Assembly: GCA_964435035.1 (NCBI GenBank)
Contig: CAYSXR010000001.1
Span: 144,192 to 208,191, forward strand
Length of the DNA: 64,000 nt
Reading direction: 5' to 3'
Origin: an uncultured Gammaproteobacteria bacterium
Lineage (GTDB): Bacteria > Patescibacteriota > Patescibacteriia > Magasanikbacterales > UBA922
Shown here: one piece after another, positions 1 through 64,000 of the stretch
Numbering within the stretch: the first letter of the stretch is position 1
Layout: the number at the start of each line of letters is the position of its first letter
Notes under the pieces: model-generated
What the model saw: the letters and a program-made list of their open reading frames with translations, nothing else
Told to the model about the DNA's origin: nothing
Databases searched by the model: none
Position numbers and translations under genes: made by a program

Positions 1-113
1 GTCGAAAGTAAAATACGCAACTGGTTGCGTCTAGTATGGTAGGTAGTATATACTAATTTCACCTCAAAATCAACCAGAATAAAGTTTAAAAGACCTAAAA
101 GGTTAAAGTAAGA

Positions 114-219
114 TTTTATCCGTTTCAATCCGTCAAATCCGTGTTATCTGTGTTCTATTGCACAACATTCGCTTAATGGAACACGGATTGAACGGATAAC
201 ACGGATATACACGGATTTT
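114..219. repeat. Inverted array of phased ATCCGT/ACGGAT words (family A, copy 1)
   Basis: Left arm has four ATCCGT/ATCTGT words spaced 9-10 bp. Right arm has four ACGGAT words in the opposite orientation. Shares the exact 14-mer acggattgaacgga with 3958-3998. Lies just upstream of the CDS at 240. Confidence 0.6.
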
Positions 220-239
220 AATCAATGTAAATCAATATT

Positions 240-1604
240 ATGGTTTATCCAAAACACATATTTAAAGCATACGACATTCGTGGGCTTGCAGAATCAGAAC
301 TTTCAGAAGAACTCGCTTGGTCAGTAGGGCACACATTTGCTCATATACTTGAAAAAAACGGAGTAGCATTGTCGGGTCGCTCCATTGTGGTTGGGTATGA
401 CATGAGACCAACAAGTATTCCCTTTGCCAAAAAAGTAATTGAAGGAATCCAGGCGCATGGAGTGTCGGTCGTGGATATTGGGCTTACCTCGACTCCGGTA
501 TTTAATTTTGCGTGTGCACATTACCCAGCTCATGCGGGGGGAATTATGGTGACTGCAAGTCATAATCCTGCAGAATACAATGGATTCAAGTTGACGTATG
601 AAAACGGATTGGCATTGGGTACCGGAAGCGGGATGGAAGAACTCCGTGATTTGATTATTTCCAATTATCGAGAAGAAAAACCAGAAAAAGGAGGGTATAC
701 AACATATGCGGTAGTGGATGAATATGTAGCATATATTTTGAGCTTAGTAGATACCTCAAAAATTAGACCCATGAAAATCGTGGTCGATGCGGGAAATGGA
801 ATGGCAAGTGTCTCAATTCCAAAATTACTCGAAAAACTTCCAGTCACTGTTGAGTATCTATTTCTCGAACCAGATGGGACATTCCCAAATCATGAAGCAA
901 ATCCACTGAAAGAGGAAACATTGAGAGATCTTCAAAAGAAAGTAATAGAAAATAACGCAGATTTTGGATTTGCACTTGATGGTGATGCTGATCGTATTGG
1001 ATTGGTAGATGAAATGGGCGAAGTGGTACCTGCATCATTTGTGGGTGGGCTGGTAGGGCTTGAAATTTTGAAATTACATCCAGGAGCACACATGTTCTAC
1101 GATCTTCGTATGAGTCGAAGTGTCAAAGAAGCATGGGAATCACATGGAGCAACTACTGAGATATGTAAGGTAGGGCATGCCAATATTAAGCGTATGATGA
1201 AAGATAAGAAAGCAATATTTGCGGCTGAGCTATCACTTCATTTGTTCTATCAAGATACGCATGATGTGGAGTCTACTGATTTTTCATTATTACTTGTCTT
1301 ATTGATGCTTTCGGGCACCGATAAAAAATTAAACGAATTGTGGAGGCCATTGCAAAAATATGCACATTCAGGAGAAATTAATTTTCATGTGGAGAATGCC
1401 GATGTGATTATTTCAGAATTAAAAGAAACGTATGCGGATGCAAAAATTAACGAACTTGACGGGGTATTATTTGAATATCCCGAATGTTGGATTAGCGTAC
1501 GCAAGAGTAATACTGAGCCGGTATTAAGGTTGATTATTGAAGCTGAAGACAAAAAGAAAATGGACCAATTGGTCAAAGAGATTTCCGCGAGTATCAGTGC
1601 ATAG
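240..1604 (+). CDS. Phosphomannomutase/phosphoglucomutase (alpha-D-phosphohexomutase family)
   Basis: 454-aa ORF with the active-site Ser loop TASHNPAEYNGFK, metal-binding loop DGDADR and N-terminal FKAYDIRG. Confidence 0.9.
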   Translation: MVYPKHIFKAYDIRGLAESELSEELAWSVGHTFAHILEKNGVALSGRSIVVGYDMRPTSIPFAKKVIEGIQAHGVSVVDIGLTSTPVFNFACAHYPAHAGGIMVTASHNPAEYNGFKLTYENGLALGTGSGMEELRDLIISNYREEKPEKGGYTTYAVVDEYVAYILSLVDTSKIRPMKIVVDAGNGMASVSIPKLLEKLPVTVEYLFLEPDGTFPNHEANPLKEETLRDLQKKVIENNADFGFALDGDADRIGLVDEMGEVVPASFVGGLVGLEILKLHPGAHMFYDLRMSRSVKEAWESHGATTEICKVGHANIKRMMKDKKAIFAAELSLHLFYQDTHDVESTDFSLLLVLLMLSGTDKKLNELWRPLQKYAHSGEINFHVENADVIISELKETYADAKINELDGVLFEYPECWISVRKSNTEPVLRLIIEAEDKKKMDQLVKEISASISA

Positions 1605-1608
1605 AATT

Positions 1609-3060
1609 TTAAGACTTTAATTCCTGCTGTAGTTCAATTAGAATAATTTTTTTGATGTCATCGACTAAACCTTCCTCATCTGTATAAGAGTCTTCAATTT
1701 CTTGCTCAAAGGAATCTTCGGAAATAGTTATGCCAGTACCGGCAAATTGTTCGTGGAAACTTCCAAATACATGAAGATCATTTTTTATCTGAAGAGTTGG
1801 AAATGTTTGGTGTAATTTATGTATGATTGTGTCAGCTAGTAAAATATCCTGCTCTCTGTTTCTTTCGGGTGAAACAAAGCTGTGGTACGTGGGAGTTTTT
1901 GCAGGTTCAACAGATGTATGGTAAACAGAATTATAGGTTTCTCCTATACCGAGATTGATTTTGACGGACTCTGTTGCGTAGGCACTTTTTTCTGGGAATA
2001 CCATTAACACGTCATTCCAAATGGTGATTGCACGTTCTTGTGCCAAAAAGCCTAACTCGAGCATAGCAGCCGTAGTCATTTTACTTTTTCCTAGGAATAT
2101 TTCATTAAATGCCTCTATTTTCCGATGCAAAGAGTAACGTTGTGCGTCTTTTTCAATAAGTTGTGCTTGTATAGTTTCCACTGCTTCTCTGCAGCTAGAG
2201 CGTTTATATGAAAATAAAATTGCCTTCATCTCTTTTTTTTTGGTGCGTCCTACGACATCGCCGACCATATCTTTATCATCGCAGGTTTTTAAAAATTCGA
2301 TAACTTCGTTATATAACAAAATTACCTCTGTTTCGGTAATATATTTATTTTGTAATTTTGTTGCGATTTCATTTTTTTTATAAATGTAATCTCGAATTTG
2401 TTGTTGGGTCCACTTGTCTAAGATCGTATCAATATCAATCATTCCTTCAGTCATCAAATTTTCAATGAGGGTGTGTGTAGGAATTTTCTCTTCGTTGTAG
2501 TGATAACGTGGTGTATATATTTTATTTTTAGGATCGGTAATATTAGTGAGTTCTCCGCGATTTCCAAAATTAGGATAATGAGGTGAAGAGCCATGTACCT
2601 CAATTTGATTGCCTTCAAATAATCCATACTGTCCGTCATATTGACAAGATAGGATAATCAGGTGGGCTGGGCGTATCGAAATAGAAAATTCATTGGGTTC
2701 TTTTTTTTGTCTATCAGACTGTGTTTGGTTGACTTGGGTTGATGGAGATTCAATAAGTCTGATTAATCTTCGTAAAAAGGAGGTAGTCAATTTTTTTTCA
2801 TGAGTAAGATCAACAGAAGTAATCTCATTCGGAGGAATTTTATTAGATAAATCTGGAATCAGTGCAGCTAGTTCTGCATCAATACAGCATGAAGATGTAT
2901 CTTTATCCCAGTCAACATCTTCTTCAAAAGAATCCAATGTTGCGTTTAACCATTGAAGCACGTGTTCACGAACTTCTCGTTTTTTTTCAGTTTCTAGATT
3001 AGGTTTTGTTTCGATTTTATTAAATTCGTCTGGTCTATGGTGAGACTCTGGGTTAGACAT
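1609..3060 (-). CDS. Hypothetical cytoplasmic protein
   Basis: 483-aa uninterrupted ORF with background AT-rich codon usage. No signal peptide, TM segment or recognisable motif. Confidence 0.6.
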   Translation of the reverse strand: MSNPESHHRPDEFNKIETKPNLETEKKREVREHVLQWLNATLDSFEEDVDWDKDTSSCCIDAELAALIPDLSNKIPPNEITSVDLTHEKKLTTSFLRRLIRLIESPSTQVNQTQSDRQKKEPNEFSISIRPAHLIILSCQYDGQYGLFEGNQIEVHGSSPHYPNFGNRGELTNITDPKNKIYTPRYHYNEEKIPTHTLIENLMTEGMIDIDTILDKWTQQQIRDYIYKKNEIATKLQNKYITETEVILLYNEVIEFLKTCDDKDMVGDVVGRTKKKEMKAILFSYKRSSCREAVETIQAQLIEKDAQRYSLHRKIEAFNEIFLGKSKMTTAAMLELGFLAQERAITIWNDVLMVFPEKSAYATESVKINLGIGETYNSVYHTSVEPAKTPTYHSFVSPERNREQDILLADTIIHKLHQTFPTLQIKNDLHVFGSFHEQFAGTGITISEDSFEQEIEDSYTDEEGLVDDIKKIILIELQQELKS

Positions 3061-3070
3061 ATGTATTATC

Positions 3071-3943
3071 TTACATTGTTCTCAGTCTCTTAACTCTTTC
3101 CTCAATCGGTGGGTGAGTAGAAAAAGCATTCGCAAACATTTTGCCTTTAAACGGATTTGAAATGAATAGATGAGCCGTTGCAGAGTTTGCAGTTTTCAAG
3201 GGTACATTTGATTGTTGAATTTTCTCGAGTGCCTTTGCTAGGCCTTCAGGGTATCGGGTCATGAGAGCCCCAGACGCATCAGCTAGATATTCACGTTTGC
3301 GTGAAACTGCAAGCTTGATAAGCTCTGCAATAATCGGGGAGAGGATGAGTAATACAATCCCAACGATTGCGAGAACTCCACCTGCTTTACTATCAGAATC
3401 ACGTTTTCCGCCAAAAAGACCAAATCGGAAAAACATATCAGCGAGAAGCGATACGGTTCCTACTAGTACAATGACAATGGTCATGACGCGAATATCAAAA
3501 TTTTTGACGTGTGATAATTCGTGTGCGAGTACCCCTTCAAGCTCTTCATTTTCAAGTGCATTGATAAGTCCGGTAGTAACGGCAATTGAAGCATGTTCAG
3601 GATCTCGTCCAGTCGCAAATGCATTTAAGGCAGGAGAATCGATAATGTGTACGCGTGGCGTAGACATGCCATTGGCAATTGCGAGGTTTTCTACCATGCG
3701 ATACACATAGGGATTATCTTCTTTTTTAATTTCCTTGGCACCGGTGGATCGGAGTGCAATTGCATCACCTTTGTAATACGAGATAAGAGTCATAACAATC
3801 GAGATGATGAATGCGAGGAAAACAGACTCGTATCCAAGACCAAGATAACTCGCGCCAAGCCAGCCAAGTCCAATGATGAATGCACAAAAAATTGCGATAA
3901 GCATTCTCGTTTTTCGTTTATTACTGTCGATTTGGCTATACAT
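3071..3943 (-). CDS. htpX: Zinc metalloprotease HtpX (peptidase M48)
   Basis: 290 aa with the HELSHV (HExxH) motif, N-terminal and central TM helices, and the typical htpX-lemA pairing. Confidence 0.9.
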   Translation of the reverse strand: MYSQIDSNKRKTRMLIAIFCAFIIGLGWLGASYLGLGYESVFLAFIISIVMTLISYYKGDAIALRSTGAKEIKKEDNPYVYRMVENLAIANGMSTPRVHIIDSPALNAFATGRDPEHASIAVTTGLINALENEELEGVLAHELSHVKNFDIRVMTIVIVLVGTVSLLADMFFRFGLFGGKRDSDSKAGGVLAIVGIVLLILSPIIAELIKLAVSRKREYLADASGALMTRYPEGLAKALEKIQQSNVPLKTANSATAHLFISNPFKGKMFANAFSTHPPIEERVKRLRTM

Positions 3944-3957
3944 ACATTAATAATAGA

Positions 3958-3998
3958 ACACAGATCTAACGGATTGAACGGAATTGAAACGGATTTAA
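3958..3998. repeat. Phased ACAGAT/ACGGAT word array (family A, copy 2)
   Basis: acagatcta-acggattga-acggaattgaa-acggattta. Shares the exact 14-mer with 181-200. Sits in the htpX upstream region. Confidence 0.55.
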
Positions 3999-4057
3999 TT
4001 TCTTAATTTCCAATTTCTCAATTTCGTATTTATTTTATCTGTGGTGAGAGGCTAATC

Positions 4058-4621
4058 CTAGAAAGTAACCTTCACATTTTCCCTCTCCTTCGCATCTTCG
4101 ATTTCGAAGTATTCAAACTTAGTGAATTTCAATTGTCCTGCAATCATGTTGTTTGGGAATGATTCAATTTTGGTATTGAAATCACGAACCATGGTGTTAT
4201 AGAAGCGACGCGATGCTTGTATTTTGTTCTCAGTATCTGATAATTCATCCATCAATTGTGCAACATTCGTATTTGCCTTGAGATCTGGATATGCTTCGAA
4301 AGCGACTTGTAATTTACCAAGACTACTTCCGAGCATGCTTTCAGCTGAGGCAAGAGCCTGAGTGTCGCCACTGCTTTGAGCAGACATTGCTGCTGTTCGG
4401 TATTTGGTTACATTTTCAAGAATTTCACGTTCATGAGTCATGAATCCTTTGACACTAGCGATTAAGTTGGGGATGAGATCATGGCGGCGTTTGAGCTGTA
4501 CATCAATATCACTCCATCCTTCTTGGGTACGGTTGCGAAGCCGGATAAGAGCGTTATAGAGAAAAATAACCCAGAGCACAATTACTCCTACTACTATTAA
4601 TACAATAACAAGTGGGGGCAT
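4058..4621 (-). CDS. lemA: LemA family membrane protein
   Basis: 187 aa with an N-terminal TM helix followed by a LemA-like helical region (YNALIRLRN...WSDIDVQLKRRHDLIPNL). Confidence 0.85.
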   Translation of the reverse strand: MPPLVIVLIVVGVIVLWVIFLYNALIRLRNRTQEGWSDIDVQLKRRHDLIPNLIASVKGFMTHEREILENVTKYRTAAMSAQSSGDTQALASAESMLGSSLGKLQVAFEAYPDLKANTNVAQLMDELSDTENKIQASRRFYNTMVRDFNTKIESFPNNMIAGQLKFTKFEYFEIEDAKERENVKVTF

Positions 4622-4812
4622 AGAGACATGATTAAGATTAACAATTTAAAATGAGTAACTAACAAGTGGTATTATGTTAGCCTTTCGCTGTTTAACGTTG
4701 CTTAAATGAAATTCATTCGGCTATTGAATAAAGGGCCTATGTGTGAAATAATTAGAACCGTACAATTTAATTGTAGAGAAAGTTTAACATTTGGTCAATA
4801 CTAAGCGAATTT

Positions 4813-5982
4813 ATGGTCACTATCCTATTGTTTATTGTTATACTTGGTGTTTTGGTAGTAGTACATGAATGGGGACATTATTACAGTGCAAAAAAATTTG
4901 GTATCAAAGTCCATGAATTTGGTTTTGGCTATCCACCGCGCGCTTTTGGGTGGTATCGTGATCCAAAGACCAAAAAGATCGTCTGGATCTGGGGAAAAGG
5001 TAAAAGTAGTCTCAAAGAGACGGTATCGGGTAATGAACAAAATTCTGAATTTCCTGGAATGCTTTGGAGTATAAATTGGCTTCCACTTGGTGGATTTGTG
5101 CGTATCAAGGGTGAGAATGGCGAACGAGCTAAGGAAGCTGATAGTTTTGGATACCATAAAGCGTGGAAACGAATTACTGTGTTAGCGGCTGGTGTCATTA
5201 TGAATTTTATTCTTGCTGCAGTGGTGCTGGGGTTTGGATTTATGATTGGACTTCCCACAGATCTGTCGGAGGGAATAGATAAACATGCACAAATCGTTGA
5301 AGCTCCAAGTGTTATCGTAGAATCAGTAGAAGAAGGATTGCCCGCTGATGTTGCAGGTATGGTATTTGGGGACAAAATTACTTCAGTCGATGGAGTTCTT
5401 GTAGCTGGGGCGAACGACTTAATTGAATATATCAAGACACATGGAGACAATGAAGTCACGGTGCGTATCATGCGTGGACAAGAAGAGCTTGATATAAAAC
5501 TTACGCCTACCGTGACAGATGGGGAGAGCGCTCCTCGACTTGGAATTTCGATTGCTGAAGCGGGAATCATTAGATACCCATGGTACATAGCAATCTATAA
5601 AGGATTTGCTGCGGCAGGAATTGGTCTTATAACGATATTTGTTTCATTTTATTATCTCATTGGAAGCCTTGTTACTGGGCAGGGTCTCATGTTTGATATC
5701 GCAGGGCCTGTGGGAATTGCGCAGATTGTAGGACAGAGCGCAAAACTTGGTTTCCATTATGTGTTAAATGTCGTCGCCATGCTCTCTCTTAGTCTTGCGG
5801 CGATTAATATTTTACCTATTCCAGCGCTAGATGGGGGACGTATCTTGTTTATCATCATTGAAAAAATTATTGGTCGACCAGTATCCATGAAATACGAGCA
5901 ACTTGCACATACGATTGGATTTCTATTATTAATGGCCCTTGTTGTAGTGGTCACCTGGAGAGATATCGCAAAACTCTTTTAA
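4813..5982 (+). CDS. rseP: RseP-like site-2 protease (peptidase M50) with PDZ domain
   Basis: HEWGHY (HExxH) in the first TM helix, NILPIPALDGG second motif, and a central PDZ-like segment (GLPADVAGMVFGDKITSVDG). Confidence 0.85.
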   Translation: MVTILLFIVILGVLVVVHEWGHYYSAKKFGIKVHEFGFGYPPRAFGWYRDPKTKKIVWIWGKGKSSLKETVSGNEQNSEFPGMLWSINWLPLGGFVRIKGENGERAKEADSFGYHKAWKRITVLAAGVIMNFILAAVVLGFGFMIGLPTDLSEGIDKHAQIVEAPSVIVESVEEGLPADVAGMVFGDKITSVDGVLVAGANDLIEYIKTHGDNEVTVRIMRGQEELDIKLTPTVTDGESAPRLGISIAEAGIIRYPWYIAIYKGFAAAGIGLITIFVSFYYLIGSLVTGQGLMFDIAGPVGIAQIVGQSAKLGFHYVLNVVAMLSLSLAAINILPIPALDGGRILFIIIEKIIGRPVSMKYEQLAHTIGFLLLMALVVVVTWRDIAKLF

Positions 5983-5985
5983 AAC

Positions 5986-6044
5986 ATTGATTTAGACAGA
6001 TTAAAACGGATTACGCAGAAAATATTTATCAGTCTAAATCAATT
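5986..6044. repeat. Inverted repeat with ACAGAT/ACGGAT words (family A-like); possible rseP terminator
   Basis: attgatttagacag ... cagtctaaatcaat are inverted arms with one mismatch. The loop carries acagatt and acggatt words. Confidence 0.45.
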
Positions 6045-6066
6045 GAATCTGTGTAATCAATGTTAT

Positions 6067-7098
6067 ATGATTGAAAAATTAGAAAGTATAAAAAAAGAAG
6101 CAATTACTGAGGTCAAAAAAGTAACGTCACTTATTGACCTTGAAGCTGTGCGTGAACGTTTTTTTTCTCGGAAAACGGGCACCTTTACAGTGCTTGTAAA
6201 AAACATGAAAGGATTGTCAGATGCTGAACGCAAAGCAGTGGGGCAAAAAATAAATGAAGTGAAAGTCGCGATTGAATCTGAATTTGAAAACAAAAAAGGA
6301 GAGTTTGAAAGCCAAGTATGGGATTCAATTGGAAAAACTGAGGTGCTTGATGTAACCCAACCAAAAGTTGAAGGAGTTAGTCGGGGCCATGTTCATCCAA
6401 TGTCTGCTGTCCACACTGAACTTGAGGATTTGTTTACCTCAATGGGATTCATTCTTCTTGATGGTCCTGAGCTTGAGAGTGAATATTATAATTTTGATGC
6501 CTTGAATATTCCAGAGAACCATCCAGCAAGAGATTCACAAGATACTTTTTTTATCAAAGATCATACTGAATGGGTGATGCGCACACACACCAGTCCGGTA
6601 CAGATCCGTGCAATGCAAAAATATGGCGCACCTTTGCGTGCAGTCGTCTCTGGTCGCTGTTTTAGAAATGAGTCAACTGATGCAAGTCACGAACATACAT
6701 TTTATCAAATGGAAGGTATTGTAATTGATAAAAATATTTCAATTGCAAACCTAATCGGGGTTATGAAAGAATTATTAAAAGGTGTACTCCGAAAAGATGT
6801 TGAAGTACGATTGCGCCCTGGATATTTTCCTTTTGTTGAACCGGGATTTGAACTTGATATGAAATGTTTGGTATGTGCGGGGGTAGGATGTGGTGCATGC
6901 AAACATAGTGGTTGGATCGAAACTTTGCCATGCGGTTTAGTTCACCCGAAAGTAATTGAAGCAGGAGGACTTGATCCGAAAGTATGGAGCGGTTTTGCAT
7001 TTGGTCTAGGATCCATGCGTCTCTGTATGCAAAAATATGGAATTGAAGATATTCGCCAATTGCATGGTGGAAATTTAAGTTTTCTTGAACAGTTTTAA
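6067..7098 (+). CDS. pheS: Phenylalanine--tRNA ligase alpha subunit
   Basis: Class II aaRS motifs (HPARDSQDTFF, FRNESTDASHEHTFYQMEG, GFAFGLGSMRL). Start set at ATG 6067, because the ORF-track start at 6043 is a TTG. Confidence 0.9.
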   Translation: MIEKLESIKKEAITEVKKVTSLIDLEAVRERFFSRKTGTFTVLVKNMKGLSDAERKAVGQKINEVKVAIESEFENKKGEFESQVWDSIGKTEVLDVTQPKVEGVSRGHVHPMSAVHTELEDLFTSMGFILLDGPELESEYYNFDALNIPENHPARDSQDTFFIKDHTEWVMRTHTSPVQIRAMQKYGAPLRAVVSGRCFRNESTDASHEHTFYQMEGIVIDKNISIANLIGVMKELLKGVLRKDVEVRLRPGYFPFVEPGFELDMKCLVCAGVGCGACKHSGWIETLPCGLVHPKVIEAGGLDPKVWSGFAFGLGSMRLCMQKYGIEDIRQLHGGNLSFLEQF

Positions 7099-7100
7099 TT

Positions 7101-9566
7101 ATGCTTATTTCATACAAGTGGCTCAAACAATACGTCGATCTTCCAGACTCTCTGTCGCCTGCAGAGCTGGGTTTGGCATTGACTATGTCGACGGTCGAAG
7201 TCGAAGGAGTGGAGTATCAGGGAAAACAATTTGAAAATTTGGTCGTTGGTATCATACAAAAAGTAAAAAAACATGAAAATGCTGACTCGCTCAAAGTGTG
7301 TGATGTAGATGCGGGGAGTGAAATAGTACAAATTGTGTGTGGTGGATCAAATGTACGTGAAGGAATGAAAGTTATTTTAGGAAAAGTTGGTGCACGGGTG
7401 AAATGGCATGGGGAAGGAGAGCTTGTGGAACTTGCTCCAACAAAAATTCGCGGAGTTGAATCATTTGGCATGATTTGCGGGTCAGATGAAGTTGGTCTCC
7501 TTGAAATGTTTCCAAAAAAAGAAGAAAAAGAAATCGCAGACTTATCAAAAGTCAAAGCAAAGGCAGGGACTCCGCTTGCAGAAGCGCTGGAGCTTAATGA
7601 TGTGGTAATTGAGGTGGATAATAAATCAATCAATCATCGTCCAGACCTGTGGGGGCACTATGGAATGGCTCGTGAAGTTGCTGCAAAATACCGAAAGAAA
7701 TGGTCAGTGTACACAGTTCCTGAGATAAAAGAAGGTGGTGAGAAAAAAATTAAAGTCACGATTGAGGATGCGGCGAATTCAATGAAATATACGGCGGTTG
7801 CACTGGATGGGATAACTATTGGTCCATCGCCCGAAAAACTGCAAGCGCGCCTCCGAGCTGTGGGAATTCGTCCGATCAATAATATTGTCGACATTACTAA
7901 CTACGTCATGTGTGATTTGGGTCAGCCAATGCATGCATTCGATAGTTCAAAACTCAAAAGTCAAAAGTCGAAACTAGAGATTTCAGTTAGAAGGGCAAAG
8001 CCTGGAGAGACACTGGTTGGAATTGATGGAAAAGAGCGAAATTTAAATGAAGAGATGCTTGTTATTGCAGATAGTGAAAAGCCAATCGCGCTTGCTGGAA
8101 TTATTGGTGGAAAAGAGACTGAAATTACTGATTCTACTACTTCAATTATTTTTGAGTCGGCTCATTTTAATGCTGCATTGATCAGAAAAACTACCACCAA
8201 ACTTGGACTCCGGACTGATTCAAGTTCTCGATTTGAAAAAAGTTTGGATCCGAATAATTGTATCTATGCACTTAAACGTGCGGTTGAACTCACACTCGAA
8301 GTCTGTTCTGGGGCACGAGTAGTGAGTAATATTGCTGAAAAGGGAAAATCAATTGTGTTCACGGGTCCAATTACTATTACCAAAAAATTTATTGATACAA
8401 AAATAGGAGCGAGTATTCCTACCAAAGAATGTGTACGAATTTTGGAAAATCTAGGATTTGGTGTTGCGGTTAGTGGTAAAAAAGAGGAAGAAACTCTGAA
8501 GATTGAGGTACCAAGCTGGAGAGGGACTAAAGATATCTCAACCCCCGAAGACATGGTTGAAGAAATCGCACGCATGTATGGATATGGAAATGTGGAAACA
8601 ACACTGCCTATGTTTACGATTACTCCACCCGAGCGAAATGAAGTGAAAATGGTGGAAAGAAAAGTTAGAAACACACTTTCGACCATGTTTGGGTTTACTG
8701 AAACTTTGAATTATTCTTTTGTTTCACCGCGATTGCTGCAGTTATTACATCTTGATGTGTCAGAACATATCGAACTTGCAAATCCAATTGCAAGTGACCG
8801 TCCATATCTTCGTCGAAGTTTATTGCCAAATATATTGGAATTAGTAGAAAGAAATTCGCATGAATATGATGAGGTGAAAGTGTATGAAATTGGAAAAACG
8901 TATCTGAGAGAAGAAGCGGGTCCACGTGTATCTGAAAGTGGTGATGATTTATTACCACGACAAGATGTGGTGTTGGGAATTGCCTGTTTGAAAAAAGGGG
9001 AAAACACTCCATTCTTTACTGTTGCAGAAGCAATTCGAGAAATTGGAAAAGTCTCTGGGGTTGAGCTCGTAATTGAACCAATGGTTGCTTCAGCTGACTA
9101 TATACACCCAGGTCGTGTTGCAAGAGTTGCAACAGCATCCGGAGACTATGTGGGTGATATGTTTGAACTTCACCCGAAGATTGCACAGGATTTTGGTTTT
9201 TCTGATCGAGTTGCATATGCAGAATTAAATCTACGTGTACTATCTGAATTCGCTCGTACTCATTCAAATTATAAGGCACTTTCATTATATCCAGTAGTTG
9301 TCCGTGATGTTGCATTTGCTGTACAGACTATGGTATTCCATCGTGATATCCACACAGCACTTGTAGAAGCTCATCCATTAATTACCTCAGTAACACTTTT
9401 TGATGTGTTTGAGGGAAAAAATGTGGGAGAGGGGAAGAAAAGTATGGCATATCGGATTACATATCAATCAAAAGAAAAAACACTGGAGACGTCTGAAATT
9501 GATGAGGCACATAAAACAGTAGAAAAAATTCTCAAAGAAAAATTCAAAGCTGAAATTCGAACCTAA
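7101..9566 (+). CDS. pheT: Phenylalanine--tRNA ligase beta subunit
   Basis: 821 aa starting MLISYKWLKQYV. Has the tRNA-binding, B3/4 and B5 layout and follows pheS after a 2-nt gap. Confidence 0.9.
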   Translation: MLISYKWLKQYVDLPDSLSPAELGLALTMSTVEVEGVEYQGKQFENLVVGIIQKVKKHENADSLKVCDVDAGSEIVQIVCGGSNVREGMKVILGKVGARVKWHGEGELVELAPTKIRGVESFGMICGSDEVGLLEMFPKKEEKEIADLSKVKAKAGTPLAEALELNDVVIEVDNKSINHRPDLWGHYGMAREVAAKYRKKWSVYTVPEIKEGGEKKIKVTIEDAANSMKYTAVALDGITIGPSPEKLQARLRAVGIRPINNIVDITNYVMCDLGQPMHAFDSSKLKSQKSKLEISVRRAKPGETLVGIDGKERNLNEEMLVIADSEKPIALAGIIGGKETEITDSTTSIIFESAHFNAALIRKTTTKLGLRTDSSSRFEKSLDPNNCIYALKRAVELTLEVCSGARVVSNIAEKGKSIVFTGPITITKKFIDTKIGASIPTKECVRILENLGFGVAVSGKKEEETLKIEVPSWRGTKDISTPEDMVEEIARMYGYGNVETTLPMFTITPPERNEVKMVERKVRNTLSTMFGFTETLNYSFVSPRLLQLLHLDVSEHIELANPIASDRPYLRRSLLPNILELVERNSHEYDEVKVYEIGKTYLREEAGPRVSESGDDLLPRQDVVLGIACLKKGENTPFFTVAEAIREIGKVSGVELVIEPMVASADYIHPGRVARVATASGDYVGDMFELHPKIAQDFGFSDRVAYAELNLRVLSEFARTHSNYKALSLYPVVVRDVAFAVQTMVFHRDIHTALVEAHPLITSVTLFDVFEGKNVGEGKKSMAYRITYQSKEKTLETSEIDEAHKTVEKILKEKFKAEIRT

Positions 9567-9580
9567 TTTAGTTAATTTAA

Positions 9581-10822
9581 ATGCCTGTTATGAAAATTAT
9601 TGAGATATTTGTGTGGTCAATTATAGTGACACTTGCTTTTGTCTACGCAGTAATTTTTCAGTGGATAATAAATCCACCCACTGTGCGAATGTCCAAGGTG
9701 GTTGCTCCAACTTCAACACCTGAAAATCAATTAGTAGAAAATGCTGAGAAAAAAGAGGGTATATGGGCTTTGCGATGGAAAGATGGTGAAGGTGAGGTAA
9801 TTCTCACAACATCAACAAATAAGAATGCGTGGTTAGGTTATTATCCAGATTCACTTGTTGTGCACTATAAGAAAGAAAACAAAGATCTTGTAGCTTTTTT
9901 CAAAGAGACCATAAGTCTTAAAGATGACACAAATATAATTTCTCATCAGCTTGTTTTGTTTGATGTGCTTACTAAAAAATCGAGTATTATTTTTGAATTA
10001 GAAAAGAAGGAGGGTGTTGTACCGCAGCAATTGGTATTAATTGGTGATACGGTGTACTTCTCTTTTACACGTGGGGAAGATGTGCTTGATAATAGTGTGA
10101 ATTATATCGATCTTTCAGAAAATAACATTTCGGTAAAAAAAATAATGGCTTCGGGTGCGAATCATTTGATTCAAAGATGGGGATATTATTGGTTAGAGGG
10201 TGGGTATGGGCATGCGGGAGCGTATGATAGTACTATGGTTTTTTTTGACACCGTTTCAAAGAAAACGGGTGAAGTCATTATTAGTGGATATGGGGGTGAG
10301 GAAGGATCGGATCTATTGGGTGTGACAAAGGATGGCATGGTTGTAATAGGATTTAAAAAGGAAGTAGGGGAAGAAGGGGGATGGGATATCACTGTTTATA
10401 ATAAGGTAACTACACATTTATTGAATAATGAAAATAAAAATACTGTAACACTCTTTGACGTAAGCGACATGCCGACGAATGTAGAAGATATTTTTTATAG
10501 AGAGGAAGAAAATGACCTATACTTAGTAGGTGATGAAGTGTGGTTATATGATTTTGATACCAAAAATACGGTAAAGATACGTCTCGATCAAAGTATGGTA
10601 GGTTTACGTATAACAAAATTTTTCGAGGGAGGTAGAAAGGTATGTTTGAGCAGTAGTCGATCCTGGAATGTAGGGGTACGCGCAATATGGAATACAGAAA
10701 ATAATTCAGTAGACTATTCTGATGTTTTATCATGCGAATCAAAAGCAGAAGATGAATCTATCAAAGCTCATTCGTTATTGCGTGAAGAGCTACCATTACA
10801 ATTGGAAGTTGTGGAAATATAG
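9581..10822 (+). CDS. Hypothetical membrane-anchored protein
   Basis: 413 aa with an N-terminal TM helix and then a beta-rich extracytoplasmic region. No recognised motif. Confidence 0.6.
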   Translation: MPVMKIIEIFVWSIIVTLAFVYAVIFQWIINPPTVRMSKVVAPTSTPENQLVENAEKKEGIWALRWKDGEGEVILTTSTNKNAWLGYYPDSLVVHYKKENKDLVAFFKETISLKDDTNIISHQLVLFDVLTKKSSIIFELEKKEGVVPQQLVLIGDTVYFSFTRGEDVLDNSVNYIDLSENNISVKKIMASGANHLIQRWGYYWLEGGYGHAGAYDSTMVFFDTVSKKTGEVIISGYGGEEGSDLLGVTKDGMVVIGFKKEVGEEGGWDITVYNKVTTHLLNNENKNTVTLFDVSDMPTNVEDIFYREEENDLYLVGDEVWLYDFDTKNTVKIRLDQSMVGLRITKFFEGGRKVCLSSSRSWNVGVRAIWNTENNSVDYSDVLSCESKAEDESIKAHSLLREELPLQLEVVEI

Positions 10823-10884
10823 TGATCATAAAAAATGAGTATCTTAGAACCGGGATGATTTGATAATGTGAAATAAGTACTTAT

Positions 10885-10915
10885 ACACACCTGAATTCAG
10901 GTGTGTTTATTTTTG
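10885..10915 (+). terminator. Rho-independent terminator
   Basis: Perfect 22-bp palindrome acacacctgaattcaggtgtgt followed by a T-run. Confidence 0.8.
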
Positions 10916-10963
10916 ATCAACAAATTATGGTATACTGTATTTATTAACTTTGTATGCCTGTCT

Positions 10964-11290
10964 ATGTTTGAAACTAGCCGCGACTTATTATATGTAGTGC
11001 TCTCACTCGCCATCATCTGGTTTACGGTATTTTTGTGCTGGCTCATGTATCAGGCAGGTAGAACACTTCGAAATGTAAATAGAATTGTAGAAACTGCGCT
11101 TGAAAAGATGGAATTGATATCTACCGCAGTAGAATTTATACGAAAAAAAGTAGATAATATGTCGAGTCACCTCGGAGCAGTGTCAGGAATTGCATCAGGG
11201 TTATTTGAAAAGTTCGTGGTAAGTAAGTTGTCTGACAAACTGGATGAAAAACTTTCAGGAAAGAAAGGAAAATCTAGAAAAGAAGATTAA
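10964..11290 (+). CDS. Small membrane protein, hypothetical
   Basis: The ORF-track start at 10901 (GTG) lies inside the upstream terminator. ATG 10964 follows an extended -10 (tggtatact). One TM helix plus an amphipathic tail. Confidence 0.55.
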   Translation: MFETSRDLLYVVLSLAIIWFTVFLCWLMYQAGRTLRNVNRIVETALEKMELISTAVEFIRKKVDNMSSHLGAVSGIASGLFEKFVVSKLSDKLDEKLSGKKGKSRKED

Positions 11291-11328
11291 TTTACCCGCC
11301 TGTTTAGGGAGGGATTAAAAAAATTTAT

Positions 11329-11895
11329 ATGAGGAGGGGAGCAGCAATCTTTATTTTAATTGGATTGTTTTTTGTGTTTGTAATTAGTGGAGTGGTGTAT
11401 TTTTTGAGTCTCGAAAATACGCGCACTTCTGAAACAACGGACGTCCCAGTTGTCTCGGGAGTTCTTCCACAAGGTGTGCGTATTATCGAAAAAGAAGGTA
11501 ATAGAATATTGAAGGACGAACGAGCGGGTTATGAGATGGAGTTACCAGAAGAAATTAGTGCCGTTGTTGGTAAAGATAATACAGTCTTATTTTATTCCGA
11601 TAGCAGTATTCCCGACTATGGGACAGTACTTGGAGGTATCGGTATTTTTGATAGGGATAATTTATCTCTCGAAGATTGGGTTGCGCGGTTGCACAAAGAA
11701 ACGTTTTTGGTCTTCTTTGAAGAAAGAGAAAGAATTGACAAGGGTGATTTAGAAATTATAAAAATTAAGATGGATGGACCAGGTGAACCTTATGACTATT
11801 TTTTTCTGCATAAGGATAAAATTATTAACGTATCGTGGGTCACAGGGGATTACCTGGATACCTATATTCAAAATATAGTTTTTATGAACTTATAA
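11329..11895 (+). CDS. Hypothetical membrane-anchored protein
   Basis: 188 aa with an N-terminal TM helix and an SD-like gaggagggg just upstream. Confidence 0.6.
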   Translation: MRRGAAIFILIGLFFVFVISGVVYFLSLENTRTSETTDVPVVSGVLPQGVRIIEKEGNRILKDERAGYEMELPEEISAVVGKDNTVLFYSDSSIPDYGTVLGGIGIFDRDNLSLEDWVARLHKETFLVFFEERERIDKGDLEIIKIKMDGPGEPYDYFFLHKDKIINVSWVTGDYLDTYIQNIVFMNL

Positions 11896-11899
11896 TTAT

Positions 11900-14800
11900 A
11901 TGAATAAAAGGAGGGGGAAGAAAACACAATTCTTAAGTTATTTTTTATTCTGCTTATTCATTTCTATTATTTTTGGAAAAAATGCGTTCGCTAGTCAGGA
12001 GATACAAAGGTTTCTTATCTTACCTTTTTCTAGTGAAATAAGGTTATTGCAGGGCTGGGAATATACTATGCTAGTTCGAGGTAATAAGATACATGGAGGG
12101 ATTGATTATGATTGTAATTTAGGAGATCCGATTTATGCATCATATGATGGTGAAGCAATGACATCGGTTCAAGTTGAAAAAAAGTCTGGAGCTGGTTATG
12201 GAAATTTTGTTTTTATAAAACACCATAATGGATATGCAACATTGTATGGACACTTAAACAAAGTTGCAGAACATATTACTTTGTATCCTTCTGGGCTACG
12301 AAGTAATACTAATTATGTTGAATGGACGTCAGTTCTGAAAGGAGATTATATTGGTGACTGCGGGACTTCTGGAACCGACAATGTGCATCTGCATTTTGAA
12401 GTGACTACGGGAAAATATTCAACAGGTAGAATAGATAGCTATGATCTATACAAGACCAAACAATTTTATCCACCGAATGCGTCATACACTACCATGGGGG
12501 AAAAACATTTGTGGATGAGCGATCCTCCCCAATATCTAGAAGCAAAACATGTCGAGAATCAAAAAGGTAGGGCAACTGAAGAAAATAAAAATATTTGGGA
12601 GACAATAAAAGATTGGTTTGCGTCAAAAGAATCTAAGTCAGTTGGTGTGGTGTTAGGTGGAGAAAAAGAGTTACCAGAGAAAAAGGAAGAATTAGGGTTA
12701 TCTTTTGTTGATAGAAAAATTTTTGTATCGTCCACCGCCACCACTGAGGATATCTCAGTGGTGGTACAAGCAAAAAATACTGGTTCAAAAATTTGGAAAA
12801 AACAGGAAATCTCGCTTAATGTAATTGGAGGACGTGAAGCAAATGCGCCATTTAGGCATGCCTCATGGATTACCGATCTGCGTCCTGCGCTTCTCGATAA
12901 TACAGATATAAAACCAGGAGAAACAGGTTCGTTTAGTTTTAGTATTAAAAGTTTGCCTGAAGGTCTACATACAATAAAATTAATGGTAGTAGAAGTGGGG
13001 ACATGGAAACAAATAGGGAGTGAATATGTTGAGATTGAAATATTGGTTGCTAAACCAGTTAAAGAGCTGACTGAAGAGAGCAGAGAAGAGGGAATAGCTG
13101 AAGGAGTTATTCATGGAATAAAAGAATTTGCTGAAACAGTGGTGGACAAGGTGGTCGATGTAATCAAATCAGTACCAAAAATTTTTAGAGGTGGAGGAGG
13201 GAGTGGTGGTTCTCGACAATCGAATGAGAGTGTTGATACTATCACCGAAAGTCCTACTGAAGAAGTGATCCTGATAGAAGAAGATAATATAGTAGATGAA
13301 GATAGTGAAATCGAAAGTGTTTCTGACATGAGTAGAGAAATCATATTCAATGAAATTGCATGGTCCGGGTCAAGTTCGGTCTGCACTGATCGAGAATGGA
13401 TTGAAATATATAATGCATCGAGTACAGTCCTCTCACTTGAAAATTGGAAATTAGATATTTCTACTGCAGAGTCTACAAGTAGTATTGCGTTAGTCGGATC
13501 AATTGAAGCATATGGATATTATCTCATCTCACACGCAAATATATTTTCTTCGTTTATTACAACAGATGCGATATTACCTCAGCAGATACAAATTCCAGAT
13601 AGTGGTGCGAGATTGGTATTAAAAAATCAAGATGGTGAAAACATTGATGAGATAGACCAAACCAATGGGTGGCTTGGTGGAGATATGGGGCAATTCCCAC
13701 ATACGCTTGAGCGTGTTGCATCAAGTACATGGGGCACTAGTAACTCAGTGCGATATGGGGCACAATCAGGCAATTGTGGACAAATCACTGGTAGTCCTCG
13801 AATGGAAAATGATGGATATGCATTTATTTCAGATGCCACGTTGGGCTTTTATTCAAGGAATGTAGAAGGAAATATAATACTTACTCAAGAGGAAAATCCG
13901 TATTTATTTTCTAGTGTTACGATACCAGAAGATGAGGTGGTCGAAATTGGTTCAGGTGTGGTTTTTGTAGGCACTAATCCAGAGTCAAGAATGGTGGTGC
14001 AAGGTGAATTGGTCTTGAAGGGGGAAGAAAATGATCCAGTTGTAGTTACTTCGAGACACGATCATGAAGTTGTGACAACAAGTGCGTTATTTTCTAGTAT
14101 CTTTACCGGAGACTTCGCACAAGCAGGAGATTGGCAAAATATTGAAGTTTTGGAAAGTGGAAAATTAAAGATTGATCACAGTGTGTTGAAATATGGGGGA
14201 AATAAATTTGGTGTGAGTGCATTCTGTCAGGGTTGTAGTCGTTCACAAGTAATTACTAATATTGGTGGTGAGGTTGTATTACAAAATGTTGAAATTGGAA
14301 ATGGATTTGAATTAGGAAGTGGCGCGGGTCCAGATGTACTAGTCTATTCAAACAATGGAACTCTTAACTTACAAAATGTACAACTCCATAATGGAAAACG
14401 GGCGCTGCATAGTGAGGGAAATACAGAAGTTTTAGCGAGGTCTGTAGATGTGCATAATTTTGATTTGTCAGATAAGGTAATATATGTTGAACAGAAAATG
14501 CCTGCTGTATGGGAAGATGTAGATTTTTTAGAAAATACACCCTCGTATGCGTATAGTCCTGCATTAGTTGTAACTAGTTCGTACACACTTTCACCTGATC
14601 ATGCGTTTGAGTTTGGTATGGTATCCATAGAATCAGGTGGAGAGCTTGTGCTCGACGGGGGAAATTTGTATGCGCGTGAAATTACCGTACAAGGAAACTT
14701 GCGTTCTGGTGAAAATGAACACATGAGTGAAATAGCAGGTGGTGTATCACCTTCATCAACATTTTCTCGAATATTATTTTCAGTTGGATCATTGGGTAAT

Positions 14801-15238
14801 CTTGAGAATATAAAAATTCGAGGCGGGGGATATTTTCAAAGTACTTCGGGTTATCCATTTTCTTCACCTCGTCCCTATATGATATGGGTTGATGGGGCGA
14901 CGGTCTCAATTTCGCATTCTCAGTTGATTGATTCAAGACGTCCTGGCGGAATAATGGTAGTTCGAAATGGAAAAGTAGATATACAGGACACGGAGATAGG
15001 ATGGAATAGTGGGTATAATAAATTAAACAGTTTCGTAGAATATGGAATGGTATTGAATACTCAATCAGTTGGTCATATTGAAAATGTAAACTTCAGAAAA
15101 ATGGATTATGTGGTCGAATTGAATCAAGGGTCAACTGTAACCTTTGATCGGATGAGTAAAGCAAATTTGATTGATTTGTATCCTGCATTTTTTCCGAGCA
15201 AAAATTGGTTCCCGACAAGTATATTTCCATTTCAATAG
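11900..15238 (+). CDS. Secreted M23 peptidase fused to a lamin-tail (LTD) domain and a beta-helix region
   Basis: Signal peptide. M23 motifs HGGIDYD (HxxxD) and HLHFEV (HxH). LTD-like segment IIFNEIAWSGSS...EWIEIYNAS...LENWKL. Long C-terminal repetitive beta-rich region. Confidence 0.8.
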   Translation: MNKRRGKKTQFLSYFLFCLFISIIFGKNAFASQEIQRFLILPFSSEIRLLQGWEYTMLVRGNKIHGGIDYDCNLGDPIYASYDGEAMTSVQVEKKSGAGYGNFVFIKHHNGYATLYGHLNKVAEHITLYPSGLRSNTNYVEWTSVLKGDYIGDCGTSGTDNVHLHFEVTTGKYSTGRIDSYDLYKTKQFYPPNASYTTMGEKHLWMSDPPQYLEAKHVENQKGRATEENKNIWETIKDWFASKESKSVGVVLGGEKELPEKKEELGLSFVDRKIFVSSTATTEDISVVVQAKNTGSKIWKKQEISLNVIGGREANAPFRHASWITDLRPALLDNTDIKPGETGSFSFSIKSLPEGLHTIKLMVVEVGTWKQIGSEYVEIEILVAKPVKELTEESREEGIAEGVIHGIKEFAETVVDKVVDVIKSVPKIFRGGGGSGGSRQSNESVDTITESPTEEVILIEEDNIVDEDSEIESVSDMSREIIFNEIAWSGSSSVCTDREWIEIYNASSTVLSLENWKLDISTAESTSSIALVGSIEAYGYYLISHANIFSSFITTDAILPQQIQIPDSGARLVLKNQDGENIDEIDQTNGWLGGDMGQFPHTLERVASSTWGTSNSVRYGAQSGNCGQITGSPRMENDGYAFISDATLGFYSRNVEGNIILTQEENPYLFSSVTIPEDEVVEIGSGVVFVGTNPESRMVVQGELVLKGEENDPVVVTSRHDHEVVTTSALFSSIFTGDFAQAGDWQNIEVLESGKLKIDHSVLKYGGNKFGVSAFCQGCSRSQVITNIGGEVVLQNVEIGNGFELGSGAGPDVLVYSNNGTLNLQNVQLHNGKRALHSEGNTEVLARSVDVHNFDLSDKVIYVEQKMPAVWEDVDFLENTPSYAYSPALVVTSSYTLSPDHAFEFGMVSIESGGELVLDGGNLYAREITVQGNLRSGENEHMSEIAGGVSPSSTFSRILFSVGSLGNLENIKIRGGGYFQSTSGYPFSSPRPYMIWVDGATVSISHSQLIDSRRPGGIMVVRNGKVDIQDTEIGWNSGYNKLNSFVEYGMVLNTQSVGHIENVNFRKMDYVVELNQGSTVTFDRMSKANLIDLYPAFFPSKNWFPTSIFPFQ

Positions 15239-15324
15239 TAGTCGTTGAGGATTTGTTAAGGGGTATTTTGTATATAGAAATGCATTTTTTTGGCTTATTT
15301 TAGGGAAATTATAGTACAAAAGTA

Positions 15325-15353
15325 TTGACAAATTGTCTCACGTGTGATACTAT
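15325..15353 (+). promoter_or_regulatory. Sigma70-type promoter (TTGACA-17-TACTAT)
   Basis: ttgaca at 15325-15330, a 17-nt spacer, then tactat at 15348-15353. Located 78 nt upstream of the GC-rich CDS at 15431. Confidence 0.6.
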
Positions 15354-15430
15354 TTTACATTCCAAGTGAAGAGGCGTCTGCCTTTTTACCTCTGGGATAT
15401 AACAAGATCCTTAGGTTATAGGTGTAACTC

Positions 15431-15772
15431 ATGGCTCGTTTGATCGACATGTACTTCACTGCCCCCGTGGTCAACCACTGGACTACCTTCTACGAGAAGG
15501 CGTTCATGGGGGAGCTGATCATGGTTTACATCCATGGGGTGGGACGTCGCTGGGTACTTCTCCAGGACTTTCGCAGTAACGAGGAGGCTAAGAAACTTGA
15601 GTTCAGGGTACAGATTGTGCCGGAGCCGGGTAAAAAAAACCGGGACTCGATACCAAACAGCTGGTTTACTGGCACCTACTCCTGGGAGACCAACGATGGT
15701 TACCTCAAACTGCCGTCGGTTATGCGGCCATTGCCGTCGGTTATCCTCTCAAGCTGGATCAACCACGCCTGA
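15431..15772 (+). CDS. Hypothetical protein, GC-rich islet gene 1
   Basis: 113-aa ORF with GC-biased codons unlike its neighbours. Own promoter and downstream terminator. No recognised motif. Confidence 0.55.
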   Translation: MARLIDMYFTAPVVNHWTTFYEKAFMGELIMVYIHGVGRRWVLLQDFRSNEEAKKLEFRVQIVPEPGKKNRDSIPNSWFTGTYSWETNDGYLKLPSVMRPLPSVILSSWINHA

Positions 15773-15784
15773 GGCAATAGCACA

Positions 15785-15841
15785 CCCGACGCGTGCACAA
15801 GATTTGTTCCCACATGGGCACAAAATCGCGCACGCGTCGGG
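15785..15841. repeat. Nested GC-rich inverted repeat (cruciform/hairpin)
   Basis: Perfect 12-bp arms cccgacgcgtgc / gcacgcgtcggg enclose an inner hairpin tttgttccca-ca-tgggcacaaa. Confidence 0.7.
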
Positions 15842-15849
15842 AACAATCT

Positions 15850-15880
15850 ACCCTATACCATGATTGGTATGGGGTTTTTG
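15850..15880 (+). terminator. Rho-independent terminator
   Basis: accctatacca-tga-ttggtatggggt hairpin followed by ttttt. Confidence 0.65.
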
Positions 15881-15975
15881 TTTACAAAAATATTTTTTAC
15901 ACGTAAAATATCTCACGTTGATTCTGCAATACATAGTGCAGAAATGGCTCCATCGAAAAAGAGGGGGTTCGCAAA

Positions 15976-16392
15976 ATGGTCTACGATAAAAAATACTCGG
16001 TCGTGCACGAATGGCTGAGACGATTCAATCTGCATGAGGTGGAAGGTCTCCTGGAGCTCTACGTTGAGAAGCCCGCTCATACCTCTATGGATATCAAAAA
16101 AGCACACCCGAAGACGTACGGCACTATCTATGGAAGGACCCCGCTGTCCCAGTGGTGGTACCGGTGCTTCGAGTGCGATCCGAATCTCAGGTACGAGATG
16201 GATCTGTACCTCTCGTCTGGAGGAGACACTGCAGTACTCGTCTACTTCGAGGGGGTCGGTGGTGGAAATCCTCCAGCACATCGGATGATCACCTTCACCT
16301 TCGAGGGTCTCCTGATCAAGAGTACGAAGACTGAAGATGTGGACGATCATAGTTCACACATTCGTGGTGCAATCAACCCACGAGCCAACTGA
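15976..16392 (+). CDS. NTF2/SnoaL-like fold protein (tentative), GC-rich islet gene 2
   Basis: 138 aa. The N-terminus EWLRRFNLHEVEGLLELYVEKP resembles the SnoaL/NTF2-like helix pattern. SD agaggggg and a tttaca-17-taaaat promoter lie upstream. Preferred over the antisense ORF 15913-16350. Confidence 0.5.
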   Translation: MVYDKKYSVVHEWLRRFNLHEVEGLLELYVEKPAHTSMDIKKAHPKTYGTIYGRTPLSQWWYRCFECDPNLRYEMDLYLSSGGDTAVLVYFEGVGGGNPPAHRMITFTFEGLLIKSTKTEDVDDHSSHIRGAINPRAN

Positions 16393-16533
16393 GTCTCACG
16401 GGGGGCACACTGACAAAAATAGCCCCCCAACCTGTACATATTGGTATATAGCAAGTATCTACAGGTTGGGAGGGAAAATGGGCTATGTTGTGATGCATGT
16501 AGTGCTACCCGATGCGTATCGTATTGATTAGAT

Positions 16534-16569
16534 ACAATAAAACTCTGAGTAATTTCAGAGTTTTATTGT
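16534..16569. terminator. Hairpin terminator between GC-rich islet and tRNA-Lys
   Basis: acaataaaactctga-gtaatt-tcagagttttattgt, with a T-run on the plus strand. Confidence 0.6.
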
Positions 16570-16574
16570 TTTTG

Positions 16575-16647
16575 TGACCCCGGTGGGGATCGAACCCACG
16601 ACCATTGGCTTAAAAGGCCACTGCTCTACCAGCTGAGCTACAGGGTC
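16575..16647 (-). tRNA. tRNA-Lys (anticodon UUU)
   Basis: The reverse complement folds as a cloverleaf: GACCCUG acceptor, GCUCAGCUGGUAGAGC D-arm, anticodon loop CUUUUAA, GGUUCGAUCC T-arm. CCA is not encoded. Confidence 0.9.
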
Positions 16648-16650
16648 TTA

Positions 16651-16736
16651 AATTAGTTCATAGCTAATAGCAAGAAAGTTCATAGGAAAATACAAATTCG
16701 TATTTCCATTGGCTATCCATCTATTGGCTATGAACT
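16651..16736. repeat. Palindromic intergenic repeat (family B, copy 1)
   Basis: agttcatagc ... gctatgaact are 10-bp arms. Shares aattagttcatag, agcaagaaag and ctattggctatga with the reverse complement of 34224-34297. Confidence 0.65.
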
Positions 16737-16794
16737 ACGAGAGACGCGAATATGATATACTAAGTAAACATAAAAGTCAAGTAAACTTTATCTC

Positions 16795-19470
16795 ATGAAA
16801 AAACAAGATTTTCATTCATTAAGTATCGCACATTCGCTCGATATTTTAAAGAGCAGTAAACAAGGCATCACTCATGAGGAGGCACGCCGACGACTGCAGG
16901 TCAACGGTAAAAATGAAATTCCCTCGGGAGATCGGGATGTTACTGGTTGGAAAATCTTTGGTGAGCAATTTGCAAGTCCACTTATTATTATTCTGATTGT
17001 TGCAACAGCAATCAGTTTTTTGCTCGGCGAATGGGTCGATGTAATGGTGATCGGTATAACTATCGGAGTAAATGTATTGGTTGGGTTTATTCAAGAATAT
17101 CAGGCAAATGCAGCACTTAAAAAACTGAAAAACATGGTGACGTATAATGCGACTGTAATTCGAAAAGGAGAATCAATGCGCATACCAAGTCGGGAAATAG
17201 TAGTAGGGGATATCATGATTATTCTTGCTGGGGACAAAATTCAAGCTGATGGTCGAGTAATTGAAGTGTCTGAATGCGAAGTAAATGAGTCTGTTCTCAC
17301 TGGTGAAGTAGAACCACAGAAAAAAATAAGCAATACGGTTCTCAAGAAACATATTCCCATAGCAGATCGAATGAATATGGTGTACCGTGGTACAGTCGTT
17401 ACTCGCGGGCGTGCACAGGTGGTAGTGACTGCAATTGGTGGGTCTACTGAAATTGGAAAAATCGCTGAGATGGTTGGAAGTATGGATGAGGAGTCTACTC
17501 CGTTGCAAAAACAAATTTCAAAATTAGGGAAAACATTAGGTGTATTGGTGGTAGTTATGTGCACAGGCATTCTCATGCTGGGATTTTTTTTACAATCTGA
17601 ACATAGTGAAAAAGGAATTGAATTATTTAAGACAGCGGTCGCAGTTGCAGTGGCTGCTATTCCTGAAGGATTGGCAATTTCAATGACTATTATTCTTGCA
17701 ATCGGAATGAAAAATATTCTCAAAAGAAAAGCGTTGGTCCGGAAATTACTTGCCGCAGAAACACTAGGTTCGGTTTCGGTGATTTGTACAGATAAAACAG
17801 GTACCTTGACTGAAGGAAATATGTCAGTCGTAAAAATAGTCACATCCCGTGCAGTATTTGGTGCATCAGATTTTATTGGTAAAGAGATAGGCGATGATTC
17901 TCTGGAACATGACGCGAGATATGCACTCAAGCTAGGAATACTCTGTAATGATGGGATGATTGAAAATTATACTAAGCCAGAAAGCGAATGGACAGTATCT
18001 GGAAATCTTACTGATTCCGCACTCATACGTTATGGTGCAAAAATAGGGTTATATAAGACTGAACTCGATCATGTATACGAACGCTTATCTGATATTCCGT
18101 TTGATAGTAAGAAGAAATACATGGGGGTATTAACTAATGAAAGCACTTCTCGGCTGGTGATTATGAAGGGTGCCCCTGAAAAAATGTATTCACGTGTGCG
18201 TTCGTATCAAGCTGAAGGAAAAGTATATGCGTGGGGTAAAAAAATTGAAGAGTATATTAAAGAAAAAGAAAGAGCACTTACAGGGGAAGGACTGCGAGTC
18301 ATCGGGGTGGCGTATAAAGAAACATATTCAGGAAAAAGAGTAGTAACTGAACATGATTTTTCTGACTTGGTATTTGTAGGATTGATTGCGTTTGCAGATC
18401 CACTACGGTCAGACGTACCGAAGACTGTTCAGGCTGCAAAGAAAGCTGGAATTCGGGTTATTATGATGACCGGAGATCATGCAGTGACTGCACATACGAT
18501 TGCGCAAAGTGCGGGAATAGGCGGACGTTTAGAGCGAGTTTGTGAGGGGGTTGAATTAGATCTATTATCTGATCGTGAATTGGAAGAAAAAATTAAAAAT
18601 ACTTCAGTATTTGCACGGGTTGAACCAAAACATAAAATGAGAGTAATCCAGACACTTCAATCAGAGGGGCATGTAGTCGCTATGACGGGGGACGGAGTAA
18701 ATGATGCTCCAGCACTTAAAGCTGCTGATATTGGGGTTGCAGTAGGGTCAGGAACTGATGTGGCAAAAGAAATTGCTGATGTAATTTTATTAGATAATTC
18801 ATTTACGACGATTGTGTCATCAGTCGAAGAAGGAAGGGGGATTTATCAGAACATTAAAAAAGTGGTGTTATATTTACTTTCCAGTAGTTTTTCCGAAGTA
18901 TTGTTGATTGCTTCAAGTATTATCGCGGGCATGCCACTACCAGTACTTCCAGTGCAGATTTTGTGGGTCAATTTGATCCAAGATACCTTTCCGGTAATTG
19001 CACTTGCCTTTGACCGTGGGAGTACACAGGTTATGGAAGAGCGTCCGCGCAAAAGAAATGCACCTATTATTGATCCTGAAATCAGGACCATTATTATTGC
19101 AAAAACAATTTTTGCGAATATTCTTTTATTTGGAATGTTTTTCTATTTTCATACCACAAGTGACGATATCGCACATACTCGCACCATCATGTTCCTCGCG
19201 TTTGCAGTGAATTCGCTGTTCTATATTTATGCAATTAGGGATTTAAGAAAACCAATGATTAAAATGCGATGGTTTGATAATCACTATCTCACGGCTGCGG
19301 TAATTTTTGGGTGGACGATGTTACTTCTTGCTACCTACGTCGCGCCATTCCAGAAAATTTTACACACGGTCCCACTGGGTGTGAATGAGTGGATCATATT
19401 GCTCGGATTCGGTGTAGCAAATTTGTTATTTATAGAAATACTCAAAGTAGTGATGAATAGAAAAAAGTAA
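16795..19470 (+). CDS. Cation-transporting P-type ATPase (P2, Ca2+/Mg2+-type)
   Basis: 891 aa with the phosphorylation motif ICTDKTGTLT, TGE loop, MTGDGVNDAPALKAADIGVAVG hinge and about 10 TM helices. Confidence 0.9.
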   Translation: MKKQDFHSLSIAHSLDILKSSKQGITHEEARRRLQVNGKNEIPSGDRDVTGWKIFGEQFASPLIIILIVATAISFLLGEWVDVMVIGITIGVNVLVGFIQEYQANAALKKLKNMVTYNATVIRKGESMRIPSREIVVGDIMIILAGDKIQADGRVIEVSECEVNESVLTGEVEPQKKISNTVLKKHIPIADRMNMVYRGTVVTRGRAQVVVTAIGGSTEIGKIAEMVGSMDEESTPLQKQISKLGKTLGVLVVVMCTGILMLGFFLQSEHSEKGIELFKTAVAVAVAAIPEGLAISMTIILAIGMKNILKRKALVRKLLAAETLGSVSVICTDKTGTLTEGNMSVVKIVTSRAVFGASDFIGKEIGDDSLEHDARYALKLGILCNDGMIENYTKPESEWTVSGNLTDSALIRYGAKIGLYKTELDHVYERLSDIPFDSKKKYMGVLTNESTSRLVIMKGAPEKMYSRVRSYQAEGKVYAWGKKIEEYIKEKERALTGEGLRVIGVAYKETYSGKRVVTEHDFSDLVFVGLIAFADPLRSDVPKTVQAAKKAGIRVIMMTGDHAVTAHTIAQSAGIGGRLERVCEGVELDLLSDRELEEKIKNTSVFARVEPKHKMRVIQTLQSEGHVVAMTGDGVNDAPALKAADIGVAVGSGTDVAKEIADVILLDNSFTTIVSSVEEGRGIYQNIKKVVLYLLSSSFSEVLLIASSIIAGMPLPVLPVQILWVNLIQDTFPVIALAFDRGSTQVMEERPRKRNAPIIDPEIRTIIIAKTIFANILLFGMFFYFHTTSDDIAHTRTIMFLAFAVNSLFYIYAIRDLRKPMIKMRWFDNHYLTAAVIFGWTMLLLATYVAPFQKILHTVPLGVNEWIILLGFGVANLLFIEILKVVMNRKK

Positions 19471-19477
19471 TAATACA

Positions 19478-19549
19478 AAACACCACCTACATCCTCCCTT
19501 TGCTGCTTCAAAATATTTTGGAGCAATAAAGGGTATGCAGGTGGTGTTT
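19478..19549. terminator. Long bidirectional hairpin between convergent genes
   Basis: aaacaccacctacat ... atgcaggtggtgttt arms (one mismatch), with inner cccttt/aaaggg pairing and the palindrome ttcaaaatattttgga. Confidence 0.6.
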
Positions 19550-19582
19550 GAAAACATCCTCCTCATACCTTGTAAAGACTAG

Positions 19583-19783
19583 TCACTCTACGGACTCTCC
19601 TTCGGTAGTGGCTTTCTCCGACTCTGAGTCGGGGTTGGTATCCTGCGGGCGCGCACGAGCGATCGTATCACTCATGGGACGCCGGATACATTTTCCATTT
19701 TTATCGTAGATCCACACTTTGCCGACGCCATTCTCGATCTCAAGGCGCATTGTCTTGCCGTCGGGTCTAGGAAAAAGTCCCAT
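19583..19783 (-). CDS. Small hypothetical protein, GC-rich islet gene 3
   Basis: 66-aa ORF that is GC-richer than its flanks. Strong SD gaggtga sits 6 nt before the ATG, with an AT-rich tttaca...tatact promoter upstream on the minus strand. Confidence 0.45.
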   Translation of the reverse strand: MGLFPRPDGKTMRLEIENGVGKVWIYDKNGKCIRRPMSDTIARARPQDTNPDSESEKATTEGESVE

Positions 19784-19914
19784 AGCTCACCTCGTTGTTG
19801 TGTCGTAGAAAGGACCTATCTCAGACAGTATACTAAAGTAAATAAACTGTAAATAGTATCGTATTGCCCCTTTTCTTCTTTCACGATACACTATGTTCAT
19901 CCTAATTTTTATAT

Positions 19915-21360
19915 ATGTCTAAAAGAATAAAACAAACAAAAATCGTTGCAACCATTGGTCCAGCATGTGAAAGTATCGAAATTCTTGAGCGCATGGTACA
20001 TGCAGGTATGAATGTTGCTCGATTGAATTTTTCCCACGGTACTCATGAAAATCATGCGATGCTTATCAAAAATATTCGTGAAGTGGAAAAGCGCACGGGA
20101 GAGCCAGTGGCAATTCTACAGGATTTGCAAGGGCCAAAATTACGACTAGGGGAATTGCCGCCTGAGGGTATTGAAATAGAAAAAGGCACAGAAATTGTGT
20201 TTGCATATAATCCCGAAACATCGGTGGAAATTCCAATTGGTTTTAAAGAATTGTGTGAATTTATGAAACCAGGAGAGCGTATTTTACTCGATGATGGGAA
20301 ATGCGAAGCACGTGTCTTCCGAATTGAAAAAGAAAAAATTATCACCACTGTAGTGGTGGGTGGAAAGCTCACGTCACACAAGGGAATCAATGTGCCTGAT
20401 ACTGATTTGAAAACACTTAAAGTGTTAACTGAAAAAGATAAAGAAGATTTGAAATTTGGTGTAGAACACGGAGTTGATTTGGTCGCATTGTCTTTTGTGA
20501 TGGACGCACAAGATATTCTTGACGTGAAGTTTTTTATTACTGAAATCGAGCAATCAACAAAAAAAGTGGGAAATAATCCAATTCGTATTATTGCAAAAAT
20601 AGAAAAACACGAAGCAGTACAGAAAATTGAAAAAATTATTGATGTTGCTGATGGAATCATGGTGGCACGTGGAGATTTGGGTATTGAAATACCTGCAGAG
20701 GAAGTGCCGCTTATTCAGAAAAGAATTATTGATTTGGCGCGTGAGGGAGCAAAGCCTGTGATTGTAGCAACTCAAATGCTTGATTCTATGCAACATAACC
20801 CTCGTCCGACGCGTGCAGAGGTGTCAGATGTGTCAAATGCGGTAATCGATCATACTGATGCAGTAATGCTTTCAAATGAGACGGCGACAGGAGAATATCC
20901 AGTTGAGACCATTGAAACTATGGCTTCAATCATCCGATCTGCAGAAGAATCAGATTATGATGATGTGAGTGTGGCTACAAGCTCTAGTTCAAAACGAAAA
21001 AATATTGATACGACGATTAGTGGATTATCAAAATTAGTTGCCGAAGAAGTGGGTGCAACATTGATTTTGGCAGCATCACTTTCCGGGGACACAGGTCGTC
21101 TGATCTCAAAATATCGTCCAGAGCTCCCCATTGCTGTTGCTGCAAGCTCGGATCGGGTACTTCGTCAGCTCAATCTTTCATGGGGCGTGAGACCATTTAT
21201 TCTCGAGGAATGCAAAACTATCGAAGAGCTGATTGAACGCTCAATTCTGATACTCAAAGATAGAAAAATGGTAGAAAAAGAAGATCGGATTATTATCGTT
21301 GCTGGGGAGCCAGTTGGGCAAGCAGGACATGTAAATTTACTGGAAGTTCGTGAGGTATAG
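19915..21360 (+). CDS. pyk: Pyruvate kinase
   Basis: 481 aa with TKIVATIGPA...GMNVARLNFSHG, MVARGDLGIEIP and the ATQMLDSM motif. Confidence 0.9.
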   Translation: MSKRIKQTKIVATIGPACESIEILERMVHAGMNVARLNFSHGTHENHAMLIKNIREVEKRTGEPVAILQDLQGPKLRLGELPPEGIEIEKGTEIVFAYNPETSVEIPIGFKELCEFMKPGERILLDDGKCEARVFRIEKEKIITTVVVGGKLTSHKGINVPDTDLKTLKVLTEKDKEDLKFGVEHGVDLVALSFVMDAQDILDVKFFITEIEQSTKKVGNNPIRIIAKIEKHEAVQKIEKIIDVADGIMVARGDLGIEIPAEEVPLIQKRIIDLAREGAKPVIVATQMLDSMQHNPRPTRAEVSDVSNAVIDHTDAVMLSNETATGEYPVETIETMASIIRSAEESDYDDVSVATSSSSKRKNIDTTISGLSKLVAEEVGATLILAASLSGDTGRLISKYRPELPIAVAASSDRVLRQLNLSWGVRPFILEECKTIEELIERSILILKDRKMVEKEDRIIIVAGEPVGQAGHVNLLEVREV

Positions 21361-21472
21361 TTTTTATAAGAATATAAAAAGACCCTGTAAAAGGGGCTTT
21401 TTTTATACACAAAATTGTTTAAAAATAACTGAAAAAGAGGTATACTATATCTGTGTTTGAAAACTATGACAC

Positions 21473-24400
21473 ATGACTAGATTAACATTTTATCGAAGAC
21501 TTTCAATTGTCTCAGGTTTAGTATTGGTATTACTAAACCATTTTGCGTTTGGTTTTTTGGGATTTTTTATTCCAGTCGCAAAGGCCGATGCGATAACATG
21601 GGTAGGTCCATCAACGGGTTATTGGGATAATCCAACAAATTGGAGTAGTGGCACTATACCAACTGCTTCAGATGAGGTGATAATCTCAGGGGACGACATG
21701 TTTATATTAGCAACATCAACTATTAATTTTGCTTCGCTTACTCTTGCGGGTCCTGATGTGCGTTTCAGTCTGTTGGGGGGTATTGGAACTGGAGGTGACC
21801 TTACGATCTCTGAGAGTTTGTTTATACAATCCACGTCAACACGTCAGACGATCAGTGGGACTTTAACAATTAATGATGGGGTGATGCAGCATCTACAAAA
21901 CACTTCAACAACGTTATATAAGCTTGATTTTGTGGCGGAAAATATTGTTATCGAGCCGGGCGGACATGTACGAGTGGATAATGAGGGTTCACCGGGAGGT
22001 GAAATAGGAGAAGACGGGTATGGAAATGGAGGGGGTGATGGAGATTCAAATATAAGTGCTGGTGCAGGTGGAAGCAATGCTGGGACCGGAGGATCGAGTA
22101 GTTCAGGAAACTATGGAGGGTTTTCAACCTGTACTTTTTCTGATGTTGGACCATCCTATGGCGGAAGTGGGGGAGGCGGAAGTGCTACCTCTACTGGAGG
22201 GGATGGGGGAGGATTTGTGCGTCTTGAAGCAAATAATACATTTACGATAAATGGACGTATTACCGCAGACGCTGATCATACTTCGGGGCAGACTGCAGGC
22301 GAAGGTGCGGGGGGTGGATCTGGAGGAACTATTTATCTAGTCGCTGATACGATTAGCGGAGTTCCAGAAGCTCCAATTTCTGCTCGTGGGGGAAATAGTT
22401 TTGATGCAAATGGAGGAGCTGGAGGTGGTGGGTGTGTCCGCTTACAATATACCACAACAAGTACCATCGATGGTGCAAATATTATTGTTGATGGTGGAGT
22501 TGGTTTTGAAAACGGTGGTGCTGGAGTTGCACTGGTAGAAAAAGAAGATCAGTCAATTCGAAAAATGTATGTAACTGCAACAACAACACTTAATTATGGA
22601 GTTGGACAGCTTTATAGCACTGCTGGTACAAATTTTATTTCCTTATCCGGCGCTGAGGAACTCACGACCTTGTCAGTCTCAACTTCTTCTGTATATATCA
22701 TTGGAGATTTTTTAGGTGCAAGTGAACTCACACTTACGGGGGCTACTCCATTTCAAGGCAGTAGTCCATCAGGTACCGTACGAATTCAGGGTGACGTAAA
22801 ATTAAAGCTGTCTTCAGGGGCAAGTATTGAGGATGTAACTCTGGAACTGTATCACGAAGATGTGTCTCGGCGTGCGCGTCTCGTAGATCGTGCTACAGAC
22901 GAATCAGCTACTCTTGATATTGTAATTGGTGACCAAGGGACGCTTCTTTTAAATAATTTCAATTCCACAACTCCCTTGATGGTTGAGACATTTACTGTTG
23001 CAGCCGGTGGAGTCGTGACTCATGAACAAAATAGTATCTCACCGGAACAAAGAGAAATGGTGAATATACAGGCTGAAAATATTACCATTGAGAGTGGTGG
23101 ATCTATTAATGTAGCTGGAAAAGGATACAGTGGGGGTAGAGGTTTAGGAGGTAGTGGCGATGGGCTTGGTGGTGGAGCCTATACGTCGAATGTAGGTGTA
23201 GGTGCGGGACATGGTGGAGATGGTACAGCAAATAATCTTGATGGCTCGTCTGCTGGAGCTGGTGGCACATCATATTGTGATGTTTCTAATCCTTCTACTA
23301 TTGGTTCAGGGGGAAGCTCAGGGTTGTTTAGTGGGAGCTTAGGGCGTAGAGGTGGAAATGGTGGGGGGATGGTATGGCTCGTAGCGACAAATACAATTAC
23401 GCTTGCAGGAGATATTTTTGCAGATGGCGAAAATGGGTCGTTTGACTCGTATGCAGGTGAAGAAACTTTTGAATCTATTTCCGGTGCAGGTTCAGGGGGG
23501 AGTGTAAAATTATTTGCTCCCACTATTGGAGGAGCAGGAGAAATTTTTGTAAGAGGTGGAAATAATGGGGTTGATCCAAGTCCGGCTCCTTCAGAATATG
23601 GCGGAGGCGGAGGCGGATGTGTATTGATAAACTATACGTATGACAATTCAGTTGTCACATCAAGTATATATATTACTGGAGGTGGACTTGATGCTGGGGT
23701 CGCAGAAGATGGACAATTGAGTATTGTGGAAGAAAATGAAGTTCCTGAGTTGTTTTTGAATTTTCATAAACCGGAATTTGTAGCTCGAGTTACAAGTACT
23801 ATTATTGATGGAGCTGGTGACCTGGCAGTTTCGGGCGATTATGCATATGTGGGAGGATTGATGGGTTCGAGTTTTGCGATTATCAATATCTCTAGTACTA
23901 CCAATCCGGCCGTAGTAGGAACCATAGAAACTACATCTGATTTGGCAGGTATATATGGAGTCGAGGTTTCGGGTAATTATGCGTATGTTGTTAATAGTTT
24001 TGACAATAGTTTTCGAGTGATCGATATTTCTAGTAGTACCAACCCGACTATTGTTGCAGGGATAGAGTTCGATACACCGATTCCAGAATTAATGAGCATT
24101 GCAGTATTAGGGAATTATGCTTATGTGATAGTAGGAGAAGATGGATACAGTTCACTCCGTGTGATAAATATTTCAAATCCGCTTTCTCCAACAGTAGTCG
24201 GGAGTATCATTAATGATTCTGACTTAGATTTTCTGAGTGATATTGTAGTTTCTGGAAGTTATGCATATGTTTCAACATTAGCAGCACAGTTTTCAATTAT
24301 TAATATCTCAAATCCAAGTTCGCCTGCCGTGGTAGGAAGTGTGCATGATACAACAATCCTTGATAATTCATTTGGTGTCGCAGTATCAGGAAATTACGCG

Positions 24401-27400
24401 TATGTAACTTCAGATGATAATAGTTCTGTTGCAGTTATTGATATTTCTGATCCAGAGAATCCGGATATAGTGAAAGTGGTGACTGGTGGTGAGTCGATAG
24501 TTGATAGTCTTCGGATGATTGTGATTGAGGGAGATTATGCGTATGTGGGAATGATTAGCCCTAATCCAGGAATTGGGATAATTGATATTACAAATCCACT
24601 CACTGCTAATTTTGTAGGGTATATTTTAGATCCAGATTTACTCACTACGCCAGCTAGAATGCAGGTAGCAGAGGGGGTGGTGTATATGACAGATTTTTCT
24701 GAGGATTCATTGAATATATTTAATGTATCACTGCCTTATTCGGTAAATCCTATTGTTCCATTTGATATTTCAGATGGTGATCGAGAAACACTCTCGGTGA
24801 AGGCAGAGTTTGTTCCTGGATCATGCGCGTACAGTGGTACGACATATGCAACGTTTGTTACCTCGACCGCAACATCAACCTATGGGGTTGCAATAGATAA
24901 TTCTGCAGTTGATAATCGAAGAATTAAAGATATTATCATTGACCCAGTTTCTGATTTTCCAATTACACAAGTAACCACCACATGGCACACCTCAGTAGAT
25001 ATTCCCGGTGATGAAGGGGAATATTGTATGTTTATGACTCCTTATGACGGTGAAGATGAAGGAATACGTGTAGCGGGTACGCTATTTGTCGATGATCCAT
25101 TACTCGCCCCAAACGCCCCTTCTCTCTCTGCCACCAAAACTCAAACCTCGATTACGCTTTCTTGGCCTGTGGCAAATGGGGCTAATCATTATGTGATTGT
25201 ATCAAGTATTTCGGGTATTCCTACAGAAACAGATGAAACTTCGGTGACTTACGCGGGTTTGGTAGCAGGGAATGAATATACTTTTCAGGTTAAATCGGTG
25301 GATAATTATGGTAATGAAAGTGCGTATTCAGAAGTATTTCCTGTTACTACTGTTGCACTAGGATCCTCTCCTCAACCCAGTGCACCCCCTCCTCCGTCAG
25401 ACACCACTCCTTCATCAACGACGACTTCAACGGTCTCGAATCCTTCTAGTCTCATTGTTATTAATAGTGGAGCATACTATACCAAATCACGAGAAGTGAA
25501 CGTGTTATTTAATACTGATTTTACGTCGGCGTATATGCTCGCAGACACTTTTGATTTTTCAGGAAAGATATACAAACCAATCGTTTCCTCAACAACCTAC
25601 ATACTCACTCCAGGAGACGGGGAAAAAAGAATTTATGCTCGTTTTAGTAATAATTATGGTATTTATGATGCGTATGATGTGATTGTGCTTGATACCGTGC
25701 CACCGAGCCAACCTACTATTAATGCAATTAGTTCTCCTGATTTTGTTCTAAAAACTGAAGGAGTGTATGGGCGAAAGAATACGAGTAGTACTGTGCGCAT
25801 CAAACCAACACTTGGAGGTACTGCTGAGCCAGGAAAACGAATTATGATCACTGTCTCCTATGGAGGAACAAATATGGTGATGATGATGTTAGCTGCAGTA
25901 GAAACATACTACACCACTGCAGACAGTAATGGAAATTGGTCGTTTACGTTTCCGAACGAACTTCAAAATACGTATTATACTATTTCGGTACAAACACAAG
26001 ATGAAGCAGAAAATAACTCAAGTGCAGTAGAAATAGAGCTTGACTTACGTAGTCTGGAGACTCTTCCTTGTACTATAAATTGTGAACCATTAGACGAACC
26101 TCCTCTAGAGGAGCCCCCTGAAGATCTGCTGCCAGTCGAAGAGCCATTAGACGAACTTCCTCCTATTGAAACAGCTGAAGAGATTCCTTCCTGTACGATT
26201 GATTGTGGGGGAGAAGAATCTTCACCTGTAGATACGGGAGGAGAGAGTTCAGGTACTGAAGAAGAAAATACAACTGATGCTACGAGTGGAGGTGATACAG
26301 AGGGTAATGTAGACAATAGTTCAAATGAACCAATAGGCGAGCAAGTTATTTCGAGTATTACTGATTCAGTGTCTATTATTTCAGATACAATTGAAACTTT
26401 TTTTACTGAAGTTGGTAACTTATTACAAGAGATACCTATGGTGCGGGGGATAGTAGAAACTGCATCAGTTGCAGTTGAAAAAACGAGAGAAGTTATTGAT
26501 AATCCAACAATTGAAAAAAGTAATGAAGTAATTGCTGCCCCTATAATCGCTGTAGCTGCAGCAGCAAACGTCGCAGTTGGCGGGGCAGGTCTTCTATCAC
26601 AAGCCATGTTGTATCTTCGTCTTATTTTCTCTCAGCCACTACTTTTACTTAAATTGAGAAAGCGTAAAAGGTGGGGTGTGGTATTCAATGCATACACCAA
26701 ATTACCACTTGATTTAGCAACGGTTCGTCTAGTAAATGGAAAAAGTGATTCAATTATAAGAACACAAGTGACTGATGCAAAAGGTAGATATTTTATGGTT
26801 GCTGAAAATGGTGTATATCGACTTGAAGCAAAAAAGGATGGGTTTGGAACTAATGTTAACGTGACTACGGAGGATTCAGCGTTTCCAAATGTGTACCATG
26901 GAGAAGAGTTGGAATTAGCAGAGGAATCGAATAATCTTAATTACAATATCCCACTCGAACCTATCGTAGAAGAAAAATCAAATACGCACGTGCTCCGAGA
27001 ATATGCGAGGAAAGCTACTCATAAAACGGTTAGTTTGATCGGAGCGGTGGCAACCATTGTTTCGCTGATTATTTCTCCGAAGCCATGGATCACTGCATTG
27101 CTTGTATTCCATATTGTCCTGTATAGCCTCATGAGGCGCCTTGCTCATAAAAAGATCAAAGGAACCTTTGGTTTAGTTACTGATAAAAAAACAGGTAAAG
27201 AGATTGGTAAAGTGGTAATCCGTGTTTTTGATGCAGCGTACAATAAGCTAGTTGAAACCGGAGTTACAGATTCAAAAGGTAGGTATGCAATTCTGGTAGG
27301 TCCAAGTATCTACTATATTACTGCAGAAAAAGAAGGTTTTATTACCTATCAATCACCAACGATAGATTTTTCAAGTGAGAAGACGGATGGTCTCGGAGGT

Positions 27401-27466
27401 GTAATTTCTGAGTCATGTAGTTTAAAACCCATTGATTTTCATGAGAAAAATGGCGACACGCTTTGA
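21473..27466 (+). CDS. Giant surface protein: Gly-rich beta-helix, LVIVD repeats, FN3, C-terminal multi-pass anchor
   Basis: 1997 aa with a signal peptide. Gly-rich repeats at about 21.96-23.7 kb. At least 7 LVIVD-type repeats (GNYAYV...IDIS.P..P) at about 23.8-24.7 kb. FN3 at about 25.1-25.35 kb. Acidic Pro-rich linker. TM helices alternate with two CarboxypepD_reg-like segments (TDAKGRY..., TDSKGRY...). Confidence 0.85.
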   Translation: MTRLTFYRRLSIVSGLVLVLLNHFAFGFLGFFIPVAKADAITWVGPSTGYWDNPTNWSSGTIPTASDEVIISGDDMFILATSTINFASLTLAGPDVRFSLLGGIGTGGDLTISESLFIQSTSTRQTISGTLTINDGVMQHLQNTSTTLYKLDFVAENIVIEPGGHVRVDNEGSPGGEIGEDGYGNGGGDGDSNISAGAGGSNAGTGGSSSSGNYGGFSTCTFSDVGPSYGGSGGGGSATSTGGDGGGFVRLEANNTFTINGRITADADHTSGQTAGEGAGGGSGGTIYLVADTISGVPEAPISARGGNSFDANGGAGGGGCVRLQYTTTSTIDGANIIVDGGVGFENGGAGVALVEKEDQSIRKMYVTATTTLNYGVGQLYSTAGTNFISLSGAEELTTLSVSTSSVYIIGDFLGASELTLTGATPFQGSSPSGTVRIQGDVKLKLSSGASIEDVTLELYHEDVSRRARLVDRATDESATLDIVIGDQGTLLLNNFNSTTPLMVETFTVAAGGVVTHEQNSISPEQREMVNIQAENITIESGGSINVAGKGYSGGRGLGGSGDGLGGGAYTSNVGVGAGHGGDGTANNLDGSSAGAGGTSYCDVSNPSTIGSGGSSGLFSGSLGRRGGNGGGMVWLVATNTITLAGDIFADGENGSFDSYAGEETFESISGAGSGGSVKLFAPTIGGAGEIFVRGGNNGVDPSPAPSEYGGGGGGCVLINYTYDNSVVTSSIYITGGGLDAGVAEDGQLSIVEENEVPELFLNFHKPEFVARVTSTIIDGAGDLAVSGDYAYVGGLMGSSFAIINISSTTNPAVVGTIETTSDLAGIYGVEVSGNYAYVVNSFDNSFRVIDISSSTNPTIVAGIEFDTPIPELMSIAVLGNYAYVIVGEDGYSSLRVINISNPLSPTVVGSIINDSDLDFLSDIVVSGSYAYVSTLAAQFSIINISNPSSPAVVGSVHDTTILDNSFGVAVSGNYAYVTSDDNSSVAVIDISDPENPDIVKVVTGGESIVDSLRMIVIEGDYAYVGMISPNPGIGIIDITNPLTANFVGYILDPDLLTTPARMQVAEGVVYMTDFSEDSLNIFNVSLPYSVNPIVPFDISDGDRETLSVKAEFVPGSCAYSGTTYATFVTSTATSTYGVAIDNSAVDNRRIKDIIIDPVSDFPITQVTTTWHTSVDIPGDEGEYCMFMTPYDGEDEGIRVAGTLFVDDPLLAPNAPSLSATKTQTSITLSWPVANGANHYVIVSSISGIPTETDETSVTYAGLVAGNEYTFQVKSVDNYGNESAYSEVFPVTTVALGSSPQPSAPPPPSDTTPSSTTTSTVSNPSSLIVINSGAYYTKSREVNVLFNTDFTSAYMLADTFDFSGKIYKPIVSSTTYILTPGDGEKRIYARFSNNYGIYDAYDVIVLDTVPPSQPTINAISSPDFVLKTEGVYGRKNTSSTVRIKPTLGGTAEPGKRIMITVSYGGTNMVMMMLAAVETYYTTADSNGNWSFTFPNELQNTYYTISVQTQDEAENNSSAVEIELDLRSLETLPCTINCEPLDEPPLEEPPEDLLPVEEPLDELPPIETAEEIPSCTIDCGGEESSPVDTGGESSGTEEENTTDATSGGDTEGNVDNSSNEPIGEQVISSITDSVSIISDTIETFFTEVGNLLQEIPMVRGIVETASVAVEKTREVIDNPTIEKSNEVIAAPIIAVAAAANVAVGGAGLLSQAMLYLRLIFSQPLLLLKLRKRKRWGVVFNAYTKLPLDLATVRLVNGKSDSIIRTQVTDAKGRYFMVAENGVYRLEAKKDGFGTNVNVTTEDSAFPNVYHGEELELAEESNNLNYNIPLEPIVEEKSNTHVLREYARKATHKTVSLIGAVATIVSLIISPKPWITALLVFHIVLYSLMRRLAHKKIKGTFGLVTDKKTGKEIGKVVIRVFDAAYNKLVETGVTDSKGRYAILVGPSIYYITAEKEGFITYQSPTIDFSSEKTDGLGGVISESCSLKPIDFHEKNGDTL

Positions 27467-27627
27467 ATATAATTACCGAAGAAGTAGAAAAGATTGTGTG
27501 ATGTAGTTAGTATGGTCTATTCACAAGAATATATGGGAAGTATTGATTAGTAGCTGGTGTGAATGTTTAAAAGTCGATTTATTAGTAGAATAAACGTATA
27601 CTTATTAGGGTAATCTATTATTACAAC

Positions 27628-29610
27628 ATGAGTAGTTTGATTAAAAAAATAATTTTCGCAGCTTTTCTTCTGTGGCTTGTGCCTTCAGTAATTTTTGCTT
27701 CAGATAGTAATGGTACAATCAATACAAGTCATAAATATGGATGGGGAGAAAACTTGGGTTGGATTAATTTTGCCCCAACTGATGGGTCGAGTAATTATCA
27801 CGGGCTTACCATTACTGATTCTGCTGTTACTGGCTATGCATGGTCAGAAGCCTATGGCTGGATTAATTTTGCTCCAAGTAATGGCGGAGTAACTAATAGC
27901 TGTACCGGACAACTTGGTGGTTGGGCATGGTCTACACAATTGGGCTGGATTTCCATGAGCGGAGTAACAATTGGATCGACCGGAGAATTTAATGGTGTAT
28001 CAGGTGGAACAACGCTTCCTTCGGGTAGAATTACCTTTGATTGTGATAATTGTGATGTGCGTACTGATTGGATTCCTTGCGCTGAGCGTGAAGAAGAAGG
28101 TGGTGGAGGCCCTCCGCCCACCTGTTCCAATGGCGCGTCAGATTATCCAACCTGTACACCACCCACTCCACCAACCTGTTCTAATGGTGCTTCGGATTAT
28201 CCTACCTGCACACCTCCTCCAGATCCCACCTGTTCCAATGGCGCATCAGATTATCCAACCTGTACACCACCCACTCCACCTCCAGATCCAGTCTGCTCTA
28301 ATGGCGCATCAGACTACCCAACTTGTACGCAGCCACCAGATCCCACCTGTTCCAATGGTGCATCAGACTACCCAGCTTGTACTGCCTCTACCGATGGGGG
28401 TGATGGAGGTACCGGAGAGGGTGATGGAGGTGCTAGTGATGGGGGAGAAAGTGAAGGGGCGGGGAGTAGTGGAGGCGGAGGTGGTGGTGTTGCCACAGAA
28501 ATAATTTCAAATATTACTGATTCAGTTGGGGTAGTGGCTGATGCAACAGTAGCTGTTTTGCAAGATGTAGCAGAAGTGCTGGTTACTATTCCCGGAGTAC
28601 AAACTGTAGTTAATGCGGCCCAAGTTGCTATAGAAAGAACAGAAAAAGTTATTAATAATCCTACGGTTGAAAAAATAGATGAAGCAGTTTCAACTCCAGT
28701 GCTCACAGCAACAGCTGTAGTAAACGTAGTAGTAGGTGGTGCAACATTATTTTCGCAGATTTTAATATTTCTCCGTTTATTGTTTTTGCAGCCCTTACTA
28801 TTATTATTCAAACGTCATAAACAAAAAACATGGGGAACGGTTTTCAATAGTCATACAAAGCAACCTCTTGATTTGGCAATGGTGCGTCTGGTGCATGGAG
28901 AAAATGACACAATTGTACGCACCCAGGTGACTGATGCCCAGGGTCGTTATTTTATGGCTGCAGGAAGTGGTACGTATATTTTGAAGACTACTAAAGAAGG
29001 TTTTGGTCCACATAGTGGAACGCAAGCTGAAGATTCGGTATATCCAAATTTGTATCGTGGAGAAAAATTGGAATTAGTGGACAGAGAAAGTGAACTTAAT
29101 TACAACATCCCGCTTGAACCAGTGTATGAGGCAAAGAGTACTGCTGATATAATCAAAGAATATTCGAGAAAAACATTCCAAAAAACGTTGAGTTTGATTG
29201 GTGCAATTGCAACGGTGGCATCACTGATTATTTCTCCAAACATTTGGATGGCTGCTCTTTTGGTAGTACATCTGCTTATCTATGTGGTCATGAAACGGTT
29301 TGCACAAAAAAAAGTAAAAGGTGATCGTGGAATAGTAGTGGATAGTAAAACTAAAAAACCAATGAAGAAGGTGGTGATCCGTGTGTTTGATAATGCATAC
29401 AATAAATTGGTGGACACTGCAATTACTGATAACAATGGGTGTTATGCGGTTCTAGTGGGTCCTAGTACTTATTATATTACTGCAGAAAAAGAAGGGTATG
29501 CTCCATATCAGTCTGATACGATTGATCTAACGAGTAAAAAGACTAATGGAATTGGAGGTGTTATTACAGAAAACTTCTCTTTGATGTCAGTTGATGAAAA
29601 GAAAAAGTAA
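27628..29610 (+). CDS. Surface protein with GW-type repeats, Cys/Pro tandem repeats and the same C-terminal anchor module
   Basis: 660 aa with a signal peptide and 3x YGWxxxLGWINFAP repeats. The tandem-repeat and anchor-module evidence is given under 28123..28383 and in the findings. Confidence 0.8.
   Translation: MSSLIKKIIFAAFLLWLVPSVIFASDSNGTINTSHKYGWGENLGWINFAPTDGSSNYHGLTITDSAVTGYAWSEAYGWINFAPSNGGVTNSCTGQLGGWAWSTQLGWISMSGVTIGSTGEFNGVSGGTTLPSGRITFDCDNCDVRTDWIPCAEREEEGGGGPPPTCSNGASDYPTCTPPTPPTCSNGASDYPTCTPPPDPTCSNGASDYPTCTPPTPPPDPVCSNGASDYPTCTQPPDPTCSNGASDYPACTASTDGGDGGTGEGDGGASDGGESEGAGSSGGGGGGVATEIISNITDSVGVVADATVAVLQDVAEVLVTIPGVQTVVNAAQVAIERTEKVINNPTVEKIDEAVSTPVLTATAVVNVVVGGATLFSQILIFLRLLFLQPLLLLFKRHKQKTWGTVFNSHTKQPLDLAMVRLVHGENDTIVRTQVTDAQGRYFMAAGSGTYILKTTKEGFGPHSGTQAEDSVYPNLYRGEKLELVDRESELNYNIPLEPVYEAKSTADIIKEYSRKTFQKTLSLIGAIATVASLIISPNIWMAALLVVHLLIYVVMKRFAQKKVKGDRGIVVDSKTKKPMKKVVIRVFDNAYNKLVDTAITDNNGCYAVLVGPSTYYITAEKEGYAPYQSDTIDLTSKKTNGIGGVITENFSLMSVDEKKK
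28123..28383 (+). repeat. Five in-frame tandem repeats encoding CSNGASDYPTCT + Pro-rich spacer
   Basis: tgttccaatggcgc(r)tcagattatccaacctgtaca recurs five times with 51-60 bp periods, mostly synonymous variation and variable PPxP spacers. Confidence 0.85.
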
Positions 29611-29664
29611 TAAACAGGTATATATTTTTGAAAAAAACTGAAATATGATATACTACTTGCATCT

Positions 29665-32600
29665 ATGAAATTGAGTATAAAAAAAGGTAAAAATAAAAAA
29701 AATAGTGCACGAGAATCCGCACATATTTTGTGGTTTGAAGAAATTGGAATTACTGATATTCCATTGGTTGGTGGAAAAAATGCGTCATTGGGGGAAATGT
29801 ATACTGGACTCAGATCAAAAAATATTGCAGTTCCGAATGGTTTTGCAATTACCGCAAAAGCGTATTGGGATTTTTTCGAAGCTCATGGATTAAATAAGAT
29901 AATCAAGAAAGAAATTAAAGGATTGAATGTACTTAAAATTAAAGATTTGAATCGAGTGGGAAAAAAGATACGATCACTCATTATTAACGCAAAATTTCCT
30001 GACGATTTACAAAAAGAAATTATTGAAGCGTACGAATCACTTAAAAAACAAGAAGGAGTAACTCATCTTTCAGTAGCGGTGCGATCGAGTGCAACTGCAG
30101 AAGATTTACCTGATGCAAGCTTTGCGGGTCAGCAAGAAACATATTTGAATATCGAAGGCCATGATGAATTATTGATTGCGGTAAAAAAATGTATTGCATC
30201 TCTATTCACTGATCGTGCGATTTCTTATCGTGAAACCAAAGGATTTGATCACATGGCAGTTGCTCTCTCGGTGACCGTGCAGACTATGGTTCGGTCAGAT
30301 GTGGGAGTCTCAGGAGTAATGTTCACGATTGATACTGAATCTGGTTTCCCTGGAGTAGTGCTTATTAATGCGTCATACGGGTTGGGTGAATATGTAGTCA
30401 AAGGTCAGGTAACTCCGGATCAGTTTTATGTGTTTAAAGAAGGTGTAAGAAAAGGGAAATCAGCAATTATCAGTAGAATCTTTGGTTCAAAAGAAGTGAA
30501 GTTGGTATATGGAAAACGCCTCACTACTCAAAATATTGTTCCGGCTGCTGATCGTCATAGATTGTGTATTTCAGATGAAGATGTGCTCACTCTTGCAAAA
30601 TGGGGGATGGAGATTGAGAAATTTTATAATAAAGCCCAAGATATTGAATGGGCAAAAGATGGTGTTACTGGGAAATTATATATCGTTCAGGCACGACCTG
30701 AAACAGTTCAGTCCCAAGCAAATCATGCGGTTATTGAGTCGTACGAGCTGAAAGAAAAAGGAAAATTAATTGCTCGCGGTATCTCAATTGGACAAAAAAT
30801 TGGGGCAGGTGTCGCGCGTATTATCAATGATCCTCGAGACATGAAGCTGTTTAAAAAAGGTGAAGTATTGGTAACCCGTATCACTGATCCTGATTGGGAG
30901 CCGATTATGCGTCTTGCGAGTGCAATTGTAACTGAACAAGGAGGAAAAACAAGTCATGCAGCAATTGTATCTCGTGAATTGGGAGTCCCTTGTGTAGTGG
31001 GTACCAAACAAGCACGTGCACTGATCAAAACAGGAGTAAAAGTAACGGTTTCGTGTGCTGAAAGCGAAGAGGGGCATGTGTATAAAGGCATGCTTCCGTT
31101 TGAAGTAAAAAAAACCACAATTACTGATATTGCAAAGACCAAGACTAAAATCATGATGAATGTGGGAGATCCGGATCATGCATTTGCATTATCATATTTA
31201 CCAAACGATGGAGTAGGACTTGCGCGCGAAGAATTTATATTTTCTAATTTTATTAGAATTCATCCACAAGCTCTCCTTAATTTTGACAAACTTAAAGATA
31301 AAAAAGCAAAAAAGAAAATTTCTGAATTAACTGTCGGGTACAAAGATAAACGCCAGTACGGAGTGGATAAACTCGCCGATGGTATTGCACGTATTGCTGC
31401 TGCATTCTACCCTCGCGATGTCATTGTACGTCTGTCTGATTTCAAAACCAATGAATACGCCACCTTGATTGGGGGGCTCGAATTTGAACCTAAAGAAGAA
31501 AATCCAATGATTGGTTGGCGTGGAGCTTCTCGGTATTATTCAGAGGAATATAAGACTGCATTTGGTATCGAGTGTGAAGCATTGAAAAAAGTTCGAAGCG
31601 ATTGGGGACTCAATAATGTAATTGTCATGGTGCCATTTTGTCGTACTCCAGAAGAAGGGAAGAATGTATTGAAAACCATGGCGGATTTTGGACTCAAACA
31701 AGGTGAAGATAAATTACAGGTCTATGTCATGTGTGAAATCCCATCAAACGTCATACTTGCAGAAGAATTCGCGAAAATTTTTGATGGATTCAGTATCGGA
31801 TCTAATGATTTAACGCAGTTGACGCTTGGGGTAGATCGTGATTCTGCATTAGTAAGCCATGTGTATGATGAGAAGAATAGTGCGGTAATGACACTGATCA
31901 AGCAGGTGATCAGAGTAGCTCATAAACATAAACGAAAAATTGGAATTTGTGGCCAAGCGCCAAGTGATTATCCAGAGTTTGCTGAATTTCTTGTGCGTGA
32001 AGGAATCGATAGCATCTCACTCAATCCAGATACGGTATTAGCAACACGCGCACGCATTGCAAAGACAGAAAAGAAAGTAGGTATGCGTGGCGGTACCACG
32101 AATCATAAATTTTTGACACTAGTATTTCTACTTGGGGTTTGCTCAGCAAGTATGATACTTCTTGGTGGTGGTTGCGGTGCAATCAAATCTGACAATTCGG
32201 TAAATACAATTACAACAGAATTAAGTCCGGCGCAAGTGAGAGCACAGTTTGAAGCGCGTGCATTGAGTGAGGCAGAAGAGCGTATTGAATCGAAACGAAG
32301 CACAATGACTATCTCCTCGCTAGGGTCATTTAAAGTTTCGTATCCACAAACGTGGGCAGTTGAAGAGCTTTCGAGTGTGCCAGGATATATGTTTTCAAAA
32401 CCTGAATCAAAAGCGCAGGTCGTAGTGGTAAAACAGAAAAAGTCTTCGACTACTGTGTCAGATGGTACTTCCTCCGTAGAGACTGCCGATACAGGTTTGT
32501 CTGCTGGAACAGTTGATAAGAATACTGCAAGCTCATACATCATAGTTGGTGAAAATACGCTAGAAGTCGAATATCGAAAAACTGAAGAGGGAACTGTTCT

Positions 32601-32802
32601 TACTGCAGTACATATTCCTCTTGATGAGGAAGAAGAATTATTTGTGTATGGGACACCAGGAAATGAATTTAATGACATTGTAGAAAGTCTTACGTTCACT
32701 GATCCTGAGGTGGCACCACCTCAAATATTACCAGATGCAGGAGAAGCTTGTATCCATGTAACACCTGATTCGGGTGGAAGTGATGCTGTTAGTTGTTACT
32801 AA
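29665..32802 (+). CDS. ppsA: Phosphoenolpyruvate synthase with in-frame C-terminal signal-peptide/lipobox extension
   Basis: VGGKNASLGEM, phospho-His TSHAAIVSRELGVPCVVG and CGQAPSDYPEF. The PpsA-like part ends near aa 806 (..SLNPDTVLATRARIAKTEKK). The frame then continues MRGGTTNHKFLTLVFLLGVCSASMILLGGGCG... for a further 239 aa. Confidence 0.85.
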   Translation: MKLSIKKGKNKKNSARESAHILWFEEIGITDIPLVGGKNASLGEMYTGLRSKNIAVPNGFAITAKAYWDFFEAHGLNKIIKKEIKGLNVLKIKDLNRVGKKIRSLIINAKFPDDLQKEIIEAYESLKKQEGVTHLSVAVRSSATAEDLPDASFAGQQETYLNIEGHDELLIAVKKCIASLFTDRAISYRETKGFDHMAVALSVTVQTMVRSDVGVSGVMFTIDTESGFPGVVLINASYGLGEYVVKGQVTPDQFYVFKEGVRKGKSAIISRIFGSKEVKLVYGKRLTTQNIVPAADRHRLCISDEDVLTLAKWGMEIEKFYNKAQDIEWAKDGVTGKLYIVQARPETVQSQANHAVIESYELKEKGKLIARGISIGQKIGAGVARIINDPRDMKLFKKGEVLVTRITDPDWEPIMRLASAIVTEQGGKTSHAAIVSRELGVPCVVGTKQARALIKTGVKVTVSCAESEEGHVYKGMLPFEVKKTTITDIAKTKTKIMMNVGDPDHAFALSYLPNDGVGLAREEFIFSNFIRIHPQALLNFDKLKDKKAKKKISELTVGYKDKRQYGVDKLADGIARIAAAFYPRDVIVRLSDFKTNEYATLIGGLEFEPKEENPMIGWRGASRYYSEEYKTAFGIECEALKKVRSDWGLNNVIVMVPFCRTPEEGKNVLKTMADFGLKQGEDKLQVYVMCEIPSNVILAEEFAKIFDGFSIGSNDLTQLTLGVDRDSALVSHVYDEKNSAVMTLIKQVIRVAHKHKRKIGICGQAPSDYPEFAEFLVREGIDSISLNPDTVLATRARIAKTEKKVGMRGGTTNHKFLTLVFLLGVCSASMILLGGGCGAIKSDNSVNTITTELSPAQVRAQFEARALSEAEERIESKRSTMTISSLGSFKVSYPQTWAVEELSSVPGYMFSKPESKAQVVVVKQKKSSTTVSDGTSSVETADTGLSAGTVDKNTASSYIIVGENTLEVEYRKTEEGTVLTAVHIPLDEEEELFVYGTPGNEFNDIVESLTFTDPEVAPPQILPDAGEACIHVTPDSGGSDAVSCY

Positions 32803-32898
32803 AAAATAAATCAAACACCTCCTTGTGGGGTGTTTTTGTAATACTTTGTTCTCATTGAATAAAACATAAAAAATTGGTATTCTAAGAATACTAATTCT

Positions 32899-34224
32899 AT
32901 GAAAAAATGGTCCCAAAAAATAACTTGCATTCTCATGCTTTTTAGCATGTCTATTGTGGTTTTTTTTGGTAGACCTGTGTATAGTTCAATCGAAGAACAG
33001 AAAGAGTTACAACAGGAGCTCAAAAATATCGAAGCAGAGATTGGGAAGCTTGAACAAGAAATTACAACTACAAAAGGCGAAAAGAAAACACTTGCAAGTA
33101 AGATTCAACAACTTAAACAAGAACAAAATAAAATTAAGCTTCAGATACAGGCAACTGCCCTGCACATTAAAGACCTGGAAAATAAAATTGATGTCACTCT
33201 TGATGAAATACAAAAGAATGAAGAAAAAAGTGAGGAGCTTAAAAATAATTTAGGCGTATTACTTCGTCTCTTGTACCAGAGAAATCAGGAAGCGCGGGCG
33301 TTTCGATTAATATTGCAGGGAAAGCTTAGTGATGCGATTGTTGAAGTAAGAAATTTGGAACGGTTGTCTGATTCAATCGGGGAGTTACTGGATGATGCAA
33401 AAAAAGTACGGAAAGATCTTGAAGTGCAGAAAGAGAAGTATGCGACTGACCAGGAAGACGCAAGTGAACTTTTGAAGCTTGTAGAAGCGGAGGGTGGTTC
33501 ACTTACGGGTAAGCTGCAGGAACAAGCAAAATTATTGAAGAGTACACAAGGCAAAGAAGAAAATTATCAGAGTCAGCTTCAGGATAATAAAAAACGCGCA
33601 GCAGAAATCAAGAGTCGAATTTATGAGCTTCTTGATGTGGGTACGCAAATTACCTTTGGTGAAGCGGTAACCATTTCTGAATGGGTGAGTGGACAGATTG
33701 GTGTGCCAGCTTCGCTTCAGCTCGCAATTCTGACCCAAGAATCAAATCTAGGTAAAAATGTAGGAACCTGTAATCGTCTGGGCGACCCCCCTGAAAAAAG
33801 CTGGAAAGTGATTATGAAGCCTGAACGGGACCAAGAGCCGTTCAAAAAAATTACCGAAGAATTGGGAAAAGATCCGGATATTACACCGGTGTCTTGTCCT
33901 ATGCGGAATAAAGATGGTAGTCAGCTCGGATGGGGAGGTGCTATGGGTCCAGCACAATTTATTCCTTCGACATGGGTGGGGTATAAGGCTAAAGTTTCAG
34001 CAATTACGGGTAAAACTCCAGCAGACCCTTGGGATATTCGAGATGCATTTCTCGCCTCTGCCTTGCTTCTCAAGGCAAATGGAGCTGATGGTACTCGTGA
34101 CGGGAATTGGAAAGCCGCAATGCGCTATTTTTCAGGTGGAATCAATCCAAAATATAGTTTTTATGGGGATAATGTGATAGCTCTTTCGGATAAGTACGAG
34201 GAAGATATTAAAGCGTTGAAATAG
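32899..34224 (+). CDS. Coiled-coil protein with C-terminal lytic transglycosylase (MltB/SLT_2-like) domain
   Basis: Signal/TM, then about 230 aa of heptad coiled coil resembling the EnvC/PcsB N-terminal region, then LAILTQESNLG...GAMGPAQFIPSTW. Confidence 0.75.
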   Translation: MKKWSQKITCILMLFSMSIVVFFGRPVYSSIEEQKELQQELKNIEAEIGKLEQEITTTKGEKKTLASKIQQLKQEQNKIKLQIQATALHIKDLENKIDVTLDEIQKNEEKSEELKNNLGVLLRLLYQRNQEARAFRLILQGKLSDAIVEVRNLERLSDSIGELLDDAKKVRKDLEVQKEKYATDQEDASELLKLVEAEGGSLTGKLQEQAKLLKSTQGKEENYQSQLQDNKKRAAEIKSRIYELLDVGTQITFGEAVTISEWVSGQIGVPASLQLAILTQESNLGKNVGTCNRLGDPPEKSWKVIMKPERDQEPFKKITEELGKDPDITPVSCPMRNKDGSQLGWGGAMGPAQFIPSTWVGYKAKVSAITGKTPADPWDIRDAFLASALLLKANGADGTRDGNWKAAMRYFSGGINPKYSFYGDNVIALSDKYEEDIKALK

Positions 34225-34297
34225 CTCATAGCCAATAGGAGGAAAATGCGAATCGGTACTCTTAATTGGCTTTCTTGCTTTCTCTCTATGAACTAAT
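34224..34297. repeat. Intergenic repeat (family B, copy 2, inverted orientation)
   Basis: Its reverse complement shares aattagttcatag, agcaagaaag and ctattggctatga with 16651-16736. It fills the gap between convergent hydrolase genes. Confidence 0.6.
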
Positions 34298-34866
34298 TAA
34301 AATTGTTTCATTATCCACATCACCTCGTCAGGGTAGGATGGGATCACGGTGCCATTGTAGTAGTATAATTTTCTTTTGACCGAAGGAGTCGAATACCATC
34401 GAGCAGTTCTCGGATTATCTCCACACAAATTTTTGCCTACTTCCTGTATTGCTTCATCAATATTTTTGAAAGGAATTTGGGCTCCTCCCCAACCAAAAGG
34501 ATTATTATACTGCATCCGCTTTCCACCAGTGGATTCGCGTACTGCAATTGCAGGAAGCAATCGCCAATCCAGTCCGCAGCTATCAGCAACTGCAATAAAA
34601 CTTTTACCATATCCAGCAAGCGGCATGTTATATTTTTCAAAATACGCATCAATCCTGTCTGCTCGCTCGTCGGCAATTGTTGGCTCTGTATATATGCGTG
34701 CAATAATATATATTGTAAGTCCTCCGAGTATACTCAAGATAAGAATTGTGCTCATGAGGTGTCTGCGATAACGAAGAAAAAGTACGGGGAATACTGGCTG
34801 TTTTTTGATGCGACGGTTTTTTTTCTGTTGAATAGAAAGAGTACTTCGTTTTTTTGTACGGGGCAT
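34297..34866 (-). CDS. Membrane-anchored lysozyme-like protein (GH73 glucosaminidase-like, tentative)
   Basis: 189 aa with a basic N-terminus plus TM helix. AIAVRESTGGK...NNPFGWG resembles the ..ES.WG...NN.FG pattern of glucosaminidase domains. Confidence 0.6.
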   Translation of the reverse strand: MPRTKKRSTLSIQQKKNRRIKKQPVFPVLFLRYRRHLMSTILILSILGGLTIYIIARIYTEPTIADERADRIDAYFEKYNMPLAGYGKSFIAVADSCGLDWRLLPAIAVRESTGGKRMQYNNPFGWGGAQIPFKNIDEAIQEVGKNLCGDNPRTARWYSTPSVKRKLYYYNGTVIPSYPDEVMWIMKQF

Positions 34867-34941
34867 ACAAATATGTTATTGCACTAGTATACCATAACAT
34901 ACCCCGTGGGTGGGGTATGTTATGGTAGGTGTAGGGTGTGA

Positions 34942-36417
34942 TTAGAGTTTTCCCAAATTTAATTCTTCAGTGATACGAATTTGTTCGACAAAATCTGGCA
35001 TATGAGATACGAGGATGATTGTTCCTTCATATTCATTGATAGCTTCTGCAATCACCGGGATGTGTCTGAAATTGATATGGTTGGTAGGCTCATCAAGAAT
35101 GAGAAGTCCAGGTTTTTGCAATACAAATCGGGCATAGCAGAGTAATCCTTTTTGTCCTTCTGAGAGTGACCCGACCGTATTTTTCATAATGTCAGAAGTC
35201 AGAAGAAATTGTGCACCTGTCGCATATATTTCCTGATTATCAGGCACGTCCATCATCTGAGCAAGAGAATCATACACCGTAGCTTCAAAATCAAGCCCAG
35301 AGAAGTCTTGTCGGTAATAACCAATCTTTATTCCCGGAGCAATAGTCGCGTGATCAGCAGGTTCAAGTGCAAGTTCTTTCAAAAGCGTGCTTTTCCCAAC
35401 GCCATTAGGTCCGACAATTTGTAGTCTGTTTCCTTTCCACAGTTTAATGTCCACTTTTTTACTGATGCGTTTATGATTAATAATAGCGCCCACATTTGAA
35501 ATAGTCACAACCACTTCAGACCATGATTGCGCAGGAATTGTAAATGGGCGGATGGTTTTGTCATCACGTTTTACCTCAACCATGTTATCTTCATCCTCTT
35601 CAACTTGGTCTTTGAGTTTGCTTGCGAGTTTTCGCATCTTACCTCCTTTGTGTGCAAAGAAGTTTACTTTATCTTTTTTGTCTTGGATATTTTTTCGGAG
35701 TTGTGCATTTTTTCGTTCTTCACGTTCAATTTGCGCTTTAATTTCCTCGATCACATCGAAATAGTTTCCCACATATTGCTCAACTTTTTTGGTATGAAAG
35801 TCTACGTTCAAAACTCCATCAGTAAATGAATTCAAAAATGCTGCATCATGGGAAATAACAATAACCGTTCCTTCATACATCACGAGGAAGGCAGTGAGAT
35901 GTGCAATACCATCAGCATCAAGATTATTGGTAGGTTCATCAAGTAGAAGAATGTCAGGTTTCTGTATGAGTGCATATGCCAAGAGCAGGCGCGCGTGTTG
36001 TCCACCTGAGAGTTCTTTTACTTTCTTTTCAAGTGGAATGCTGAGGTCAACTACTGAAAGTACATCAGTAACCAGTTTTTCAAGGTTATACAGATGTTCA
36101 GAAAATGCAGTCGCAAAATATTCAAGAATAGTTAAATCAAAAAATTCTTTGGGCATGACCTGGAGCCCGATCGCAATAGTTGCGTTGTCTGTAATATGTA
36201 TATTACCTGAATTTGGTTTGAGGATGTCAGGTTTGGTAGAGCCAGAAGCACCGAGAATAAGCTTGAATATCGTACTTTTTCCTACACCATTTTGTCCCAT
36301 GATGGTAATTTTTGCATTTTCACGAACCGAAAAAGAAGCCCCATCAAGGATTTGTTTATCATCGGTATAGGCGAATGATACGTTATCAAAACGCACAATA
36401 ACATTGCCGTGGCTCAT
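34942..36417 (-). CDS. ABC-F family ATPase (two fused ABC domains, no TM)
   Basis: Two Walker A motifs (GQNGVGKST, GPNGVGKST), two signature motifs (LSGGQ, LSEGQ), two Walker B motifs (LLLDEPTN, LILDEPTN) and a charged linker. Confidence 0.9.
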   Translation of the reverse strand: MSHGNVIVRFDNVSFAYTDDKQILDGASFSVRENAKITIMGQNGVGKSTIFKLILGASGSTKPDILKPNSGNIHITDNATIAIGLQVMPKEFFDLTILEYFATAFSEHLYNLEKLVTDVLSVVDLSIPLEKKVKELSGGQHARLLLAYALIQKPDILLLDEPTNNLDADGIAHLTAFLVMYEGTVIVISHDAAFLNSFTDGVLNVDFHTKKVEQYVGNYFDVIEEIKAQIEREERKNAQLRKNIQDKKDKVNFFAHKGGKMRKLASKLKDQVEEDEDNMVEVKRDDKTIRPFTIPAQSWSEVVVTISNVGAIINHKRISKKVDIKLWKGNRLQIVGPNGVGKSTLLKELALEPADHATIAPGIKIGYYRQDFSGLDFEATVYDSLAQMMDVPDNQEIYATGAQFLLTSDIMKNTVGSLSEGQKGLLCYARFVLQKPGLLILDEPTNHINFRHIPVIAEAINEYEGTIILVSHMPDFVEQIRITEELNLGKL

Positions 36418-36492
36418 AGTGAAATAGTTCTAAAATAAATAACTCGCACGTAGGAGTTATTCTGGTGGACAGGTTTTTAGTAAAACAATAAG

Positions 36493-36566
36493 CGGGCTGG
36501 ACGGGACTCGAACCCGCAACTTCTGCCGTGACAGGGCAGTGCTCTAACCAGTTGAACTACCAGCCC
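36493..36566 (-). tRNA. tRNA-Asp (anticodon GUC)
   Basis: The reverse complement is GGGCUGGUAGUUCAACUGGUUAGAGCACUGCCCUGUCACGGCAGAAGUUGCGGGUUCGAGUCCCGUCCAGCCCG. Loop is CUGUCAC, discriminator is G, and CCA is not encoded. Confidence 0.9.
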
Positions 36567-36607
36567 GCTTATTGTTTTACACATGTAAGGAAAAGGCCTT
36601 GGATGAC

Positions 36608-36727
36608 TTATTTCTGTGCGGTTGCAGCAGCCTTACGTACGCGCTTCAACTTTTTTTTGTCGCGTGTAACTTTGTCCACTTTCCATTGTGCCTTCATTTT
36701 ATTTCTCATTTTTTTGCGCATTCCCAT
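36608..36727 (-). CDS. 39-aa highly basic protein (possible small ribosomal-type protein; absent from ORF track)
   Basis: Manual translation gives MGMRKKMRNKMKAQWKVDKVTRDKKKLKRVRKAAATAQK*. It has its own TTGACA-17-TATTAT promoter and lies next to the infC-rpmI-rplT operon and tRNA-Asp. Confidence 0.5.
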   Translation of the reverse strand: MGMRKKMRNKMKAQWKVDKVTRDKKKLKRVRKAAATAQK

Positions 36728-36771
36728 ATGAGGTAAAGATAACCAATTAAATATCTGTGTGAATGAAATAT

Positions 36772-36800
36772 ATAATACGTTTTTTTTACACGTTTGTCAA
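36772..36800 (-). promoter_or_regulatory. Sigma70-type promoter for the 39-aa ORF
   Basis: On the minus strand: ttgaca, a 17-nt spacer (aacgtgtaaaaaaaacg), then tattat. Confidence 0.6.
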
Positions 36801-36819
36801 TATGTAGAGGGTCGTCTAC

Positions 36820-36917
36820 AAAACAAAAGACCCTTAGTGTGTCCGGCGCGGCAAGGGAGCGAAGGAGGGGGCGCTCCCGCCATCGCCAAACACACTAAGA
36901 GTCTTTAAGTGTTAGTA
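36820..36917 (-). ncRNA. Candidate small RNA: GC-rich long hairpin with C-rich apical loop
   Basis: Minus-strand TTGACA (36948-36953) with an 18-nt spacer to TACTAT (36924-36929). Then a hairpin of about 67-80 nt (10-bp cuuagugugu/acacacuaag base, gggagcg/cgcuccc top, loop CCCCCUCCUU), followed by UCUUUUGUUUU. Confidence 0.4.
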
Positions 36918-37093
36918 TACAAAATAGTACCATCCCAGAATAAGACGTGTCAAGGGTAATTAAGCGAAAAAAATTCTTATTTTTAGGGGATTGTAAACTG
37001 TATACTAATTAGATAGTAAAAAATTTTTAAGTATTAGTTTATGTAATAATTTCACCGGGAATATTACGTATGAAGTGTTGCTGTGTATAAAAT

Positions 37094-37114
37094 AATCCCC
37101 CAGAATGGGGGATT
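37094..37114 (-). terminator. Rho-independent terminator of infC-rpmI-rplT
   Basis: aatccccc-agaat-gggggatt hairpin, followed on the minus strand by auuuuau. Confidence 0.7.
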
Positions 37115-37151
37115 AGATACTGTTGAGGAATTTTGTACTGCTTGTAAGTGT

Positions 37152-37496
37152 TTAGGAAACTGATTTTACTATTGCAGCAAATACTTTTGGATGTTTTTCA
37201 GCAATCTGTGAGAGTACTTTGCGGTCAAATACCATATCATTCTTTTTCAATGCTCCCATGAATTTACTATAAGACATTCCGTGCTTGCGGATTTCAGCAT
37301 TGATCTTTACCTGCCATAGATTTCGTGTCGTACGTTTTTTTACTCGACGATCACGATATGCGTGTGCTCCAGCTTTAGTATCTGCAGTTTTTGCAAGTTT
37401 CAATAATTTTTTGCGACCACCTTCAAATCCTTTCACCCGTTTGAGAATGTTTGAACGTCTTTTGGCATGTCGCATTCCTCGTTTTACTCGTGGCAT
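37152..37496 (-). CDS. rplT: 50S ribosomal protein L20
   Basis: 114 aa beginning MPRVKRGMRHAKRRSNILKRVKGFEGGRKK, as expected for L20. Confidence 0.92.
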   Translation of the reverse strand: MPRVKRGMRHAKRRSNILKRVKGFEGGRKKLLKLAKTADTKAGAHAYRDRRVKKRTTRNLWQVKINAEIRKHGMSYSKFMGALKKNDMVFDRKVLSQIAEKHPKVFAAIVKSVS

Positions 37497-37523
37497 ACTA
37501 TCTTAAATAAGTCTTTTAATGGG

Positions 37524-37742
37524 TTAGTTTGAAGCAGCGTAGGGGAGTGCTTTCAATACGGTGCGCTGCAACGGGGTAGAAGTACTTCGATCCCGGCGTT
37601 TGTTTCTGCGTACGCTTCCTGATTCACGGGAATTAAAATGGTCCTGTCCGTCAGTGCGTTTGAGGACTTTTAATCCGTTCTTTCGTGATTTCTTTACTTG
37701 AAATCTTTTTGCGGTTGCTTTATGAGTTTTGAGTTTAGGCAT
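37524..37742 (-). CDS. rpmI: 50S ribosomal protein L35
   Basis: 72 aa starting MPKLKTHKATAKRF. Confidence 0.9.
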   Translation of the reverse strand: MPKLKTHKATAKRFQVKKSRKNGLKVLKRTDGQDHFNSRESGSVRRNKRRDRSTSTPLQRTVLKALPYAASN

Positions 37743-37797
37743 ACAAATTCATTATGTGCGGGCTAGTATATAGTATTTTGTGTCAGGAGTCAAGAGC

Positions 37798-38346
37798 TTA
37801 TTTCCGCACCACGACTGCAGTCACTTTCTTGCCCTGTCTCGTGATTTCTTGCTCAAATTTTACGGGGACCTTTGGTTCGAGCTTTTTGACCATGGTATCG
37901 ATGATTTCGTTCGCCAAATCACCTCTTGCATTCTCTCGTCCTTTGAGTACGACTTCAAGTCGTACCTTGTCCCCACGTAAGAGGAATTTCTCAGCCTGAT
38001 CAGCTTTGATCGTGAGATCATGATCGCTAATGCGGATAGAGAGACGGATTCCCTTGATTTCACTCACATGTGAATGAGCTTTTTGTTTGCGAGCTTCTTT
38101 TTCTTTTTGATACTTAAATTCAGTAAAATCAATCAGTTTTACGACGGGAGGAGTGCTTTTAGGGTTGATTTCAACTAGATCCAGTTCTTTCTCTTCTGCA
38201 AGAGCAAGTGCTTCTTTCGCAGTCATGACATTGATTCGTTTACCTTCTTCATCAAGAACCATAACTTCAGGAGAGTCAATTTCCTGATTTTTTCGATAGT
38301 GTGCAATGAGCGGCTTATCTGGTCTTTTTTTACGGGAAATTCGCAT
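37798..38346 (-). CDS. infC: Translation initiation factor IF-3
   Basis: 182 aa with NQEIDSPEVMVLDEEG.., the C-domain KGIRLSIRISDHDL, and conserved infC-rpmI-rplT order. The true start codon is uncertain. Confidence 0.88.
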   Translation of the reverse strand: MRISRKKRPDKPLIAHYRKNQEIDSPEVMVLDEEGKRINVMTAKEALALAEEKELDLVEINPKSTPPVVKLIDFTEFKYQKEKEARKQKAHSHVSEIKGIRLSIRISDHDLTIKADQAEKFLLRGDKVRLEVVLKGRENARGDLANEIIDTMVKKLEPKVPVKFEQEITRQGKKVTAVVVRK

Positions 38347-38374
38347 AGTTTAAAGTGAAAGGTAAATTTAAGTT

Positions 38375-38647
38375 CTACAAAGTTGAGTTATTTTCTAGAT
38401 AATATCTTAATTGTTTTTTTAAAAACTTCCATCCTGATCCACTTTTAAGAAATTTTTCTCTTCCGGTAGCATCTTTTTTGTTTAGATACAGTTCTGCATA
38501 AATTAATTTCCATGGCATGTGTTTTTTTGTTGATATCGTTGAACCTTGATTATGTTGAATTATTCTACGTTTAATATCCGTAGTCCAGCCGATATAATGC
38601 CGATTTGGGTCTTTAATTGATTCAATAAAATAAACTACATAATACAT
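38375..38647 (-). CDS. GIY-YIG nuclease family protein (small, stand-alone)
   Basis: 90 aa: YYVVYFIES...HYIGWTTDIKRRIIQHNQG supplies the GIY/YIG/Arg/His-Asn motif order. Confidence 0.8.
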   Translation of the reverse strand: MYYVVYFIESIKDPNRHYIGWTTDIKRRIIQHNQGSTISTKKHMPWKLIYAELYLNKKDATGREKFLKSGSGWKFLKKQLRYYLENNSTL

Positions 38648-38747
38648 ACTTCCTCCTTAAAAAAGTTGTATTGGCAGTGCCACGAGGGCGCGCTGTGCTT
38701 AGTAATGTTGCTGCCACGTAAAGTCGCTACGCTCCTACGTGGCACTC

Positions 38748-38774
38748 AAAGGCGCTCTGAGAATCGCGCCTTTT
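38748..38774. terminator. Bidirectional hairpin terminator 3' of tmRNA
   Basis: aaaggcgc-tctgagaatc-gcgcctttt. Confidence 0.65.
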
Positions 38775-38776
38775 CG

Positions 38777-39173
38777 TGGAGATGCCGGGAGTCGAACCCG
38801 GGTCTAGACGGGTTACCCCGATACTCTACATGTGTATCGATGTTTGGTGTTTCGCATACGAATATGAAACATCGAAAAATATCGCATGCTATCGCATGAA
38901 TGGTTTCAACTAACTTCCATACGAACAAAGTTAGTCTACGCTCGAACTAGGGTTGGCACCGTGGATCCACCATCGAGTATCGTGGGTACGATGGTCGTAG
39001 TGATTTAGGCTACAACAGAAGCAAAGCTAGGCATACTGAAAGCTTTCGCTACAGTGTTTTTAGCTCGCTCGAACAAGTTTGCACTTGTGGAATTGCCTAT
39101 TTGTTACAGAGACAGGCACTCTGACATGCATATACAAGATAACAGAATCCATCTATCGAAGCCTGTCATCCCC
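38777..39173 (-). ncRNA. ssrA: tmRNA (SsrA)
   Basis: 5' GGGGAUGACAGGCUUCGAUAG pairs with 3' ..GGGUUCGACUCCCGGCAUCUCCA, giving an acceptor stem with a G3:U pair and a T-arm. An internal tag frame ends ..PSFASVVA-UAA (stop at 39005-39007). It is adjacent to smpB. Confidence 0.9.
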
Positions 39174-39198
39174 GTTGGTCTTTTGTAAAGGACGCTCA

Positions 39199-39651
39199 TT
39201 AGTCGTCTCTTCCGTGCTTCAATATTCGTTGGAGCGATCGTTTGCTCTCTCGTTCTTTTATCGTACGGCGCTTGTCATGGGTTTTTTTACCTTTGGCAAT
39301 ACCGATCTCAAGTTTGATTAAAGTTCCCTTAGTATAGAGGGAAAGTGGCACGATTGTCAAGCCTTTTTCCTCGGTTTTTCCGCGTAAATAATTGATTTCT
39401 TTGGTACTCAAAAGTAATTTTCTGGTGGCATCGGGGACATAATGGGGATTGGTCGCGTACCGATAGGCTCCAATATGCATGTTTACGATTGTCGCACTTC
39501 GGCCTCTCACCATCACAAAACTCCCGTCTAATTTGGCACTGCCATTGCGGATAGATTTTACCTCGGCTCCAGTCAATACCAAACCTGCCTCGAGACTCTC
39601 AAGGATTTCATAGTCGAATCGTACTTTTTTATGAGTGGCGAGTGTAGGCAT
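39199..39651 (-). CDS. smpB: SsrA-binding protein SmpB
   Basis: ATHKKVRFDYEILESLEAGLVLTGAEVKSIRNG. Start moved to ATG 39651 because a ttgcaa-16-tatact promoter lies inside the longer ORF. Confidence 0.88.
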   Translation of the reverse strand: MPTLATHKKVRFDYEILESLEAGLVLTGAEVKSIRNGSAKLDGSFVMVRGRSATIVNMHIGAYRYATNPHYVPDATRKLLLSTKEINYLRGKTEEKGLTIVPLSLYTKGTLIKLEIGIAKGKKTHDKRRTIKERESKRSLQRILKHGRDD

Positions 39652-39746
39652 AATCAGTGCCAAGTATAGCGTATTTTTGCTATTTTGCAAGATAGAGGGG
39701 AAAAGTGTATACTTACCGTTACTTTATCGTATACCTAATCGTTTAT

Positions 39747-40187
39747 ATGGACACTGAATTCTCATCAACCAGAAAAATACCAGTCGTTATGTGGATTGTT
39801 TTAGGAGTAGTATTGGTCTCCGCCATTGCATTGGGAATATGGGCATTCCGTCATAAGGGTGAGATTTTGCCAGGTGGATTTGGTGGTACGAATGATTCAG
39901 GAAGTGCAACTACCCCTGTTCTCACGGAAAAAGAAATTAAAGATCGGTATGTGGCGTCACTTACTGCGATCGCGACCGAAGTTCAGACAATGAATGTTAC
40001 AAGTCAGGCTGAACTAGTAGAAAAAGTAGAAGAGAAACTGATGGAAGTTCGGGTACCAGGTGAGCGGAGAGATCTGTTTATACACACATTTTTAGCAATT
40101 GGAAAATTACGAGAGACAGGAGAGAATAGTGATGTGCTCAAAACAAAAATTCTGCAATTAATTAACTCATTGCGTACATCAACATAA
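39747..40187 (+). CDS. Hypothetical membrane-anchored protein
   Basis: One TM helix (VVMWIVLGVVLVSAIALGIWAF) followed by a helical domain. Start taken at the internal ATG 39747. Confidence 0.55.
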   Translation: MDTEFSSTRKIPVVMWIVLGVVLVSAIALGIWAFRHKGEILPGGFGGTNDSGSATTPVLTEKEIKDRYVASLTAIATEVQTMNVTSQAELVEKVEEKLMEVRVPGERRDLFIHTFLAIGKLRETGENSDVLKTKILQLINSLRTST

Positions 40188-40212
40188 GTTCTTGGTTGAT
40201 TGAGAAGTAGCT

Positions 40213-40968
40213 ATGAATAAAACGTTTACTATCAAAATAATTTCATGGCTTCTGCCATCGGTGGTACTTCTTGTTATTTTATTATTTCCCGATCTTTTTG
40301 TTGCACTCCTTGCGAGTGCAGTATGGTTTGGGTACATGGCGTATGTAGCAATCGTGTACCGGAGCCAGATTTATGAGCTACTTACCCAAGTCTTCACCAT
40401 GTTTTCACTGTTGTGGCTTCTGTTTCTGGTAGAGTCGTTGACCCTTCGGTGGTTTTTGGTCGGCATCTCACTTCCATTTTTCTTCTTTTTGATCTGGATG
40501 AGCTCAGAGCTTACGGGGATGCTCGTGCATATACAGGAGAAGCCGCTTCGCCGTATACGCATGATGATTCATGTGTTCAATATGTATGCAGGATGTCTTG
40601 CGTTATTTGCGGTAAATATTTTTTTTCCAGGAATTCCGTTTGTGGCTGTTGCAGTGATTGGAGGAATGTATGCGGCAATCATCTCATTACTTATTTGGAA
40701 ATTATATTTCAAAGTACCCATTCGTGAATTTGCCTTGCCTCTTCTTGCAGTATCAGTCGGTGTGACCGAACTTATGTGGGCATTGCATTTGATGCCATTT
40801 GGATATCTCGCACAAGGGCTGCTCGTGGTATGGGTATGGTATATATTACAGCTCTTAGTTCGTTTTCATCGAAGTCCTCGGGGAATTGTGTGGAAAGAAC
40901 AGGCTATTTTTTTGGGTATCAACGCTGTATTATTTATGTCAGTACTTGCATTTATTCGCTGGGTTTGA
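40213..40968 (+). CDS. Polytopic integral membrane protein, hypothetical
   Basis: 251 aa with about 7-8 hydrophobic helices and no recognised motif. Confidence 0.6.
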   Translation: MNKTFTIKIISWLLPSVVLLVILLFPDLFVALLASAVWFGYMAYVAIVYRSQIYELLTQVFTMFSLLWLLFLVESLTLRWFLVGISLPFFFFLIWMSSELTGMLVHIQEKPLRRIRMMIHVFNMYAGCLALFAVNIFFPGIPFVAVAVIGGMYAAIISLLIWKLYFKVPIREFALPLLAVSVGVTELMWALHLMPFGYLAQGLLVVWVWYILQLLVRFHRSPRGIVWKEQAIFLGINAVLFMSVLAFIRWV

Positions 40969-41016
40969 GAAGTTTAGAGTAGTTTAGGTTAATTAGAATA
41001 ATTTGTATTAATTTGT

Positions 41017-42069
41017 ATGTCCCATCCTCCACATCTACCACTTCCTGAAAAAGATTCTTCAATACAGGTGCAACAGCAGAGGATGTTTGTCATACTGGTA
41101 AATGTGGTATTATCTCTTGGTGCAGGGATAGTTGGGGCACTGAGTGTATTCGCGTGGATTATTCCTGGCGGGTATATAGATGGTGGAGTATTAGTTTCTA
41201 GAGGACAATCTGGATTCAATACTGCTGTATATAATGAGCCAGAAATTTCAGTAATACGAAAAGTGAAAAATGTTACTGCTGATGTATTTCAGAAAAGTCA
41301 GATTCTTCCGAATGGGTATTATGGAAGTGAGGCGCAAGTTGGTAGTGGTGTGATGCTTACCTCTAATGGGTGGGGGGTAGTGTATGCTCCACAATTAGTG
41401 AGTGCAGGAACAATTCCCGCACTCACCGTGCGAGATGCTCAGGGTGTGTGGTACACACCAGACATGGTAGTTGCAGATAAAGAAAATGGACTCGTGTATT
41501 TCAAACTCACGGGAAACGAATTTTATGTAACGACTTTTCCTGATTGGCGGACCCTTGCAACGGGAGGCGAAGTTTGGACTTTTACCGGACGTGAATGGAG
41601 AGGTCGAGTCTTAGGAGAAATGGAGCCTGTTTCAGATGAGATGGTGTTTGCTGCGGTAGACGAACACACTCGATTTAGGTTGTCTCCGGTGAGTACGATA
41701 AATACGGGCACCGTTATTTCAGATGCAGGAGATTTTATTGGATTTAGTGATGCAAATGGAGTATTGCATGATGCATGGATTATTGAATATTCAATTCCAA
41801 AATTACTCGAGTTGGGTGTAATCGAAAAAGCAGAGATAGAGTGGAAAGGTTCGATAGTCGAAGCAATGGAAGAGGGAAAATTAGTCAAAGGATTTTTGGT
41901 TGATCAACCAGGGAAAACAACGGTGAATGGGCTCAAGCGGGGGGATATTGTACGTGCAGTTAATGGGACTCCTGTTACTGAAATGAATCTCTATCGTCTA
42001 GTGAGGGAAACACCACTAAACGCGACGATATGGAGAGATGGGCAAGTTTTTGATATACTAGTACCGTAA
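41017..42069 (+). CDS. Membrane-anchored PDZ-domain protein with degenerate trypsin/HtrA-like region (tentative)
   Basis: TM helix, then GSGVMLTSNGWGV resembling the HtrA N-lobe. C-terminal PDZ-like LKRGDIVRAVNGTPVTEMNLYRLV. No clear GNSGGP catalytic Ser motif. Confidence 0.5.
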   Translation: MSHPPHLPLPEKDSSIQVQQQRMFVILVNVVLSLGAGIVGALSVFAWIIPGGYIDGGVLVSRGQSGFNTAVYNEPEISVIRKVKNVTADVFQKSQILPNGYYGSEAQVGSGVMLTSNGWGVVYAPQLVSAGTIPALTVRDAQGVWYTPDMVVADKENGLVYFKLTGNEFYVTTFPDWRTLATGGEVWTFTGREWRGRVLGEMEPVSDEMVFAAVDEHTRFRLSPVSTINTGTVISDAGDFIGFSDANGVLHDAWIIEYSIPKLLELGVIEKAEIEWKGSIVEAMEEGKLVKGFLVDQPGKTTVNGLKRGDIVRAVNGTPVTEMNLYRLVRETPLNATIWRDGQVFDILVP

Positions 42070-42070
42070 G

Positions 42071-42183
42071 TAAATTCAAAACTTAAATCTCAAAATTCAA
42101 AACTGGAATTCAAAATTCCGGGAGATGAAAGTTTTAAGATTTAAGTTATAGTTTTGAACTTTGAGTTTTACATTTTGAATTTA
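42071..42183. repeat. A/T-word intergenic repeat (family C, copy 1)
   Basis: Built from aaattcaaaac / cttaaa / gttttgaac words. Shares the exact 20-mer gttttgaactttgagtttta with 61816-61835 and the 16-mer aaattcaaaacttaaa with 51673-51688. Confidence 0.6.
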
Positions 42184-42220
42184 ATATATTATTTCCATCA
42201 CTATTTAAACTTAGTCTACT

Positions 42221-42832
42221 ATGGACCTCCCCATGACTCATTCACCAATGAAACGCCTCGCCAGATCAAAAAAATTGCTTATTGCGGTCGGAATACTCTG
42301 TGGATTGATTGCGGGAGGGGCAACATTAGCATTTCCACTCAAATATCGGGCAGACGCACAGGTTTATATTCTTTCTCAGGCACGTTTTGGAGTTGATCCC
42401 TATACGGTTGCAAAATCAGGAGAACGAATTGCCGAGAATTTGGCACAGATCATGAAGACCGAAGATTTTTATGAAAAAACAAAATCAGAAACCAGCTACG
42501 CAGTAGACTGGAGTTATTTTGAAAACAAGACGCTAAGAGATCGAAAAAAAATGTGGGAGAAAACAATTGATCCAGCGGTAGTGTATGGATCAAGCGTGCT
42601 CACGGTAAGCGCGTATCACGAAGAACCTGCACAGGCAATCGCAATTGCAGGTGCAGCAGCGACTGCTCTCGTCACCAAGACAAGTGAGTACGTAGGTGGT
42701 GATGTATCGATTCGATTGGTGAGTCGCCCTATCGCGACACAGTTTCCGGTAAAACCAAATCCACTCGTGAATGCATTTCTGGGAGCCGGAGTGGGAATAC
42801 TTTTTGCGGCTCTGCTATTACTTAGAAAATAG
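42221..42832 (+). CDS. Wzz-like polysaccharide chain-length determinant (PCP) protein
   Basis: 203 aa with an N-terminal TM after KRLARSKK. The C-terminal proline motif PVKPNPLVNAFLGAGVGILFAALLLL is typical of PCP TM2. Confidence 0.7.
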   Translation: MDLPMTHSPMKRLARSKKLLIAVGILCGLIAGGATLAFPLKYRADAQVYILSQARFGVDPYTVAKSGERIAENLAQIMKTEDFYEKTKSETSYAVDWSYFENKTLRDRKKMWEKTIDPAVVYGSSVLTVSAYHEEPAQAIAIAGAAATALVTKTSEYVGGDVSIRLVSRPIATQFPVKPNPLVNAFLGAGVGILFAALLLLRK

Positions 42833-42848
42833 ATATTAATTTTTTTCT

Positions 42849-43172
42849 ATGCCTGGTCCGCTTTATTTTACTGATGAATATATTCGGAAACTGTTGGTAG
42901 AAGAATCGATTACATTTTCAGAAGCTGAAAGCAGGGTGTATATCCCGCGTTTTGTTGCACTGATAGAAGAAAAACTGGGTGGCGTACTCATGGAAAAACT
43001 CACTGATGCTCAACTTACTGAATTCGAAAAGCTATTTTCAGATGCACAGACTACTGGAGAACAGTGGAAAATATTTTGGAACAAAAGTATTCCGAATTTT
43101 TCTCTGTTTGTGGAGGAATACTTGCATAGCTGCACCGGAGAACTCAAAGGGCTTTTGAAAAATAATGTATAG
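42849..43172 (+). CDS. Hypothetical protein
   Basis: 107 aa, helical, first gene of a tightly packed three-gene unit. Confidence 0.55.
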   Translation: MPGPLYFTDEYIRKLLVEESITFSEAESRVYIPRFVALIEEKLGGVLMEKLTDAQLTEFEKLFSDAQTTGEQWKIFWNKSIPNFSLFVEEYLHSCTGELKGLLKNNV

Positions 43173-43377
43173 AGGTATGTCGCAGATGAAAGATTTTGGT
43201 GTACAAAAATCAACCCTGCATGAAGCGGATGTGCTTCTTGGTGAGTACGAAGAATTAATGGTAGAAATTAGGGATTTGAAAAAGAAAGCGATGCGTCTAT
43301 ACTCGGAGGTAGAGAAAGACCAGAATAAATCAGAAGTCGTACAAGCTCTTGGAAAAATTTTAGAAATTCCTGAATAA
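43165..43377 (+). CDS. Hypothetical small coiled-coil protein
   Basis: 70 aa. Its start overlaps the upstream stop by 8 nt (ATGTATAG), suggesting translational coupling. Confidence 0.5.
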   Translation: MYRGMSQMKDFGVQKSTLHEADVLLGEYEELMVEIRDLKKKAMRLYSEVEKDQNKSEVVQALGKILEIPE

Positions 43378-43399
43378 ATTATTTTTTAAATCTGTGTGT

Positions 43400-46240
43400 A
43401 TGGTAGCGATATCCCCCGAACAATCAGTACCGCAAGAATCACGAAAGAAAAAAACACCTGATACGGTAAAAATAGAGAAATATAGTGAGGTGTGGGAGCA
43501 TGCAAAAAATCTGGAGGGTAAAATAAAAAAACTCAAAGAACATGCAATCGATGCGGATGAAATCGGAGAAATAGAAGGTATTCTCAAAGATGCAAAAGGA
43601 TATTTTTCTAGATTTGGAGAGAAAAAAGATAAAGGCAGAAGTGTTGCTCAGCTTGAAGAGAGGCGTAAGGCTGCAGTAGAAAAACTTACTGACCTTAATC
43701 GGCGCATGGTGTCGATGCTTGAAAAATTAGGACAACCAATTCCTAATACTCTTTTGTCGTACAAAGACAGTGGATTTGTTGATATTGTAAAAGAATCTAA
43801 TAAAGAAGGGTTGTCTGAAGAAAAAAAAGAAGAAGTGTCTGAAGTTGTGGGTGCTCATATAATTCAGCCCCCTGAAAATTATTCTAAAGAGTCATTGGGT
43901 GATTCAGAAATTGGTGGTGTGAATAGTATCGAGGCGCCAGAGAAGAAGGAAGAAGTGTTGGTTTCTGCCGAAGAGTCGCCTGTAAATGTACGAGAGGAAT
44001 CATCCTCACCTGAAACACCAATAGAAGATGTTATCAAGATTTCTTCAGGAGGAAAAACATATGAATTCGGCTGGCACGAACAGGTGGTTTACACTACTGC
44101 AAAGGGTAAGCAGCTTGAGTGTATTGTGCTTGGAAAATCAAATGATGAGAATAAGCCGGGGCTTATTTTGAAAGATCTTGAAAAAGGAAAAGTATTTGCT
44201 CTTGGTGCAGATGCGGTTGCAAAACGGGTACATGTTTCTGATGGTGAAATAGTTTCTCCACGTGTAGAAAATAATAAGGCCGATTCTGGTCAATCTGCTG
44301 AAGGTGAAGATATTGATAGAGAAGAAAAAGCTGCTCTTGAAAAAATGAAAAAAGACCAGAGGGAAGTAGAAGAGAAAAAAGCTCAAGAATTAAGTGAATT
44401 ATTAGCACAAGCTGGAAAGTCTGCCGAAGATGACACTTCATTTGTACACACAAGCACAGATGAGAGGGGAAGTTTCGATCAGAAGATGGTTGATAAACTT
44501 GTAGCTGATGGATCGATTGAAAAAATTAACACGTTATTGAAAAATAAATCCGAGGTGTGGGTACAGGAAGATGGTAAATGGTATCAGGGTGTAGTGCAAG
44601 ATATTACCGGAGCACAGGTGGGTGTTACTGTAGGAGAGGAGGGTCGAGAGAAAAAATATTTCTATGTGGATGCTGAAGAATTTTTGGGCATGCAGGATCG
44701 AGCGAAAAAATTGTTGAAATACAAAAAAGAATTAGAGCTTCCCTCGGTGGTGGTGGACACCGAATTCCTCGCTCGTCCAGATACGATCACCAAAGGTGAA
44801 ATTTTTACTCCTCCGACCGAGAGAAAGACCGTACCTGACGTGCCTCTAGTGAGTATTGATACTCCATTGCCGGTACGAGAACGAAAAACCTACCCAGAAG
44901 TTTCAGAAAAAAAAGCAATACAGATGATTCAATCAGTCGCTGAAGAATTTGAAAAAACATGGAAAGGAATGCGCATGATGACGACAGAAAAACAAAAGAC
45001 CGGATGGCTCCAGAGTAAGGAAGTTGAACGAGAGATGACGGTGACAGAAAAAAAGGAGCAATTAGAAGCGTGGCTTGATATGGTGGAGCAGGCATTTGAT
45101 TCACTCGACAAGCAAAAAGATGGGACACACATGGAAAAACCAGTACTCATGTGGCATCAGGCACAGGCATTAATTCGCGCATTAGAAAATGAACTTCGGT
45201 ATACAGAAGAAACGAATAAAAGTGAAGAGTGGGATCACGCACTTGAGGCTTTTAGTAGTATAATTAATGAAAGAAGCACACGTCTCAAGGAAAAAAAGAA
45301 AGGGTCATTGATTGCACCGTGGGCCATGAAAACGACACTTGCTGCCTTGGGTGCTTTTGCAATCGGAAATGCAACAAACAATCGAATAGAAGATGTGGCT
45401 GCAGTGAGTGAACGATATATGGAAGCAGGTGAAAAAAAATATGAATTACCCAGAGAAGAACATACGGGTGATGCACAGAGAAATATGCTAGATTTTGTAA
45501 TTAATATGAATCGGATGATAAACGAGCCCACACTTTCGATAACACCCGTTGCAATTGATGCTCGACTTACTCCACAGATCAAGGATAAAATATCAGGGAA
45601 AGTTCCGGGTTTGGCTGGTGCAGAAATAGCATCTGATGGAAAATCAGTTACATTGACTTTTGATAATAACCAAACAGTTGAAAGTCGTCCTGAAAAAATA
45701 CAAAAGTCGGGTCGCGATAGTTGGAAACTGAAGACAGCTGAGAAAAAGGGTCCGGAGTATGGCGAACAAATGTTGAGAGAATTAAGGAAAGTATTGGGTG
45801 AAGTAAAGCAAGAGTTTCCTGATATGTTTCGTGGACCAGAATCATCTTCCAAGCAAAAGAGAGTAGTAAGAACAGTAGTACAGGCCGAAAAGAAATTACG
45901 AGAAGCAGAGGTAGTAATACCGAGAAGTGGTGAGGCGAGAAGACAGTTGGAACAAGTAAAACAGGTGTTGGAACAAGTAAAACCAGGACTCGAATCTATT
46001 TCAAAAGAGATTGTAGATGAGATTAAGGCAGAGGATCTCGAATTGCCACAGGATGTATTTGTGCGTTTTAGTCGAGAGGTTACGTTTGATCCAAAGGCAG
46101 ATGCTCTATTTGAGGAATGGGGAAATGCACGAAATTCTCTCAAAGCAGCACAGGAAGCAGGAGATCAAGAGGGGGTAAAGAAAAGTAACGAGGAGTTGCG
46201 TAAGGTTATTGAAAAAATAACGAAAGAGTATAGTAAATAA
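43400..46240 (+). CDS. Large charged hypothetical protein with two SH3/Tudor-like beta segments
   Basis: About 946 aa, rich in Lys/Glu coiled-coil-like stretches, with one central hydrophobic segment (TTLAALGAFAIGNA). ATG 43400 preferred over GTG 43394. Confidence 0.6.
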   Translation: MVAISPEQSVPQESRKKKTPDTVKIEKYSEVWEHAKNLEGKIKKLKEHAIDADEIGEIEGILKDAKGYFSRFGEKKDKGRSVAQLEERRKAAVEKLTDLNRRMVSMLEKLGQPIPNTLLSYKDSGFVDIVKESNKEGLSEEKKEEVSEVVGAHIIQPPENYSKESLGDSEIGGVNSIEAPEKKEEVLVSAEESPVNVREESSSPETPIEDVIKISSGGKTYEFGWHEQVVYTTAKGKQLECIVLGKSNDENKPGLILKDLEKGKVFALGADAVAKRVHVSDGEIVSPRVENNKADSGQSAEGEDIDREEKAALEKMKKDQREVEEKKAQELSELLAQAGKSAEDDTSFVHTSTDERGSFDQKMVDKLVADGSIEKINTLLKNKSEVWVQEDGKWYQGVVQDITGAQVGVTVGEEGREKKYFYVDAEEFLGMQDRAKKLLKYKKELELPSVVVDTEFLARPDTITKGEIFTPPTERKTVPDVPLVSIDTPLPVRERKTYPEVSEKKAIQMIQSVAEEFEKTWKGMRMMTTEKQKTGWLQSKEVEREMTVTEKKEQLEAWLDMVEQAFDSLDKQKDGTHMEKPVLMWHQAQALIRALENELRYTEETNKSEEWDHALEAFSSIINERSTRLKEKKKGSLIAPWAMKTTLAALGAFAIGNATNNRIEDVAAVSERYMEAGEKKYELPREEHTGDAQRNMLDFVINMNRMINEPTLSITPVAIDARLTPQIKDKISGKVPGLAGAEIASDGKSVTLTFDNNQTVESRPEKIQKSGRDSWKLKTAEKKGPEYGEQMLRELRKVLGEVKQEFPDMFRGPESSSKQKRVVRTVVQAEKKLREAEVVIPRSGEARRQLEQVKQVLEQVKPGLESISKEIVDEIKAEDLELPQDVFVRFSREVTFDPKADALFEEWGNARNSLKAAQEAGDQEGVKKSNEELRKVIEKITKEYSK

Positions 46241-46261
46241 CATTTTGATATAGAGAAGAAA

Positions 46262-46297
46262 AATCACTGATAGCAGTCGGTGATTTTTTGTTTTTTT
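46262..46297 (+). terminator. Rho-independent terminator
   Basis: aatcactga-tagcag-tcggtgatt hairpin, then ttttttgttttttt. Confidence 0.75.
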
Positions 46298-46416
46298 AAG
46301 GTGTTTGGGCTAGAAATGTGCTAAAAAGTATGAGAGTAGTCAAAAGGGGCTACACCCTTTACTTTTTGTCAAAATTTGCATAAAGTACGTTAATGCTTAT
46401 TGTGGCAGGGGTATAC

Positions 46417-46445
46417 TTGACAAAAAGGTATAAATATGCTATAGT
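46417..46445 (+). promoter_or_regulatory. Consensus sigma70-type promoter (TTGACA-17-TATAGT) driving the GC-rich island
   Basis: acTTGACAaaaaggtataaatatgcTATAGTac is near-identical in layout to the promoter at 63780-63808. Confidence 0.7.
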
Positions 46446-46655
46446 ACTGCGTTATTTCAAAAGCCCTACATAGGTCTTCGAAATAGCAATCCAGGGGCCC
46501 CATCAGAGAGGATATGTGTCCCTTCTGATGGAGTCCCTGGTCTAGGAGCTCCCACTGTGGCCCGTTCGGGCAATAGTGAGAGCCTTAGGCTCATTACAAT
46601 CGAAGAAGCTAGAACACGTGCCCCTATGAAAGGGGTGTAAACGAGGAGATCAGAA
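46446..46655 (+). promoter_or_regulatory. Structured 5' leader of about 200 nt
   Basis: Nested helices ccaggg[ccatcaga...tctgatgg]ccctgg, gcccg-tt-cgggc, gagcc-tta-ggctc, and cccct-atgaa-agggg just before SD gaggag. No known riboswitch recognised. Confidence 0.45.
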
Positions 46656-48104
46656 ATGATTGACCGCAACAAGAAGAGCAACAAGAAGAGCACGCCCGTG
46701 AAGGGCGGCGCTGCGGCGAACCCGCAGGCGATGGCAACCGTGGCGTCTCACAAGGACGACACGGCTCAGATCGATGTGGTGGTCGAGACCAATCCCGAGG
46801 CCGACAAGGTCGAGGGTGAGGTCAAGGCCGATGAAGAGGCGAAGGTCGAAGAGACCGTCGCCACCGCCCCGACCGAGAACGTCGAGAAGAGCGAGGAGCC
46901 GGCCGTTGTGGTCGACCCCGAGCCCGAGCTCGAGCAGAAGCGGAACTTCCGTAAGGAAGACCTCCGCCTCCGGTACAACGACAACCCGCAGGTGCTGCTC
47001 ACCTCCGCGGATCTCAGCGAAGAGGACAAGGTCCTCATCGGCGAGATCGCGAGCGAGCAGAACCAGGTCGTCCGCGACTATGCCGCGCTGGCACAGGAGC
47101 TGACCGACGAGAAGGACCAGCTCGAGCAGAAGCTCGACGCGACCAACTCCAAGCTGGGGAACGTCACCAACCTCATCGCGACCACGGTCAAGGAGACCGT
47201 GGGACAGGTGGACAAGGAGACGTCGGCCTTGATCGAAGGTCTGAAGATCGAGATCGAGGGCGTCATCGGCAAGGGTAACGGCGTGAAGAACGCCGTCACG
47301 AAGATCGGGGACGATGTCAACAAGGACATCGGCTCGCTCAAGGGTCAGGTCAACGCCAACGCCAAGTCGGTCAACGACAAGGTCGATGGGATGGCCGCGA
47401 TGCTCGGGAAGATCGACGAGAAGATCTCCGAGATCAAGTCCCCGCCGCCCCCGCAGCAGCCGCCGGCTCAGTCCAGCACCACCCCGTCCTCCGGATCCTC
47501 CGGGTGGCCGTGGGTCGTGGCCGTGGGCATCTTGCTCGCGGCCGTGATCGCGGTCTTCCTCCTGAACAAGGATGTGAAGATCGAGGTCCAGGTGCAGCAG
47601 CCGGCGGTGAACACCGTGAAGGGTGTGGTGCCGCCGGTGGTGGACAACGCTCTCGGGGTGACCTCGCAGCAGGTGACCCCGGGTGGACCGGGGAATCCGA
47701 TCGTGCCCACGGTGGTCGGTGCCACGTCCGAGGATCCCTGCAAGGGGAAGGTCGGTGGGGAGCTCGGGTCGTGTGTCCTTCAGCTGGAGAAGTTCCGGCC
47801 GAAGGGGTTCACTGATGCGCACTGGAACACGGTCGTCGAGACCTTCCAGAACGTCATCATGGTCCCCTTGAGCGTTCCGTTCAAGGACATCAAGCACCAC
47901 GACAAGGCCATCGAGCACAACATGAGGAAAGACGCGGCACTGCAGGCGTGCGTCGACGCATACGTCTTGAAGACGGATGATGTCGAGTCGAACGTCCGGT
48001 GTCAGCGGGCGGTCGATTGTCTGTTCACTTCGGTGGACGAGGCAGCACAGTGCTACATGACGCATACGCGCTCGATCACGGGCGTTTTGGTCACTGTCAA
48101 CTGA
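46656..48104 (+). CDS. Bitopic membrane protein: acidic coiled-coil N-domain, Pro-rich linker, TM, Cys-containing C-domain (island gene a)
   Basis: 482 aa with an SD upstream. TM helix WPWVVAVGILLAAVIAVFLL. Seven Cys residues, all C-terminal to the TM. Extreme GC3 codon usage (AAG/GAG/GAC/AAC/ATC). Confidence 0.75.
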   Translation: MIDRNKKSNKKSTPVKGGAAANPQAMATVASHKDDTAQIDVVVETNPEADKVEGEVKADEEAKVEETVATAPTENVEKSEEPAVVVDPEPELEQKRNFRKEDLRLRYNDNPQVLLTSADLSEEDKVLIGEIASEQNQVVRDYAALAQELTDEKDQLEQKLDATNSKLGNVTNLIATTVKETVGQVDKETSALIEGLKIEIEGVIGKGNGVKNAVTKIGDDVNKDIGSLKGQVNANAKSVNDKVDGMAAMLGKIDEKISEIKSPPPPQQPPAQSSTTPSSGSSGWPWVVAVGILLAAVIAVFLLNKDVKIEVQVQQPAVNTVKGVVPPVVDNALGVTSQQVTPGGPGNPIVPTVVGATSEDPCKGKVGGELGSCVLQLEKFRPKGFTDAHWNTVVETFQNVIMVPLSVPFKDIKHHDKAIEHNMRKDAALQACVDAYVLKTDDVESNVRCQRAVDCLFTSVDEAAQCYMTHTRSITGVLVTVN

Positions 48105-48119
48105 ACCTCAACCCAACTA

Positions 48120-48145
48120 GTCCGACCTCCCTCGGGAGGTCGGAC
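48120..48145 (+). other. Intercistronic GC hairpin
   Basis: gtccgacctcc-ctcg-ggaggtcggac forms a perfect 11-bp stem between island genes a and b. No T-run, so probably not a full terminator. Confidence 0.5.
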
Positions 48146-48159
48146 ACAGGAGAACAGAC

Positions 48160-49095
48160 ATGAAGCAGCTCGTCGCGAAGATCGTGGTTTATTACATCGT
48201 ACTTCTCTCGGCGTCGGCCTTCGGCTCGACGCCGAACCCCGGTGACCAGTTCGACCTGATCCAGGGAGGGATCCCGGCGAAGGTCGAGGTCACGCAGCAG
48301 GAGATCAAGGCGATGGACACGTCCATCGACCAGCTCCTGAAGCGCACCGGCGGTCTCCTCAAGAAGGACGCCGAGCTCAAGAAGGAGCTCGAGGACCTCA
48401 AGAAGGAGCTCGAGGACCTCAAGAGCAAGCTCGACAAGGTGGTGAAGCCGGGTGATCTCACGGTCATCCGAGTGGATCTGGGAAGGTTGTGGACGCAAGT
48501 CAACAACCATGGACAGCGCCTCACCGAGCTCGAGCAGGACGTCGAAGATCTGAAGAGGAGCGACAAGGCTCAGGACGATCGACTCGGTGATCACGACCAG
48601 AAAATCGAGGACATCAACAAGCGCCTCGATCGAGGTCTCGGAGTGAAGTTCGGCATCGGAGCCTATGGCGTCTACGGGACGCAAGGCTCGATCAACGGTG
48701 GAGCTTCGGCTCGGCTGAGGATCCCGCTGTCCGGTGGATGGCAAGCGATCGTCAATGGCGGAGTCGGCGGCAACCATCAGGGAGCTTCAGGATTCGCCGA
48801 TCTGTCGGTCGGCTACCAGTTCGCGAGCGGCATCTACCTGGGGGCAACCCTCGGTATCGACGCCAACTGCGACGGTATGTGCACCAGGCTCCTCACGGAG
48901 ATCTGGGGCGCAGGTCCCGACATCGGCTACCTGTCCGACGATGGACTCTTCATCCGGGCTCGTGTGCTCTTCGGGAGCGAGTGGATCAAGGGTCCGACGA
49001 TGCAGATCGAGTACCCGGATCGTACGGTCTTCAAGACCGACGAGTCCCGGGAGTTCGGCATCTCGGCTTTGATCCAGCTCGGTCACGAGTTCTAG
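48160..49095 (+). CDS. Signal-peptide protein with coiled coil and C-terminal OMP-like beta-barrel ending in Phe (island gene b)
   Basis: 311 aa with signal peptide ..LLSASAFG and heptads ELKKELEDLKKELEDLKSKLD. The last 150 aa or so have alternating Gly/aromatic beta-strand patterns and end ..ALIQLGHEF. Confidence 0.7.
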   Translation: MKQLVAKIVVYYIVLLSASAFGSTPNPGDQFDLIQGGIPAKVEVTQQEIKAMDTSIDQLLKRTGGLLKKDAELKKELEDLKKELEDLKSKLDKVVKPGDLTVIRVDLGRLWTQVNNHGQRLTELEQDVEDLKRSDKAQDDRLGDHDQKIEDINKRLDRGLGVKFGIGAYGVYGTQGSINGGASARLRIPLSGGWQAIVNGGVGGNHQGASGFADLSVGYQFASGIYLGATLGIDANCDGMCTRLLTEIWGAGPDIGYLSDDGLFIRARVLFGSEWIKGPTMQIEYPDRTVFKTDESREFGISALIQLGHEF

Positions 49096-49346
49096 ACTTC
49101 AAGATTCGGGGAGTGTCTCTACTCCCCGGACCCCTCACCTCGCCGACTTCAAGGCAGAAGGGATAAGACAATGAGACAAACACTCGAGTAAACGGCGTGG
49201 TCGCACAACGCGGCCCCCAATACTGGAGCATGGGCGATATTTCGAAAGAAATGTCGCCCCTCGCACAGCGTATATCAGTCTCTGGTATGCGATGACGAGA
49301 AAAGCATCTCACGTAAATCCCGACTAAATCGGGACACGTGACAAGC

Positions 49347-49375
49347 TTGACAAACGAGAGTATTTATGCTATACT
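49347..49375 (+). promoter_or_regulatory. Consensus sigma70-type promoter (TTGACA-17-TATACT)
   Basis: gcTTGACAaacgagagtatttatgcTATACTaag, located inside an AT-rich spacer of the GC-rich island. Confidence 0.7.
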
Positions 49376-49498
49376 AAGCTGTTACAAAATAAAGAAGTGC
49401 CATGGGAAATCTCGATGTAGTCGGGGTATCTATGGTAGATCGTCATGCACTGCATGGTGGTCCATTGAACCTTACAATATATGCGAAATGTATAAAAA

Positions 49499-49543
49499 GC
49501 TTGAAAGGCTAGAAAGGCCGGAAAGGCTTGAAATGCTAGAGAA
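49499..49543 (+). repeat. Five tandem 9-nt repeats (GCYNGAAAG) in a 5' leader
   Basis: gcttgaaag gctagaaag gccggaaag gcttgaaat gctagagaa. Confidence 0.75.
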
Positions 49544-49551
49544 CGTATCTT

Positions 49552-49677
49552 GTGACGTGAAGAAAGAAATTTTCAATAAGAATTTTTTCTTAGCGTCACG
49601 AGGAGTTCTCAGGCGTGAAAACTTCTCGTGTGGTACACGAGGAAGCAACAACAAAACCCCGATTGAATCGGGGAGGA
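49552..49677 (+). promoter_or_regulatory. Leader with mutually exclusive hairpins and a hairpin abutting the SD
   Basis: gtgacg...cgtcac hairpin. cttctcgtg (49622-30) can pair with cacgaggag (49597-605) or with cacgaggaag (49636-45). ccccga-ttgaa-tcgggg overlaps the 5' edge of SD ggaggag. Confidence 0.45.
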
Positions 49678-49685
49678 GAAGAGTC

Positions 49686-51452
49686 ATGAAGAAGTTCAAC
49701 AAGTTCCTGTTCGTCGTCATGTTCATCTCGTTCGTCGCGGCCATCACGGGCTGCGCCGATCACGGTGGCGAGACGGTCGTCGTCAAGGGTGACGATGGGG
49801 AGAGCGTCAAGCTCTGCCCCGAGGAGCATCAGTGCTCCTCGGCCGAGTTCTGCAACTCGCAGGGTCTCTGCGTCATCCCCGGTGCCAACGGCACCAACGG
49901 CGAGGACTTCGAGCGATGCTCGAATAGTCGTGGTGACTGTGTCGGTAACGAGCTCTGCAACTCGCAGGGCGTGTGTGTGCTCGAAGGTCCGCAAGGGCCG
50001 GCGGGGGAGTCCTGTACCGTGTCGACGAAGGTCGACGGGTGCTTCTTCCTCTACTGTGGCGCAAGCGTCACGGAGATCTGCGACGGCGAGGACGGTGTGT
50101 CCTGCACGGTCGCAGGGCAGCCGGACGGCAGCGCTCAGGTCGAGTGCTCGGACGGTTCGTTCGCGACCATCCTCCCCGGACAAGACGGCGAGGACGGTCT
50201 CAACGGCACGAGCTGCACGGCCTCGACGGTCAAAGGTTGCCTCGTGGTGACCTGCGGAACGCAGTCGACGGAGATCTGCCCGGAGGATCTTCCGGATCCC
50301 GAGCCGGTCGACGGCTGCCAGAAGGACTCGGACTGCACGGACGGCAGCGAGTGCACCAACGACATCTGCGATCTCAACACCGGCACCTGCCGGTACGTGT
50401 CGCAGGTGTGTGATGACGGCGTCGCCTGCACCAACGACTGGTGTGACACGAACGGCTACTGCCGTTCGACCGCGGACAATGATCAGTGCAGCGGCGGCGA
50501 CTTCTGCTTGCCGACCGGTTACTGGTTTTGGTCCTCGGCGGTGGGTTCTGAGGAACTCGCTGACGGAGGCTGTTACGAGTGCCGCTGGGACTCTGATTGT
50601 GCCGACGGCGACGCGTGTACGGTCGACACCTGCGACGCGGGTGTTTGCAAGAAGGAAACGCGCGAGTGCCCCACGGGTGCGACGTGCGTCGAGTACTCGA
50701 GCAACTACTACGACGACTCGGAGTGGAACTACGTGTGCCAGGACAATCCGTCGTGCAGCAACAACAGCCAGTGCGACGACGGCAAGTACTGGACGACGGA
50801 TGCGTGCGTGGCCGGGGAGTGTGTCTACACCCAGGTGTCGTGCAACGACAACAACGCATGCACCGTGGACACGGTGAACTCGAGTGGGCAGTGCACCTAC
50901 GCCCAGATCTCGTGCGACGATGGCAAATCCGCCACGGTCGACACGTGCTCTGCGAATACGGGGTGCGTACACACGCCGGTGAACACCGGCTGCGAGCACG
51001 ATCTCGATTGCGATGACGTCGACGGTACGACCACGGACCTGTGCGAGGACAACGGGAGCTGTACACATACTCCCAATGCCCAGTGCAAGTCCCTGACGGT
51101 CAAGGTCGGCTGGGCCATCCTGTGGTCGCGCGGTCCCGAGATCGGAACCACCAATGTCCCGATGGGCAACTGGCGTAGCTGCGAGGAAGACGAGGCGGAG
51201 AACTGCCGTACCATGTCGTGGTGCGGTGACGACATCGTGGAGTTCAATGTTCAGCAGATGCCGAACGTGGCAGGTGCCGACTGGCTCGTGAAGAACGAGA
51301 AAGGCGACAGCCCTTGCACGTCGAACGCAGATGCGACCTTGAACTACACGCCCGCTGATCTCTTCGTCGGGGCGACGCCGGTGCAGAAGGGCTGTTCGCT
51401 CTTCTGCGACCCGAACGGGTACACCAACTACACCTGCGATTCCGCGGAGTAG
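49686..51452 (+). CDS. Cys-rich repeat lipoprotein (island gene c)
   Basis: Start MKKFNKFLFVVMFISFVAAITGC (lipobox) follows SD ggggaggag. Repeats of the form C.(D/N)D.C....G.C, resembling Dictyostelium-CTDC-type units. The ORF-track start at 49338 was rejected. Confidence 0.75.
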   Translation: MKKFNKFLFVVMFISFVAAITGCADHGGETVVVKGDDGESVKLCPEEHQCSSAEFCNSQGLCVIPGANGTNGEDFERCSNSRGDCVGNELCNSQGVCVLEGPQGPAGESCTVSTKVDGCFFLYCGASVTEICDGEDGVSCTVAGQPDGSAQVECSDGSFATILPGQDGEDGLNGTSCTASTVKGCLVVTCGTQSTEICPEDLPDPEPVDGCQKDSDCTDGSECTNDICDLNTGTCRYVSQVCDDGVACTNDWCDTNGYCRSTADNDQCSGGDFCLPTGYWFWSSAVGSEELADGGCYECRWDSDCADGDACTVDTCDAGVCKKETRECPTGATCVEYSSNYYDDSEWNYVCQDNPSCSNNSQCDDGKYWTTDACVAGECVYTQVSCNDNNACTVDTVNSSGQCTYAQISCDDGKSATVDTCSANTGCVHTPVNTGCEHDLDCDDVDGTTTDLCEDNGSCTHTPNAQCKSLTVKVGWAILWSRGPEIGTTNVPMGNWRSCEEDEAENCRTMSWCGDDIVEFNVQQMPNVAGADWLVKNEKGDSPCTSNADATLNYTPADLFVGATPVQKGCSLFCDPNGYTNYTCDSAE

Positions 51453-51669
51453 TCGTACCCACAAACATTTCGTGTAAAAGCTTTGAGTAGCCTAGCTACC
51501 AGACTCAAAGTTCAATCAACGTAGCGGGAGGGGGCACAAGCGTTCATCTGAATTGCGCAAGCGATTCAGTGACGAGTGCCTCCCTCCCATTCCAACATAT
51601 CTTTATCAAAATTCAGAACTCAGATTACAGTGAGAGACTAGTGAGTATTGGTAGAGAGATGTGGGGATG

Positions 51670-51727
51670 GAAAATTCAAAACTTAAAACTTAAAACTCAA
51701 AATTTAGATTTAAGTTGTGAGTTATTA
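51670..51727. repeat. A/T-word intergenic repeat (family C, copy 2) inside the GC-rich island
   Basis: gaaaattcaaaacttaaaacttaaaactcaaaatttagatttaagttgtgag. Confidence 0.55.
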
Positions 51728-51795
51728 CAAACCCTTTCCATCATTATGATGGTTTCAATTCCCCTCAACCGCGACGACAGAAATGTCACGCGCGG

Positions 51796-51821
51796 AAAAA
51801 ACCCGCGCATGCGGGTTTTTT
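51796..51821. terminator. Strong bidirectional terminator
   Basis: aaaaaacccgc-gcat-gcgggtttttt. Confidence 0.85.
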
Positions 51822-51913
51822 AAATTCCATTACCTCGGGTATATCGTATAATGATGGTATATCTATGGTAGAGGAATTCTACACGCCAGTTCACAAAAAC
51901 CAGGAGGGGACAC

Positions 51914-52651
51914 ATGTTGGGTATGACGTTTCGTTTGTTTGTTTTCTGTCTCACCGTGTTCACCGCCGCATGCATCGAGGATATGCGGCGGGAGGAAGCG
52001 TCCATGGTCCAGGTCGATACGTCGACTGGCATCATGGATATGGTGGAGGAAGTCAAAGACGTACCAGATTCACGGGTCCGTGATCGGTATGATATCGAAT
52101 TTCCTCCTACAGCCGACGAGTGTGTCGTCGATGAATTCATCGCAGAGGGAAGCCCTTGCGATGATGGCGATGCATGCACGATCGATGTCTGTATCCAGGG
52201 CATGTGTCGTAATCGAGCTATCGACTGCGACGACGGAAATCCCTGGACGGATGACGAGTGCATCGTCGACACTGGGGCGTGCTCCAGTGTACATCGGGTG
52301 ACTCATTTCACCGTTCGCGCGGAGCGTCCGGGAAAGGTGAAGCTTTGGTATGGGAATCACACCGAGCCAGAGACCTATCCCATGAACTCGAGCTTCGAGA
52401 TCCAGAAGATGGATCTCTGCGTCGAGAACCGTGTGCTCACGCTCGCGGTAGAGGACGAAGAGTTCCCGGGAACCTACTGGGGTTGTAACCCTGGCCTTCC
52501 TTCGAAGAGGGAACTCGCAGTCGAGATCGACGGGGTGGACACGCCCGGTTATTTCGCTGCGGATCTCGGATGGGAGGTGCCCAACTCTGCGTGTGGTGGG
52601 AAGGGAGAGGGTGACCTCTACTTCTTGCGGGCGCAACTCGCATGTGACTGA
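51914..52651 (+). CDS. Small Cys-rich lipoprotein sharing the C-terminal domain of gene e (island gene d)
   Basis: SD aggagggg upstream. Signal peptide ..LTVFTAAC. Two Cys-rich units (CDDGDACTIDVC, CDDGNPWTDDEC). The C-domain motif CNPGLPSKRELAVEIDGV matches CNPGFPSKSTLTVMVNGV in gene e. Confidence 0.7.
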   Translation: MLGMTFRLFVFCLTVFTAACIEDMRREEASMVQVDTSTGIMDMVEEVKDVPDSRVRDRYDIEFPPTADECVVDEFIAEGSPCDDGDACTIDVCIQGMCRNRAIDCDDGNPWTDDECIVDTGACSSVHRVTHFTVRAERPGKVKLWYGNHTEPETYPMNSSFEIQKMDLCVENRVLTLAVEDEEFPGTYWGCNPGLPSKRELAVEIDGVDTPGYFAADLGWEVPNSACGGKGEGDLYFLRAQLACD

Positions 52652-52739
52652 TGACCGGGTGTCTCGCGAAGGATAGGATGGCGTATACGCTATGCTGTCC
52701 ACCTTCGCGAGCACCACTAATTCAACAAATAGAATTATA

Positions 52740-52768
52740 TTGACAAAATACTCTTTTCCTGATATGTT
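52740..52768 (+). promoter_or_regulatory. Putative promoter (TTGACA-17-TATGTT)
   Basis: The -35 is consensus and the -10 is weak. A leader of about 220 nt follows, with the long hairpin ctagagg..ccctctag (52881-52946). Confidence 0.45.
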
Positions 52769-52998
52769 GATACGATTGTATCTACGCATATCGGATATCT
52801 AGAGAGGTATCTGGTATGCGCCACTGGAGAATCATTCTCAAGTGTGTATGTTCATTATAATCACATAAGTTTTTTGTTCAGCTAGAGGATGGGTGCAGAT
52901 AGAGGTATATGTAACATATCTTGTATCGATAGCCACCCTCTAGCTGAGACACAGTGTCACTGCTGGAGTTCAACGGCCTCACAACGGAGGAAGGCCAA

Positions 52999-55041
52999 AT
53001 GCGTCTGAAGAACAACAACAACCGGATGTTCATCATCACGGTTGCCCTCGCCATGGGGTTCATGGCGGCGTGCACGGAACACGGCGGCGACGAGCCGATC
53101 GTGGTCGTGATGAAGGCGGACCTCGACCTCGACGAGGTCCCCAACAACGTCGACAACTGCCCGGGGGACAACAACCCCGATCAGTTGGACACCGACGGCG
53201 ACGGCATGGGCGATGCGTGCGACAACGACGTCGACGGCGACGGGGTCTTGAACCCCGCCGACAACTGCCCCGACAACTTCAACCCCGACCAGGCGAACCT
53301 CGACAAGGTCCTGGCCGACAGCGGCAACGTCACCGTGGTCGCGGATCTCTTCGGAGACGTCTGCGACAACGACGACGACGGCGACGTGGTCTGCGACCCC
53401 TGGCTCGGCGTGGACGGGTGGGAAGAATTCCATCCCGGTCAGGGCGAGACGTGTCAGGGCGAGGACAACTGTCCCGACGTCGCCAACGCCGACCAGGCGA
53501 ACCTCGACAAGGACTTCGAGGGCGACGTCTGCGACAACGACGTCGACGGCGACGGCGACCTCAACGGCGCAGACAACTGCCCGCTCGTGACCAACGCCGA
53601 CCAGGCAAACCTGGATCGGGACGACTGGGGCGACGCCTGCGACACCGACGACGACAACGACAGCTTCTGCGACGAAGCTGCCCCCGTCTCGATGCCGCGA
53701 AATGCGCCCGCGATGCCCCTCTGCGAGGGCGAGGACAACTGCCCCCGCTTCAAGAACGCGGGACAGGAAGACATGGACGAGGACGGCATGGGCGACGTCT
53801 GCGACGACGACTGCGACGGGGACCTCTACCCCGAAGCGTCGCCCTGGGATTTCCCCAACCTGTCGTGCTTCGTGTATTGCAATCCGGAAGGTCCGGGAAC
53901 CGAGTGCGACGACGCGAACACGTGCACCACGGACACCTGCAACGGGCAGGGCGTTTGCGAGTACGTGTTCACGCAGTCCGAGACGTGCGAATGCGTCTTG
54001 GACTCCGACTGCGAGCCGACCGACGCCTGCGTCACCGAGATGGCGTGCGTGGAAAACACGTGCGTCGAGACCGGATGGAAGGTCCTGACCGACGGGGACA
54101 ACTGCACCATCGACACCTGTGATCCCTCGACCGGCGTGGTCACCCACGTCGAGAAGGACTGTGGTGGGGACCTCTGCGGAGGAGGCCTCTCGTGTAACCG
54201 CATGACCGGAGAGTGCAGCACACCCGTGCCGCAAATTCCGATCAACGACAGCAACGCCTGCACCACCGACGCGTGCGATCCCGAGACCGGCGTGGTCACC
54301 CACGTCGCGATCGTCTGCGACGATGGGAACGCATGCAACGGCACCGAGACGTGCAACCCGGCTTCCGGGTGCGTCGCGGGTACGCCGCTCACGTGCGATG
54401 ACGGAAGCGTCTGCACGATCGACAGTTGTTCGGCAAACACCTGCCAACACGTGGCGGTGACGACGAACGACAACAACATGTGCACCACCGACACCTGCGA
54501 TCCCGAGATGGGGGTGCAGCACACGGCGGTGGTGTGCAACGACGTGAACTCCAACACCACCGACACCTGCGATCCGGCGACGGGTTGCGTGCACACGCCG
54601 ACGGGGAACTGCACGGTCAACGCGGATTGCAACGACAGCAATCCCCTGACCTACGACACCTGCGTCGCGCTCGTCTGCCAACATGTGGAAGGTGTCCGCG
54701 TGCAGGTCTCGTCGACCGACACGTCGGAGACCTGGCAGGTCAATTTCTACTACAACGGTACGACGATCTCCGGCAACCTGCCCTTCGACGGGACCTTGCC
54801 GAAGACGCTCGCATGCAGCTGGGGCGCCGACATCGCCGTCAACCGTCCGAGCACGAACTTGTTCTTGGACTGCAACCCGGGGTTCCCCTCGAAGTCCACC
54901 CTGACCGTCATGGTCAATGGTGTCACGAAGGCGAACGACTTCCAGGTTCGTTCGCAGGCATGCGACGGCGCTCCGCCGGGCAACCTGTGGCTCTCCGACG
55001 AGAGCGGTGACAACGACCTGGGATGCCCCGCGGCACCCTAG
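52999..55041 (+). CDS. Lipoprotein with thrombospondin-type-3-like Ca-binding repeats and Cys-rich repeats (island gene e)
   Basis: SD ggaggaagg, then MRLKNNNNRMFIITVALAMGFMAAC. Repeated DNCPxxxNxDQxDxDxDGxGDxCDxDxDGD units, then repeated CxxDxCDPxTGxxH units. The mature N-terminus CTEHGGDE resembles CADHGGE of gene c. Confidence 0.75.
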   Translation: MRLKNNNNRMFIITVALAMGFMAACTEHGGDEPIVVVMKADLDLDEVPNNVDNCPGDNNPDQLDTDGDGMGDACDNDVDGDGVLNPADNCPDNFNPDQANLDKVLADSGNVTVVADLFGDVCDNDDDGDVVCDPWLGVDGWEEFHPGQGETCQGEDNCPDVANADQANLDKDFEGDVCDNDVDGDGDLNGADNCPLVTNADQANLDRDDWGDACDTDDDNDSFCDEAAPVSMPRNAPAMPLCEGEDNCPRFKNAGQEDMDEDGMGDVCDDDCDGDLYPEASPWDFPNLSCFVYCNPEGPGTECDDANTCTTDTCNGQGVCEYVFTQSETCECVLDSDCEPTDACVTEMACVENTCVETGWKVLTDGDNCTIDTCDPSTGVVTHVEKDCGGDLCGGGLSCNRMTGECSTPVPQIPINDSNACTTDACDPETGVVTHVAIVCDDGNACNGTETCNPASGCVAGTPLTCDDGSVCTIDSCSANTCQHVAVTTNDNNMCTTDTCDPEMGVQHTAVVCNDVNSNTTDTCDPATGCVHTPTGNCTVNADCNDSNPLTYDTCVALVCQHVEGVRVQVSSTDTSETWQVNFYYNGTTISGNLPFDGTLPKTLACSWGADIAVNRPSTNLFLDCNPGFPSKSTLTVMVNGVTKANDFQVRSQACDGAPPGNLWLSDESGDNDLGCPAAP

Positions 55042-55226
55042 AACTTCTCCTGCGACGACTGCAGGAGCATCTCGAAGTGAACGTGTGATTCGCTTCTGTA
55101 GGTGAATGTTCGAAGACAATCACACAAACCGGGGGAAGTGCGCTCGCTACTACAGCGACCGCTTCCTCCCCTCTACTCTGAATTCAAGTACGATCTTGAG
55201 AATAGAGTAGAAGGGCACGCTAGAAT

Positions 55227-55248
55227 AACCGCACTATGCGGTTTTTTT
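55227..55248 (+). terminator. Rho-independent terminator at right edge of island
   Basis: aaccgca-cta-tgcggtt followed by ttttt. Confidence 0.8.
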
Positions 55249-55253
55249 GTTAT

Positions 55254-55355
55254 GTCATTCCGAGCGAGTGCACCCGAGCCGAGGAATCTTTCCTGTATAA
55301 GACCATGTAAGAAAGATTCCTCGACTCCCTCGGAGACTCGGTCGCTCGGAATGAC
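55254..55355. repeat. Palindromic MITE-like element (family D, solo copy)
   Basis: Perfect 14-bp termini gtcattccgagcga / tcgctcggaatgac and inner 13-bp inverted repeat cgaggaatctttc / gaaagattcctcg. Its arms match the arms of the copies at 61107 and 61583. Confidence 0.75.
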
Positions 55356-55416
55356 TATCGTCACTTTTTCTTTTTTTAATTTCCCCCTTGCTTGTGATAT
55401 ACTTATCTAGAATTTT

Positions 55417-56493
55417 ATGAAACAAATCCATGTCGTGCATATCATTCCCAAGCTTGGTTTCGGTGGAGCCGAGCGTTTTGTGGTTGAACTTGCCAAGCAT
55501 ATGCCATCCAAGAATATCCGCCAGTCAATTATTACCCTGTGGGATGATCGTCCGCTGATGAAGGAATTACCTGATTCAGTTTCGTGCACCGTGTTTCCTT
55601 TTGATCGTATCGGATATATACATCGGATTCCAAAGCTTACAAAAATGCTTCGAGAAATGCAGGCTGATATAGTGCATACACATCTTTTTAGTGCAGATCT
55701 ATGGGGGAGGCTTGCAGCAAAGTCACTGGGGATTCCGGTAGTTACGACTGAACATAATATCAATGTAGGAGAATCGTGGCTCTGGGGAAGAATCAAACGT
55801 GCAATGAAAAAATATTCTCGCGTGTACACCGCACCATCAAGTGCTGTTCGAGAGTATATGAAAACGGCGTATGGGATTGCAGTTGAAAATACTCGAGTGA
55901 TTATGCATGGTATCGAATTAGAACATTTTATCAAAATAAAACCTGCAGCTTTTGCCCCACCATACAAGCTACTCATGATGGGAAGAATGGTAGAACAAAA
56001 AGGGCATTCAATTGCGCTTGATGCATTACAAAAAATTAGAGATATTTCGTGTACGCTTACGATGGTGGGTGATGGAGAAAAAAAAGAATCGCTCATGCAC
56101 TATGCAAAAGAATTAGGAGTAAGTGATCGAGTGATATGGAAATCAGCCACCGAGAATGTGTCGAGAGAATATGCAACAGCAGACATCGTACTCGTTCCAT
56201 CACGATGGGAAGGATTGGGAATTGTGGTATTTGAAGCGCTCGCAAGTGAGAGATTGGTAATCGGATCTCGGGTCGGAGGAATTCCTGAAATTATTATTGA
56301 TGGAGAAAATGGTCGATTGATTCCCGTAGAAAATAGCGACGCACTTGCAGATGCAATTCGGGCAAGTGTGAAAAATCAATTAGCTTCAAAAAAAATTGCA
56401 AAGCAGGGTCGTGTCTGGGTAAAAGAACAAGGAAGTGTTGCACGTATGACTGAAGCATATGAGGCACTGTATCAGGAAGTAGTAAAAAAATAA
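55417..56493 (+). CDS. Glycosyltransferase family 4 (GT-B)
   Basis: 358 aa with N-terminal GGAERFV and a C-terminal EGLGIVVFEALASERLVIGSRVGGIPEII (E-x7-E region). Confidence 0.85.
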   Translation: MKQIHVVHIIPKLGFGGAERFVVELAKHMPSKNIRQSIITLWDDRPLMKELPDSVSCTVFPFDRIGYIHRIPKLTKMLREMQADIVHTHLFSADLWGRLAAKSLGIPVVTTEHNINVGESWLWGRIKRAMKKYSRVYTAPSSAVREYMKTAYGIAVENTRVIMHGIELEHFIKIKPAAFAPPYKLLMMGRMVEQKGHSIALDALQKIRDISCTLTMVGDGEKKESLMHYAKELGVSDRVIWKSATENVSREYATADIVLVPSRWEGLGIVVFEALASERLVIGSRVGGIPEIIIDGENGRLIPVENSDALADAIRASVKNQLASKKIAKQGRVWVKEQGSVARMTEAYEALYQEVVKK

Positions 56494-56500
56494 TCTACGT

Positions 56501-57976
56501 ATGGCTGAAGCGACGACTTCAAAATTTACCTGGTTTCTCGGTGTTTCCACACTTATGGTGGCACTTATTTTTGCTATCATGTTGAAGGGGAATATAGTGG
56601 TTGCAGCCATCCTTGGGTTTTTGATAATTTTATTTTTTTCCTATCATTTGGAAATTGGTCTGTATGTATTACTCATTCTCTATCCACTCATCGGATGGGA
56701 ATTCCATGCAAATATGTTTCGGGGACTACTCGGTTCGAGTTCTACGGTGCTTGAATTCTATGCGCCGATGGTCGATGTGTGGGCACTTCTTATGGTTGGT
56801 GCATATGTCTTTTATCTAATTCGCAAGTGGCTGTATGGCGAGAAGCATCGGATTTACCTGCCCGAATTTGGATGGTATTCATTATTTATTATCTCAGCAG
56901 TACTGTCTCTGATAAATGTTGCAGGGTGGGAATTACAGACAAGTGTTTCGTATATTGTCCGTTTCCTCTTGTTTGTGTATCTAGCATATGTAGTACTTGG
57001 TACAAATATTATGCGTACCAAAAAAATATTACATCGTGCACTTGAAGTCGTCGTATGGATTAGTGTGCTTGGTGCACTATTAGGACTTCTCTCGTTTGCG
57101 ATTGGTCCGGGGCGTGGAGTGATGCGTGCAGTTCCTATTCCTGTATTTGGATGGCAACCATTCAATTATGATATGGTGAGTGGACATATCCTTCTAGCAG
57201 AAGTGCTTGTAGTGGCATTCCCAATCGCCATATATCTCGCATTGAGGGCGAAAACTGATGCACAAAAAATTGCATATACCATTGCGAGTGCGATATGTGG
57301 AATAACTGCATTTCTTACCTTTTCTCGCGCGAGCTGGCTCACACTTATGGTGCAGGGAATGTTGGCACTCTATATATTTCGTTCGCAGATCAAATGGACA
57401 AAAATCAGAGGATATTTTTTTACCTCACTCCTATTCTTGATTCCGGCAGGAGCGTATATGGCACTGCTTCTACAGAGTGCAGTGGTATCGTCATCCAATA
57501 GTACGCGTATTACTCTAACTGAAGTTGCATGGAGTTTTTTTCTCGAACATCCTCTCGTAGGACAGGGTGCAGGAACATTTGTAGAGAGATTGCGTGATAT
57601 ACATTATTTTACGTATGAATTTGGCGCTCCGATTGATGCGCATAGTATTCTTATGAAAATTCTTGCTGAGCAGGGAATACTCGGGATCGTCACCTTTGGG
57701 TTGTTTATCGGATTATTATTATTTTCAATATATAAGCGAACAATTGCCAAAGAATATAGCGCTGAAGCTCGTGGAGTGGCACAGCTGTGTTTGTTTTTAA
57801 TCATTGTGCCCTTATTTTTTCAGATGTTTAATACACAATATTATTCGGCGCGTATGTGGGTACCATTCATGCTCGCGATTGCGGCACATCTCCTGTATCG
57901 CCACGAGCATGAAGGGGACGCATTCTATACGCACTTCCGTCCGAATAAATACAAGATTGATACTGACGTTACCTAA
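56501..57976 (+). CDS. O-antigen ligase/polymerase-like (Wzy_C) membrane protein
   Basis: 491 aa with more than 10 TM helices and a central FSRASWLTLMV-type loop. Confidence 0.75.
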   Translation: MAEATTSKFTWFLGVSTLMVALIFAIMLKGNIVVAAILGFLIILFFSYHLEIGLYVLLILYPLIGWEFHANMFRGLLGSSSTVLEFYAPMVDVWALLMVGAYVFYLIRKWLYGEKHRIYLPEFGWYSLFIISAVLSLINVAGWELQTSVSYIVRFLLFVYLAYVVLGTNIMRTKKILHRALEVVVWISVLGALLGLLSFAIGPGRGVMRAVPIPVFGWQPFNYDMVSGHILLAEVLVVAFPIAIYLALRAKTDAQKIAYTIASAICGITAFLTFSRASWLTLMVQGMLALYIFRSQIKWTKIRGYFFTSLLFLIPAGAYMALLLQSAVVSSSNSTRITLTEVAWSFFLEHPLVGQGAGTFVERLRDIHYFTYEFGAPIDAHSILMKILAEQGILGIVTFGLFIGLLLFSIYKRTIAKEYSAEARGVAQLCLFLIIVPLFFQMFNTQYYSARMWVPFMLAIAAHLLYRHEHEGDAFYTHFRPNKYKIDTDVT

Positions 57977-57981
57977 ACTTT

Positions 57982-59061
57982 ATGATGACTATTGTGCAGA
58001 TTATTCCCCGATTGTATCCTGGTGGTGCTGAGCGCCTGGTCTTGCAATATGCAGAAGAATTCAGCTCTCGCGATTGTTCGGTCCATGTGATGAGTAGTGT
58101 GGGTGATGGCGCACTTCGTCCGTTGTTTGAGAGTACAAACGCAGAACTTATTGTAGGTAGTCGTGAAAAACACGGGGGACGATGGGGTGTATGGAAATTT
58201 TTAAAAAAAGAATTGCAGCGGATTCAGCCAGATATTGTGCATACGCATTTGATGGGCGGAGACATGATTGGATATCTCTGGAAACGTATATCACCTCAAA
58301 CGATCTGGATTTCGACTGCGCATAATGTGGAATTTCATACACTTTGGATCAAACGATTTGCATGGAAAATATTTTTGAAAAAAGTTGATGTAGTAATTGC
58401 CGTGTCTGACGCGGTAGCATCGTACTCCCATGAAGAGTTTGGTGTTCCAAAAGAAAAAATTCAGACGATTTATAATGGCGTAGAAATAGGGAAGTGGAAA
58501 AAAATTCCAACAAAAAAAATTGACCCGCGTACACCGGTGTTTGCAACTATTGGACGATTGGAAGAGCAAAAAGGACATATATTCGCGCTTCGAGCGCTTG
58601 CAGAATTGCAATCGCTGCCATGGATCTATCATGTGTATGGAGATGGAAGTTTGCTTAGCATGTTACAATATACTGCTCAGGCATTGGGGATTGCCAATCG
58701 TATTGTTTGGCATGGGAATCAGAGTGATATGGCGAGTGCTTTGAAAGAGATTGATGTAGTGGTACAGCCGTCGCTGTGGGAAGGGATGAGTCTGGTGGTG
58801 CTTGAATCAATGGCAGCAGGACGCACGGTGATTGCAAGTACTGCAGCAGGCGCAGGAATTATTGAACATGGGCGTACGGGATTTTTATTTGAAACAGGTA
58901 ATACGAAAGAATTAGTACGCACATTCAAAGATGTGTTGGAAAATCCAACAGATGTTACACGTATTGCAAAACAAGCGCGCACTTATGCAGAAAAAAATTT
59001 TGATATGAAACATCATTATCGTGCAGTGAAAAATCTTTATTCATCTCTTGTGTCATCATAA
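57982..59061 (+). CDS. Glycosyltransferase family 4 (GT-B)
   Basis: 359 aa with GGAERLV and EGMSLVVLESMAAGRTVIASTAAGAGIIE. Confidence 0.85.
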   Translation: MMTIVQIIPRLYPGGAERLVLQYAEEFSSRDCSVHVMSSVGDGALRPLFESTNAELIVGSREKHGGRWGVWKFLKKELQRIQPDIVHTHLMGGDMIGYLWKRISPQTIWISTAHNVEFHTLWIKRFAWKIFLKKVDVVIAVSDAVASYSHEEFGVPKEKIQTIYNGVEIGKWKKIPTKKIDPRTPVFATIGRLEEQKGHIFALRALAELQSLPWIYHVYGDGSLLSMLQYTAQALGIANRIVWHGNQSDMASALKEIDVVVQPSLWEGMSLVVLESMAAGRTVIASTAAGAGIIEHGRTGFLFETGNTKELVRTFKDVLENPTDVTRIAKQARTYAEKNFDMKHHYRAVKNLYSSLVSS

Positions 59062-59064
59062 GGT

Positions 59065-61074
59065 ATGGTGCCTGTCCGTCGGCTACAATACATGGTGTAT
59101 ACGCTGCTCGTGGTTTTTTGTAGCACCTTTTTTCAGATACCGGTACACGCGAATACTGCTCCAAAAAAAGCAAATTATTTTTTGAAATGGAGTATTACTG
59201 ATTTTGAAATGCAAGAATTAGCAAAATGGGATTTGCTTATTCTTGATATGGAAAATCAAATAACTAATCCATCAAAATTAAAAAAAATCAGAGAATTAAA
59301 TCCGGATATTATGATACTTGCCTATATTACATCGCAAGAAATTCGTGTGGATGCACGCGGGGGTCCGGGTGTAATGCGAGACCGTCTAGCGCGGGGAATT
59401 CCTGATGCGTGGTATCTCACCAATAGTAAAAATGTACCGTTCAGTTTTTGGCCAGGTACACACATGCTCAATGTTACTAATTATGCACCAGTCGTTGAAG
59501 GAAGAAGATTCAATGAATATTTAGCTGATTTTGTGGCTTCAGAAGTAATTTCAAGTGGTCTGTGGGACGGAGTTTTTTATGATAATGCGTGGAAAGATGT
59601 ATCATGGTTCACCGGCACCGATGTGGATTATGATCGAAGTAATTCTCCTGATGGAAGTGTGGATGCAAAATGGTATGAGGGGATGGTTGCGTTATATGGG
59701 CACACTAGAGCAAAGGTGGCGAGTAATATTATTATTGTAGGAAATGGACACACTGAAGGGTATGTCGAAGCACTCAACGGGAAGATGATAGAAAATTTTG
59801 AAAAACATCGGTGGAAGGATATTATGCAGACGTACGCCTTGAATCAAAGCGCAAAACATCAGCCCAACGTAAATATTATCAATTCAAATACGGGAAATGT
59901 GGAGAATTCTTACAATTATCGAGCAATGCGTTTTGGACTCACGAGCGCTTTATTAGAAGATGGATATTATTCATTTGATTATGGTGACGAGGATCATGCA
60001 CGTACCTGGTATTATGATGAATACGATGTCTCTTTGGGTAATGCACTAGGTAAATCAAGTTCACGAAGTGGTGCTGCTGACTATACTGAAGATATATGGT
60101 CACGAAATTTTGAAAATGGGATTGCGGTCGTCAATAGTACTAATGAAGTAAGGACCGTTTCATTGAATGGTGAATATGAAAAAATTCATGGTGTACAAGA
60201 TTCGGCGGTGAATGATGGATCGATTGTATCAGAAGTCACACTTGCACCAAAAGATGGTCTCATACTTCTGAAAACGTTTGAAACATTGAAGAAAGTAGTA
60301 TTTACCAATGGTTTTTTTGCTCGCTTTTTCAAGCCTACGGGAGAGCGTGCACGAAATGGTATGTTTGTATTCGAAGAAGGTCAGGAAGGTGGCGCGCAAA
60401 TTGCACATCTTGATCTTGATTTTAATAATAAAGAAGAATTGATTATCGTAGATAATAACAAAATTTTGGCCTGGAGAGATGATGAGCAGCCATTATTCAA
60501 AATATATCCGTATGGAGCGAATTACACAGGCTCACTGCAGGTTGCAGTAGGCGACTTGAATAACGATGGTTTTTATGAGATCTATGTGGCGCCGAGTGCG
60601 GGATTCAAAGAACCAATTCGTGCGTACAATCGTCATGGAGATGTGGTGGTATCTGATTTTTTTCCGTTTGGAAAAAACTACAAGGGTGGATATCATATAG
60701 CTCTCACCAAAGCAGTCGAAAAAGTTCCTTCACGTCTGATTATTGGATCAGGGACAGGAGTCGCCCCAACGATTACGTTATTTGAATACAGATTCAAAAA
60801 ATTAAAAAGTTTTACTGCGTTTGAATCAGGATTCCGTGGTGGTGTGAGTGTGGCTGCAGGAGACCTCGATGGAGATGGAGTCCAAGAAATCATTGCTGGA
60901 AAAGGGCAGGGAGGTAGTCCGACTGTGCGAGTGTTCTCCTTAGATGGAAAAGAAAAGTATAAATCATTCAATGCGTACACTACACTGTTCAAACCAGGAA
61001 TAGATGTCCGAGCACTTGATATTGATTTTGATGGGGTAGATGAGATTATGACATTGAGTGAAAGTGCGCTATAA
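59065..61074 (+). CDS. Secreted putative glycoside-hydrolase-like TIM-barrel protein with C-terminal FG-GAP/VCBS repeats
   Basis: Signal peptide. The N-terminal region (WDLLILDMENQ...PDIMILAYITSQE) resembles the GH114/GHL type. The C-terminus has VGDLNNDGFYEIYV, AGDLDGDGVQEIIAG and LDIDFDGVDEI. Confidence 0.6.
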   Translation: MVPVRRLQYMVYTLLVVFCSTFFQIPVHANTAPKKANYFLKWSITDFEMQELAKWDLLILDMENQITNPSKLKKIRELNPDIMILAYITSQEIRVDARGGPGVMRDRLARGIPDAWYLTNSKNVPFSFWPGTHMLNVTNYAPVVEGRRFNEYLADFVASEVISSGLWDGVFYDNAWKDVSWFTGTDVDYDRSNSPDGSVDAKWYEGMVALYGHTRAKVASNIIIVGNGHTEGYVEALNGKMIENFEKHRWKDIMQTYALNQSAKHQPNVNIINSNTGNVENSYNYRAMRFGLTSALLEDGYYSFDYGDEDHARTWYYDEYDVSLGNALGKSSSRSGAADYTEDIWSRNFENGIAVVNSTNEVRTVSLNGEYEKIHGVQDSAVNDGSIVSEVTLAPKDGLILLKTFETLKKVVFTNGFFARFFKPTGERARNGMFVFEEGQEGGAQIAHLDLDFNNKEELIIVDNNKILAWRDDEQPLFKIYPYGANYTGSLQVAVGDLNNDGFYEIYVAPSAGFKEPIRAYNRHGDVVVSDFFPFGKNYKGGYHIALTKAVEKVPSRLIIGSGTGVAPTITLFEYRFKKLKSFTAFESGFRGGVSVAAGDLDGDGVQEIIAGKGQGGSPTVRVFSLDGKEKYKSFNAYTTLFKPGIDVRALDIDFDGVDEIMTLSESAL

Positions 61075-61106
61075 AGTAAAAGCTTAAAACGCAAAAGTAT
61101 TAATGT

Positions 61107-61244
61107 GTCATCCCGAGGGAGGAGTGCATCCGACGATTCGAGGGATCTTTCCTGCATAAGGCTGATTAGGAAAAATGTATTTAAAGCTTAGTAAGGACTT
61201 GGTAGGAAAGATTCCTCGACTCGGGTGCACTCGCTCGGAATGAC
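61107..61244. repeat. Palindromic MITE-like element (family D, copy 2)
   Basis: gtcatcccgaggga...tcgctcggaatgac. The right arm matches the reverse complement of the left arm of 55254-55355 with one mismatch. Flanks extend the inverted repeat (taatgt/acatta). Confidence 0.75.
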
Positions 61245-61287
61245 ACATTAAGTAATTGTATTGGGTGGTAAAAAGTAAGGGGGTAGT

Positions 61288-61566
61288 ATGAAAACATACT
61301 ATGTGTATATTATGTCGAGCATTAATCAAACACTCTATGTCGGTATAACCAATAATTTATTCCGTAGAGTTTTTGAACATAGGATGAAACTCAATGAAGG
61401 TTTTACAGAAAAATATCAGATATATAAATTAGTATATGCTGAATACTATACAAATGTGCAGGAGGCAATACGTCGTGAAAAACAAATCAAAAAGTGGCGT
61501 CGAGAGAAGAAAATCAAATTGATTGAAAAAGATAATCCCGATTGGGTGGATCTCGCAAGGAATTAA
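61288..61566 (+). CDS. GIY-YIG nuclease family protein (small, stand-alone)
   Basis: 92 aa: YYVYIMSS..QTLYVGITNNLFRRVFEHRMK...E...REKQIKKW. Confidence 0.8.
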   Translation: MKTYYVYIMSSINQTLYVGITNNLFRRVFEHRMKLNEGFTEKYQIYKLVYAEYYTNVQEAIRREKQIKKWRREKKIKLIEKDNPDWVDLARN

Positions 61567-61582
61567 TGGTGTGATTGGTATT

Positions 61583-61719
61583 GTCATTCCGAGCGACCGA
61601 GTCTTCGAGGGAGTCGAGGAATCTTTCCTGTATAGTATTCTGTAAAAAAATGTAACTATAGTTTGGTAAATACTTTGCAGGAAAGATTTCTCGACTCGGG
61701 TGCACTCACTCGAAATGAC
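61583..61719. repeat. Palindromic MITE-like element (family D, copy 3)
   Basis: gtcattccgagcgaccgagtcttcgagggagtcgaggaatctttcctg ... caggaaagatttctcgactcgggtgcactcactcgaaatgac. It has the same two arm types as the 55254 copy, in inverted order. Confidence 0.75.
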
Positions 61720-61794
61720 AGTGAATAGCTCGGAATCAGGTCACAGAAGTTGCAAATATGCTTGGATCAAGTATCATTACCTTGAAGAATAAGA

Positions 61795-61843
61795 AGTTTT
61801 AAATTTTTAGTTTCAGTTTTGAACTTTGAGTTTTAAGTTTTGA
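61795..61843. repeat. A/T-word intergenic repeat (family C, copy 3)
   Basis: Contains the exact 20-mer gttttgaactttgagtttta (61816-61835) also found at 42151-42170. Confidence 0.55.
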
Positions 61844-61854
61844 GATAGATATCT

Positions 61855-63705
61855 ATGAAATACGTTGAGAATCATCTAACCAAACATCACCTCCTCCACG
61901 CTCCTCATCGATGGTTCTTCGCATTTCTCGCATCCCCAATTCATTTTGCTGAGATGCACTATAAAAATCGATATCATCTACAGTTTTCTCACGCTCGGAA
62001 ACTGTTCTTATTCGACATTTCTTTAGTTGCAACACTCCTCGTCATTCTCGGAGCATTTCTCGGATGGAGTGTGTATAATCCTACCGTAACTGATCTGGTG
62101 TATGTATCAGTCACTCCGTCAAAAGATCGAATATTGAGTGGTGAATATGTAGGCTATACGATTGGGTATATCAACGAAAGTACAGTTCGACTCACTGATG
62201 CAGTGCTCTCACTTGAATTACCCGAGGGTTATATTGTAGATGCGACGACACCCAAAGACACGTATAATTCTGAATCAAACGAGTTTGTGCTTGAGAATAT
62301 TTCTCCAGGTGATGAGGGTAAAGTATCAGTCTCAGGCTGGTTTTATGGTACACCAAATATTGAAGATAGTATTCATGCAAGCATTACGTATCGCCAAGAT
62401 GGAAAAACACGTATCGAAGAAAAGACTAGTCCGCATATTATCTTTTTGCGCGGATCACTCCTTACTTCATCGGTTGAACTCCGGGAACAGGTGGTCGAGG
62501 GTTCGCGAGTACCTATAAAAATCAAGCTTACTAATGAGGGTGATGAACCACTGCAAAATATTTCATTTTCTTTTGATCCACTGATGGTAATTGGTGTGGT
62601 AGAAGATATGTCTGCAACTATCGGATCAGCAACCGAACACACATGGTCTGTTCCTGAGCTTACCCCTGGCCAGTCAGGAGAATTTACGGGAATCGTACAT
62701 GTTTTAGATACTCTTGGGCAATCAGAATATCTGCTCGAACTTGCTCCAGCATTGATAGTACGCGGTAAAGCTATTCCACAATCAATTATAAAAAAGAACA
62801 TACGTATAGCACAACCAAAAGTGCAAGTTGGTGCGGAGTGGGATGGGGGAGTTGCGGCTTTTAAACCTGGAGAAACAGGTAGGCTTATAGTTTCTATTAG
62901 AAATACTGGAAATGTTGAAATAGTTGATGGAATCGTAGAAGTTCCATTGCCAAGAGGTGTAGTAAATATGTCAGAGGCTGCACGAGCAAATACAGGATCG
63001 ATTAGTCAGAGTACGCTTGTATTGAATGCTGGAAAGCATAGTGGTTTACGTTCAATACAACCAGGAGAATCTCGTGTGATTGCAGTATTACTTCCTGTTA
63101 TTTCTACTTCAGATGCTGGAACAAATGTGGTATTACAACCAACGGTTCGATTCAAAGGTGTGGTCGAGGTTGCAAAAGAGGTGATGGTTGAAGATGTATC
63201 TACTGCGGGGTCTGTAAAAATAGGGACTGATCTTCAGCTAGAGGGTGAGGTGAGATATTATACCGCAGAAGGTGATCAACTCGGACGAGGACCATTACCT
63301 CCTGAGGTTGGAAAAGAGACCAAATATGCAGCATTATTCACCATTAGAAATACAACAAGTAATGTAGTTGGAGGGGTCTTTACCGCACGTCTTGCTCCGG
63401 GTGCGGTATGGACGGGGAAAACGAGTGTTACTCAAGGTTCGGCTCCTGTATATAGTCCTTCTACACGAACGGTTCGTTGGAGTTTGGGGACTATTCCCGC
63501 ACATGCTAATGCAGGGCTATTTTTTGAACTTAGCTTGACTCCGACAGAGGTAGATAGAGGTACTACACCAGCCATGATTATGGGTGCAGAAATCACTGGA
63601 TCTGACTCATATGTAGGGTATTCAATGGTTAAAACGAGTGGTTTTTTGGATAGTTCGTTGAGAACTGATGCTAAAGGTAGTCAAAAGGGTAGTATTGTTC
63701 AGTAG
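61855..63705 (+). CDS. Membrane-anchored surface protein with repeated Ig-like (CARDB/DUF11-like) segments (tentative)
   Basis: 616 aa with a TM helix near aa 60. Repeated motifs of the type ..(L/I)(T/R)N(E/T)G(D/N).. (LTNEGDEPLQNISF, IRNTGNVEIVDG, IRNTTSNVVGG). Confidence 0.6.
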   Translation: MKYVENHLTKHHLLHAPHRWFFAFLASPIHFAEMHYKNRYHLQFSHARKLFLFDISLVATLLVILGAFLGWSVYNPTVTDLVYVSVTPSKDRILSGEYVGYTIGYINESTVRLTDAVLSLELPEGYIVDATTPKDTYNSESNEFVLENISPGDEGKVSVSGWFYGTPNIEDSIHASITYRQDGKTRIEEKTSPHIIFLRGSLLTSSVELREQVVEGSRVPIKIKLTNEGDEPLQNISFSFDPLMVIGVVEDMSATIGSATEHTWSVPELTPGQSGEFTGIVHVLDTLGQSEYLLELAPALIVRGKAIPQSIIKKNIRIAQPKVQVGAEWDGGVAAFKPGETGRLIVSIRNTGNVEIVDGIVEVPLPRGVVNMSEAARANTGSISQSTLVLNAGKHSGLRSIQPGESRVIAVLLPVISTSDAGTNVVLQPTVRFKGVVEVAKEVMVEDVSTAGSVKIGTDLQLEGEVRYYTAEGDQLGRGPLPPEVGKETKYAALFTIRNTTSNVVGGVFTARLAPGAVWTGKTSVTQGSAPVYSPSTRTVRWSLGTIPAHANAGLFFELSLTPTEVDRGTTPAMIMGAEITGSDSYVGYSMVKTSGFLDSSLRTDAKGSQKGSIVQ

Positions 63706-63726
63706 ATATAACATGCTTGAAAGTGC

Positions 63727-63754
63727 AAAAAAACGCTTATTTTAGCGTTTTTTT
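63727..63754 (+). terminator. Rho-independent terminator
   Basis: aaaaaaacgct-tatttt-agcgttttttt. Confidence 0.75.
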
Positions 63755-63779
63755 GTTTTAAGTTACATGGATTGAACAC

Positions 63780-63808
63780 TTGACAAAAGTATATAGATGT
63801 GGTATAGT
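63780..63808 (+). promoter_or_regulatory. Consensus sigma70-type promoter (TTGACA-17-TATAGT, TGn-extended)
   Basis: acTTGACAaaagtatatagatgtggTATAGTac, 43 nt upstream of ATG 63851. Confidence 0.7.
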
Positions 63809-63850
63809 ACGTTGTTCGTAATAATAATTTTACACACCCTAACCAATAGT

Positions 63851-64000
63851 ATGCGTATAGCCATGATTGGACAAAAAGGTATCCCTGCAATCTATGGTGG
63901 CGTCGAAAGACACGTTCATGATCTTTCGGTACGCCTGGTTCAGCGTGGACATAATGTAGTGGTATATTCCCGAAAATGGTATACCACTGAGAATGGAATG
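63851..64000 (+). CDS. Glycosyltransferase (GT4/DUF1972-type N-terminus), truncated by window end
   Basis: Manual translation gives MRIAMIGQKGIPAIYGGVERHVHDLSVRLVQRGHNVVVYSRKWYTTENGM. Only 50 codons are present. Confidence 0.7.
   Translation, partial: MRIAMIGQKGIPAIYGGVERHVHDLSVRLVQRGHNVVVYSRKWYTTENGM

What the first reader, a model, noticed from the sequence alone, without database searches (positions are those of the whole stretch)
15325..16460. Second GC-rich islet (two small genes) next to the 3' end of tRNA-Lys, each with its own AT-rich promoter
CDSs 15431-15772 and 15976-16392 are visibly GC-richer than the flanks, and overlapping antisense ORFs appear, as in the large island. Each is preceded by AT-rich DNA with a promoter (ttgaca-17-tactat at 15325; tttaca-17-taaaat at about 15882-15910) and followed by its own hairpin. 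The islet ends about 110 bp from the 3' end of tRNA-Lys, a classical integration hotspot. However, I could not find a direct repeat of the tRNA 3' end at the far boundary, and there is no integrase. This is the same mosaic pattern as at 46-55 kb, which suggests a recurrent process rather than a single event.
Basis: partly seen in the sequence, partly recalled or inferred. Interest (0 to 1): 0.5.

Follow-up and report, generated by a model that had tools for sequence, protein, structure and literature searches.

The report
Swappable GC-rich gene cassettes beside tRNA-Lys
The two small GC-rich genes are one version of a fixed hotspot in a group of tiny uncultured bacteria (Magasanikbacteria), where self-contained one-gene units differ between relatives; why they keep a foreign-looking composition is unexplained.

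Summary
Genes A (15431-15772) and B (15976-16392) have GC3 of 0.72 and 0.61, against 0.32±0.05 for 35 other ORFs in the window. GC1 and GC2 are host-like. Each gene has its own sigma-70-like promoter and hairpin or terminator.

I found no integrase within about ±10 kb and no tRNA-fragment repeat. Seven related Magasanikbacteria loci all carry GC3-rich small genes between the same M23/LTD peptidase gene and tRNA-Lys, but the genes differ (families A-E).

In the closest relative, whose ATPase is 91% identical, homology stops at the M23 stop codon. It resumes 2-3 nt from the tRNA 3' end.

A alleles are 25-29% identical between close relatives and synonymously saturated. B is shared with a more distant relative at a dS (synonymous divergence) of 0.66, against flanks of 1.6-2.2. 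dN/dS (non-synonymous to synonymous ratio) is 0.17-0.43, so these are real genes.

A conserved, covarying hairpin plus terminator follows every A allele. B is a SnoaL_2/NTF2-like protein. A is an orphan.

My best reading is a replacement-type hotspot of moron-like cassettes, exchanged by homologous recombination in the conserved flanks. The persistent GC3 richness is unexplained. A third such islet lies at about 19.5-19.85 kb, and some relatives have an empty site there.

The parts
11900..15238 (+). Left anchor: 1112-aa secreted-type protein with Peptidase_M23 and Lamin-tail (LTD) domains. Homology with relatives ends at its stop codon.
   Evidence: Pfam hits. The blastn boundary against L085 is at window 15232. 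The strain variant L004 has 68 mismatches in 14783-15178 and then a single mismatch through 16348.
15239..15430 (+). AT-rich spacer (34% GC) with the gene A promoter (TTGACA-17-TACTAT, TG-extended, 15325-15353) and a roughly 77-nt leader. An AGGTG ribosome-binding site lies 8 nt before the ATG.
   Evidence: This stretch is not homologous to the equivalent stretch in any relative.
15431..15772 (+). Gene A (allele A1): 113 aa, GC3 0.72. It belongs to an orphan, fast-diverging family. The low-confidence structure model is all-beta.
   Evidence: No Pfam, NCBIfam, PADLOC or PHROG hit. Only self hits among 5.8 billion proteins. Distant homology to L085 A3 (E 2e-5), and A3 to L086 A4 (E 7e-7). dN/dS for A1-A3 is 0.43 and for A4-A5 is 0.17. 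The AF2 model has pLDDT 52.
15782..15882 (+). Conserved 3' element of the A cassette. It has a long hairpin (arms 15785-15796/15830-15841, base CCGAC/GTCGG), a linker GGRRACAATYTACYC, and an intrinsic terminator (15850-15875 plus T-run).
   Evidence: Present after the A allele in all five loci that carry one (window, L001, L085, L086, L099). Folding z-scores run from -4.6 to -10.5. Stem positions 7-11 show G-C/C-G/A-U/U-A swaps between loci. It occurs once in the window. No Rfam match.
15881..15909 (+). Gene B promoter, TTTACA-17-TAAAAT. Its -35 hexamer overlaps the T-run of the preceding terminator.
   Evidence: It is about 90% conserved with L001.
15976..16392 (+). Gene B: 138 aa, GC3 0.61, a SnoaL_2 / NTF2-like protein.
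   Evidence: Its only close relative is L001 B' at 67% aa identity. dS is 0.66 against 1.6-2.2 for flanking genes, and dN/dS is 0.35.
16393..16573 (+). 3' region of the B cassette: a hairpin at 16423-16473 and a perfect 15-bp hairpin at 16534-16569 followed by a T-run, abutting the tRNA 3' end.
   Evidence: Conserved with L001 only. It is replaced in L085, L086 and L089, where homology resumes at window 16569-16572.
16574..16647 (-). Right anchor: tRNA-Lys(UUU). Its 3' end faces the islet.
   Evidence: It is 97.5-100% identical in all relatives.
16752..16780 (-). Promoter-like site TTGACT-17-TATCAT upstream of tRNA-Lys. It is conserved in relatives and belongs to the right anchor.
19478..19850 (-). 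A separate mini-islet of the same build, in the ATPase-pyruvate kinase gap. It has a long hairpin (19478-19549), a 66-aa ORF (19583-19783, minus strand, GC3 0.58), and a minus-strand promoter TTTACA-17-TATACT.
   Evidence: A homolog is present in the window, L001, L086 and L087. L099 and L100 have long, GC-rich gaps with other content. L085, L101, L089 and L088 have empty gaps of 69-119 bp.

Best explanation
The islet is one allelic state of a fixed, always-occupied hypervariable hotspot. It lies between the M23/LTD peptidase gene and tRNA-Lys in a lineage of Candidatus Magasanikbacteria (CPR/Patescibacteria).

The hotspot holds one to three self-contained single-gene units. Each unit has its own sigma-70-type promoter, a GC3-rich ORF (110-150 codons; one unit, E, has 282), and a long hairpin or terminator. 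The units come from a small pool restricted, as far as sampled, to these relatives: families A, B, C, D and E.

Shown: units are replaced wholesale between close relatives and shared between distant ones. The breakpoints fall at the conserved anchors, namely the last codons of the M23 gene and the tRNA-Lys 3' end. They also fall at short conserved cores inside the hairpin-terminator element that follows every A allele.

Inferred: the exchange works by homologous recombination of incoming DNA in these conserved anchors, with no dedicated recombinase. This is a replacement-type flexible islet built from moron-like cassettes.

The genes are real protein genes under purifying selection. B is a SnoaL_2/NTF2-fold protein. 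A is a rapidly diverging orphan.

Inferred with low confidence: these are conflict-type accessory proteins, of the immunity or defence kind, kept diverse by frequency-dependent selection.

The GC3 richness is a stable property of the cassette coding sequences. It is not a fresh import signature, and its cause is not established.
For: Taxon: the ATPase homologs are named Candidatus Magasanikbacteria.

Synteny: M23/LTD, then small genes, then tRNA-Lys on the minus strand, then P-type ATPase, then pyruvate kinase. L001, L085, L086, L089/90/91 and L100 show the whole arrangement. The contigs of L099 and L101 begin inside the variable region, so only its right part and the right anchor are seen there.

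Contents differ, and every cassette has GC3 0.57-0.82 against host values of 0.26-0.36:
- window: A1 + B
- L001: A2 + B'
- L085: A3 + C
- L086: D + A4
- L099: A5 + C
- L101: C
- L089: D
- L100: E

Boundaries: against the closest relative L085 (flanks 86-89% nt identity), homology ends at 15232 and resumes at 16572.

Incongruence: the ATPases of window, L085 and L086 are 89-92% identical, but their A alleles are 23-29% identical. L086 and L099 have ATPases 72% identical but A alleles 64% identical. B occurs only in the window and L001, whose ATPases are 76% identical.

Ages: A1-A3 has dS 1.86 against flank dS 0.66-0.81. B has dS 0.66 against flank dS 1.6-2.2.

dN/dS of 0.17-0.43 shows these are coding genes.

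The conserved 3' element is itself mosaic. L085 has the L001-type hairpin interior (91% over 69 nt) and the L086-type terminator stem (89% over 55 nt).

Strain-level evidence: L004 carries a near-identical islet (1 mismatch in 1170 nt) next to an M23 3' end that is 17% divergent. L002 joins an L001-type islet to a window-type ATPase inside tRNA-Lys.

No integrase and no att repeat were found.

A second hotspot 3 kb away has filled and empty states that are incongruent with phylogeny.
Against: - Recombination in the flanks is inferred from breakpoint positions only. No recombination event is observed directly.
- L002 and L004 are short contigs assembled from single sequencing runs (Logan collection), from a sample that holds both islet types. 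The L002 join inside the roughly 100-nt identical tRNA segment could be an assembly chimera.
- Only about eight independent loci were available. The genome contigs and metagenome-contig scans did not add relatives.
- The conflict or immunity role has no direct support. There are no PADLOC, PHROG or Pfam hits for A, C or D, and both structure models were unusable (pLDDT 52 and 44).
- The model does not explain why the cassettes are GC3-rich when the equally mosaic M23/LTD gene has GC3 0.27.
Confidence: 0.55

Rival explanations
1. A remnant of a classical tRNA-targeting genomic island. An integrase-carrying element inserted into the 3' end of tRNA-Lys and later lost its integrase and most of its cargo, leaving two foreign genes.
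For: The variable DNA abuts the tRNA 3' end to within 2-5 nt in every comparison. The composition is atypical.
Against: No partial tRNA repeat rises above chance. No integrase lies within about 10 kb of the islet in the window, and none is recorded in the precomputed gene tables of the seven related loci. The left boundary is the stop codon of a conserved gene in all relatives, not a variable att site. The site is occupied in all relatives that cover it and has no empty state. A-family alleles are far older than the host splits.
Confidence: 0.07
2. Repeated recent imports from a GC-rich donor. The donor could be the bacterial host of the CPR cell or a GC-rich mobile element. Each lineage acquired its cassettes independently, and they have not yet ameliorated.
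For: GC3 of 0.57-0.82 with both C3 and G3 raised is what a 55-65% GC donor would give. The large island at 46-55 kb is even richer, with GC3 up to 0.88. B's family (SnoaL_2) is widespread.
Against: A1 has no relative other than itself in 5.8 billion proteins. B's nearest relative outside the clade is 34% identical. No phage, plasmid or viral-contig hits were found. The A family, with a conserved 3' element, sits at the same locus in five lineages, and its alleles are synonymously saturated yet still GC3-rich. The promoter and spacer DNA that travels with the cassettes is 31-34% GC. A genome-wide donor bias would not leave it that way.
Confidence: 0.15
3. An integron-like, site-specific cassette system. 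The conserved hairpin after gene A would act as an attC-like recombination site, used by a recombinase encoded elsewhere. This is comparable to attC clusters that lack an integrase (CALINs).
For: The hairpin has a sequence-conserved base (ACCCGAC...GTCGGGA; 6 of 7 match RYYYAAC/GTTRRRY in the window copy) and a variable, covarying interior, as attC sites do. Cassette order is modular, and recombination breakpoints lie inside the element.
Against: There is only one such element per locus and one in the 64-kb window. B, C, D and E cassettes have different hairpins. The cassettes carry their own promoters and lie on both strands, unlike integron cassettes. No integrase is nearby. The canonical GTT of the core site is GTC here. 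The hairpin is directly followed by a T-run terminator, and the terminator stem has a U·G pair that works only on the plus-strand RNA. This fits a transcript 3' structure.
Confidence: 0.08
4. An artefact. On this view the GC-rich stretch is a mis-assembly or binning chimera, or the 'genes' are structured non-coding RNA or chance ORFs in GC-rich DNA.
For: GC-rich DNA yields long spurious ORFs on several frames. The host is a metagenome-assembled genome.
Against: The same joins appear in independent assemblies. L003 is 100% identical across M23-A-B-tRNA. Five or more other assemblies show the same architecture. The excess GC is frame-specific, with GC3 far above GC2. dN/dS is 0.17-0.43 in the called frames. 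The antisense ORF is not conserved. There is no Rfam hit.
Confidence: 0.02

Closest known systems
Phage 'morons' (independent promoter-gene-terminator units with deviant GC content inserted between conserved genes; Cumby, Davidson and Maxwell 2012, PMC3594210)
   Same: Each unit has its own promoter and terminator. [quoted passage not shown] It is present or absent, or replaced, between otherwise collinear relatives. Most units are a single small gene of unknown function.
   Different: The units sit in a bacterial chromosome between housekeeping genes, not in a phage or prophage. No phage genes are nearby and there are no PHROG or phage-database hits. The site near tRNA-Lys is always occupied and behaves as an allelic series rather than as 'more DNA'.
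Replacement-type flexible genomic islands and recombination hotspots between conserved core genes (own knowledge: for example O-antigen or capsule loci, and the 'flexible genomic islands' of Rodriguez-Valera and co-workers)
   Same: The location is fixed between conserved anchors. Non-homologous or highly divergent alleles occur in close relatives. Alleles are shared across lineages. Exchange is inferred to occur by homologous recombination in the flanks, with no integrase.
   Different: The scale is 0.7-1.8 kb with one to three genes, rather than tens of kb. The cargo is small cytoplasmic orphans rather than glycan-synthesis genes. The uniform, persistent GC3 excess runs opposite to the usual AT-rich bias of such islands.
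tRNA-linked integrative genomic islands
   Same: The variable DNA lies directly next to the 3' end of a tRNA gene and has atypical composition.
   Different: There is no integrase, no direct repeat of the tRNA 3' end, and no empty site.
Integron gene cassettes / CALINs
   Same: Small single-gene modules. A hairpin-forming element has a conserved base and a variable interior at the 3' end of the A cassette. Cassette combinations are shuffled.
   Different: The cassettes have their own promoters and lie on both orientations. There is one element per locus and no IntI. The core motif is not canonical, and the hairpin is fused to an intrinsic terminator.
rAID-1 orphan-immunity gene arrays of Bacteroidales (Ross et al., bioRxiv 10.1101/471110)
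   Same: Arrays of small accessory genes with skewed GC content and conserved intergenic motifs, thought to be actively acquired. Diversity is driven by conflict. According to my own recollection (Zhang et al. 2012), the NTF2-like fold is a known immunity-protein fold.
   Different: rAID-1 is defined by a XerD-like recombinase, co-directional genes, low GC and repeated intergenic sequences. None of these is met here. No homology to known immunity families was detected.

Membership tests
tRNA-targeting integrative genomic island | Integrase (tyrosine or serine recombinase) gene at one end | tested here: not met
   Pfam scans of the ORFs from 240 to 29610 found none. None is recorded in the precomputed gene tables of the related loci.
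tRNA-targeting integrative genomic island | Direct repeat of the tRNA 3' part at the far boundary (attL/attR) | tested here: not met
   No match to a 22-mer with up to 3 mismatches. The best 12- to 25-mers equal shuffled controls.
tRNA-targeting integrative genomic island | Empty site in some relatives | tested here: not met
   All seven related loci that cover the site are occupied, with gaps of 757-1813 bp.
Integron cassette array / CALIN | Two or more attC sites with R''/L''-L'/R' architecture and a GTTRRRY core | tested here: not met
   There is one hairpin element per locus and per 64-kb window. The core is GTCGGRR, not GTTRRRY.
Integron cassette array / CALIN | Promoterless, co-oriented cassettes | tested here: not met
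   Each cassette has a near-consensus promoter. C and D lie on the opposite strand.
Phage moron | Own promoter and terminator, with GC content different from neighbours | tested here: met
Phage moron | Located in a phage or prophage genome | tested here: not met
   The neighbours are PheST, an M23 peptidase, tRNA-Lys, a P-type ATPase and pyruvate kinase. No PHROG or phage-database hits.
Replacement-type flexible genomic islet (recombination hotspot) | Fixed position between conserved anchors, with non-homologous or very divergent content in close relatives | tested here: met
Replacement-type flexible genomic islet (recombination hotspot) | Allele distribution and age incongruent with the core phylogeny | tested here: met
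   Identity matrices. dS contrasts.
Replacement-type flexible genomic islet (recombination hotspot) | Exchange by homologous recombination in the flanks | tested here: inconclusive
   The breakpoints in L004 (M23 3' end) and L002 (tRNA-Lys) fit this. However, L002 could be an assembly chimera, and no event is observed directly.
SnoaL_2 / NTF2-like superfamily (gene B) | Significant match to the Pfam SnoaL_2 model | tested here: inconclusive
   B alone scores 23.9 bits, below the gathering score of 27. However, all 32 members of its phmmer family match SnoaL_2 (best 1.3e-18), and the family profile hits PDB 3h3h, 'SnoaL-like protein', at 3.9e-14. Membership of the superfamily is therefore well supported through the family.
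SnoaL_2 / NTF2-like superfamily (gene B) | alpha+beta cone fold | tested here: inconclusive
   The AF2 model from a 2-sequence alignment has pLDDT 44.
rAID-1 orphan immunity array | 5' XerD-like recombinase, at least 2 co-directional genes, GC at or below 41%, repeated intergenic motif | tested here: not met
   There is no recombinase. GC is 52-54%. The genes lie on both strands in relatives.

The most novel reading that the evidence does not exclude
Magasanikbacteria, and perhaps other CPR bacteria, maintain a recombinase-free cassette system. It consists of a private pool of self-contained mini-genes (consensus promoter, GC3-rich ORF, long hairpin 'handle') that are shuffled among a few intergenic hotspots.

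In this reading the GC3-rich coding composition is actively maintained, by selection at the mRNA level or by a cassette-specific biased process. One example would be resistance of conflict-gene transcripts to AU-targeting ribonuclease toxins.

The signature persists through synonymous saturation. It is also absent from the co-transferred spacers and from the equally mosaic neighbouring gene.
Probability: 0.15. Interest if true: 0.7.

Novelty: new variant of a known kind. Interest (0 to 1): 0.48.

Why it matters
CPR/Patescibacteria have tiny genomes and are thought to live as episymbionts. Little is known about their accessory gene pools or how they exchange genes.

This locus gives a compact, well-bounded example of gene-cassette turnover without any dedicated recombinase. 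It has a conserved structured 3' element, and a family of orphan proteins (A) whose alleles are only 25-29% identical between genomes that are 90% identical elsewhere.

The stable GC3 excess is a concrete compositional puzzle. The values are 0.6-0.8 in a background of 0.3, despite saturated synonymous divergence. It bears on how far 'atypical composition' can be read as 'recent horizontal transfer'. If the excess is maintained by selection or by a biased process, composition-based island callers would systematically misdate such genes.

Tried and rejected
1. A genome-contig scan with the M23/LTD alignment. The back-translated patterns hit only the widespread LTD domain in unrelated phyla.

2. 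A metagenome-contig scan for the conserved linker GCGTCGGRRACAATYTACYC. The seven hits were all chance matches in GC-rich contigs with no hairpin or terminator.

3. AlphaFold2 of A1 (single sequence, pLDDT 52) and of B (2 sequences, pLDDT 44). The Foldseek search of the A1 model against the PDB gave nothing with E ≤ 0.001. These results are unusable.

4. An A-family profile against PDB sequences gave only E ≈ 1 noise.

5. PADLOC, PHROGs and NCBIfam scans of ten cassette proteins. The only hits were weak PRTase-like ones for D (pyrE_Therm, 8e-6 for L089 D) and a 0.011 PHROG hit for one C.

6. Viral contigs, phage and plasmid databases for A1 and B gave no match. The A alignment was too divergent for the search for related loci.

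7. Rfam at gathering threshold and at E ≤ 1 returned only the tRNA and tmRNA.

8. GC-biased gene conversion as the sole cause of the GC3 excess. I consider it unlikely, because the adjacent and equally mosaic M23/LTD gene has GC3 0.27 and the co-transferred spacers are 31-34% GC.

9. An M23-toxin/immunity pairing. I considered and set it aside. The M23 C-terminus is conserved right up to the stop codon while the cassettes change. By eye, the cassette proteins have no obvious N-terminal signal peptide, which immunity to a wall hydrolase would need. This was not tested with a predictor.
Full report
**1. The observation**

- GC in 400-bp windows rises from 0.33-0.42 in the flanks to 0.53 over each of the two CDSs.
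- For 340-bp windows outside the two GC-rich regions, the mean is 0.400, sd 0.037 and the 99th percentile 0.50. Gene A (15431-15772) is 0.535 and gene B (15976-16392) is 0.518.
- The excess is confined to third codon positions. GC1/2/3 is 0.49/0.39/0.72 for A and 0.55/0.40/0.61 for B.
- Thirty-five other ORFs of the window have GC3 0.322±0.047, with a maximum of 0.45. This gives z = 8.5 for A and 6.1 for B. Both C3 and G3 are raised.

The promoter-like sites are at the stated positions: TTGACA-17-TACTAT at 15325 (with an upstream TG) and TTTACA-17-TAAAAT at 15881.

Gene A is followed by a 12-bp perfect hairpin (15785-15796/15830-15841) and an intrinsic terminator (15850-15875 plus T-run). Gene B is followed by a hairpin at 16423-16473 and a 15-bp perfect hairpin at 16534-16569 with a T-run.

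tRNA-Lys(UUU) is at 16574-16647 on the minus strand.

The overlapping ORFs exist: 15913-16350 on the minus strand and 15534-15863 on the plus strand. The antisense ORF is not conserved in the relative L001. I read it as a by-product of stop-poor DNA.

**2. Are they genes, and is the assembly sound?**

A Logan contig from a different run (L003, SRR12762283) is 100% identical to window 14786-16618. It spans the M23 gene end, A, B and part of the tRNA.

For homologous cassette pairs, dN/dS is 0.35 (B), 0.43 (A1-A3), 0.17 (A4-A5) and 0.28 (D). The called frames are therefore under purifying selection.

Rfam finds nothing in the islet. Artefact and non-coding readings are rejected.

**3. Host and synteny**

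Homologs of the downstream P-type ATPase are named Candidatus Magasanikbacteria.

Exact look-ups of graded ATPase homologs gave seven further independent loci:

| Locus | ATPase identity to window |
|---|---|
| L085 | 91% |
| L086 | 89% |
| L101 | 87% |
| L001 | 76% |
| L099 | 71% |
| L089/90/91 | 69% |
| L100 | 63% |

All loci whose contigs cover the whole interval share the same order. It runs from the M23/LTD peptidase gene, through a set of small genes and tRNA-Lys (minus strand), to the ATPase and pyruvate kinase.

**4. The key result: a hotspot with changing content**

The interval between M23/LTD and tRNA-Lys is GC-rich in every locus (0.43-0.52, against 0.40-0.46 for the loci as wholes). 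Its genes differ:

| Locus | Content |
|---|---|
| window | A1 (+) and B (+) |
| L001 | A2 (+) and B' (+) |
| L085 | A3 (+) and C (-) |
| L086 | D (-) and A4 (+) |
| L099 | A5 (+) and C (-) |
| L101 | C (-) |
| L089 | D (-) only |
| L100 | two AT-rich small genes and a 282-aa GC3-rich gene E |

All of A-E have GC3 0.57-0.82.

Against the closest relative, L085, flanking DNA is 86-89% identical. Homology ends at window 15232, just before the M23 stop codon at 15236-15238. It resumes at 16572, which is 2-3 nt from the tRNA 3' end. The whole 1.34-kb interval is replaced.

Against L001, homology is lost only from 15219 to 15824. That stretch covers gene A and its promoter. The homology then returns inside the hairpin after gene A.

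**5. Cassette histories disagree with the host history**

- Window, L085 and L086 have ATPases 89-92% identical, but their A alleles are 23-29% identical.
- L086 and L099 have ATPases 72% identical, but their A alleles are 64% identical.
- B exists only in the window and L001.
- Synonymous divergence of A1-A3 is saturated (dS 1.86), while the flanking genes of the same two genomes have dS 0.66-0.81.
- Conversely, B has dS 0.66 where the flanking genes have dS 1.6-2.2.

So some alleles are much older than the host split, and some were exchanged after it.

A1, A3 and A4 are nevertheless homologous (BLASTP E 2e-5 and 7e-7). All five A proteins share a C-terminal [IV]S.[YW][LTI] motif.

Two strain-level contigs place breakpoints at the anchors.

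- L004 has 68 mismatches in 14783-15178 (the M23 3' end) and then one mismatch in the next 1170 nt.
- L002 is 100% L001-type up to tRNA-Lys and 100% window-type after it.
- L002 may be an assembly chimera. Both types occur in that sample, and the tRNA segment is identical in both.

**6. The conserved 3' element**

Every A allele is followed by the same element of about 100 nt. It has three parts:

- a long hairpin whose base, CCGAC/GTCGG, is conserved in sequence;
- a linker, GGRRACAATYTACYC;
- an intrinsic terminator.

Each copy folds far better than its shuffles, with z from -4.6 to -10.5.

Reading the five structures from the base of the stem, pairs 2-5 are invariant. Pairs 7-11 change by double substitutions. 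Pair 7 is G-C or C-G. Pair 8 is C-G, A-U or G-C. Pair 9 is G-C, U-A or C-G. Pair 10 is U-A or G-C (sequences).

The terminator stem comes in two compensating versions, CCCUAUACCA/UGGUAUGGGG and CCCCACCUUUC/GAAAGGYGGGG. The first version has a U·G pair that is valid only on the plus-strand RNA.

The element is mosaic. L085 combines the L001-type hairpin interior (91% over 69 nt) with the L086-type terminator (89% over 55 nt).

It occurs once in the window, and Rfam has no match for it.

I read it as a transcript 3' structure (stabiliser plus terminator) whose conserved cores also serve as recombination joints. The second part is inference.

**7. No classical integration signature**

No part of the tRNA is repeated in or beyond the islet. 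No integrase or other recombinase domain occurs in the ORFs between 240 and 29610. None is recorded in the precomputed gene tables of the related loci either. No relative that covers the site has it empty.

**8. What the proteins are**

B belongs to a family of roughly 120-aa proteins with the motif W..AFN.HD...L..LY..DA.H.SP...PET.G.I.GK.AL..WW.

- All 32 aligned members match Pfam SnoaL_2.
- The profile hits PDB 3h3h (SnoaL-like) at 3.9e-14.
- B alone is just under the Pfam threshold, at 23.9 against 27 bits.

A, C and D have no significant match in Pfam, NCBIfam, PADLOC or PHROGs. The exception is a weak PRTase-like signal for D.

The structure models were too poor to use.

By eye, none of the proteins has an obvious N-terminal signal sequence. 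This was not tested with a predictor.

**9. The pattern recurs**

The large island at 46.3-55.2 kb has genes with GC3 0.65-0.88. They are separated by AT-rich spacers that carry TG-extended TTGACA-17 promoters at 46417, 49347 and 52740.

I also found a third unit in the ATPase-pyruvate kinase gap. It has:

- a long hairpin at 19478-19549 (z = -9.1);
- a 66-aa ORF on the minus strand at 19583-19783 (GC3 0.58);
- a minus-strand promoter.

A homolog is present in the window, L001 and L086/L087 (52-56% aa identity). L100 has a different 145-aa GC3-rich gene there. L085, L101, L089 and L088 have a gap of only 69-119 bp. This distribution again disagrees with the ATPase tree. Here true empty sites exist, and no target-site duplication is visible.

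**10. Interpretation**

The best-supported reading is a replacement-type hotspot populated by moron-like single-gene cassettes from a pool seen so far only in these relatives. I infer that they are exchanged by homologous recombination in conserved anchors. I put this at 0.55.

I commit, with low confidence, to a conflict-type role for the cargo, of the immunity or defence kind. The grounds are extreme allelic divergence, presence/absence polymorphism and lateral exchange. From my own recollection of Zhang et al. 2012, the NTF2 fold also recurs among immunity proteins. No homology test here supports this role.

**11. What remains unexplained**

The GC3 excess is not a fresh-import signal.

- It persists between alleles that are synonymously saturated.
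- It is absent from the spacers that move with the cassettes (31-34% GC).
- It is absent from the neighbouring, equally mosaic M23/LTD gene (GC3 0.27; window-L086 identity 49% against 89% for the ATPase).
- No donor-side homologs were found for A1 or B.

Repeated import from an unsampled GC-rich pool (0.15) and an actively maintained composition (the novel case, 0.15) both remain open.

**12. Comparison with known systems, and verdict**

- The units work like phage morons (definition in PMC3594210) but are not in a phage.
- The locus behaves like a replacement flexible island but is miniature and GC-rich.
- It fails the defining tests for a tRNA-integrase island, for an integron or CALIN, and for rAID-1 arrays (criteria in 10.1101/471110).

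I rate it a new variant of a known kind, of moderate interest (0.48).

Noticed in passing
window 19478-19850: A third GC-rich mini-islet lies between the P-type ATPase and pyruvate kinase genes. It has a long hairpin, a 66-aa minus-strand ORF (GC3 0.58) and its own promoter. A homolog is present in L001 and L086/L087, while L085, L101, L089 and L088 have an empty gap of 69-119 bp. No target-site duplication is visible.
   Followed up: partly
window 46300-55200: The large GC-rich island has genes with GC3 0.65-0.88 that carry TSP_3 and Dicty_CTDC repeats. They are separated by AT-rich spacers with TG-extended consensus promoters (TTGACA-17-TATAGT/TATACT/TATGTT) at 46417, 49347 and 52740. This is the same unit design as the small islet.
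   Followed up: partly
window 11900-15238 (and L085 442-3783, L086 594-4412): The M23/LTD protein is itself hypervariable. Window against L086 is 49% aa identity, where the ATPase is 89%. Its GC3 is host-like (0.27). So mosaicism and GC3 richness are separable in this genome.
   Followed up: partly
L002 1-1963 and L004 1-1574 (Logan contigs, SRR34217543): L002 is 100% L001-type islet up to tRNA-Lys and 100% window-type ATPase after it. L004 has a window-type islet (1 mismatch in 1170 nt) next to an M23 3' end that is 17% divergent. These are either natural recombinants with breakpoints at the two anchors or, for L002, an assembly chimera.
   Followed up: partly
window 27900-28600: A GC 0.50-0.56 stretch lies inside the 660-aa CarboxypepD_reg-domain gene (27628-29610). 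This one is an amino-acid (GC2 0.49) effect with GC3 0.28, so its cause differs from that of the islets.
   Followed up: no
proteins P0125 and P0133: Distant SnoaL_2 relatives of gene B occur as tandem arrays in giant proteins. One has 7 matched stretches in a 1633-aa protein filed under the tubeworm Lamellibrachia. Another has 13 matched stretches in a 2233-aa Lactobacillus protein.
   Followed up: no
L086 4443-4535 and L089 5258-5344: The D cassette ends in its own long hairpin, flanked by A- and T-runs (AAAAACCGTTCGC...GCGAACGGTTTTT). It is 80% conserved between two loci whose D proteins are 44% identical. This suggests that conserved hairpin 'handles' are a general feature of these cassettes.
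   Followed up: no
L100 4238-5772: In the most distant relative, the same interval holds two AT-rich coiled-coil-like small genes (GC3 0.26-0.30) and a 282-aa GC3-rich gene (0.57) with an N-terminal DFDGT motif that looks HAD-like to me (not tested). So not every occupant of the hotspot is GC3-rich.
   Followed up: no

What the first reader, a model, noticed from the sequence alone, without database searches (positions are those of the whole stretch)
26341..29610. Two adjacent giant surface proteins share a conserved C-terminal multi-pass anchor module of about 375 aa
The last 375 aa or so of the 1997-aa protein (nt 26341-27466) and of the 660-aa protein (nt 28493-29610) align collinearly by eye. 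(ISSITDSV..NPTIEKSNEV..GGAGLLSQAMLYLRLIFSQPLLLLKLRKRKRWGVVFN..LDLATVRLVNG..TQVTDAKGRYFM against ISNITDSV..NPTVEKIDEA..GGATLFSQILIFLRLLFLQPLLLLFKRHKQKTWGTVFN..LDLAMVRLVHG..TQVTDAQGRYFM, and so on to the end.) Their N-terminal passenger regions are unrelated. The module is an amphipathic segment, a TM helix, a CarboxypepD_reg-like beta-sandwich, a TM hairpin, and a second beta-sandwich. This looks like a dedicated cell-surface anchoring or sorting cassette onto which different passenger domains are grafted. It is not an LPXTG, S-layer-homology, PEP-CTERM or autotransporter anchor.
Basis: partly seen in the sequence, partly recalled or inferred. Interest (0 to 1): 0.6.

Follow-up and report, generated by a model that had tools for sequence, protein, structure and literature searches.

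The report
Shared C-terminal membrane anchor, Patescibacteria proteins
Two neighbouring secreted proteins of a Candidate Phyla Radiation bacterium end in the same 375-residue membrane module, which turns out to be a widespread, unnamed anchor that these ultra-small bacteria attach to many different surface proteins.

Summary
The last 373-377 aa of ORF A (21473-27466, 1997 aa) and ORF B (27628-29610, 660 aa) align collinearly: 55% identity, one gap, E=9e-123. Nothing else in the two proteins is similar.

This is not a local duplication. A profile of the module finds 2033 cluster representatives at E<=1e-30. In nearly all of the 150 listed hits it sits at the C-terminal end of proteins up to 3595 aa. 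Passengers are diverse extracellular-type domains (fn3, Big_13, FG-GAP, TSP3, NHL, LamG, LVIVD). Every named carrier except two short MAG contigs is Patescibacteria and is annotated 'hypothetical'.

Anatomy: amphipathic helices, DNPxVE motif, hydrophobic region with a conserved R...FxQP, RRKRK cluster, transthyretin-like sandwich, TM hairpin with an S-P turn, basic cluster, second sandwich. The two halves are an internal duplication.

No Pfam, NCBIfam or PDB entry covers the module beyond the two CarboxypepD_reg sandwiches. There is no LPXTG, PEP-CTERM, PGF-CTERM, SLH or autotransporter signature and no sortase-like neighbour.

Best reading: a three-pass stop-transfer anchor. Flank charges, composition and a 3-helix AlphaFold model put both sandwiches in the cytoplasm, like a rivet. 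An all-outside topology is not excluded, and function is inferred only.

The parts
21473..27466 (+). ORF A, 1997 aa. It has a signal peptide (aa 1-38, AKA|DA) and a Gly-rich beta-helix-like region. Then come LVIVD beta-propeller repeats (6 Pfam stretches), fn3, Big_13, an acidic/Pro-rich linker and the C-terminal module.
   Evidence: Full-length orthologues are L003 (61% identity) and L004 (45%).
26333..27463 (+). Module copy in A (aa 1621-1997).
   Evidence: BLASTP E=9e-123 against B; tblastn.
26519..26656 (+). A, hydrophobic region 1 (aa 1683-1728). An Ala/Val-rich segment is followed by the helix ...LYLRLIFSQPLLLL and then KLRKRKR.
26675..26962 (+). A, first transthyretin/CarboxypepD_reg-like beta-sandwich (about aa 1735-1830).
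   Evidence: Placed by alignment to B and the family profile.
26981..27145 (+). A, Lys-rich pre-helix plus TM hairpin (about aa 1837-1891) with an ISPK turn and conserved His1880.
27170..27424 (+). A, second beta-sandwich (about aa 1900-1984).
   Evidence: weak NOMO1-like hit at 1910-1958.
27628..29610 (+). ORF B, 660 aa. It has a signal peptide (aa 1-24, IFA|SD) and a Trp/Gly-repeat domain with no Pfam match (aa 25-160). Then come tandem Cys-containing repeats (CSNGASDYPTCTPP..), a Gly/Asp/Glu linker and the C-terminal module.
   Evidence: Orthologues are L001 (86% over aa 165-660 and 73% over aa 1-252, two BLAST segments), L002 and P0004.
28489..28677 (+). B, amphipathic helical segment with 3-4 hydrophobic spacing (aa 288-350), ending in the conserved (D/N)NPxVE motif.
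   Evidence: helices, low pLDDT. It has the highest dN/dS of the module parts, 0.21.
28678..28815 (+). B, hydrophobic region 1 (aa 351-396). Pro357 and an Ala/Val-rich stretch are followed by the helix FSQILIFLRLLFLQPLLLLF (predicted TM1) and then KRHKQK.
   Evidence: It is 46/46 identical to the L001 orthologue although pS=0.54.
28834..29121 (+). B, first beta-sandwich (aa 403-498).
   Evidence: Pfam CarbopepD_reg_2/CarboxypepD_reg; AF2 pLDDT >90.
29140..29304 (+). B, Lys-rich pre-helix plus TM hairpin (aa 505-559). The turn is ISPN and His548 is conserved.
   Evidence: Coevolving pairs fit an antiparallel hairpin (i+j about 592).
29329..29583 (+). B, second beta-sandwich (aa 568-652).
   Evidence: Pfam CarboxypepD_reg 567-640; AF2 pLDDT >90.

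Best explanation
The shared region is one copy each of a Patescibacteria (CPR)-wide, so far unnamed, C-terminal membrane-anchor module. It is fused to many unrelated Sec-exported surface proteins. Proposed mechanism: the N-terminal signal peptide drives export of the passenger. The amphipathic helices form a membrane-proximal stalk outside the cell. The conserved helix ...L(R/Q)xLFxQPLLLL followed by RRKRK acts as a stop-transfer transmembrane segment. The first transthyretin-like beta-sandwich stays in the cytoplasm. The next two helices insert as a hairpin with a tight, uncharged Ser-Pro turn outside. The second beta-sandwich, and in some homologues a Lys/Glu-rich disordered tail with short recurring motifs, also stays in the cytoplasm. 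The result is a three-pass anchor 'riveted' by two folded domains on the inner face. It holds large adhesin-like or enzyme-like passengers on the cell surface and may offer docking sites for cytoplasmic partners. Shown: the homology, the C-terminal position, passenger diversity, internal duplication, purifying selection, taxonomic range, and the absence of any match to known anchors. Inferred: membrane insertion, topology, and the anchoring, rivet or docking role.
For: Homology of the two copies. Family size and C-terminal position: 2033 representatives at E<=1e-30, and a median of 1 residue after the module in 158 sequences. Passengers are extracellular-type and diverse: fn3 in 19 of 28, Big_13, FG-GAP, TSP_3, NHL, Laminin_G_3 and DUF11; LVIVD, fn3 and Big_13 in A. 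95 of 116 full-length carriers have an N-terminal hydrophobic signal. Taxonomy: 198 loci in GTDB species genomes. Apart from one short contig filed under Vicinamibacterales, every informatively titled one is Magasanik-, Parcu-, Falkow-, Buchananbacteria or Paceibacter, and all names are 'hypothetical'. Several copies per genome and tandem pairs also occur elsewhere (L018, L022, L051). Real, constrained genes: dN/dS is 0.04-0.21 in every segment of B against L001, and hydrophobic region 1 is 46/46 identical at pS 0.54. Topology, mean K+R per 15-residue flank: 1.5 (with D+E 3.0) before hydrophobic region 1, 5.0 after it, 4.0 before the hairpin, 0.26 in the turn, 3.7 after the hairpin. The sandwiches have K+R of 15.7% and 17.5%, like cytoplasmic enzymes of the window (13.5%) and unlike the passengers (4.3%). 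Cys is 0.20% in the module against 1.49% in the passengers. AlphaFold2 with 63 sequences (pLDDT 79.8) predicts exactly three long helices (85-110, 218-248, 252-272) and leaves the Ala/Val-rich stretch unstructured. Other single-pass anchors in these organisms end in TM plus KKRKKRRI, so the positive-inside convention applies. Internal duplication: hhalign of half 1 against half 2 gives probability 99.6%, E=1.2e-24.
Confidence: 0.55

Rival explanations
1. Same anchor role, but an all-outside topology. Both hydrophobic regions are helical hairpins that dip into or cross the membrane from outside. The two basic beta-sandwiches then sit between the membrane and the wall or S-layer. There they act as a pedestal that binds anionic lipid head groups, peptidoglycan or teichoic-acid-like polymers.
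Against: It would place about 12.7 K+R in the flanks outside and about 0.3 inside, against the positive-inside rule. The N-flank of region 1 is acidic whereas both flanks of the hairpin are basic. That asymmetry is expected for one pass plus a hairpin, not for two equivalent hairpins. The deeper AF2 model gives three helices. The composition of the sandwiches matches cytoplasmic proteins, not the passengers.
Confidence: 0.25
2. The module is a sorting signal of the motif, TM, basic-cluster kind (DNPxVE ... hydrophobic ... RRKRK). A dedicated sortase-, exosortase- or rhomboid-like enzyme recognises it, cleaves it and transfers the passenger to the wall or a lipid.
For: The tripartite layout and the strongly conserved (D/N)NPxVE, Pro115 and FxQP positions. 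Hydrophobic region 1 is the most constrained part, with dN=0 between B and L001. There is a very weak NCBIfam hit to the hydrophobic part of a LAETG sorting signal: 15.2 bits against a cut-off of 30, E=0.013.
Against: About 270 well-conserved, folded residues follow the basic cluster, whereas known sorting signals end there (my own knowledge). There is no LPXTG, PEP or PGF motif and no hit to curated sorting-signal models. No sortase-, exosortase- or rhomboid-like gene lies in the window. No such gene is among the recurrent neighbours in 77 loci.
Confidence: 0.07
3. The similarity is only a local tandem duplication or gene conversion between two neighbouring genes, with no wider significance.
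For: The genes are adjacent. Module identities between A-type and B-type copies of this lineage (58-61%) are as high as between A-type orthologues (59-61%). That leaves room for some exchange between paralogues.
Against: Thousands of carriers exist across several CPR lineages with unrelated passengers. The A-type and B-type genes are not adjacent in the L003/L012 genome. In the closest relative, L001, the slot upstream of B holds an LVIVD protein that ends in a Peptidase_S74 chaperone instead of the module.
Confidence: 0.02

Closest known systems
LPXTG / sortase, PEP-CTERM / exosortase and PGF-CTERM / archaeosortase C-terminal sorting signals
   Same: They are C-terminal and fused to many unrelated secreted passengers in several paralogues per genome. 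They also have a conserved motif, then a hydrophobic stretch, then an Arg/Lys cluster.
   Different: No such motif is present and no curated model hits. No processing enzyme lies nearby. The protein continues for about 270 residues after the basic cluster with two folded domains and two more helices, so it looks like a permanent anchor rather than a cleaved signal.
CarboxypepD_reg / transthyretin-like beta-sandwich domains (PF13620, PF13715; NOMO, CnaB and SdrD-B relatives)
   Different: Known examples are soluble domains in extracellular or luminal proteins. Here two of them alternate with transmembrane helices in a fixed, duplicated unit (basic cluster, WG, sandwich) and are predicted to be cytoplasmic.
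SlaB, the membrane-anchored stalk of the Sulfolobus S-layer (PDB 8qox_B)
   Different: SlaB is a separate protein with a single C-terminal TM helix and extracellular sandwiches. The similarity is at the level of one domain only, with no sequence relationship.
Trimeric autotransporter adhesins and other adhesins with a conserved C-terminal anchor
   Same: The same logic applies: variable passenger, helical stalk, conserved C-terminal membrane anchor that must resist pulling forces.
   Different: Those anchors are outer-membrane beta-barrels that also export the passenger. Here the anchor is helical, the passenger has its own Sec signal, and the hosts are CPR bacteria.
Transmembrane adhesins with cytoplasmic domains (Mycoplasma P1-type adhesins; eukaryotic integrins)
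   Same: If the favoured topology is right, this is a large extracellular adhesin-like ectodomain joined through the membrane to folded or motif-bearing cytoplasmic parts.
   Different: There is no homology. Those have single-pass anchors, and no cytoplasmic partner is known here. This comparison rests on my own knowledge, not on a test.
WxL / WxL-interacting-protein (CscA-like) surface-protein operons of Firmicutes
   Same: In a divergent subfamily (about 20 of 77 loci) the carrier gene follows two small secreted proteins. One of them has a C-terminal TM plus KKRKK and a weak WxLIP_PGBD match (E=8.5e-4, below threshold).
   Different: This operon is not present in the window. The match is sub-threshold and no WxL domain was detected.

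Membership tests
CarboxypepD_reg-like / transthyretin-like beta-sandwich (PF13620/PF13715) | Pfam profile match above the gathering score | tested here: met
   B scores 58.7 bits against a cut-off of 32.3, in two stretches (403-462 and 567-640). A reaches only a sub-threshold NOMO1-like hit (20.7 against 27), but it is 55% identical to B over the same region.
CarboxypepD_reg-like / transthyretin-like beta-sandwich (PF13620/PF13715) | Seven-stranded beta-sandwich fold | tested here: met
LPXTG sortase-dependent cell-wall anchor | LPXTG-like pentapeptide directly before the hydrophobic segment | tested here: not met
   A regex search of A and B for LPxTG and its variants finds nothing. The conserved motif is (D/N)NPxVE.
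LPXTG sortase-dependent cell-wall anchor | Hydrophobic segment plus a short basic tail at the extreme C-terminus | tested here: not met
   The hydrophobic segment and RRKRK cluster are present, but about 270 conserved residues follow them.
LPXTG sortase-dependent cell-wall anchor | Sortase encoded in the genome or locus | tested here: inconclusive
   None is found among the window ORFs of at least 150 aa that were scanned or among the recurrent neighbours. The rest of the genome is not available.
PEP-CTERM / PGF-CTERM / other exosortase-archaeosortase signals | Signature motif and a curated NCBIfam/TIGRFAM model hit | tested here: not met
   No NCBIfam hit in the module and no PEP or PGF motif.
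S-layer homology (SLH) anchoring | SLH domain repeats | tested here: not met
   No SLH hit in Pfam at E<=1.
Autotransporter / trimeric autotransporter anchor | C-terminal beta-barrel translocator domain | tested here: not met
   No Pfam hit. The membrane part is predicted helical.
The module family itself (unnamed; profile A1) | Collinear match to the whole unit: DNPxVE, hydrophobic region with R...FxQP, RRKRK-WG, sandwich, hairpin with S-P turn and His/Gln, basic cluster-WG, sandwich | tested here: met
   A and B both carry all of these elements.
The module family itself (unnamed; profile A1) | Position at the C-terminus of a protein with an N-terminal signal peptide | tested here: met
   A and B. 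Family.

The most novel reading that the evidence does not exclude
The module is a bacterial, integrin-like transmembrane coupler specific to the Candidate Phyla Radiation. It is a three-pass anchor whose two cytoplasmic transthyretin-like domains and motif-bearing tails link surface adhesins, which may contact the host cell, to cytoplasmic partners. Attachment could then be mechanically reinforced, positioned or sensed from inside. The conserved polar residues inside the membrane helices (Arg/Gln, Gln-Pro, His/Gln) would then serve helix packing or signalling rather than passive anchoring.
Probability: 0.2. Interest if true: 0.8.

Novelty: new variant of a known kind. Interest (0 to 1): 0.55.

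Why it matters
CPR/Patescibacteria make up a large share of bacterial diversity. Many are thought to live attached to other cells, and how they display and hold their large surface proteins is essentially unknown. This module is a single recognisable handle on that surface proteome. A profile of it picks out thousands of candidate adhesins and surface enzymes in CPR genomes that are now annotated 'hypothetical'. It also defines paralogous, fast-turning-over surface loci: B is kept while the upstream gene is swapped between genomes whose PpsA is 95% identical. It offers a concrete construct for topology, localisation and surface-display experiments. If the cytoplasmic placement of two transthyretin-like domains is confirmed, it would be an unusual anchor architecture with a possible inside-outside coupling role.

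Tried and rejected
1. Stand-alone module proteins as proof of autonomy. P0006 (427 aa) looked stand-alone, but its locus shows a 1513-aa passenger ORF separated only by a run of N, which is an assembly gap. Other short hits are probably truncated too. Rejected as evidence.

4. PDB sequence search with the profile: nothing below E=0.02.

5. A universal conserved neighbour (sortase, exporter or partner). None was found. The only recurrent neighbours are LVIVD giants, a C2-C3 pair in one subfamily, and glycolytic genes that reflect synteny.

6. Fused cytoplasmic-type domains that would fix the topology. None appear in the precomputed Pfam lists. The long C-terminal tails are disordered.

7. The module being more conserved than the passengers. 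This is not the case for A against L003: 58% in the module and 64% in the passenger.

8. Promoter and terminator scan of the locus: not above the shuffled expectation in any informative way.

9. The first genome scan with the 14-sequence alignment failed for lack of a conserved stretch. It was repeated with 7 sequences.

10. Three literature searches found no description of the module. This covers only the held library.


Full report
**1. What is in the window**

The region holds two same-strand ORFs. ORF A runs 21473-27466 (1997 aa) and ORF B runs 27628-29610 (660 aa). Pyruvate kinase lies upstream (19915-21360) and a PEP synthase downstream (29665-32802).

Both proteins begin with a signal-peptide-like N-terminus.
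- A carries six LVIVD beta-propeller repeats, fn3 and Big_13.
- B has a Trp/Gly-repeat domain with no Pfam match, followed by tandem Cys-containing repeats.

BLASTP gives one significant HSP: A 1621-1992 against B 288-660, 55% identity over 373 columns, one gap, E=9e-123. All other HSPs have E>1. tblastn finds only these two copies in the 64 kb. The observation and its coordinates are confirmed.

**2. A large family, not a local duplication**

A word-indexed search found 12 homologues, the named ones labelled Candidatus Magasanikbacteria apart from one partial 'Kapabacteria' entry. An exhaustive HMMER search with a 14-sequence profile (A1) against 1.84 billion cluster representatives found:
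- 6056 hits at E<=1e-3
- 3927 hits at E<=1e-10
- 2033 hits at E<=1e-30

In the 158 sequences examined (the listed hits, the homologues and A and B), the median number of residues after the module is 1. Carriers range up to 3595 aa.

A scan of one genome per GTDB species with two peptide patterns confirmed 198 loci. Informative titles among the best 77 name Magasanik-, Parcu-, Falkow- and Buchananbacteria, Paceibacter or 'Patescibacteria group'. I read the many 'uncultured Gammaproteobacteria' titles as placeholder labels, because their gene content and neighbours match Magasanikbacteria contigs. One 7.9-kb contig filed under Vicinamibacterales is probably mis-binned.

Several assemblies contribute two or three loci. 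Tandem carrier pairs recur in L018, L022 and L051. All source names retrieved are 'hypothetical protein' or generic domain labels.

Passengers of 28 representatives carry fn3 (19 of 28), Big_13, FG-GAP, TSP_3, NHL, Laminin_G_3, DUF11 and others. Of 116 apparently full-length carriers, 95 have an N-terminal hydrophobic signal.

**3. Anatomy of the module**

Family consensus, in order:
- About 55 residues of amphipathic helix with 3-4 hydrophobic spacing.
- (D/N)NPxVE.
- Pro (98%), then an Ala/Val-rich stretch with a conserved Asn.
- A Gly-rich break.
- A helix: L-(R61%/Q25%)-x-L-F(90%)-x-Q(91%)-P(94%)-LLLL.
- RRKRK-x-W(97%)-G(99%).
- Beta-sandwich 1, ending NIPLDP.
- A Lys/Arg-rich helix.
- TM2 with Gly (89%) and Ser (75%).
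- (S/T)-P(98%) turn.
- TM3 with His69%/Gln27%, then Tyr/Phe.
- R-R-L-A-x-P-K-K-P-K-x-W-G.
- Beta-sandwich 2.

hhalign of the first half against the second half gives probability 99.6%, E=1.2e-24. The basic-cluster, WG, sandwich junction is in register, and the preceding helices align at low confidence. The module is therefore an internal duplication.

AlphaFold2 results:
- With 14 sequences: pLDDT 65.8.
- With 63 sequences: pLDDT 79.8. The sandwiches exceed 90 and the hairpin is 83-92. There are three long helices (module residues 85-110, 218-248, 252-272), and the Ala/Val-rich stretch (65-84) is unstructured with pLDDT <50.

**4. Is it a known anchor?**

Pfam sees only CarboxypepD_reg-type sandwiches. 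NCBIfam has no model for the module. The best hit in the membrane part is 15.2 bits, against a cut-off of 30, to the hydrophobic part of a LAETG signal. No LPXTG, PEP or PGF motif exists in A or B.

PDB results:
- The sequence search gives nothing below E=0.02.

Three full-text searches found no description of the module.

The ORFs of at least 150 aa scanned in the window include no sortase, exosortase or rhomboid. Clustering of neighbours in 77 loci shows no universal partner.

**5. Selection and turnover**

B against its L001 orthologue, by Nei-Gojobori:

| Segment | dN/dS |
|---|---|
| Passenger | 0.045 |
| Linker | 0.086 |
| Amphipathic segment | 0.21 |
| Hydrophobic region 1 | 0 (46/46 identical at pS 0.54) |
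| Sandwich 1 | 0.044 |
| Hairpin | 0.066 |
| Sandwich 2 | 0.14 |

A against L003 is 64% identical in the passenger and 58% in the module, so the module is not more conserved than the passenger.

Synteny from B through PpsA, the SLT-like gene and orf189 to ABC-F is kept in L001 and L002, with PpsA 95% and 90% identical. The gene upstream of B differs, however. In L001 it is an LVIVD protein of more than 1634 aa that ends in a Peptidase_S74 intramolecular chaperone and not in the module. A-type orthologues (L003, L004) sit in other contexts. This is a fast-turning-over surface-protein locus.

Module identities among A-type and B-type copies of this lineage are all 55-61%. I do not draw a gene-conversion conclusion from that.

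**6. Topology**

Evidence for a three-pass anchor with both sandwiches inside:
- *Flank charges.* Mean K+R per flank is 1.5 (with D+E 3.0) before hydrophobic region 1, 5.0 after it, 4.0 before the hairpin, 0.26 in the turn, and 3.7 after the hairpin. This is the pattern of one N-out/C-in pass followed by an in-out-in hairpin.
- *Composition.* The sandwiches have K+R of 15.7% and 17.5% and S+T+N+G+Q of 26-27%. Cytoplasmic enzymes of the window have 13.5% and 24.5%; the passengers have 4.3% and 40%. Cys is 0.20% in the module against 1.49% in the passengers.
- *Structure prediction.* The deeper AF2 model has three helices.
- *Local precedent.* Ordinary single-pass anchors in related loci end in TM plus KKRKKRRI. 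In fused giants a TM, basic loop, TM pair preserves parity.
- *Tails.* Long C-terminal tails are Lys/Glu/Pro-rich and disordered, with recurring short motifs.

Evidence against:
- The fold is typically extracytoplasmic.
- Both helices of region 1 are marginally hydrophobic on a Hessa-type scale entered from memory. The family median is +3 to +5 kcal/mol; B's second helix is about 0.
- The duplication suggests that region 1 is a hairpin equivalent to TM2-TM3.
- Coevolution analysis recovered only the TM2-TM3 register.

My estimates: about 0.85 that the module is a permanent membrane anchor, about 0.6 that the sandwiches are cytoplasmic, and about 0.25 that everything lies outside.

**7. Mechanism proposed (inferred)**

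Sec exports the passenger. The R...FxQP helix followed by RRKRK stops transfer. The hairpin inserts with its S-P turn outside. Two mechanically stable sandwiches remain under the membrane, so pulling the adhesin out would require unfolding them, as with a rivet. The conserved intramembrane polar residues, the absolute conservation of region 1 between close orthologues, and the motif-bearing tails all suggest specific helix packing or partner binding beyond passive anchoring.

**8. Verdict**

- Novelty: a new variant of a known kind, namely C-terminal membrane anchors of surface proteins. It is a widespread, apparently CPR-restricted family that I could not find described.
- Interest is moderate to good (0.55). 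It gives a practical handle on the CPR surface proteome and a testable, unusual topology, but its function rests on inference.

Noticed in passing
window 46000-56000: A 10-kb island with GC 0.55-0.58 sits in a window that is otherwise about 0.40 GC. It is not rRNA. It encodes Cys/Asp-rich secreted repeat proteins with TSP_3 and Dicty_CTDC-like repeats, for example 52954-55041, and long ORFs overlap on both strands. This could be a horizontally acquired block or an assembly chimera.
   Followed up: partly
window 29665-32802: The PEP synthase (PPDK_N, PEP-utilizers, PEP-utilizers_C) carries an extra C-terminal region of about 240 aa. It contains a hydrophobic helix (…FLTLVFLLGVCSASMILLGGG…) and a Ser/Thr-rich domain. 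The long form is conserved in relatives: 1044-1061 aa in L001, L002 and L022. A membrane-tethered PpsA would be unusual.
   Followed up: no
L001 1-4905 (contig CAYUTO010000002.1): In the closest relative, the gene upstream of the B orthologue is an LVIVD-repeat protein (20 repeats). It ends in a Peptidase_S74 'chaperone of endosialidase' domain, as phage tail spikes do, instead of the membrane module. The same slot thus holds alternative C-terminal solutions.
   Followed up: partly
L039, L046, L049, L050, L055-L059, L062-L067, L069, L071-L076 (e.g. L059 1706-12044): A divergent subfamily of carriers sits in a conserved operon. It starts with a ~230-aa secreted protein with no Pfam match. Next is a ~310-aa protein with a C-terminal TM plus KKRKK and a sub-threshold WxLIP_PGBD hit (E=8.5e-4). 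The module carrier follows, usually with a giant LVIVD protein after it. This operon is absent from the window.
   Followed up: partly
C-terminal tails of P0081, P0102, P0145, P0048, P0144, P0065, P0069, P0010: Homologues with 60-237 residues after the second sandwich carry Lys/Glu/Pro-rich disordered tails. The tails contain recurring short motifs (IPWELxxLQK; ELxRLR(Y/K)E; GTDKESYYD(L/V)DVL; EFDFxx(L/M)xExAQYG) that look like partner-binding peptides.
   Followed up: no
window 27700-28490 (B aa 25-287): B's passenger is a Trp/Gly-repeat domain of about 135 aa (…GWGENLGWINFAP…GYAWSEAYGWINFAP…) with no Pfam or NCBIfam match, yet it is under strong constraint (94% identity, dN/dS 0.045 against L001). 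About six tandem copies of CSNGASDYPTCT(P/Q)PP(D)P follow. The orthologue's copy of this repeat region is interrupted by an assembly gap (run of X in the translation), so copy number may differ.
   Followed up: no
P0065 aa 2370-2480; P0068 aa 780-880; P0143 aa 275-320: Some giant carriers contain an internal TM, basic loop, TM pair. It looks like the C-terminal anchor of one surface protein fused to the signal peptide of the next, so two surface-protein genes have merged into one ORF.
   Followed up: partly
L078 4737-4836 (contig CAZFTR010000001.1): A run of N inside a repeat region (ECVGEDCVEP repeats) splits a carrier of about 1950 aa into two called genes. This makes the module look like a stand-alone 427-aa protein (P0006) in databases. 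Short 'stand-alone' entries of this family should be distrusted.
   Followed up: yes
window 38774-39173 (-), 16574-16647 (-), 36492-36566 (-): tmRNA (tag ANLFERAKNTVAKAFSMPSFASVVA), tRNA-Lys(UUU) and tRNA-Asp(GUC). These are ordinary features unrelated to the finding.
   Followed up: no

What the first reader, a model, noticed from the sequence alone, without database searches (positions are those of the whole stretch)
36820..36953. Stand-alone promoter-hairpin-U-tract unit: candidate sRNA with an anti-Shine-Dalgarno-like loop
On the minus strand, a TTGACA-18-TACTAT promoter (36924-36953) is followed within about 10-20 nt by a GC-rich irregular hairpin (36826-36906), strikingly GC-rich for this AT-rich region. 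A U-tract (ucuuuuguuuu) follows the hairpin. The next gene downstream has its own promoter. This is therefore a self-contained transcription unit of about 90-100 nt with no ORF. The 10-nt apical loop reads CCCCCUCCUU, which resembles the 16S 3'-tail anti-SD sequence and the C-rich loops of RsaE/RoxS-type sRNAs that occlude ribosome-binding sites. GGAGG-type SDs precede several genes here, including the GC-rich island genes.
Basis: partly seen in the sequence, partly recalled or inferred. Interest (0 to 1): 0.55.

Follow-up and report, generated by a model that had tools for sequence, protein, structure and literature searches.

The report
Conserved small RNA with anti-Shine-Dalgarno loop
The hairpin is a real, previously uncatalogued small RNA gene, conserved in one lineage of ultra-small (CPR) bacteria, whose exposed loop copies the ribosome's mRNA-docking sequence; it probably silences the few genes there, mainly mobile GIY-YIG nuclease genes, that carry the matching GGAGG motif at their start.

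Summary
On the minus strand, TTGACA-18-TGgTACTAT (36953-36924) precedes an 81-nt hairpin (36906-36826; -59 kcal/mol, z = -9.9). The hairpin has a 10-nt loop, CCCCCUCCUU, and a U-tract.

The unit is a conserved gene. Copies occur in every Candidatus Magasanikbacteria rplT locus examined (39 of 80 CPR loci) and in none of 41 loci from sister lineages. The loop core CCCUCCUU is invariant. 23 of 28 stem pairs show compensatory changes, and 96.9% of cells are paired against 34-50% in slid controls. G-U cells outnumber A-C cells 141 to 14, which fixes the strand. 31 of 41 copies have a near-consensus extended -10 promoter, and 36 of 42 have a U-tract. Rfam 15 has no match.

The host barely uses Shine-Dalgarno sequences. 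The exception is small GIY-YIG nuclease genes: 9 of 12 carry a loop-complementary GGAGG motif within 20 nt of the start codon, against 9 of 334 other genes.

Best reading: a trans-acting anti-SD sRNA of the alpha-r14/NfeR1 or RsaE kind, and a new family. A 39-aa basic protein gene co-occurs with it (36/39 against 0/41), so a decoy or RNP role remains open. No expression or binding data exist.

The parts
36924..36953 (-). Sigma-70-type promoter of the sRNA: TTGACA, 18-nt spacer, TGg-TACTAT (extended -10). The predicted TSS is near 36917.
   Evidence: An equivalent TTGACA-17-TGnTAnnAT ends 9-29 nt before the stem in 31 of 41 homologous copies.
36826..36906 (-). 81-nt hairpin forming the body of the sRNA. 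It has a variable lower stem and a conserved upper-basal helix (GUGUUYGGYG / CRCCGRACAC). A 1-nt bulge and a 2-nt bulge flank a 4-bp helix, and a 6-7-bp apical helix follows.
   Evidence: -59.1 kcal/mol, z = -9.9; 23 of 28 pairs have compensatory changes, and 96.9% of cells are paired against 34-50% in slid controls; 141 G-U cells against 14 A-C cells.
36862..36871 (-). Apical loop CCCCCUCCUU. Its CCUCCUU heptamer is identical to the core of the 16S anti-Shine-Dalgarno tail. This is the proposed seed.
   Evidence: CCCTCCTT is invariant in the 41 copies of alignment A1. In the 42-copy alignment A4 the loop is CCCCCUCCUU in 29 copies and UCCCCUCCUU in 9.
36820..36828 (-). U-tract UUUUGUUUU, which completes an intrinsic terminator.
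   Evidence: 36 of 42 copies have at least 4 U in the 8 nt after the stem.
37093..37115 (-). rplT's own intrinsic terminator. It shows that in this genome the sRNA hairpin is not needed to end the infC-rpmI-rplT transcript.
   Evidence: 10-bp stem followed by a T-run. (a terminator-like match).
36772..36800 (-). Promoter TTGACA-17-TATTAT of the downstream unit orf39 and tRNA-Asp. It bounds the sRNA unit on its 3' side.
   Evidence: TTGACA lies 5-30 nt after the U-tract in most loci.
36608..36727 (-). orf39: a 39-aa K/R-rich protein (MGMRKK...TRDKKKLKR) that co-occurs with the sRNA. It is a possible partner, but its function is unknown.
   Evidence: present in 36 of 39 sRNA loci and 0 of 41 other loci; 98 protein clusters, all hypothetical; no known family, and not bS22.
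38652..38658 (-). AAGGAGG, 4 nt upstream of the AUG of GIY-YIG gene 38647-38375. Candidate target site (inferred).
   Evidence: The cassette is absent from near-identical relatives.
61277..61283 (+). AAGGGGG, 4 nt upstream of the AUG of the second GIY-YIG gene (61288-61566). Candidate target site (inferred).
11908..11917 (+). AAGGAGGGGG in codons 3-6 of a 1112-aa secreted M23-type protein. It is a perfect 10/10 complement of the loop. Candidate target site (inferred).
   Evidence: duplex energy -20.8 kcal/mol, the best of 49 start regions.
11332..11339 (+). AGGAGGGG in codons 2-4 of the adjacent 188-aa membrane protein. Candidate target site (inferred).
   Evidence: -18.2 kcal/mol, the second best.

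Best explanation
The unit is the gene for a roughly 100-nt small RNA that is specific to Candidatus Magasanikbacteria.

Shown:
- It is transcribed from its own strong extended -10 promoter. In a minority of genomes it is instead the 3' end of the rplT transcript.
- It ends at its own hairpin-plus-U-tract terminator.
- The whole RNA is one long hairpin.
- Selection acts on helix geometry, on a short sequence-specific helix segment, and above all on the 8-10-nt apical loop CCCCUCCUU.

Inferred:
- The loop acts as a seed that pairs with purine-rich GGAGG-type sequences at or next to start codons and blocks initiation, in the manner of the aSD loops of alpha-r14/NfeR1 or the C-rich loops of RsaE and RNAIII.
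- Native genes of this lineage initiate without an SD, so such motifs are rare and the regulon is small.
- The clearest candidate class is the small, mobile GIY-YIG nuclease genes.
- Other candidates in this window are two adjacent envelope-protein genes (starting at 11329 and 11900).
For: Real gene:
- The CM finds one copy (72-109 bits) in each of 39 Magasanikbacteria rplT loci, none in 41 loci of other CPR lineages, and only one in the 64-kb window.
- Further copies were found through orf39 and through a DNA pattern.
- Covariation: 23 of 28 pairs are compensatory, and the covariation score is 0.605 against about 0.14 for slid controls.
- Strand: 141 G-U cells against 14 A-C cells, and the sense strand scores about twice the antisense strand.
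- The promoter is conserved in 31 of 41 copies, and the U-tract in 36 of 42.

Functional loop:
- CCCTCCTT is invariant while the adjacent stems change freely.

Known precedent:
- alpha-r14 sRNAs carry an ultraconserved CCUCCUCCC aSD motif in hairpin loops, with stems that differ highly in sequence (PMC10746234).
- PmaR is a long stem with a C-rich loop (PMC6234868).
- RsaA pairs with an SD (PMC3961350).

Targets:
- SD motifs are almost absent from native genes. 6% of ORFs carry one, against 19% in an internal control region.
- 9 of 12 GIY-YIG genes in sRNA-bearing loci carry a loop complement within +/-20 nt of the AUG, against 9 of 334 other ORFs (Fisher p = 6e-11).
- The motif occurs in several GIY-YIG subfamilies. 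Its position runs from -11 to +12, which fits occlusion of the start region better than SD function.
- With new loci added, the count is 11 of 16 in Magasanik-type contexts against 0 of 5 GIY-YIG homologues from lineages without the sRNA (p = 0.012).
- The window also holds a perfect 10/10 complement at codons 3-6 of gene 11900. I calculated an expectation of about 0.03 such matches in the window.
Against: - There is no expression, end-mapping or binding evidence.
- The GIY-YIG association was found post hoc. The genes are not phylogenetically independent, and replication was only 2 of 4 new genes.
- The same motifs could simply be genuine SDs read by the ribosome's own anti-SD tail.
- Start regions as a class are not significantly enriched in strong predicted duplexes in the window (3/49 against 22/877).
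- Conservation of the best single site (gene 11900) could not be tested, because no homologues were retrievable.
- Base-pairing alone does not explain the invariant helix segment GUGUU/RACAC. It hints at a protein partner or a processing site.
- Base-pairing alone also does not explain the strict linkage to rplT (about 45 of 46 loci) or the co-occurrence with orf39.
Confidence: 0.5

Rival explanations
1. Anti-SD mimic acting as a protein decoy or as the RNA part of a small RNP. The loop imitates the 3' tail of 16S rRNA and binds a protein that normally recognises that tail. The invariant helix segment may also take part. The co-inherited 39-aa basic protein orf39 is the obvious candidate. This would be the logic of CsrB/CsrA in reverse, or of a ribosomal-protein operator.
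For: - orf39 is present in 36 of 39 sRNA loci and in 0 of 41 others, usually 45-130 nt downstream.
- It stays adjacent after inversions (L008, L091).
- Sister lineages have rplT followed directly by tRNA-Asp, so the sRNA and orf39 arose together at one site.
- Both genes have near-consensus promoters and sit in a block of translation genes: tmRNA, infC, rpmI, rplT, tRNA-Asp.
- The helix segment GUGUU/RACAC is conserved beyond what pairing requires.
- Falkowbacteria-type loci retrieved in the same rplT search keep a normal 16S tail, GAUCACCUCCUUUCU, although they use no SD.
Against: - Co-occurrence may only reflect shared ancestry within one clade.
- Insertions of one or two genes separate the two in at least 6 lineages, so they need not be co-expressed.
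- orf39 has no detectable relation to any RNA-binding or ribosomal protein.
- No binding data exist.
- Era, the known CCUCC-binding factor, is lost in most CPR (PMC10582724).
Confidence: 0.2
2. Cis-acting element only. The hairpin is an elaborate terminator and 3'-end stabiliser of the infC-rpmI-rplT transcript, or an attenuator in front of orf39 and tRNA-Asp, with no trans function.
For: - It lies immediately downstream of rplT in about 45 of 46 loci.
- In 7-9 loci it follows the rplT stop codon directly, with no promoter of its own.
- In L033, L039 and L047 orf39 starts 26-69 nt after the hairpin with no promoter between them.
- The hairpin has the form of an intrinsic terminator.
Against: - A terminator does not need an invariant 8-nt loop or a sequence-specific helix segment.
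- In this window rplT has its own terminator and the hairpin has its own consensus promoter, as do 31 of 41 copies.
- orf39 usually has its own promoter downstream of the U-tract, so attenuation would be bypassed.
- L091 carries the unit with its promoter away from rplT.
Confidence: 0.1
3. A highly diverged copy of a known housekeeping RNA, for example a minimal SRP (4.5S) RNA or a 6S-like RNA.
For: - The size and the single long hairpin resemble 4.5S RNA.
- It has a strong promoter, is single-copy and is conserved across the lineage.
- No SRP RNA was found in the 64-kb window. That is uninformative for a genome of about 1 Mb.
Against: - No Rfam match of any kind at E <= 10 on this strand, nor at gathering score in 20 homologous loci.
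- The sequence shows no GNRA tetraloop and none of the symmetric or asymmetric loops of SRP domain IV. The comparison with the SRP motifs rests on my knowledge of 4.5S RNA.
- There is no central bubble as in 6S RNA.
- Closely related CPR lineages lack it, which is not expected of an essential universal RNA.
Confidence: 0.03

Closest known systems
alpha-r14 family sRNAs (NfeR1 of Sinorhizobium meliloti and relatives)
   Same: Both have hairpins whose unpaired loops carry an ultraconserved anti-SD motif (CCUCCUCCC there, CCCCUCCUU here), while the stems differ highly in sequence. Both are Hfq-independent trans-acting RNAs with an RpoD-type promoter. NfeR1 occludes translation-initiation regions (PMC10746234). 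The tandem two-hairpin versions in L032 and L213 recall the multi-hairpin layout.
   Different: There is one hairpin here, not three. No sequence or CM similarity was found (no Rfam hit at E <= 10). The phylum is different (CPR rather than Alphaproteobacteria). The host here hardly uses SD sequences, so the motif cannot address most mRNAs. The gene is linked to rplT and to a 39-aa basic protein gene.
RsaE/RoxS and the other C-rich-loop sRNAs of Firmicutes (RsaA, RNAIII hairpins)
   Same: Both have C-rich unpaired motifs in stable hairpins that pair with G-rich SD regions (PMC3961350 for RsaA; the rest is my own knowledge). Both have an intrinsic terminator at the 3' end and are about 100 nt long.
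   Different: No Rfam match. The motif here is the exact anti-SD heptamer, not UCCC or CCCC. It has a single hairpin, and the lineage and genomic context differ.
PmaR of Agrobacterium tumefaciens
   Same: Both have a spoon-like architecture: one long stable stem with a terminal single-stranded C-rich loop that is the functional seed (PMC6234868).
   Different: PmaR's loop is larger, is explicitly not an anti-SD sequence, and mostly activates targets away from the RBS. The two are unrelated in sequence.
CsrB/RsmZ-type decoy RNAs and ribosomal-protein operators that mimic rRNA sites
   Same: This is a model for the rival reading: an RNA that mimics a translation-related recognition sequence in hairpin loops and titrates its binding partner. 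It is encoded next to translation genes.
   Different: CsrB carries many GGA loops that mimic the SD, whereas this RNA has one loop that mimics the anti-SD. No binding protein is known. L20_leader (Rfam) does not match, and this element lies downstream of rplT, not upstream.
Ordinary Rho-independent terminator
   Same: It has a GC-rich stem followed by a U-run, and an A-tract on the 5' side pairs with part of it.
   Different: The stem is about 33 bp and the loop is 10 nt. The loop sequence is invariant across a clade whose L20 proteins have diverged to about 57% identity. It has a dedicated consensus promoter.

Membership tests
Rfam families in general (4227 models, incl. SRP, 6S, RsaE, ar14, L20_leader) | Score at or near the family's covariance-model threshold | tested here: not met
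   No hit on the minus strand over 36826-36906, even at E <= 10 with permissive filters. The only overlap is RF00043 on the plus strand at E = 9. Searches at gathering score found nothing at this position in the window or in 20 homologous loci.
alpha-r14 / NfeR1-type aSD sRNA | Ultraconserved anti-SD motif in hairpin loops, with stems free to vary | tested here: met
   CCCTCCTT is invariant in the 41 aligned copies. All 6 apical-helix pairs and 17 of 22 basal-helix pairs show compensatory changes.
alpha-r14 / NfeR1-type aSD sRNA | Three hairpins each carrying CCUCCUCCC; homology to the alphaproteobacterial family | tested here: not met
   One hairpin is present (two in L032 and L213). The motif is CCCCUCCUU. 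There is no CM similarity, and the lineage is CPR.
alpha-r14 / NfeR1-type aSD sRNA | Pairs with translation-initiation regions and represses translation | not testable with these tools
   There is only indirect support. Loop complements are enriched at GIY-YIG start regions (9/12 against 9/334). There is a 10/10 complement at gene 11900.
Independent sRNA gene (promoter + terminator) | Own promoter and own intrinsic terminator, conserved among homologues | tested here: met
   TTGACA-17/18-TGnTAnnAT is present in 31 of 41 copies, and a U-tract in 36 of 42. Exceptions: 7-9 copies lie directly after rplT without a promoter.
Independent sRNA gene (promoter + terminator) | Detected transcript of the predicted size | not testable with these tools
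   No transcriptome data are available here.
Bacterial small SRP (4.5S) RNA | Domain IV: GNRA tetraloop with conserved symmetric and asymmetric internal loops | tested here: not met
   The loop is 10 nt (CCCCCUCCUU). The only irregularities are a 1-nt bulge and a 2-nt bulge. RF00169 and RF01854 do not match.
Plain intrinsic terminator of rplT | It is the element that ends the rplT transcript, with no constraint beyond the stem and U-run | tested here: not met
   rplT has its own terminator at 37115-37093, and a promoter lies between it and the hairpin. The loop and a helix segment are constrained in sequence.
L20 (rplT) autoregulatory leader | Located upstream of infC/rpmI and matches RF00558 | tested here: not met
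   The element lies downstream of rplT, and there is no RF00558 hit.
Ribosomal protein bS22 (considered for the neighbouring orf39) | Sequence similarity to bS22 / DUF1713 | tested here: not met
   The orf39 profile finds nothing in the PDB at E <= 10, whereas a bS22 query finds bS22 chains. The hhalign probability is 0.4%.

The most novel reading that the evidence does not exclude
In a lineage whose own genes initiate without a Shine-Dalgarno sequence, an abundant RNA displaying the ribosome's anti-SD sequence works as a translation-level silencer of selfish or foreign genes. It may act as an RNP with the co-inherited 39-aa basic protein. It would recognise the GGAGG motif that marks mobile GIY-YIG nuclease cassettes and horizontally acquired SD-dependent genes such as the GC-rich island, leaving host mRNAs untouched. 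This would be a single chromosomal antitoxin-like RNA for many dispersed nuclease genes, analogous to xenogeneic silencing but acting on mRNA.
Probability: 0.12. Interest if true: 0.85.

Novelty: new member of a known kind. Interest (0 to 1): 0.62.

Why it matters
Regulatory RNAs are almost unknown in the Candidate Phyla Radiation. My literature searches found no described sRNA for this lineage, and Rfam 15 has no model for this RNA.

This is a covariation-supported, promoter-and-terminator-defined sRNA family. It has an unusually clear functional element: an invariant loop identical to the anti-SD core.

Its host lineage has essentially abandoned SD-led initiation. That turns an ordinary-looking anti-SD sRNA into a selective probe. 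The few mRNAs that carry GGAGG near the start codon form a small, testable candidate regulon. They are mobile GIY-YIG nuclease genes, two envelope-protein genes and a foreign island.

The finding also brings to light a lineage-specific 39-aa basic protein encoded next to the sRNA, inside a block of translation genes.

If the link to GIY-YIG cassettes holds, it would show how a minimal genome restrains selfish nucleases.

Tried and rejected
1. Known RNA family. Rfam was searched at gathering score and at E <= 10 on the window, and at gathering score on 20 homologous loci. Nothing was found.
2. Repeat or mobile palindrome. The hairpin is single-copy in the window. The window's other palindromes are unrelated.
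3. Presence in viruses. A pattern scan of IMG/VR gave 3 hits. None matched the CM, and all lie in GC-rich phage contigs.
4. orf39 as ribosomal protein bS22 or any other known family. Rejected.
5. A target inside the tmRNA-infC-rpmI-rplT-orf39 block. No conserved loop complement was found there.
6. Correlation between SD loss and presence of the sRNA. Rejected, because sister CPR lineages without the sRNA are equally SD-poor.
7. Conservation of the 10/10 site in gene 11900. This was untestable. The metagenome scan found no relative, and the protein database held one partial homologue.
8. Era-decoy idea. Weakened, because most CPR have lost Era (PMC10582724).
9. A split rRNA fragment. The idea was prompted by the small 23S rRNA reported for Magasanikbacteria (PMC9297842). 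I rejected it as unsupported. The stems evolve far too fast. The only resemblance to 23S is a 9-mer recalled from memory, which is at chance level.
10. The 16S 3' end of Magasanikbacteria itself. It could not be retrieved. Only Falkowbacteria-type loci carried one, and theirs has a normal anti-SD.

Full report
**What is there**

On the minus strand the window carries infC (38346-37798), rpmI (37742-37524) and rplT (37496-37152). rplT is followed by its own terminator (37115-37093).

After an AT-rich spacer comes TTGACA, an 18-nt spacer, and TGg-TACTAT (36953-36924). A 17-nt leader follows, then an 81-nt hairpin (36906-36826) with the 10-nt loop CCCCCUCCUU (36871-36862), then UUUUGUUUU.

The 111-nt stretch folds at -59.1 kcal/mol. 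Dinucleotide shuffles give -27.2 +/- 3.2 kcal/mol, so z = -9.9 and none of 200 shuffles folds as well. GC rises to 0.60 over the hairpin, in surroundings of 0.24-0.31.

Directly after the U-tract a second promoter (36800-36772) serves a 39-aa K/R-rich ORF (36727-36608) and tRNA-Asp (36566-36493). An ABC-F gene follows.

**It is a conserved gene, not a chance hairpin**

I fetched 80 loci encoding L20 relatives from one-genome-per-species contigs. The record titles show that the window belongs to Candidatus Magasanikbacteria, in Patescibacteria/CPR.

- nhmmer and a motif scan found the hairpin downstream of rplT in 39 of these loci. One locus has a tandem pair.
- In the 41-sequence alignment the loop core CCCTCCTT is invariant. 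So are GTGTT on the 5' arm and RACA on the 3' arm.
- RNAalifold finds 28 pairs, and 23 of them have double compensatory changes.
- On the CM-based 42-sequence alignment, 96.9% of cells are standard pairs, against 34-50% when the partner is slid by 1-3 columns. The covariation score is 0.605 against about 0.14. No shuffle out of 500 reaches the observed values.
- G-U cells outnumber A-C cells 141 to 14, and the sense strand scores about twice the antisense strand. The constraint therefore acts on RNA of the rplT strand.
- The covariance model finds exactly one copy per Magasanikbacteria locus (72-109 bits) and one in the 64-kb window. It finds none in 41 loci labelled Falkow-, Uhr-, Buchanan-, Kuenen-, Komeilibacteria, Absconditabacterales or other Patescibacteria.

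**It is an independent transcription unit in most genomes**

- 31 of 41 copies have TTGACA-17/18-TGnTAnnAT ending 9-29 nt before the stem.
- 36 of 42 copies have at least 4 U in the 8 nt after the stem, in addition to the three paired U.
- In 7-9 genomes the hairpin follows the rplT stop codon directly, with no promoter. There it must be the 3' end of the operon transcript.
- In two genomes (L032, L213) it is tandemly duplicated.

**It is not a known RNA**

- Rfam 15 gives only tmRNA and two tRNAs in the window.
- Nothing lies on this strand over the hairpin at E <= 10.
- Only tmRNA and tRNA-Asp appear in 20 homologous loci.
- The sequence has no GNRA tetraloop, no SRP domain IV loops and no 6S-type bubble.
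- Three viral-contig pattern hits were spurious.
- Full-text searches found no description of such an RNA in this lineage.

**Context**

The conserved block is smpB, tmRNA, an optional GIY-YIG gene, infC, rpmI, rplT, the sRNA, orf39 and tRNA-Asp.

In Buchananbacteria-type loci rplT is followed directly by tRNA-Asp. The sRNA and orf39 therefore look like one innovation inserted at that point.

orf39 (MGMRKK...TRDKKKLKR, 36-43 aa) occurs in 36 of 39 sRNA loci and in none of the 41 others.
- It forms 98 clusters of hypothetical proteins with no Pfam domain.
- It matches no Pfam, NCBIfam or PDB entry, and it is not bS22.
- It normally has its own TTGACA-17-GTATyATAT promoter.

Ascertainment from other directions gave a consistent picture.
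- Three orf39 proteins were looked up independently of rplT. They gave nine places, representing three distinct arrangements. All except the 1.5-kb fragment L212 have the sRNA right after rplT, with one or two genes sometimes inserted between the sRNA and orf39.
One is in the usual context. One (L091) is away from rplT but still next to an inverted orf39 and tRNA-Asp. One is on a 1-kb contig.

**What the loop could bind**

CCUCCUU is the core of the 16S anti-SD tail. Falkowbacteria-type loci retrieved in the same rplT search carry a normal 16S 3' end, GATCACCTCCTTTCT. I could not retrieve a Magasanikbacteria 16S end.

This lineage hardly uses SD sequences.
- In the window about 2 of 36 native genes have an SD-like 4-mer upstream.
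- In all sRNA-bearing loci 6% of ORFs do, against 19% in an internal control region.
- Only 8 of 373 ORFs have a loop complement of at least 6 nt near the start.
- Sister lineages are equally SD-poor, so loss of the SD does not track the sRNA.
- A published survey reports loss of the anti-SD in part of Parcubacteria (PMC9297842).

The GC-rich island at 46.3-55.3 kb is the exception. Four of its six genes have an SD. Its proteins match no family.

A duplex scan of the window's 49 start regions ranks these first:
- gene 11900: AAGGAGGGGG at codons 3-6, 10/10 complementary, -20.8 kcal/mol;
- its neighbour 11329: AGGAGGGG at codons 2-4, -18.2 kcal/mol;
- an island gene (start at 51914): -17.3 kcal/mol.

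Two small GIY-YIG genes also appear among the top seven (61288 at -12.0 kcal/mol and 38647 at -11.2 kcal/mol).

Following that lead, 9 of 12 GIY-YIG genes in sRNA-bearing loci carry a GGAGG-type loop complement within +/-20 nt of the AUG. The figure for other ORFs is 9 of 334 (Fisher p = 6e-11). The motif occurs in several GIY-YIG subfamilies. It lies 3-4 nt upstream of the AUG in some genes and inside the first codons in others, for example ATGtGGAGGGta and ATGGAGGaaaa. That spread fits occlusion of the start region better than SD function.

The window's GIY-YIG cassette (38375 to about 38760) is absent from near-identical relatives, so it is mobile.

A replication on newly fetched loci was modest.
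- The motif is present in 2 of 4 new GIY-YIG genes in Magasanik-type contexts.
- It is absent from all 3 homologues from Peribacterales, Peregrinibacteria and another lineage. None of those three loci has a CM hit.
- The combined count is 11 of 16 against 0 of 5 (p = 0.012).

This analysis is post hoc and is not corrected for phylogeny. I treat it as a candidate regulon, not a result.

**Mechanism**

The best-supported reading is a trans-acting anti-SD sRNA. Shown: the conserved gene, promoter, terminator, structure, strand and invariant exposed loop. Inferred: that the loop pairs with GGAGG-type motifs at start regions and blocks initiation.

The precedents are close.
- alpha-r14/NfeR1 hairpins carry an ultraconserved CCUCCUCCC aSD motif with stems that vary freely (PMC10746234).
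- PmaR is a long stem with a C-rich loop (PMC6234868).
- RsaA pairs with an SD (PMC3961350).

Several features are not explained by this reading. They are the invariant helix segment GUGUU/RACAC, the near-absolute linkage to rplT, and the co-occurrence with orf39. They keep alive a rival in which the RNA mimics the 16S tail and binds a protein, possibly orf39. A purely cis role as terminator or attenuator is unlikely, given the dedicated promoter, the invariant loop and the L091 context. A diverged SRP or 6S RNA is very unlikely.

**Verdict**

- The family is new: a new member of a known kind of regulator.
- The setting is unusual: an SD-independent CPR lineage, a tiny basic protein as neighbour, and possible control of mobile GIY-YIG nuclease genes.
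- Interest is moderately high.
- Confidence that this is a real sRNA gene is above 0.9.
- Confidence in the proposed mechanism is about 0.5.

Noticed in passing
window 36608-36727 (minus): orf39 is a 39-aa K/R-rich protein (MGMRKKMRNKMKAQWKVDKVTRDKKKLKRVRKAAATAQK). It has its own consensus promoter and no SD, and it is followed by tRNA-Asp. The family is restricted to the sRNA-bearing lineage (36/39 against 0/41 loci). It comprises 98 clusters of hypothetical proteins, has no known domain and is not bS22.
   Followed up: yes
whole window; loci L001-L080: Native genes almost never have a Shine-Dalgarno motif. About 6% of ORFs carry one, against 19% in an internal control region. Neighbouring CPR lineages are equally SD-poor. 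Their 16S tails, seen in L044, L057, L059 and L078, still end in GATCACCTCCTTTCT.
   Followed up: partly
window 46300-55300: A GC-rich island (55-67% GC against about 40%) whose genes mostly have classical SDs (4 of 6). Its proteins match no Pfam family above threshold. It may be horizontally acquired, or the contig may be chimeric.
   Followed up: partly
window 38375-38760 (minus): A GIY-YIG nuclease gene with its own AAGGAGG motif, preceded by a structured leader. It forms a roughly 345-nt insertion between tmRNA and infC relative to the near-identical loci L001, L003 and L004. It is therefore a mobile cassette.
   Followed up: yes
window 55276-55327, 61134-61223, 61611-61697: Three related palindromic elements (GAGTCGAGGAATCTTTCCT...). 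Two of them flank the second GIY-YIG gene (61288-61566), and one sits at the right edge of the GC-rich island. They may be cassette ends.
   Followed up: no
window 35634-35648 (minus), inside the ABC-F gene 36417-34942: An in-frame AAAGGAGGUAAGAUG (K-G-G-K-M) that looks like an SD plus a start codon. It is conserved as AARGGRGGWAARAUG in all 9 loci that have this ABC-F gene. The synonymous changes keep pairing potential with CCUCCUU. It could be an internal start or a further sRNA or anti-SD site.
   Followed up: partly
window 11329-11342 and 11900-11920 (plus): Two adjacent envelope-protein genes begin ATG AGG AGG GG.. and ATG AAT AAA AGG AGG GGG. Loop-complementary runs of 8 and 10 nt therefore sit just after the start codon. 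No homologues could be retrieved to test conservation.
   Followed up: partly
L032 3492-3689; L213 3701-3894: Tandem duplications of the sRNA hairpin. The first copy lacks a good U-tract, which would give a two-hairpin RNA with two anti-SD loops.
   Followed up: partly
L051 3360-3400: A GC-rich relative that lacks the sRNA has an rplT terminator whose stem, not its loop, reads ACACCCCCUCCUCUC / GAGAGGAGGGGGUGU. It may be a remnant or a coincidence.
   Followed up: no
window 38774-39173 (minus): A tmRNA gene (106 bits) directly upstream of the infC operon. The order smpB, tmRNA, infC, rpmI, rplT is conserved in all the Magasanikbacteria loci examined.
   Followed up: partly
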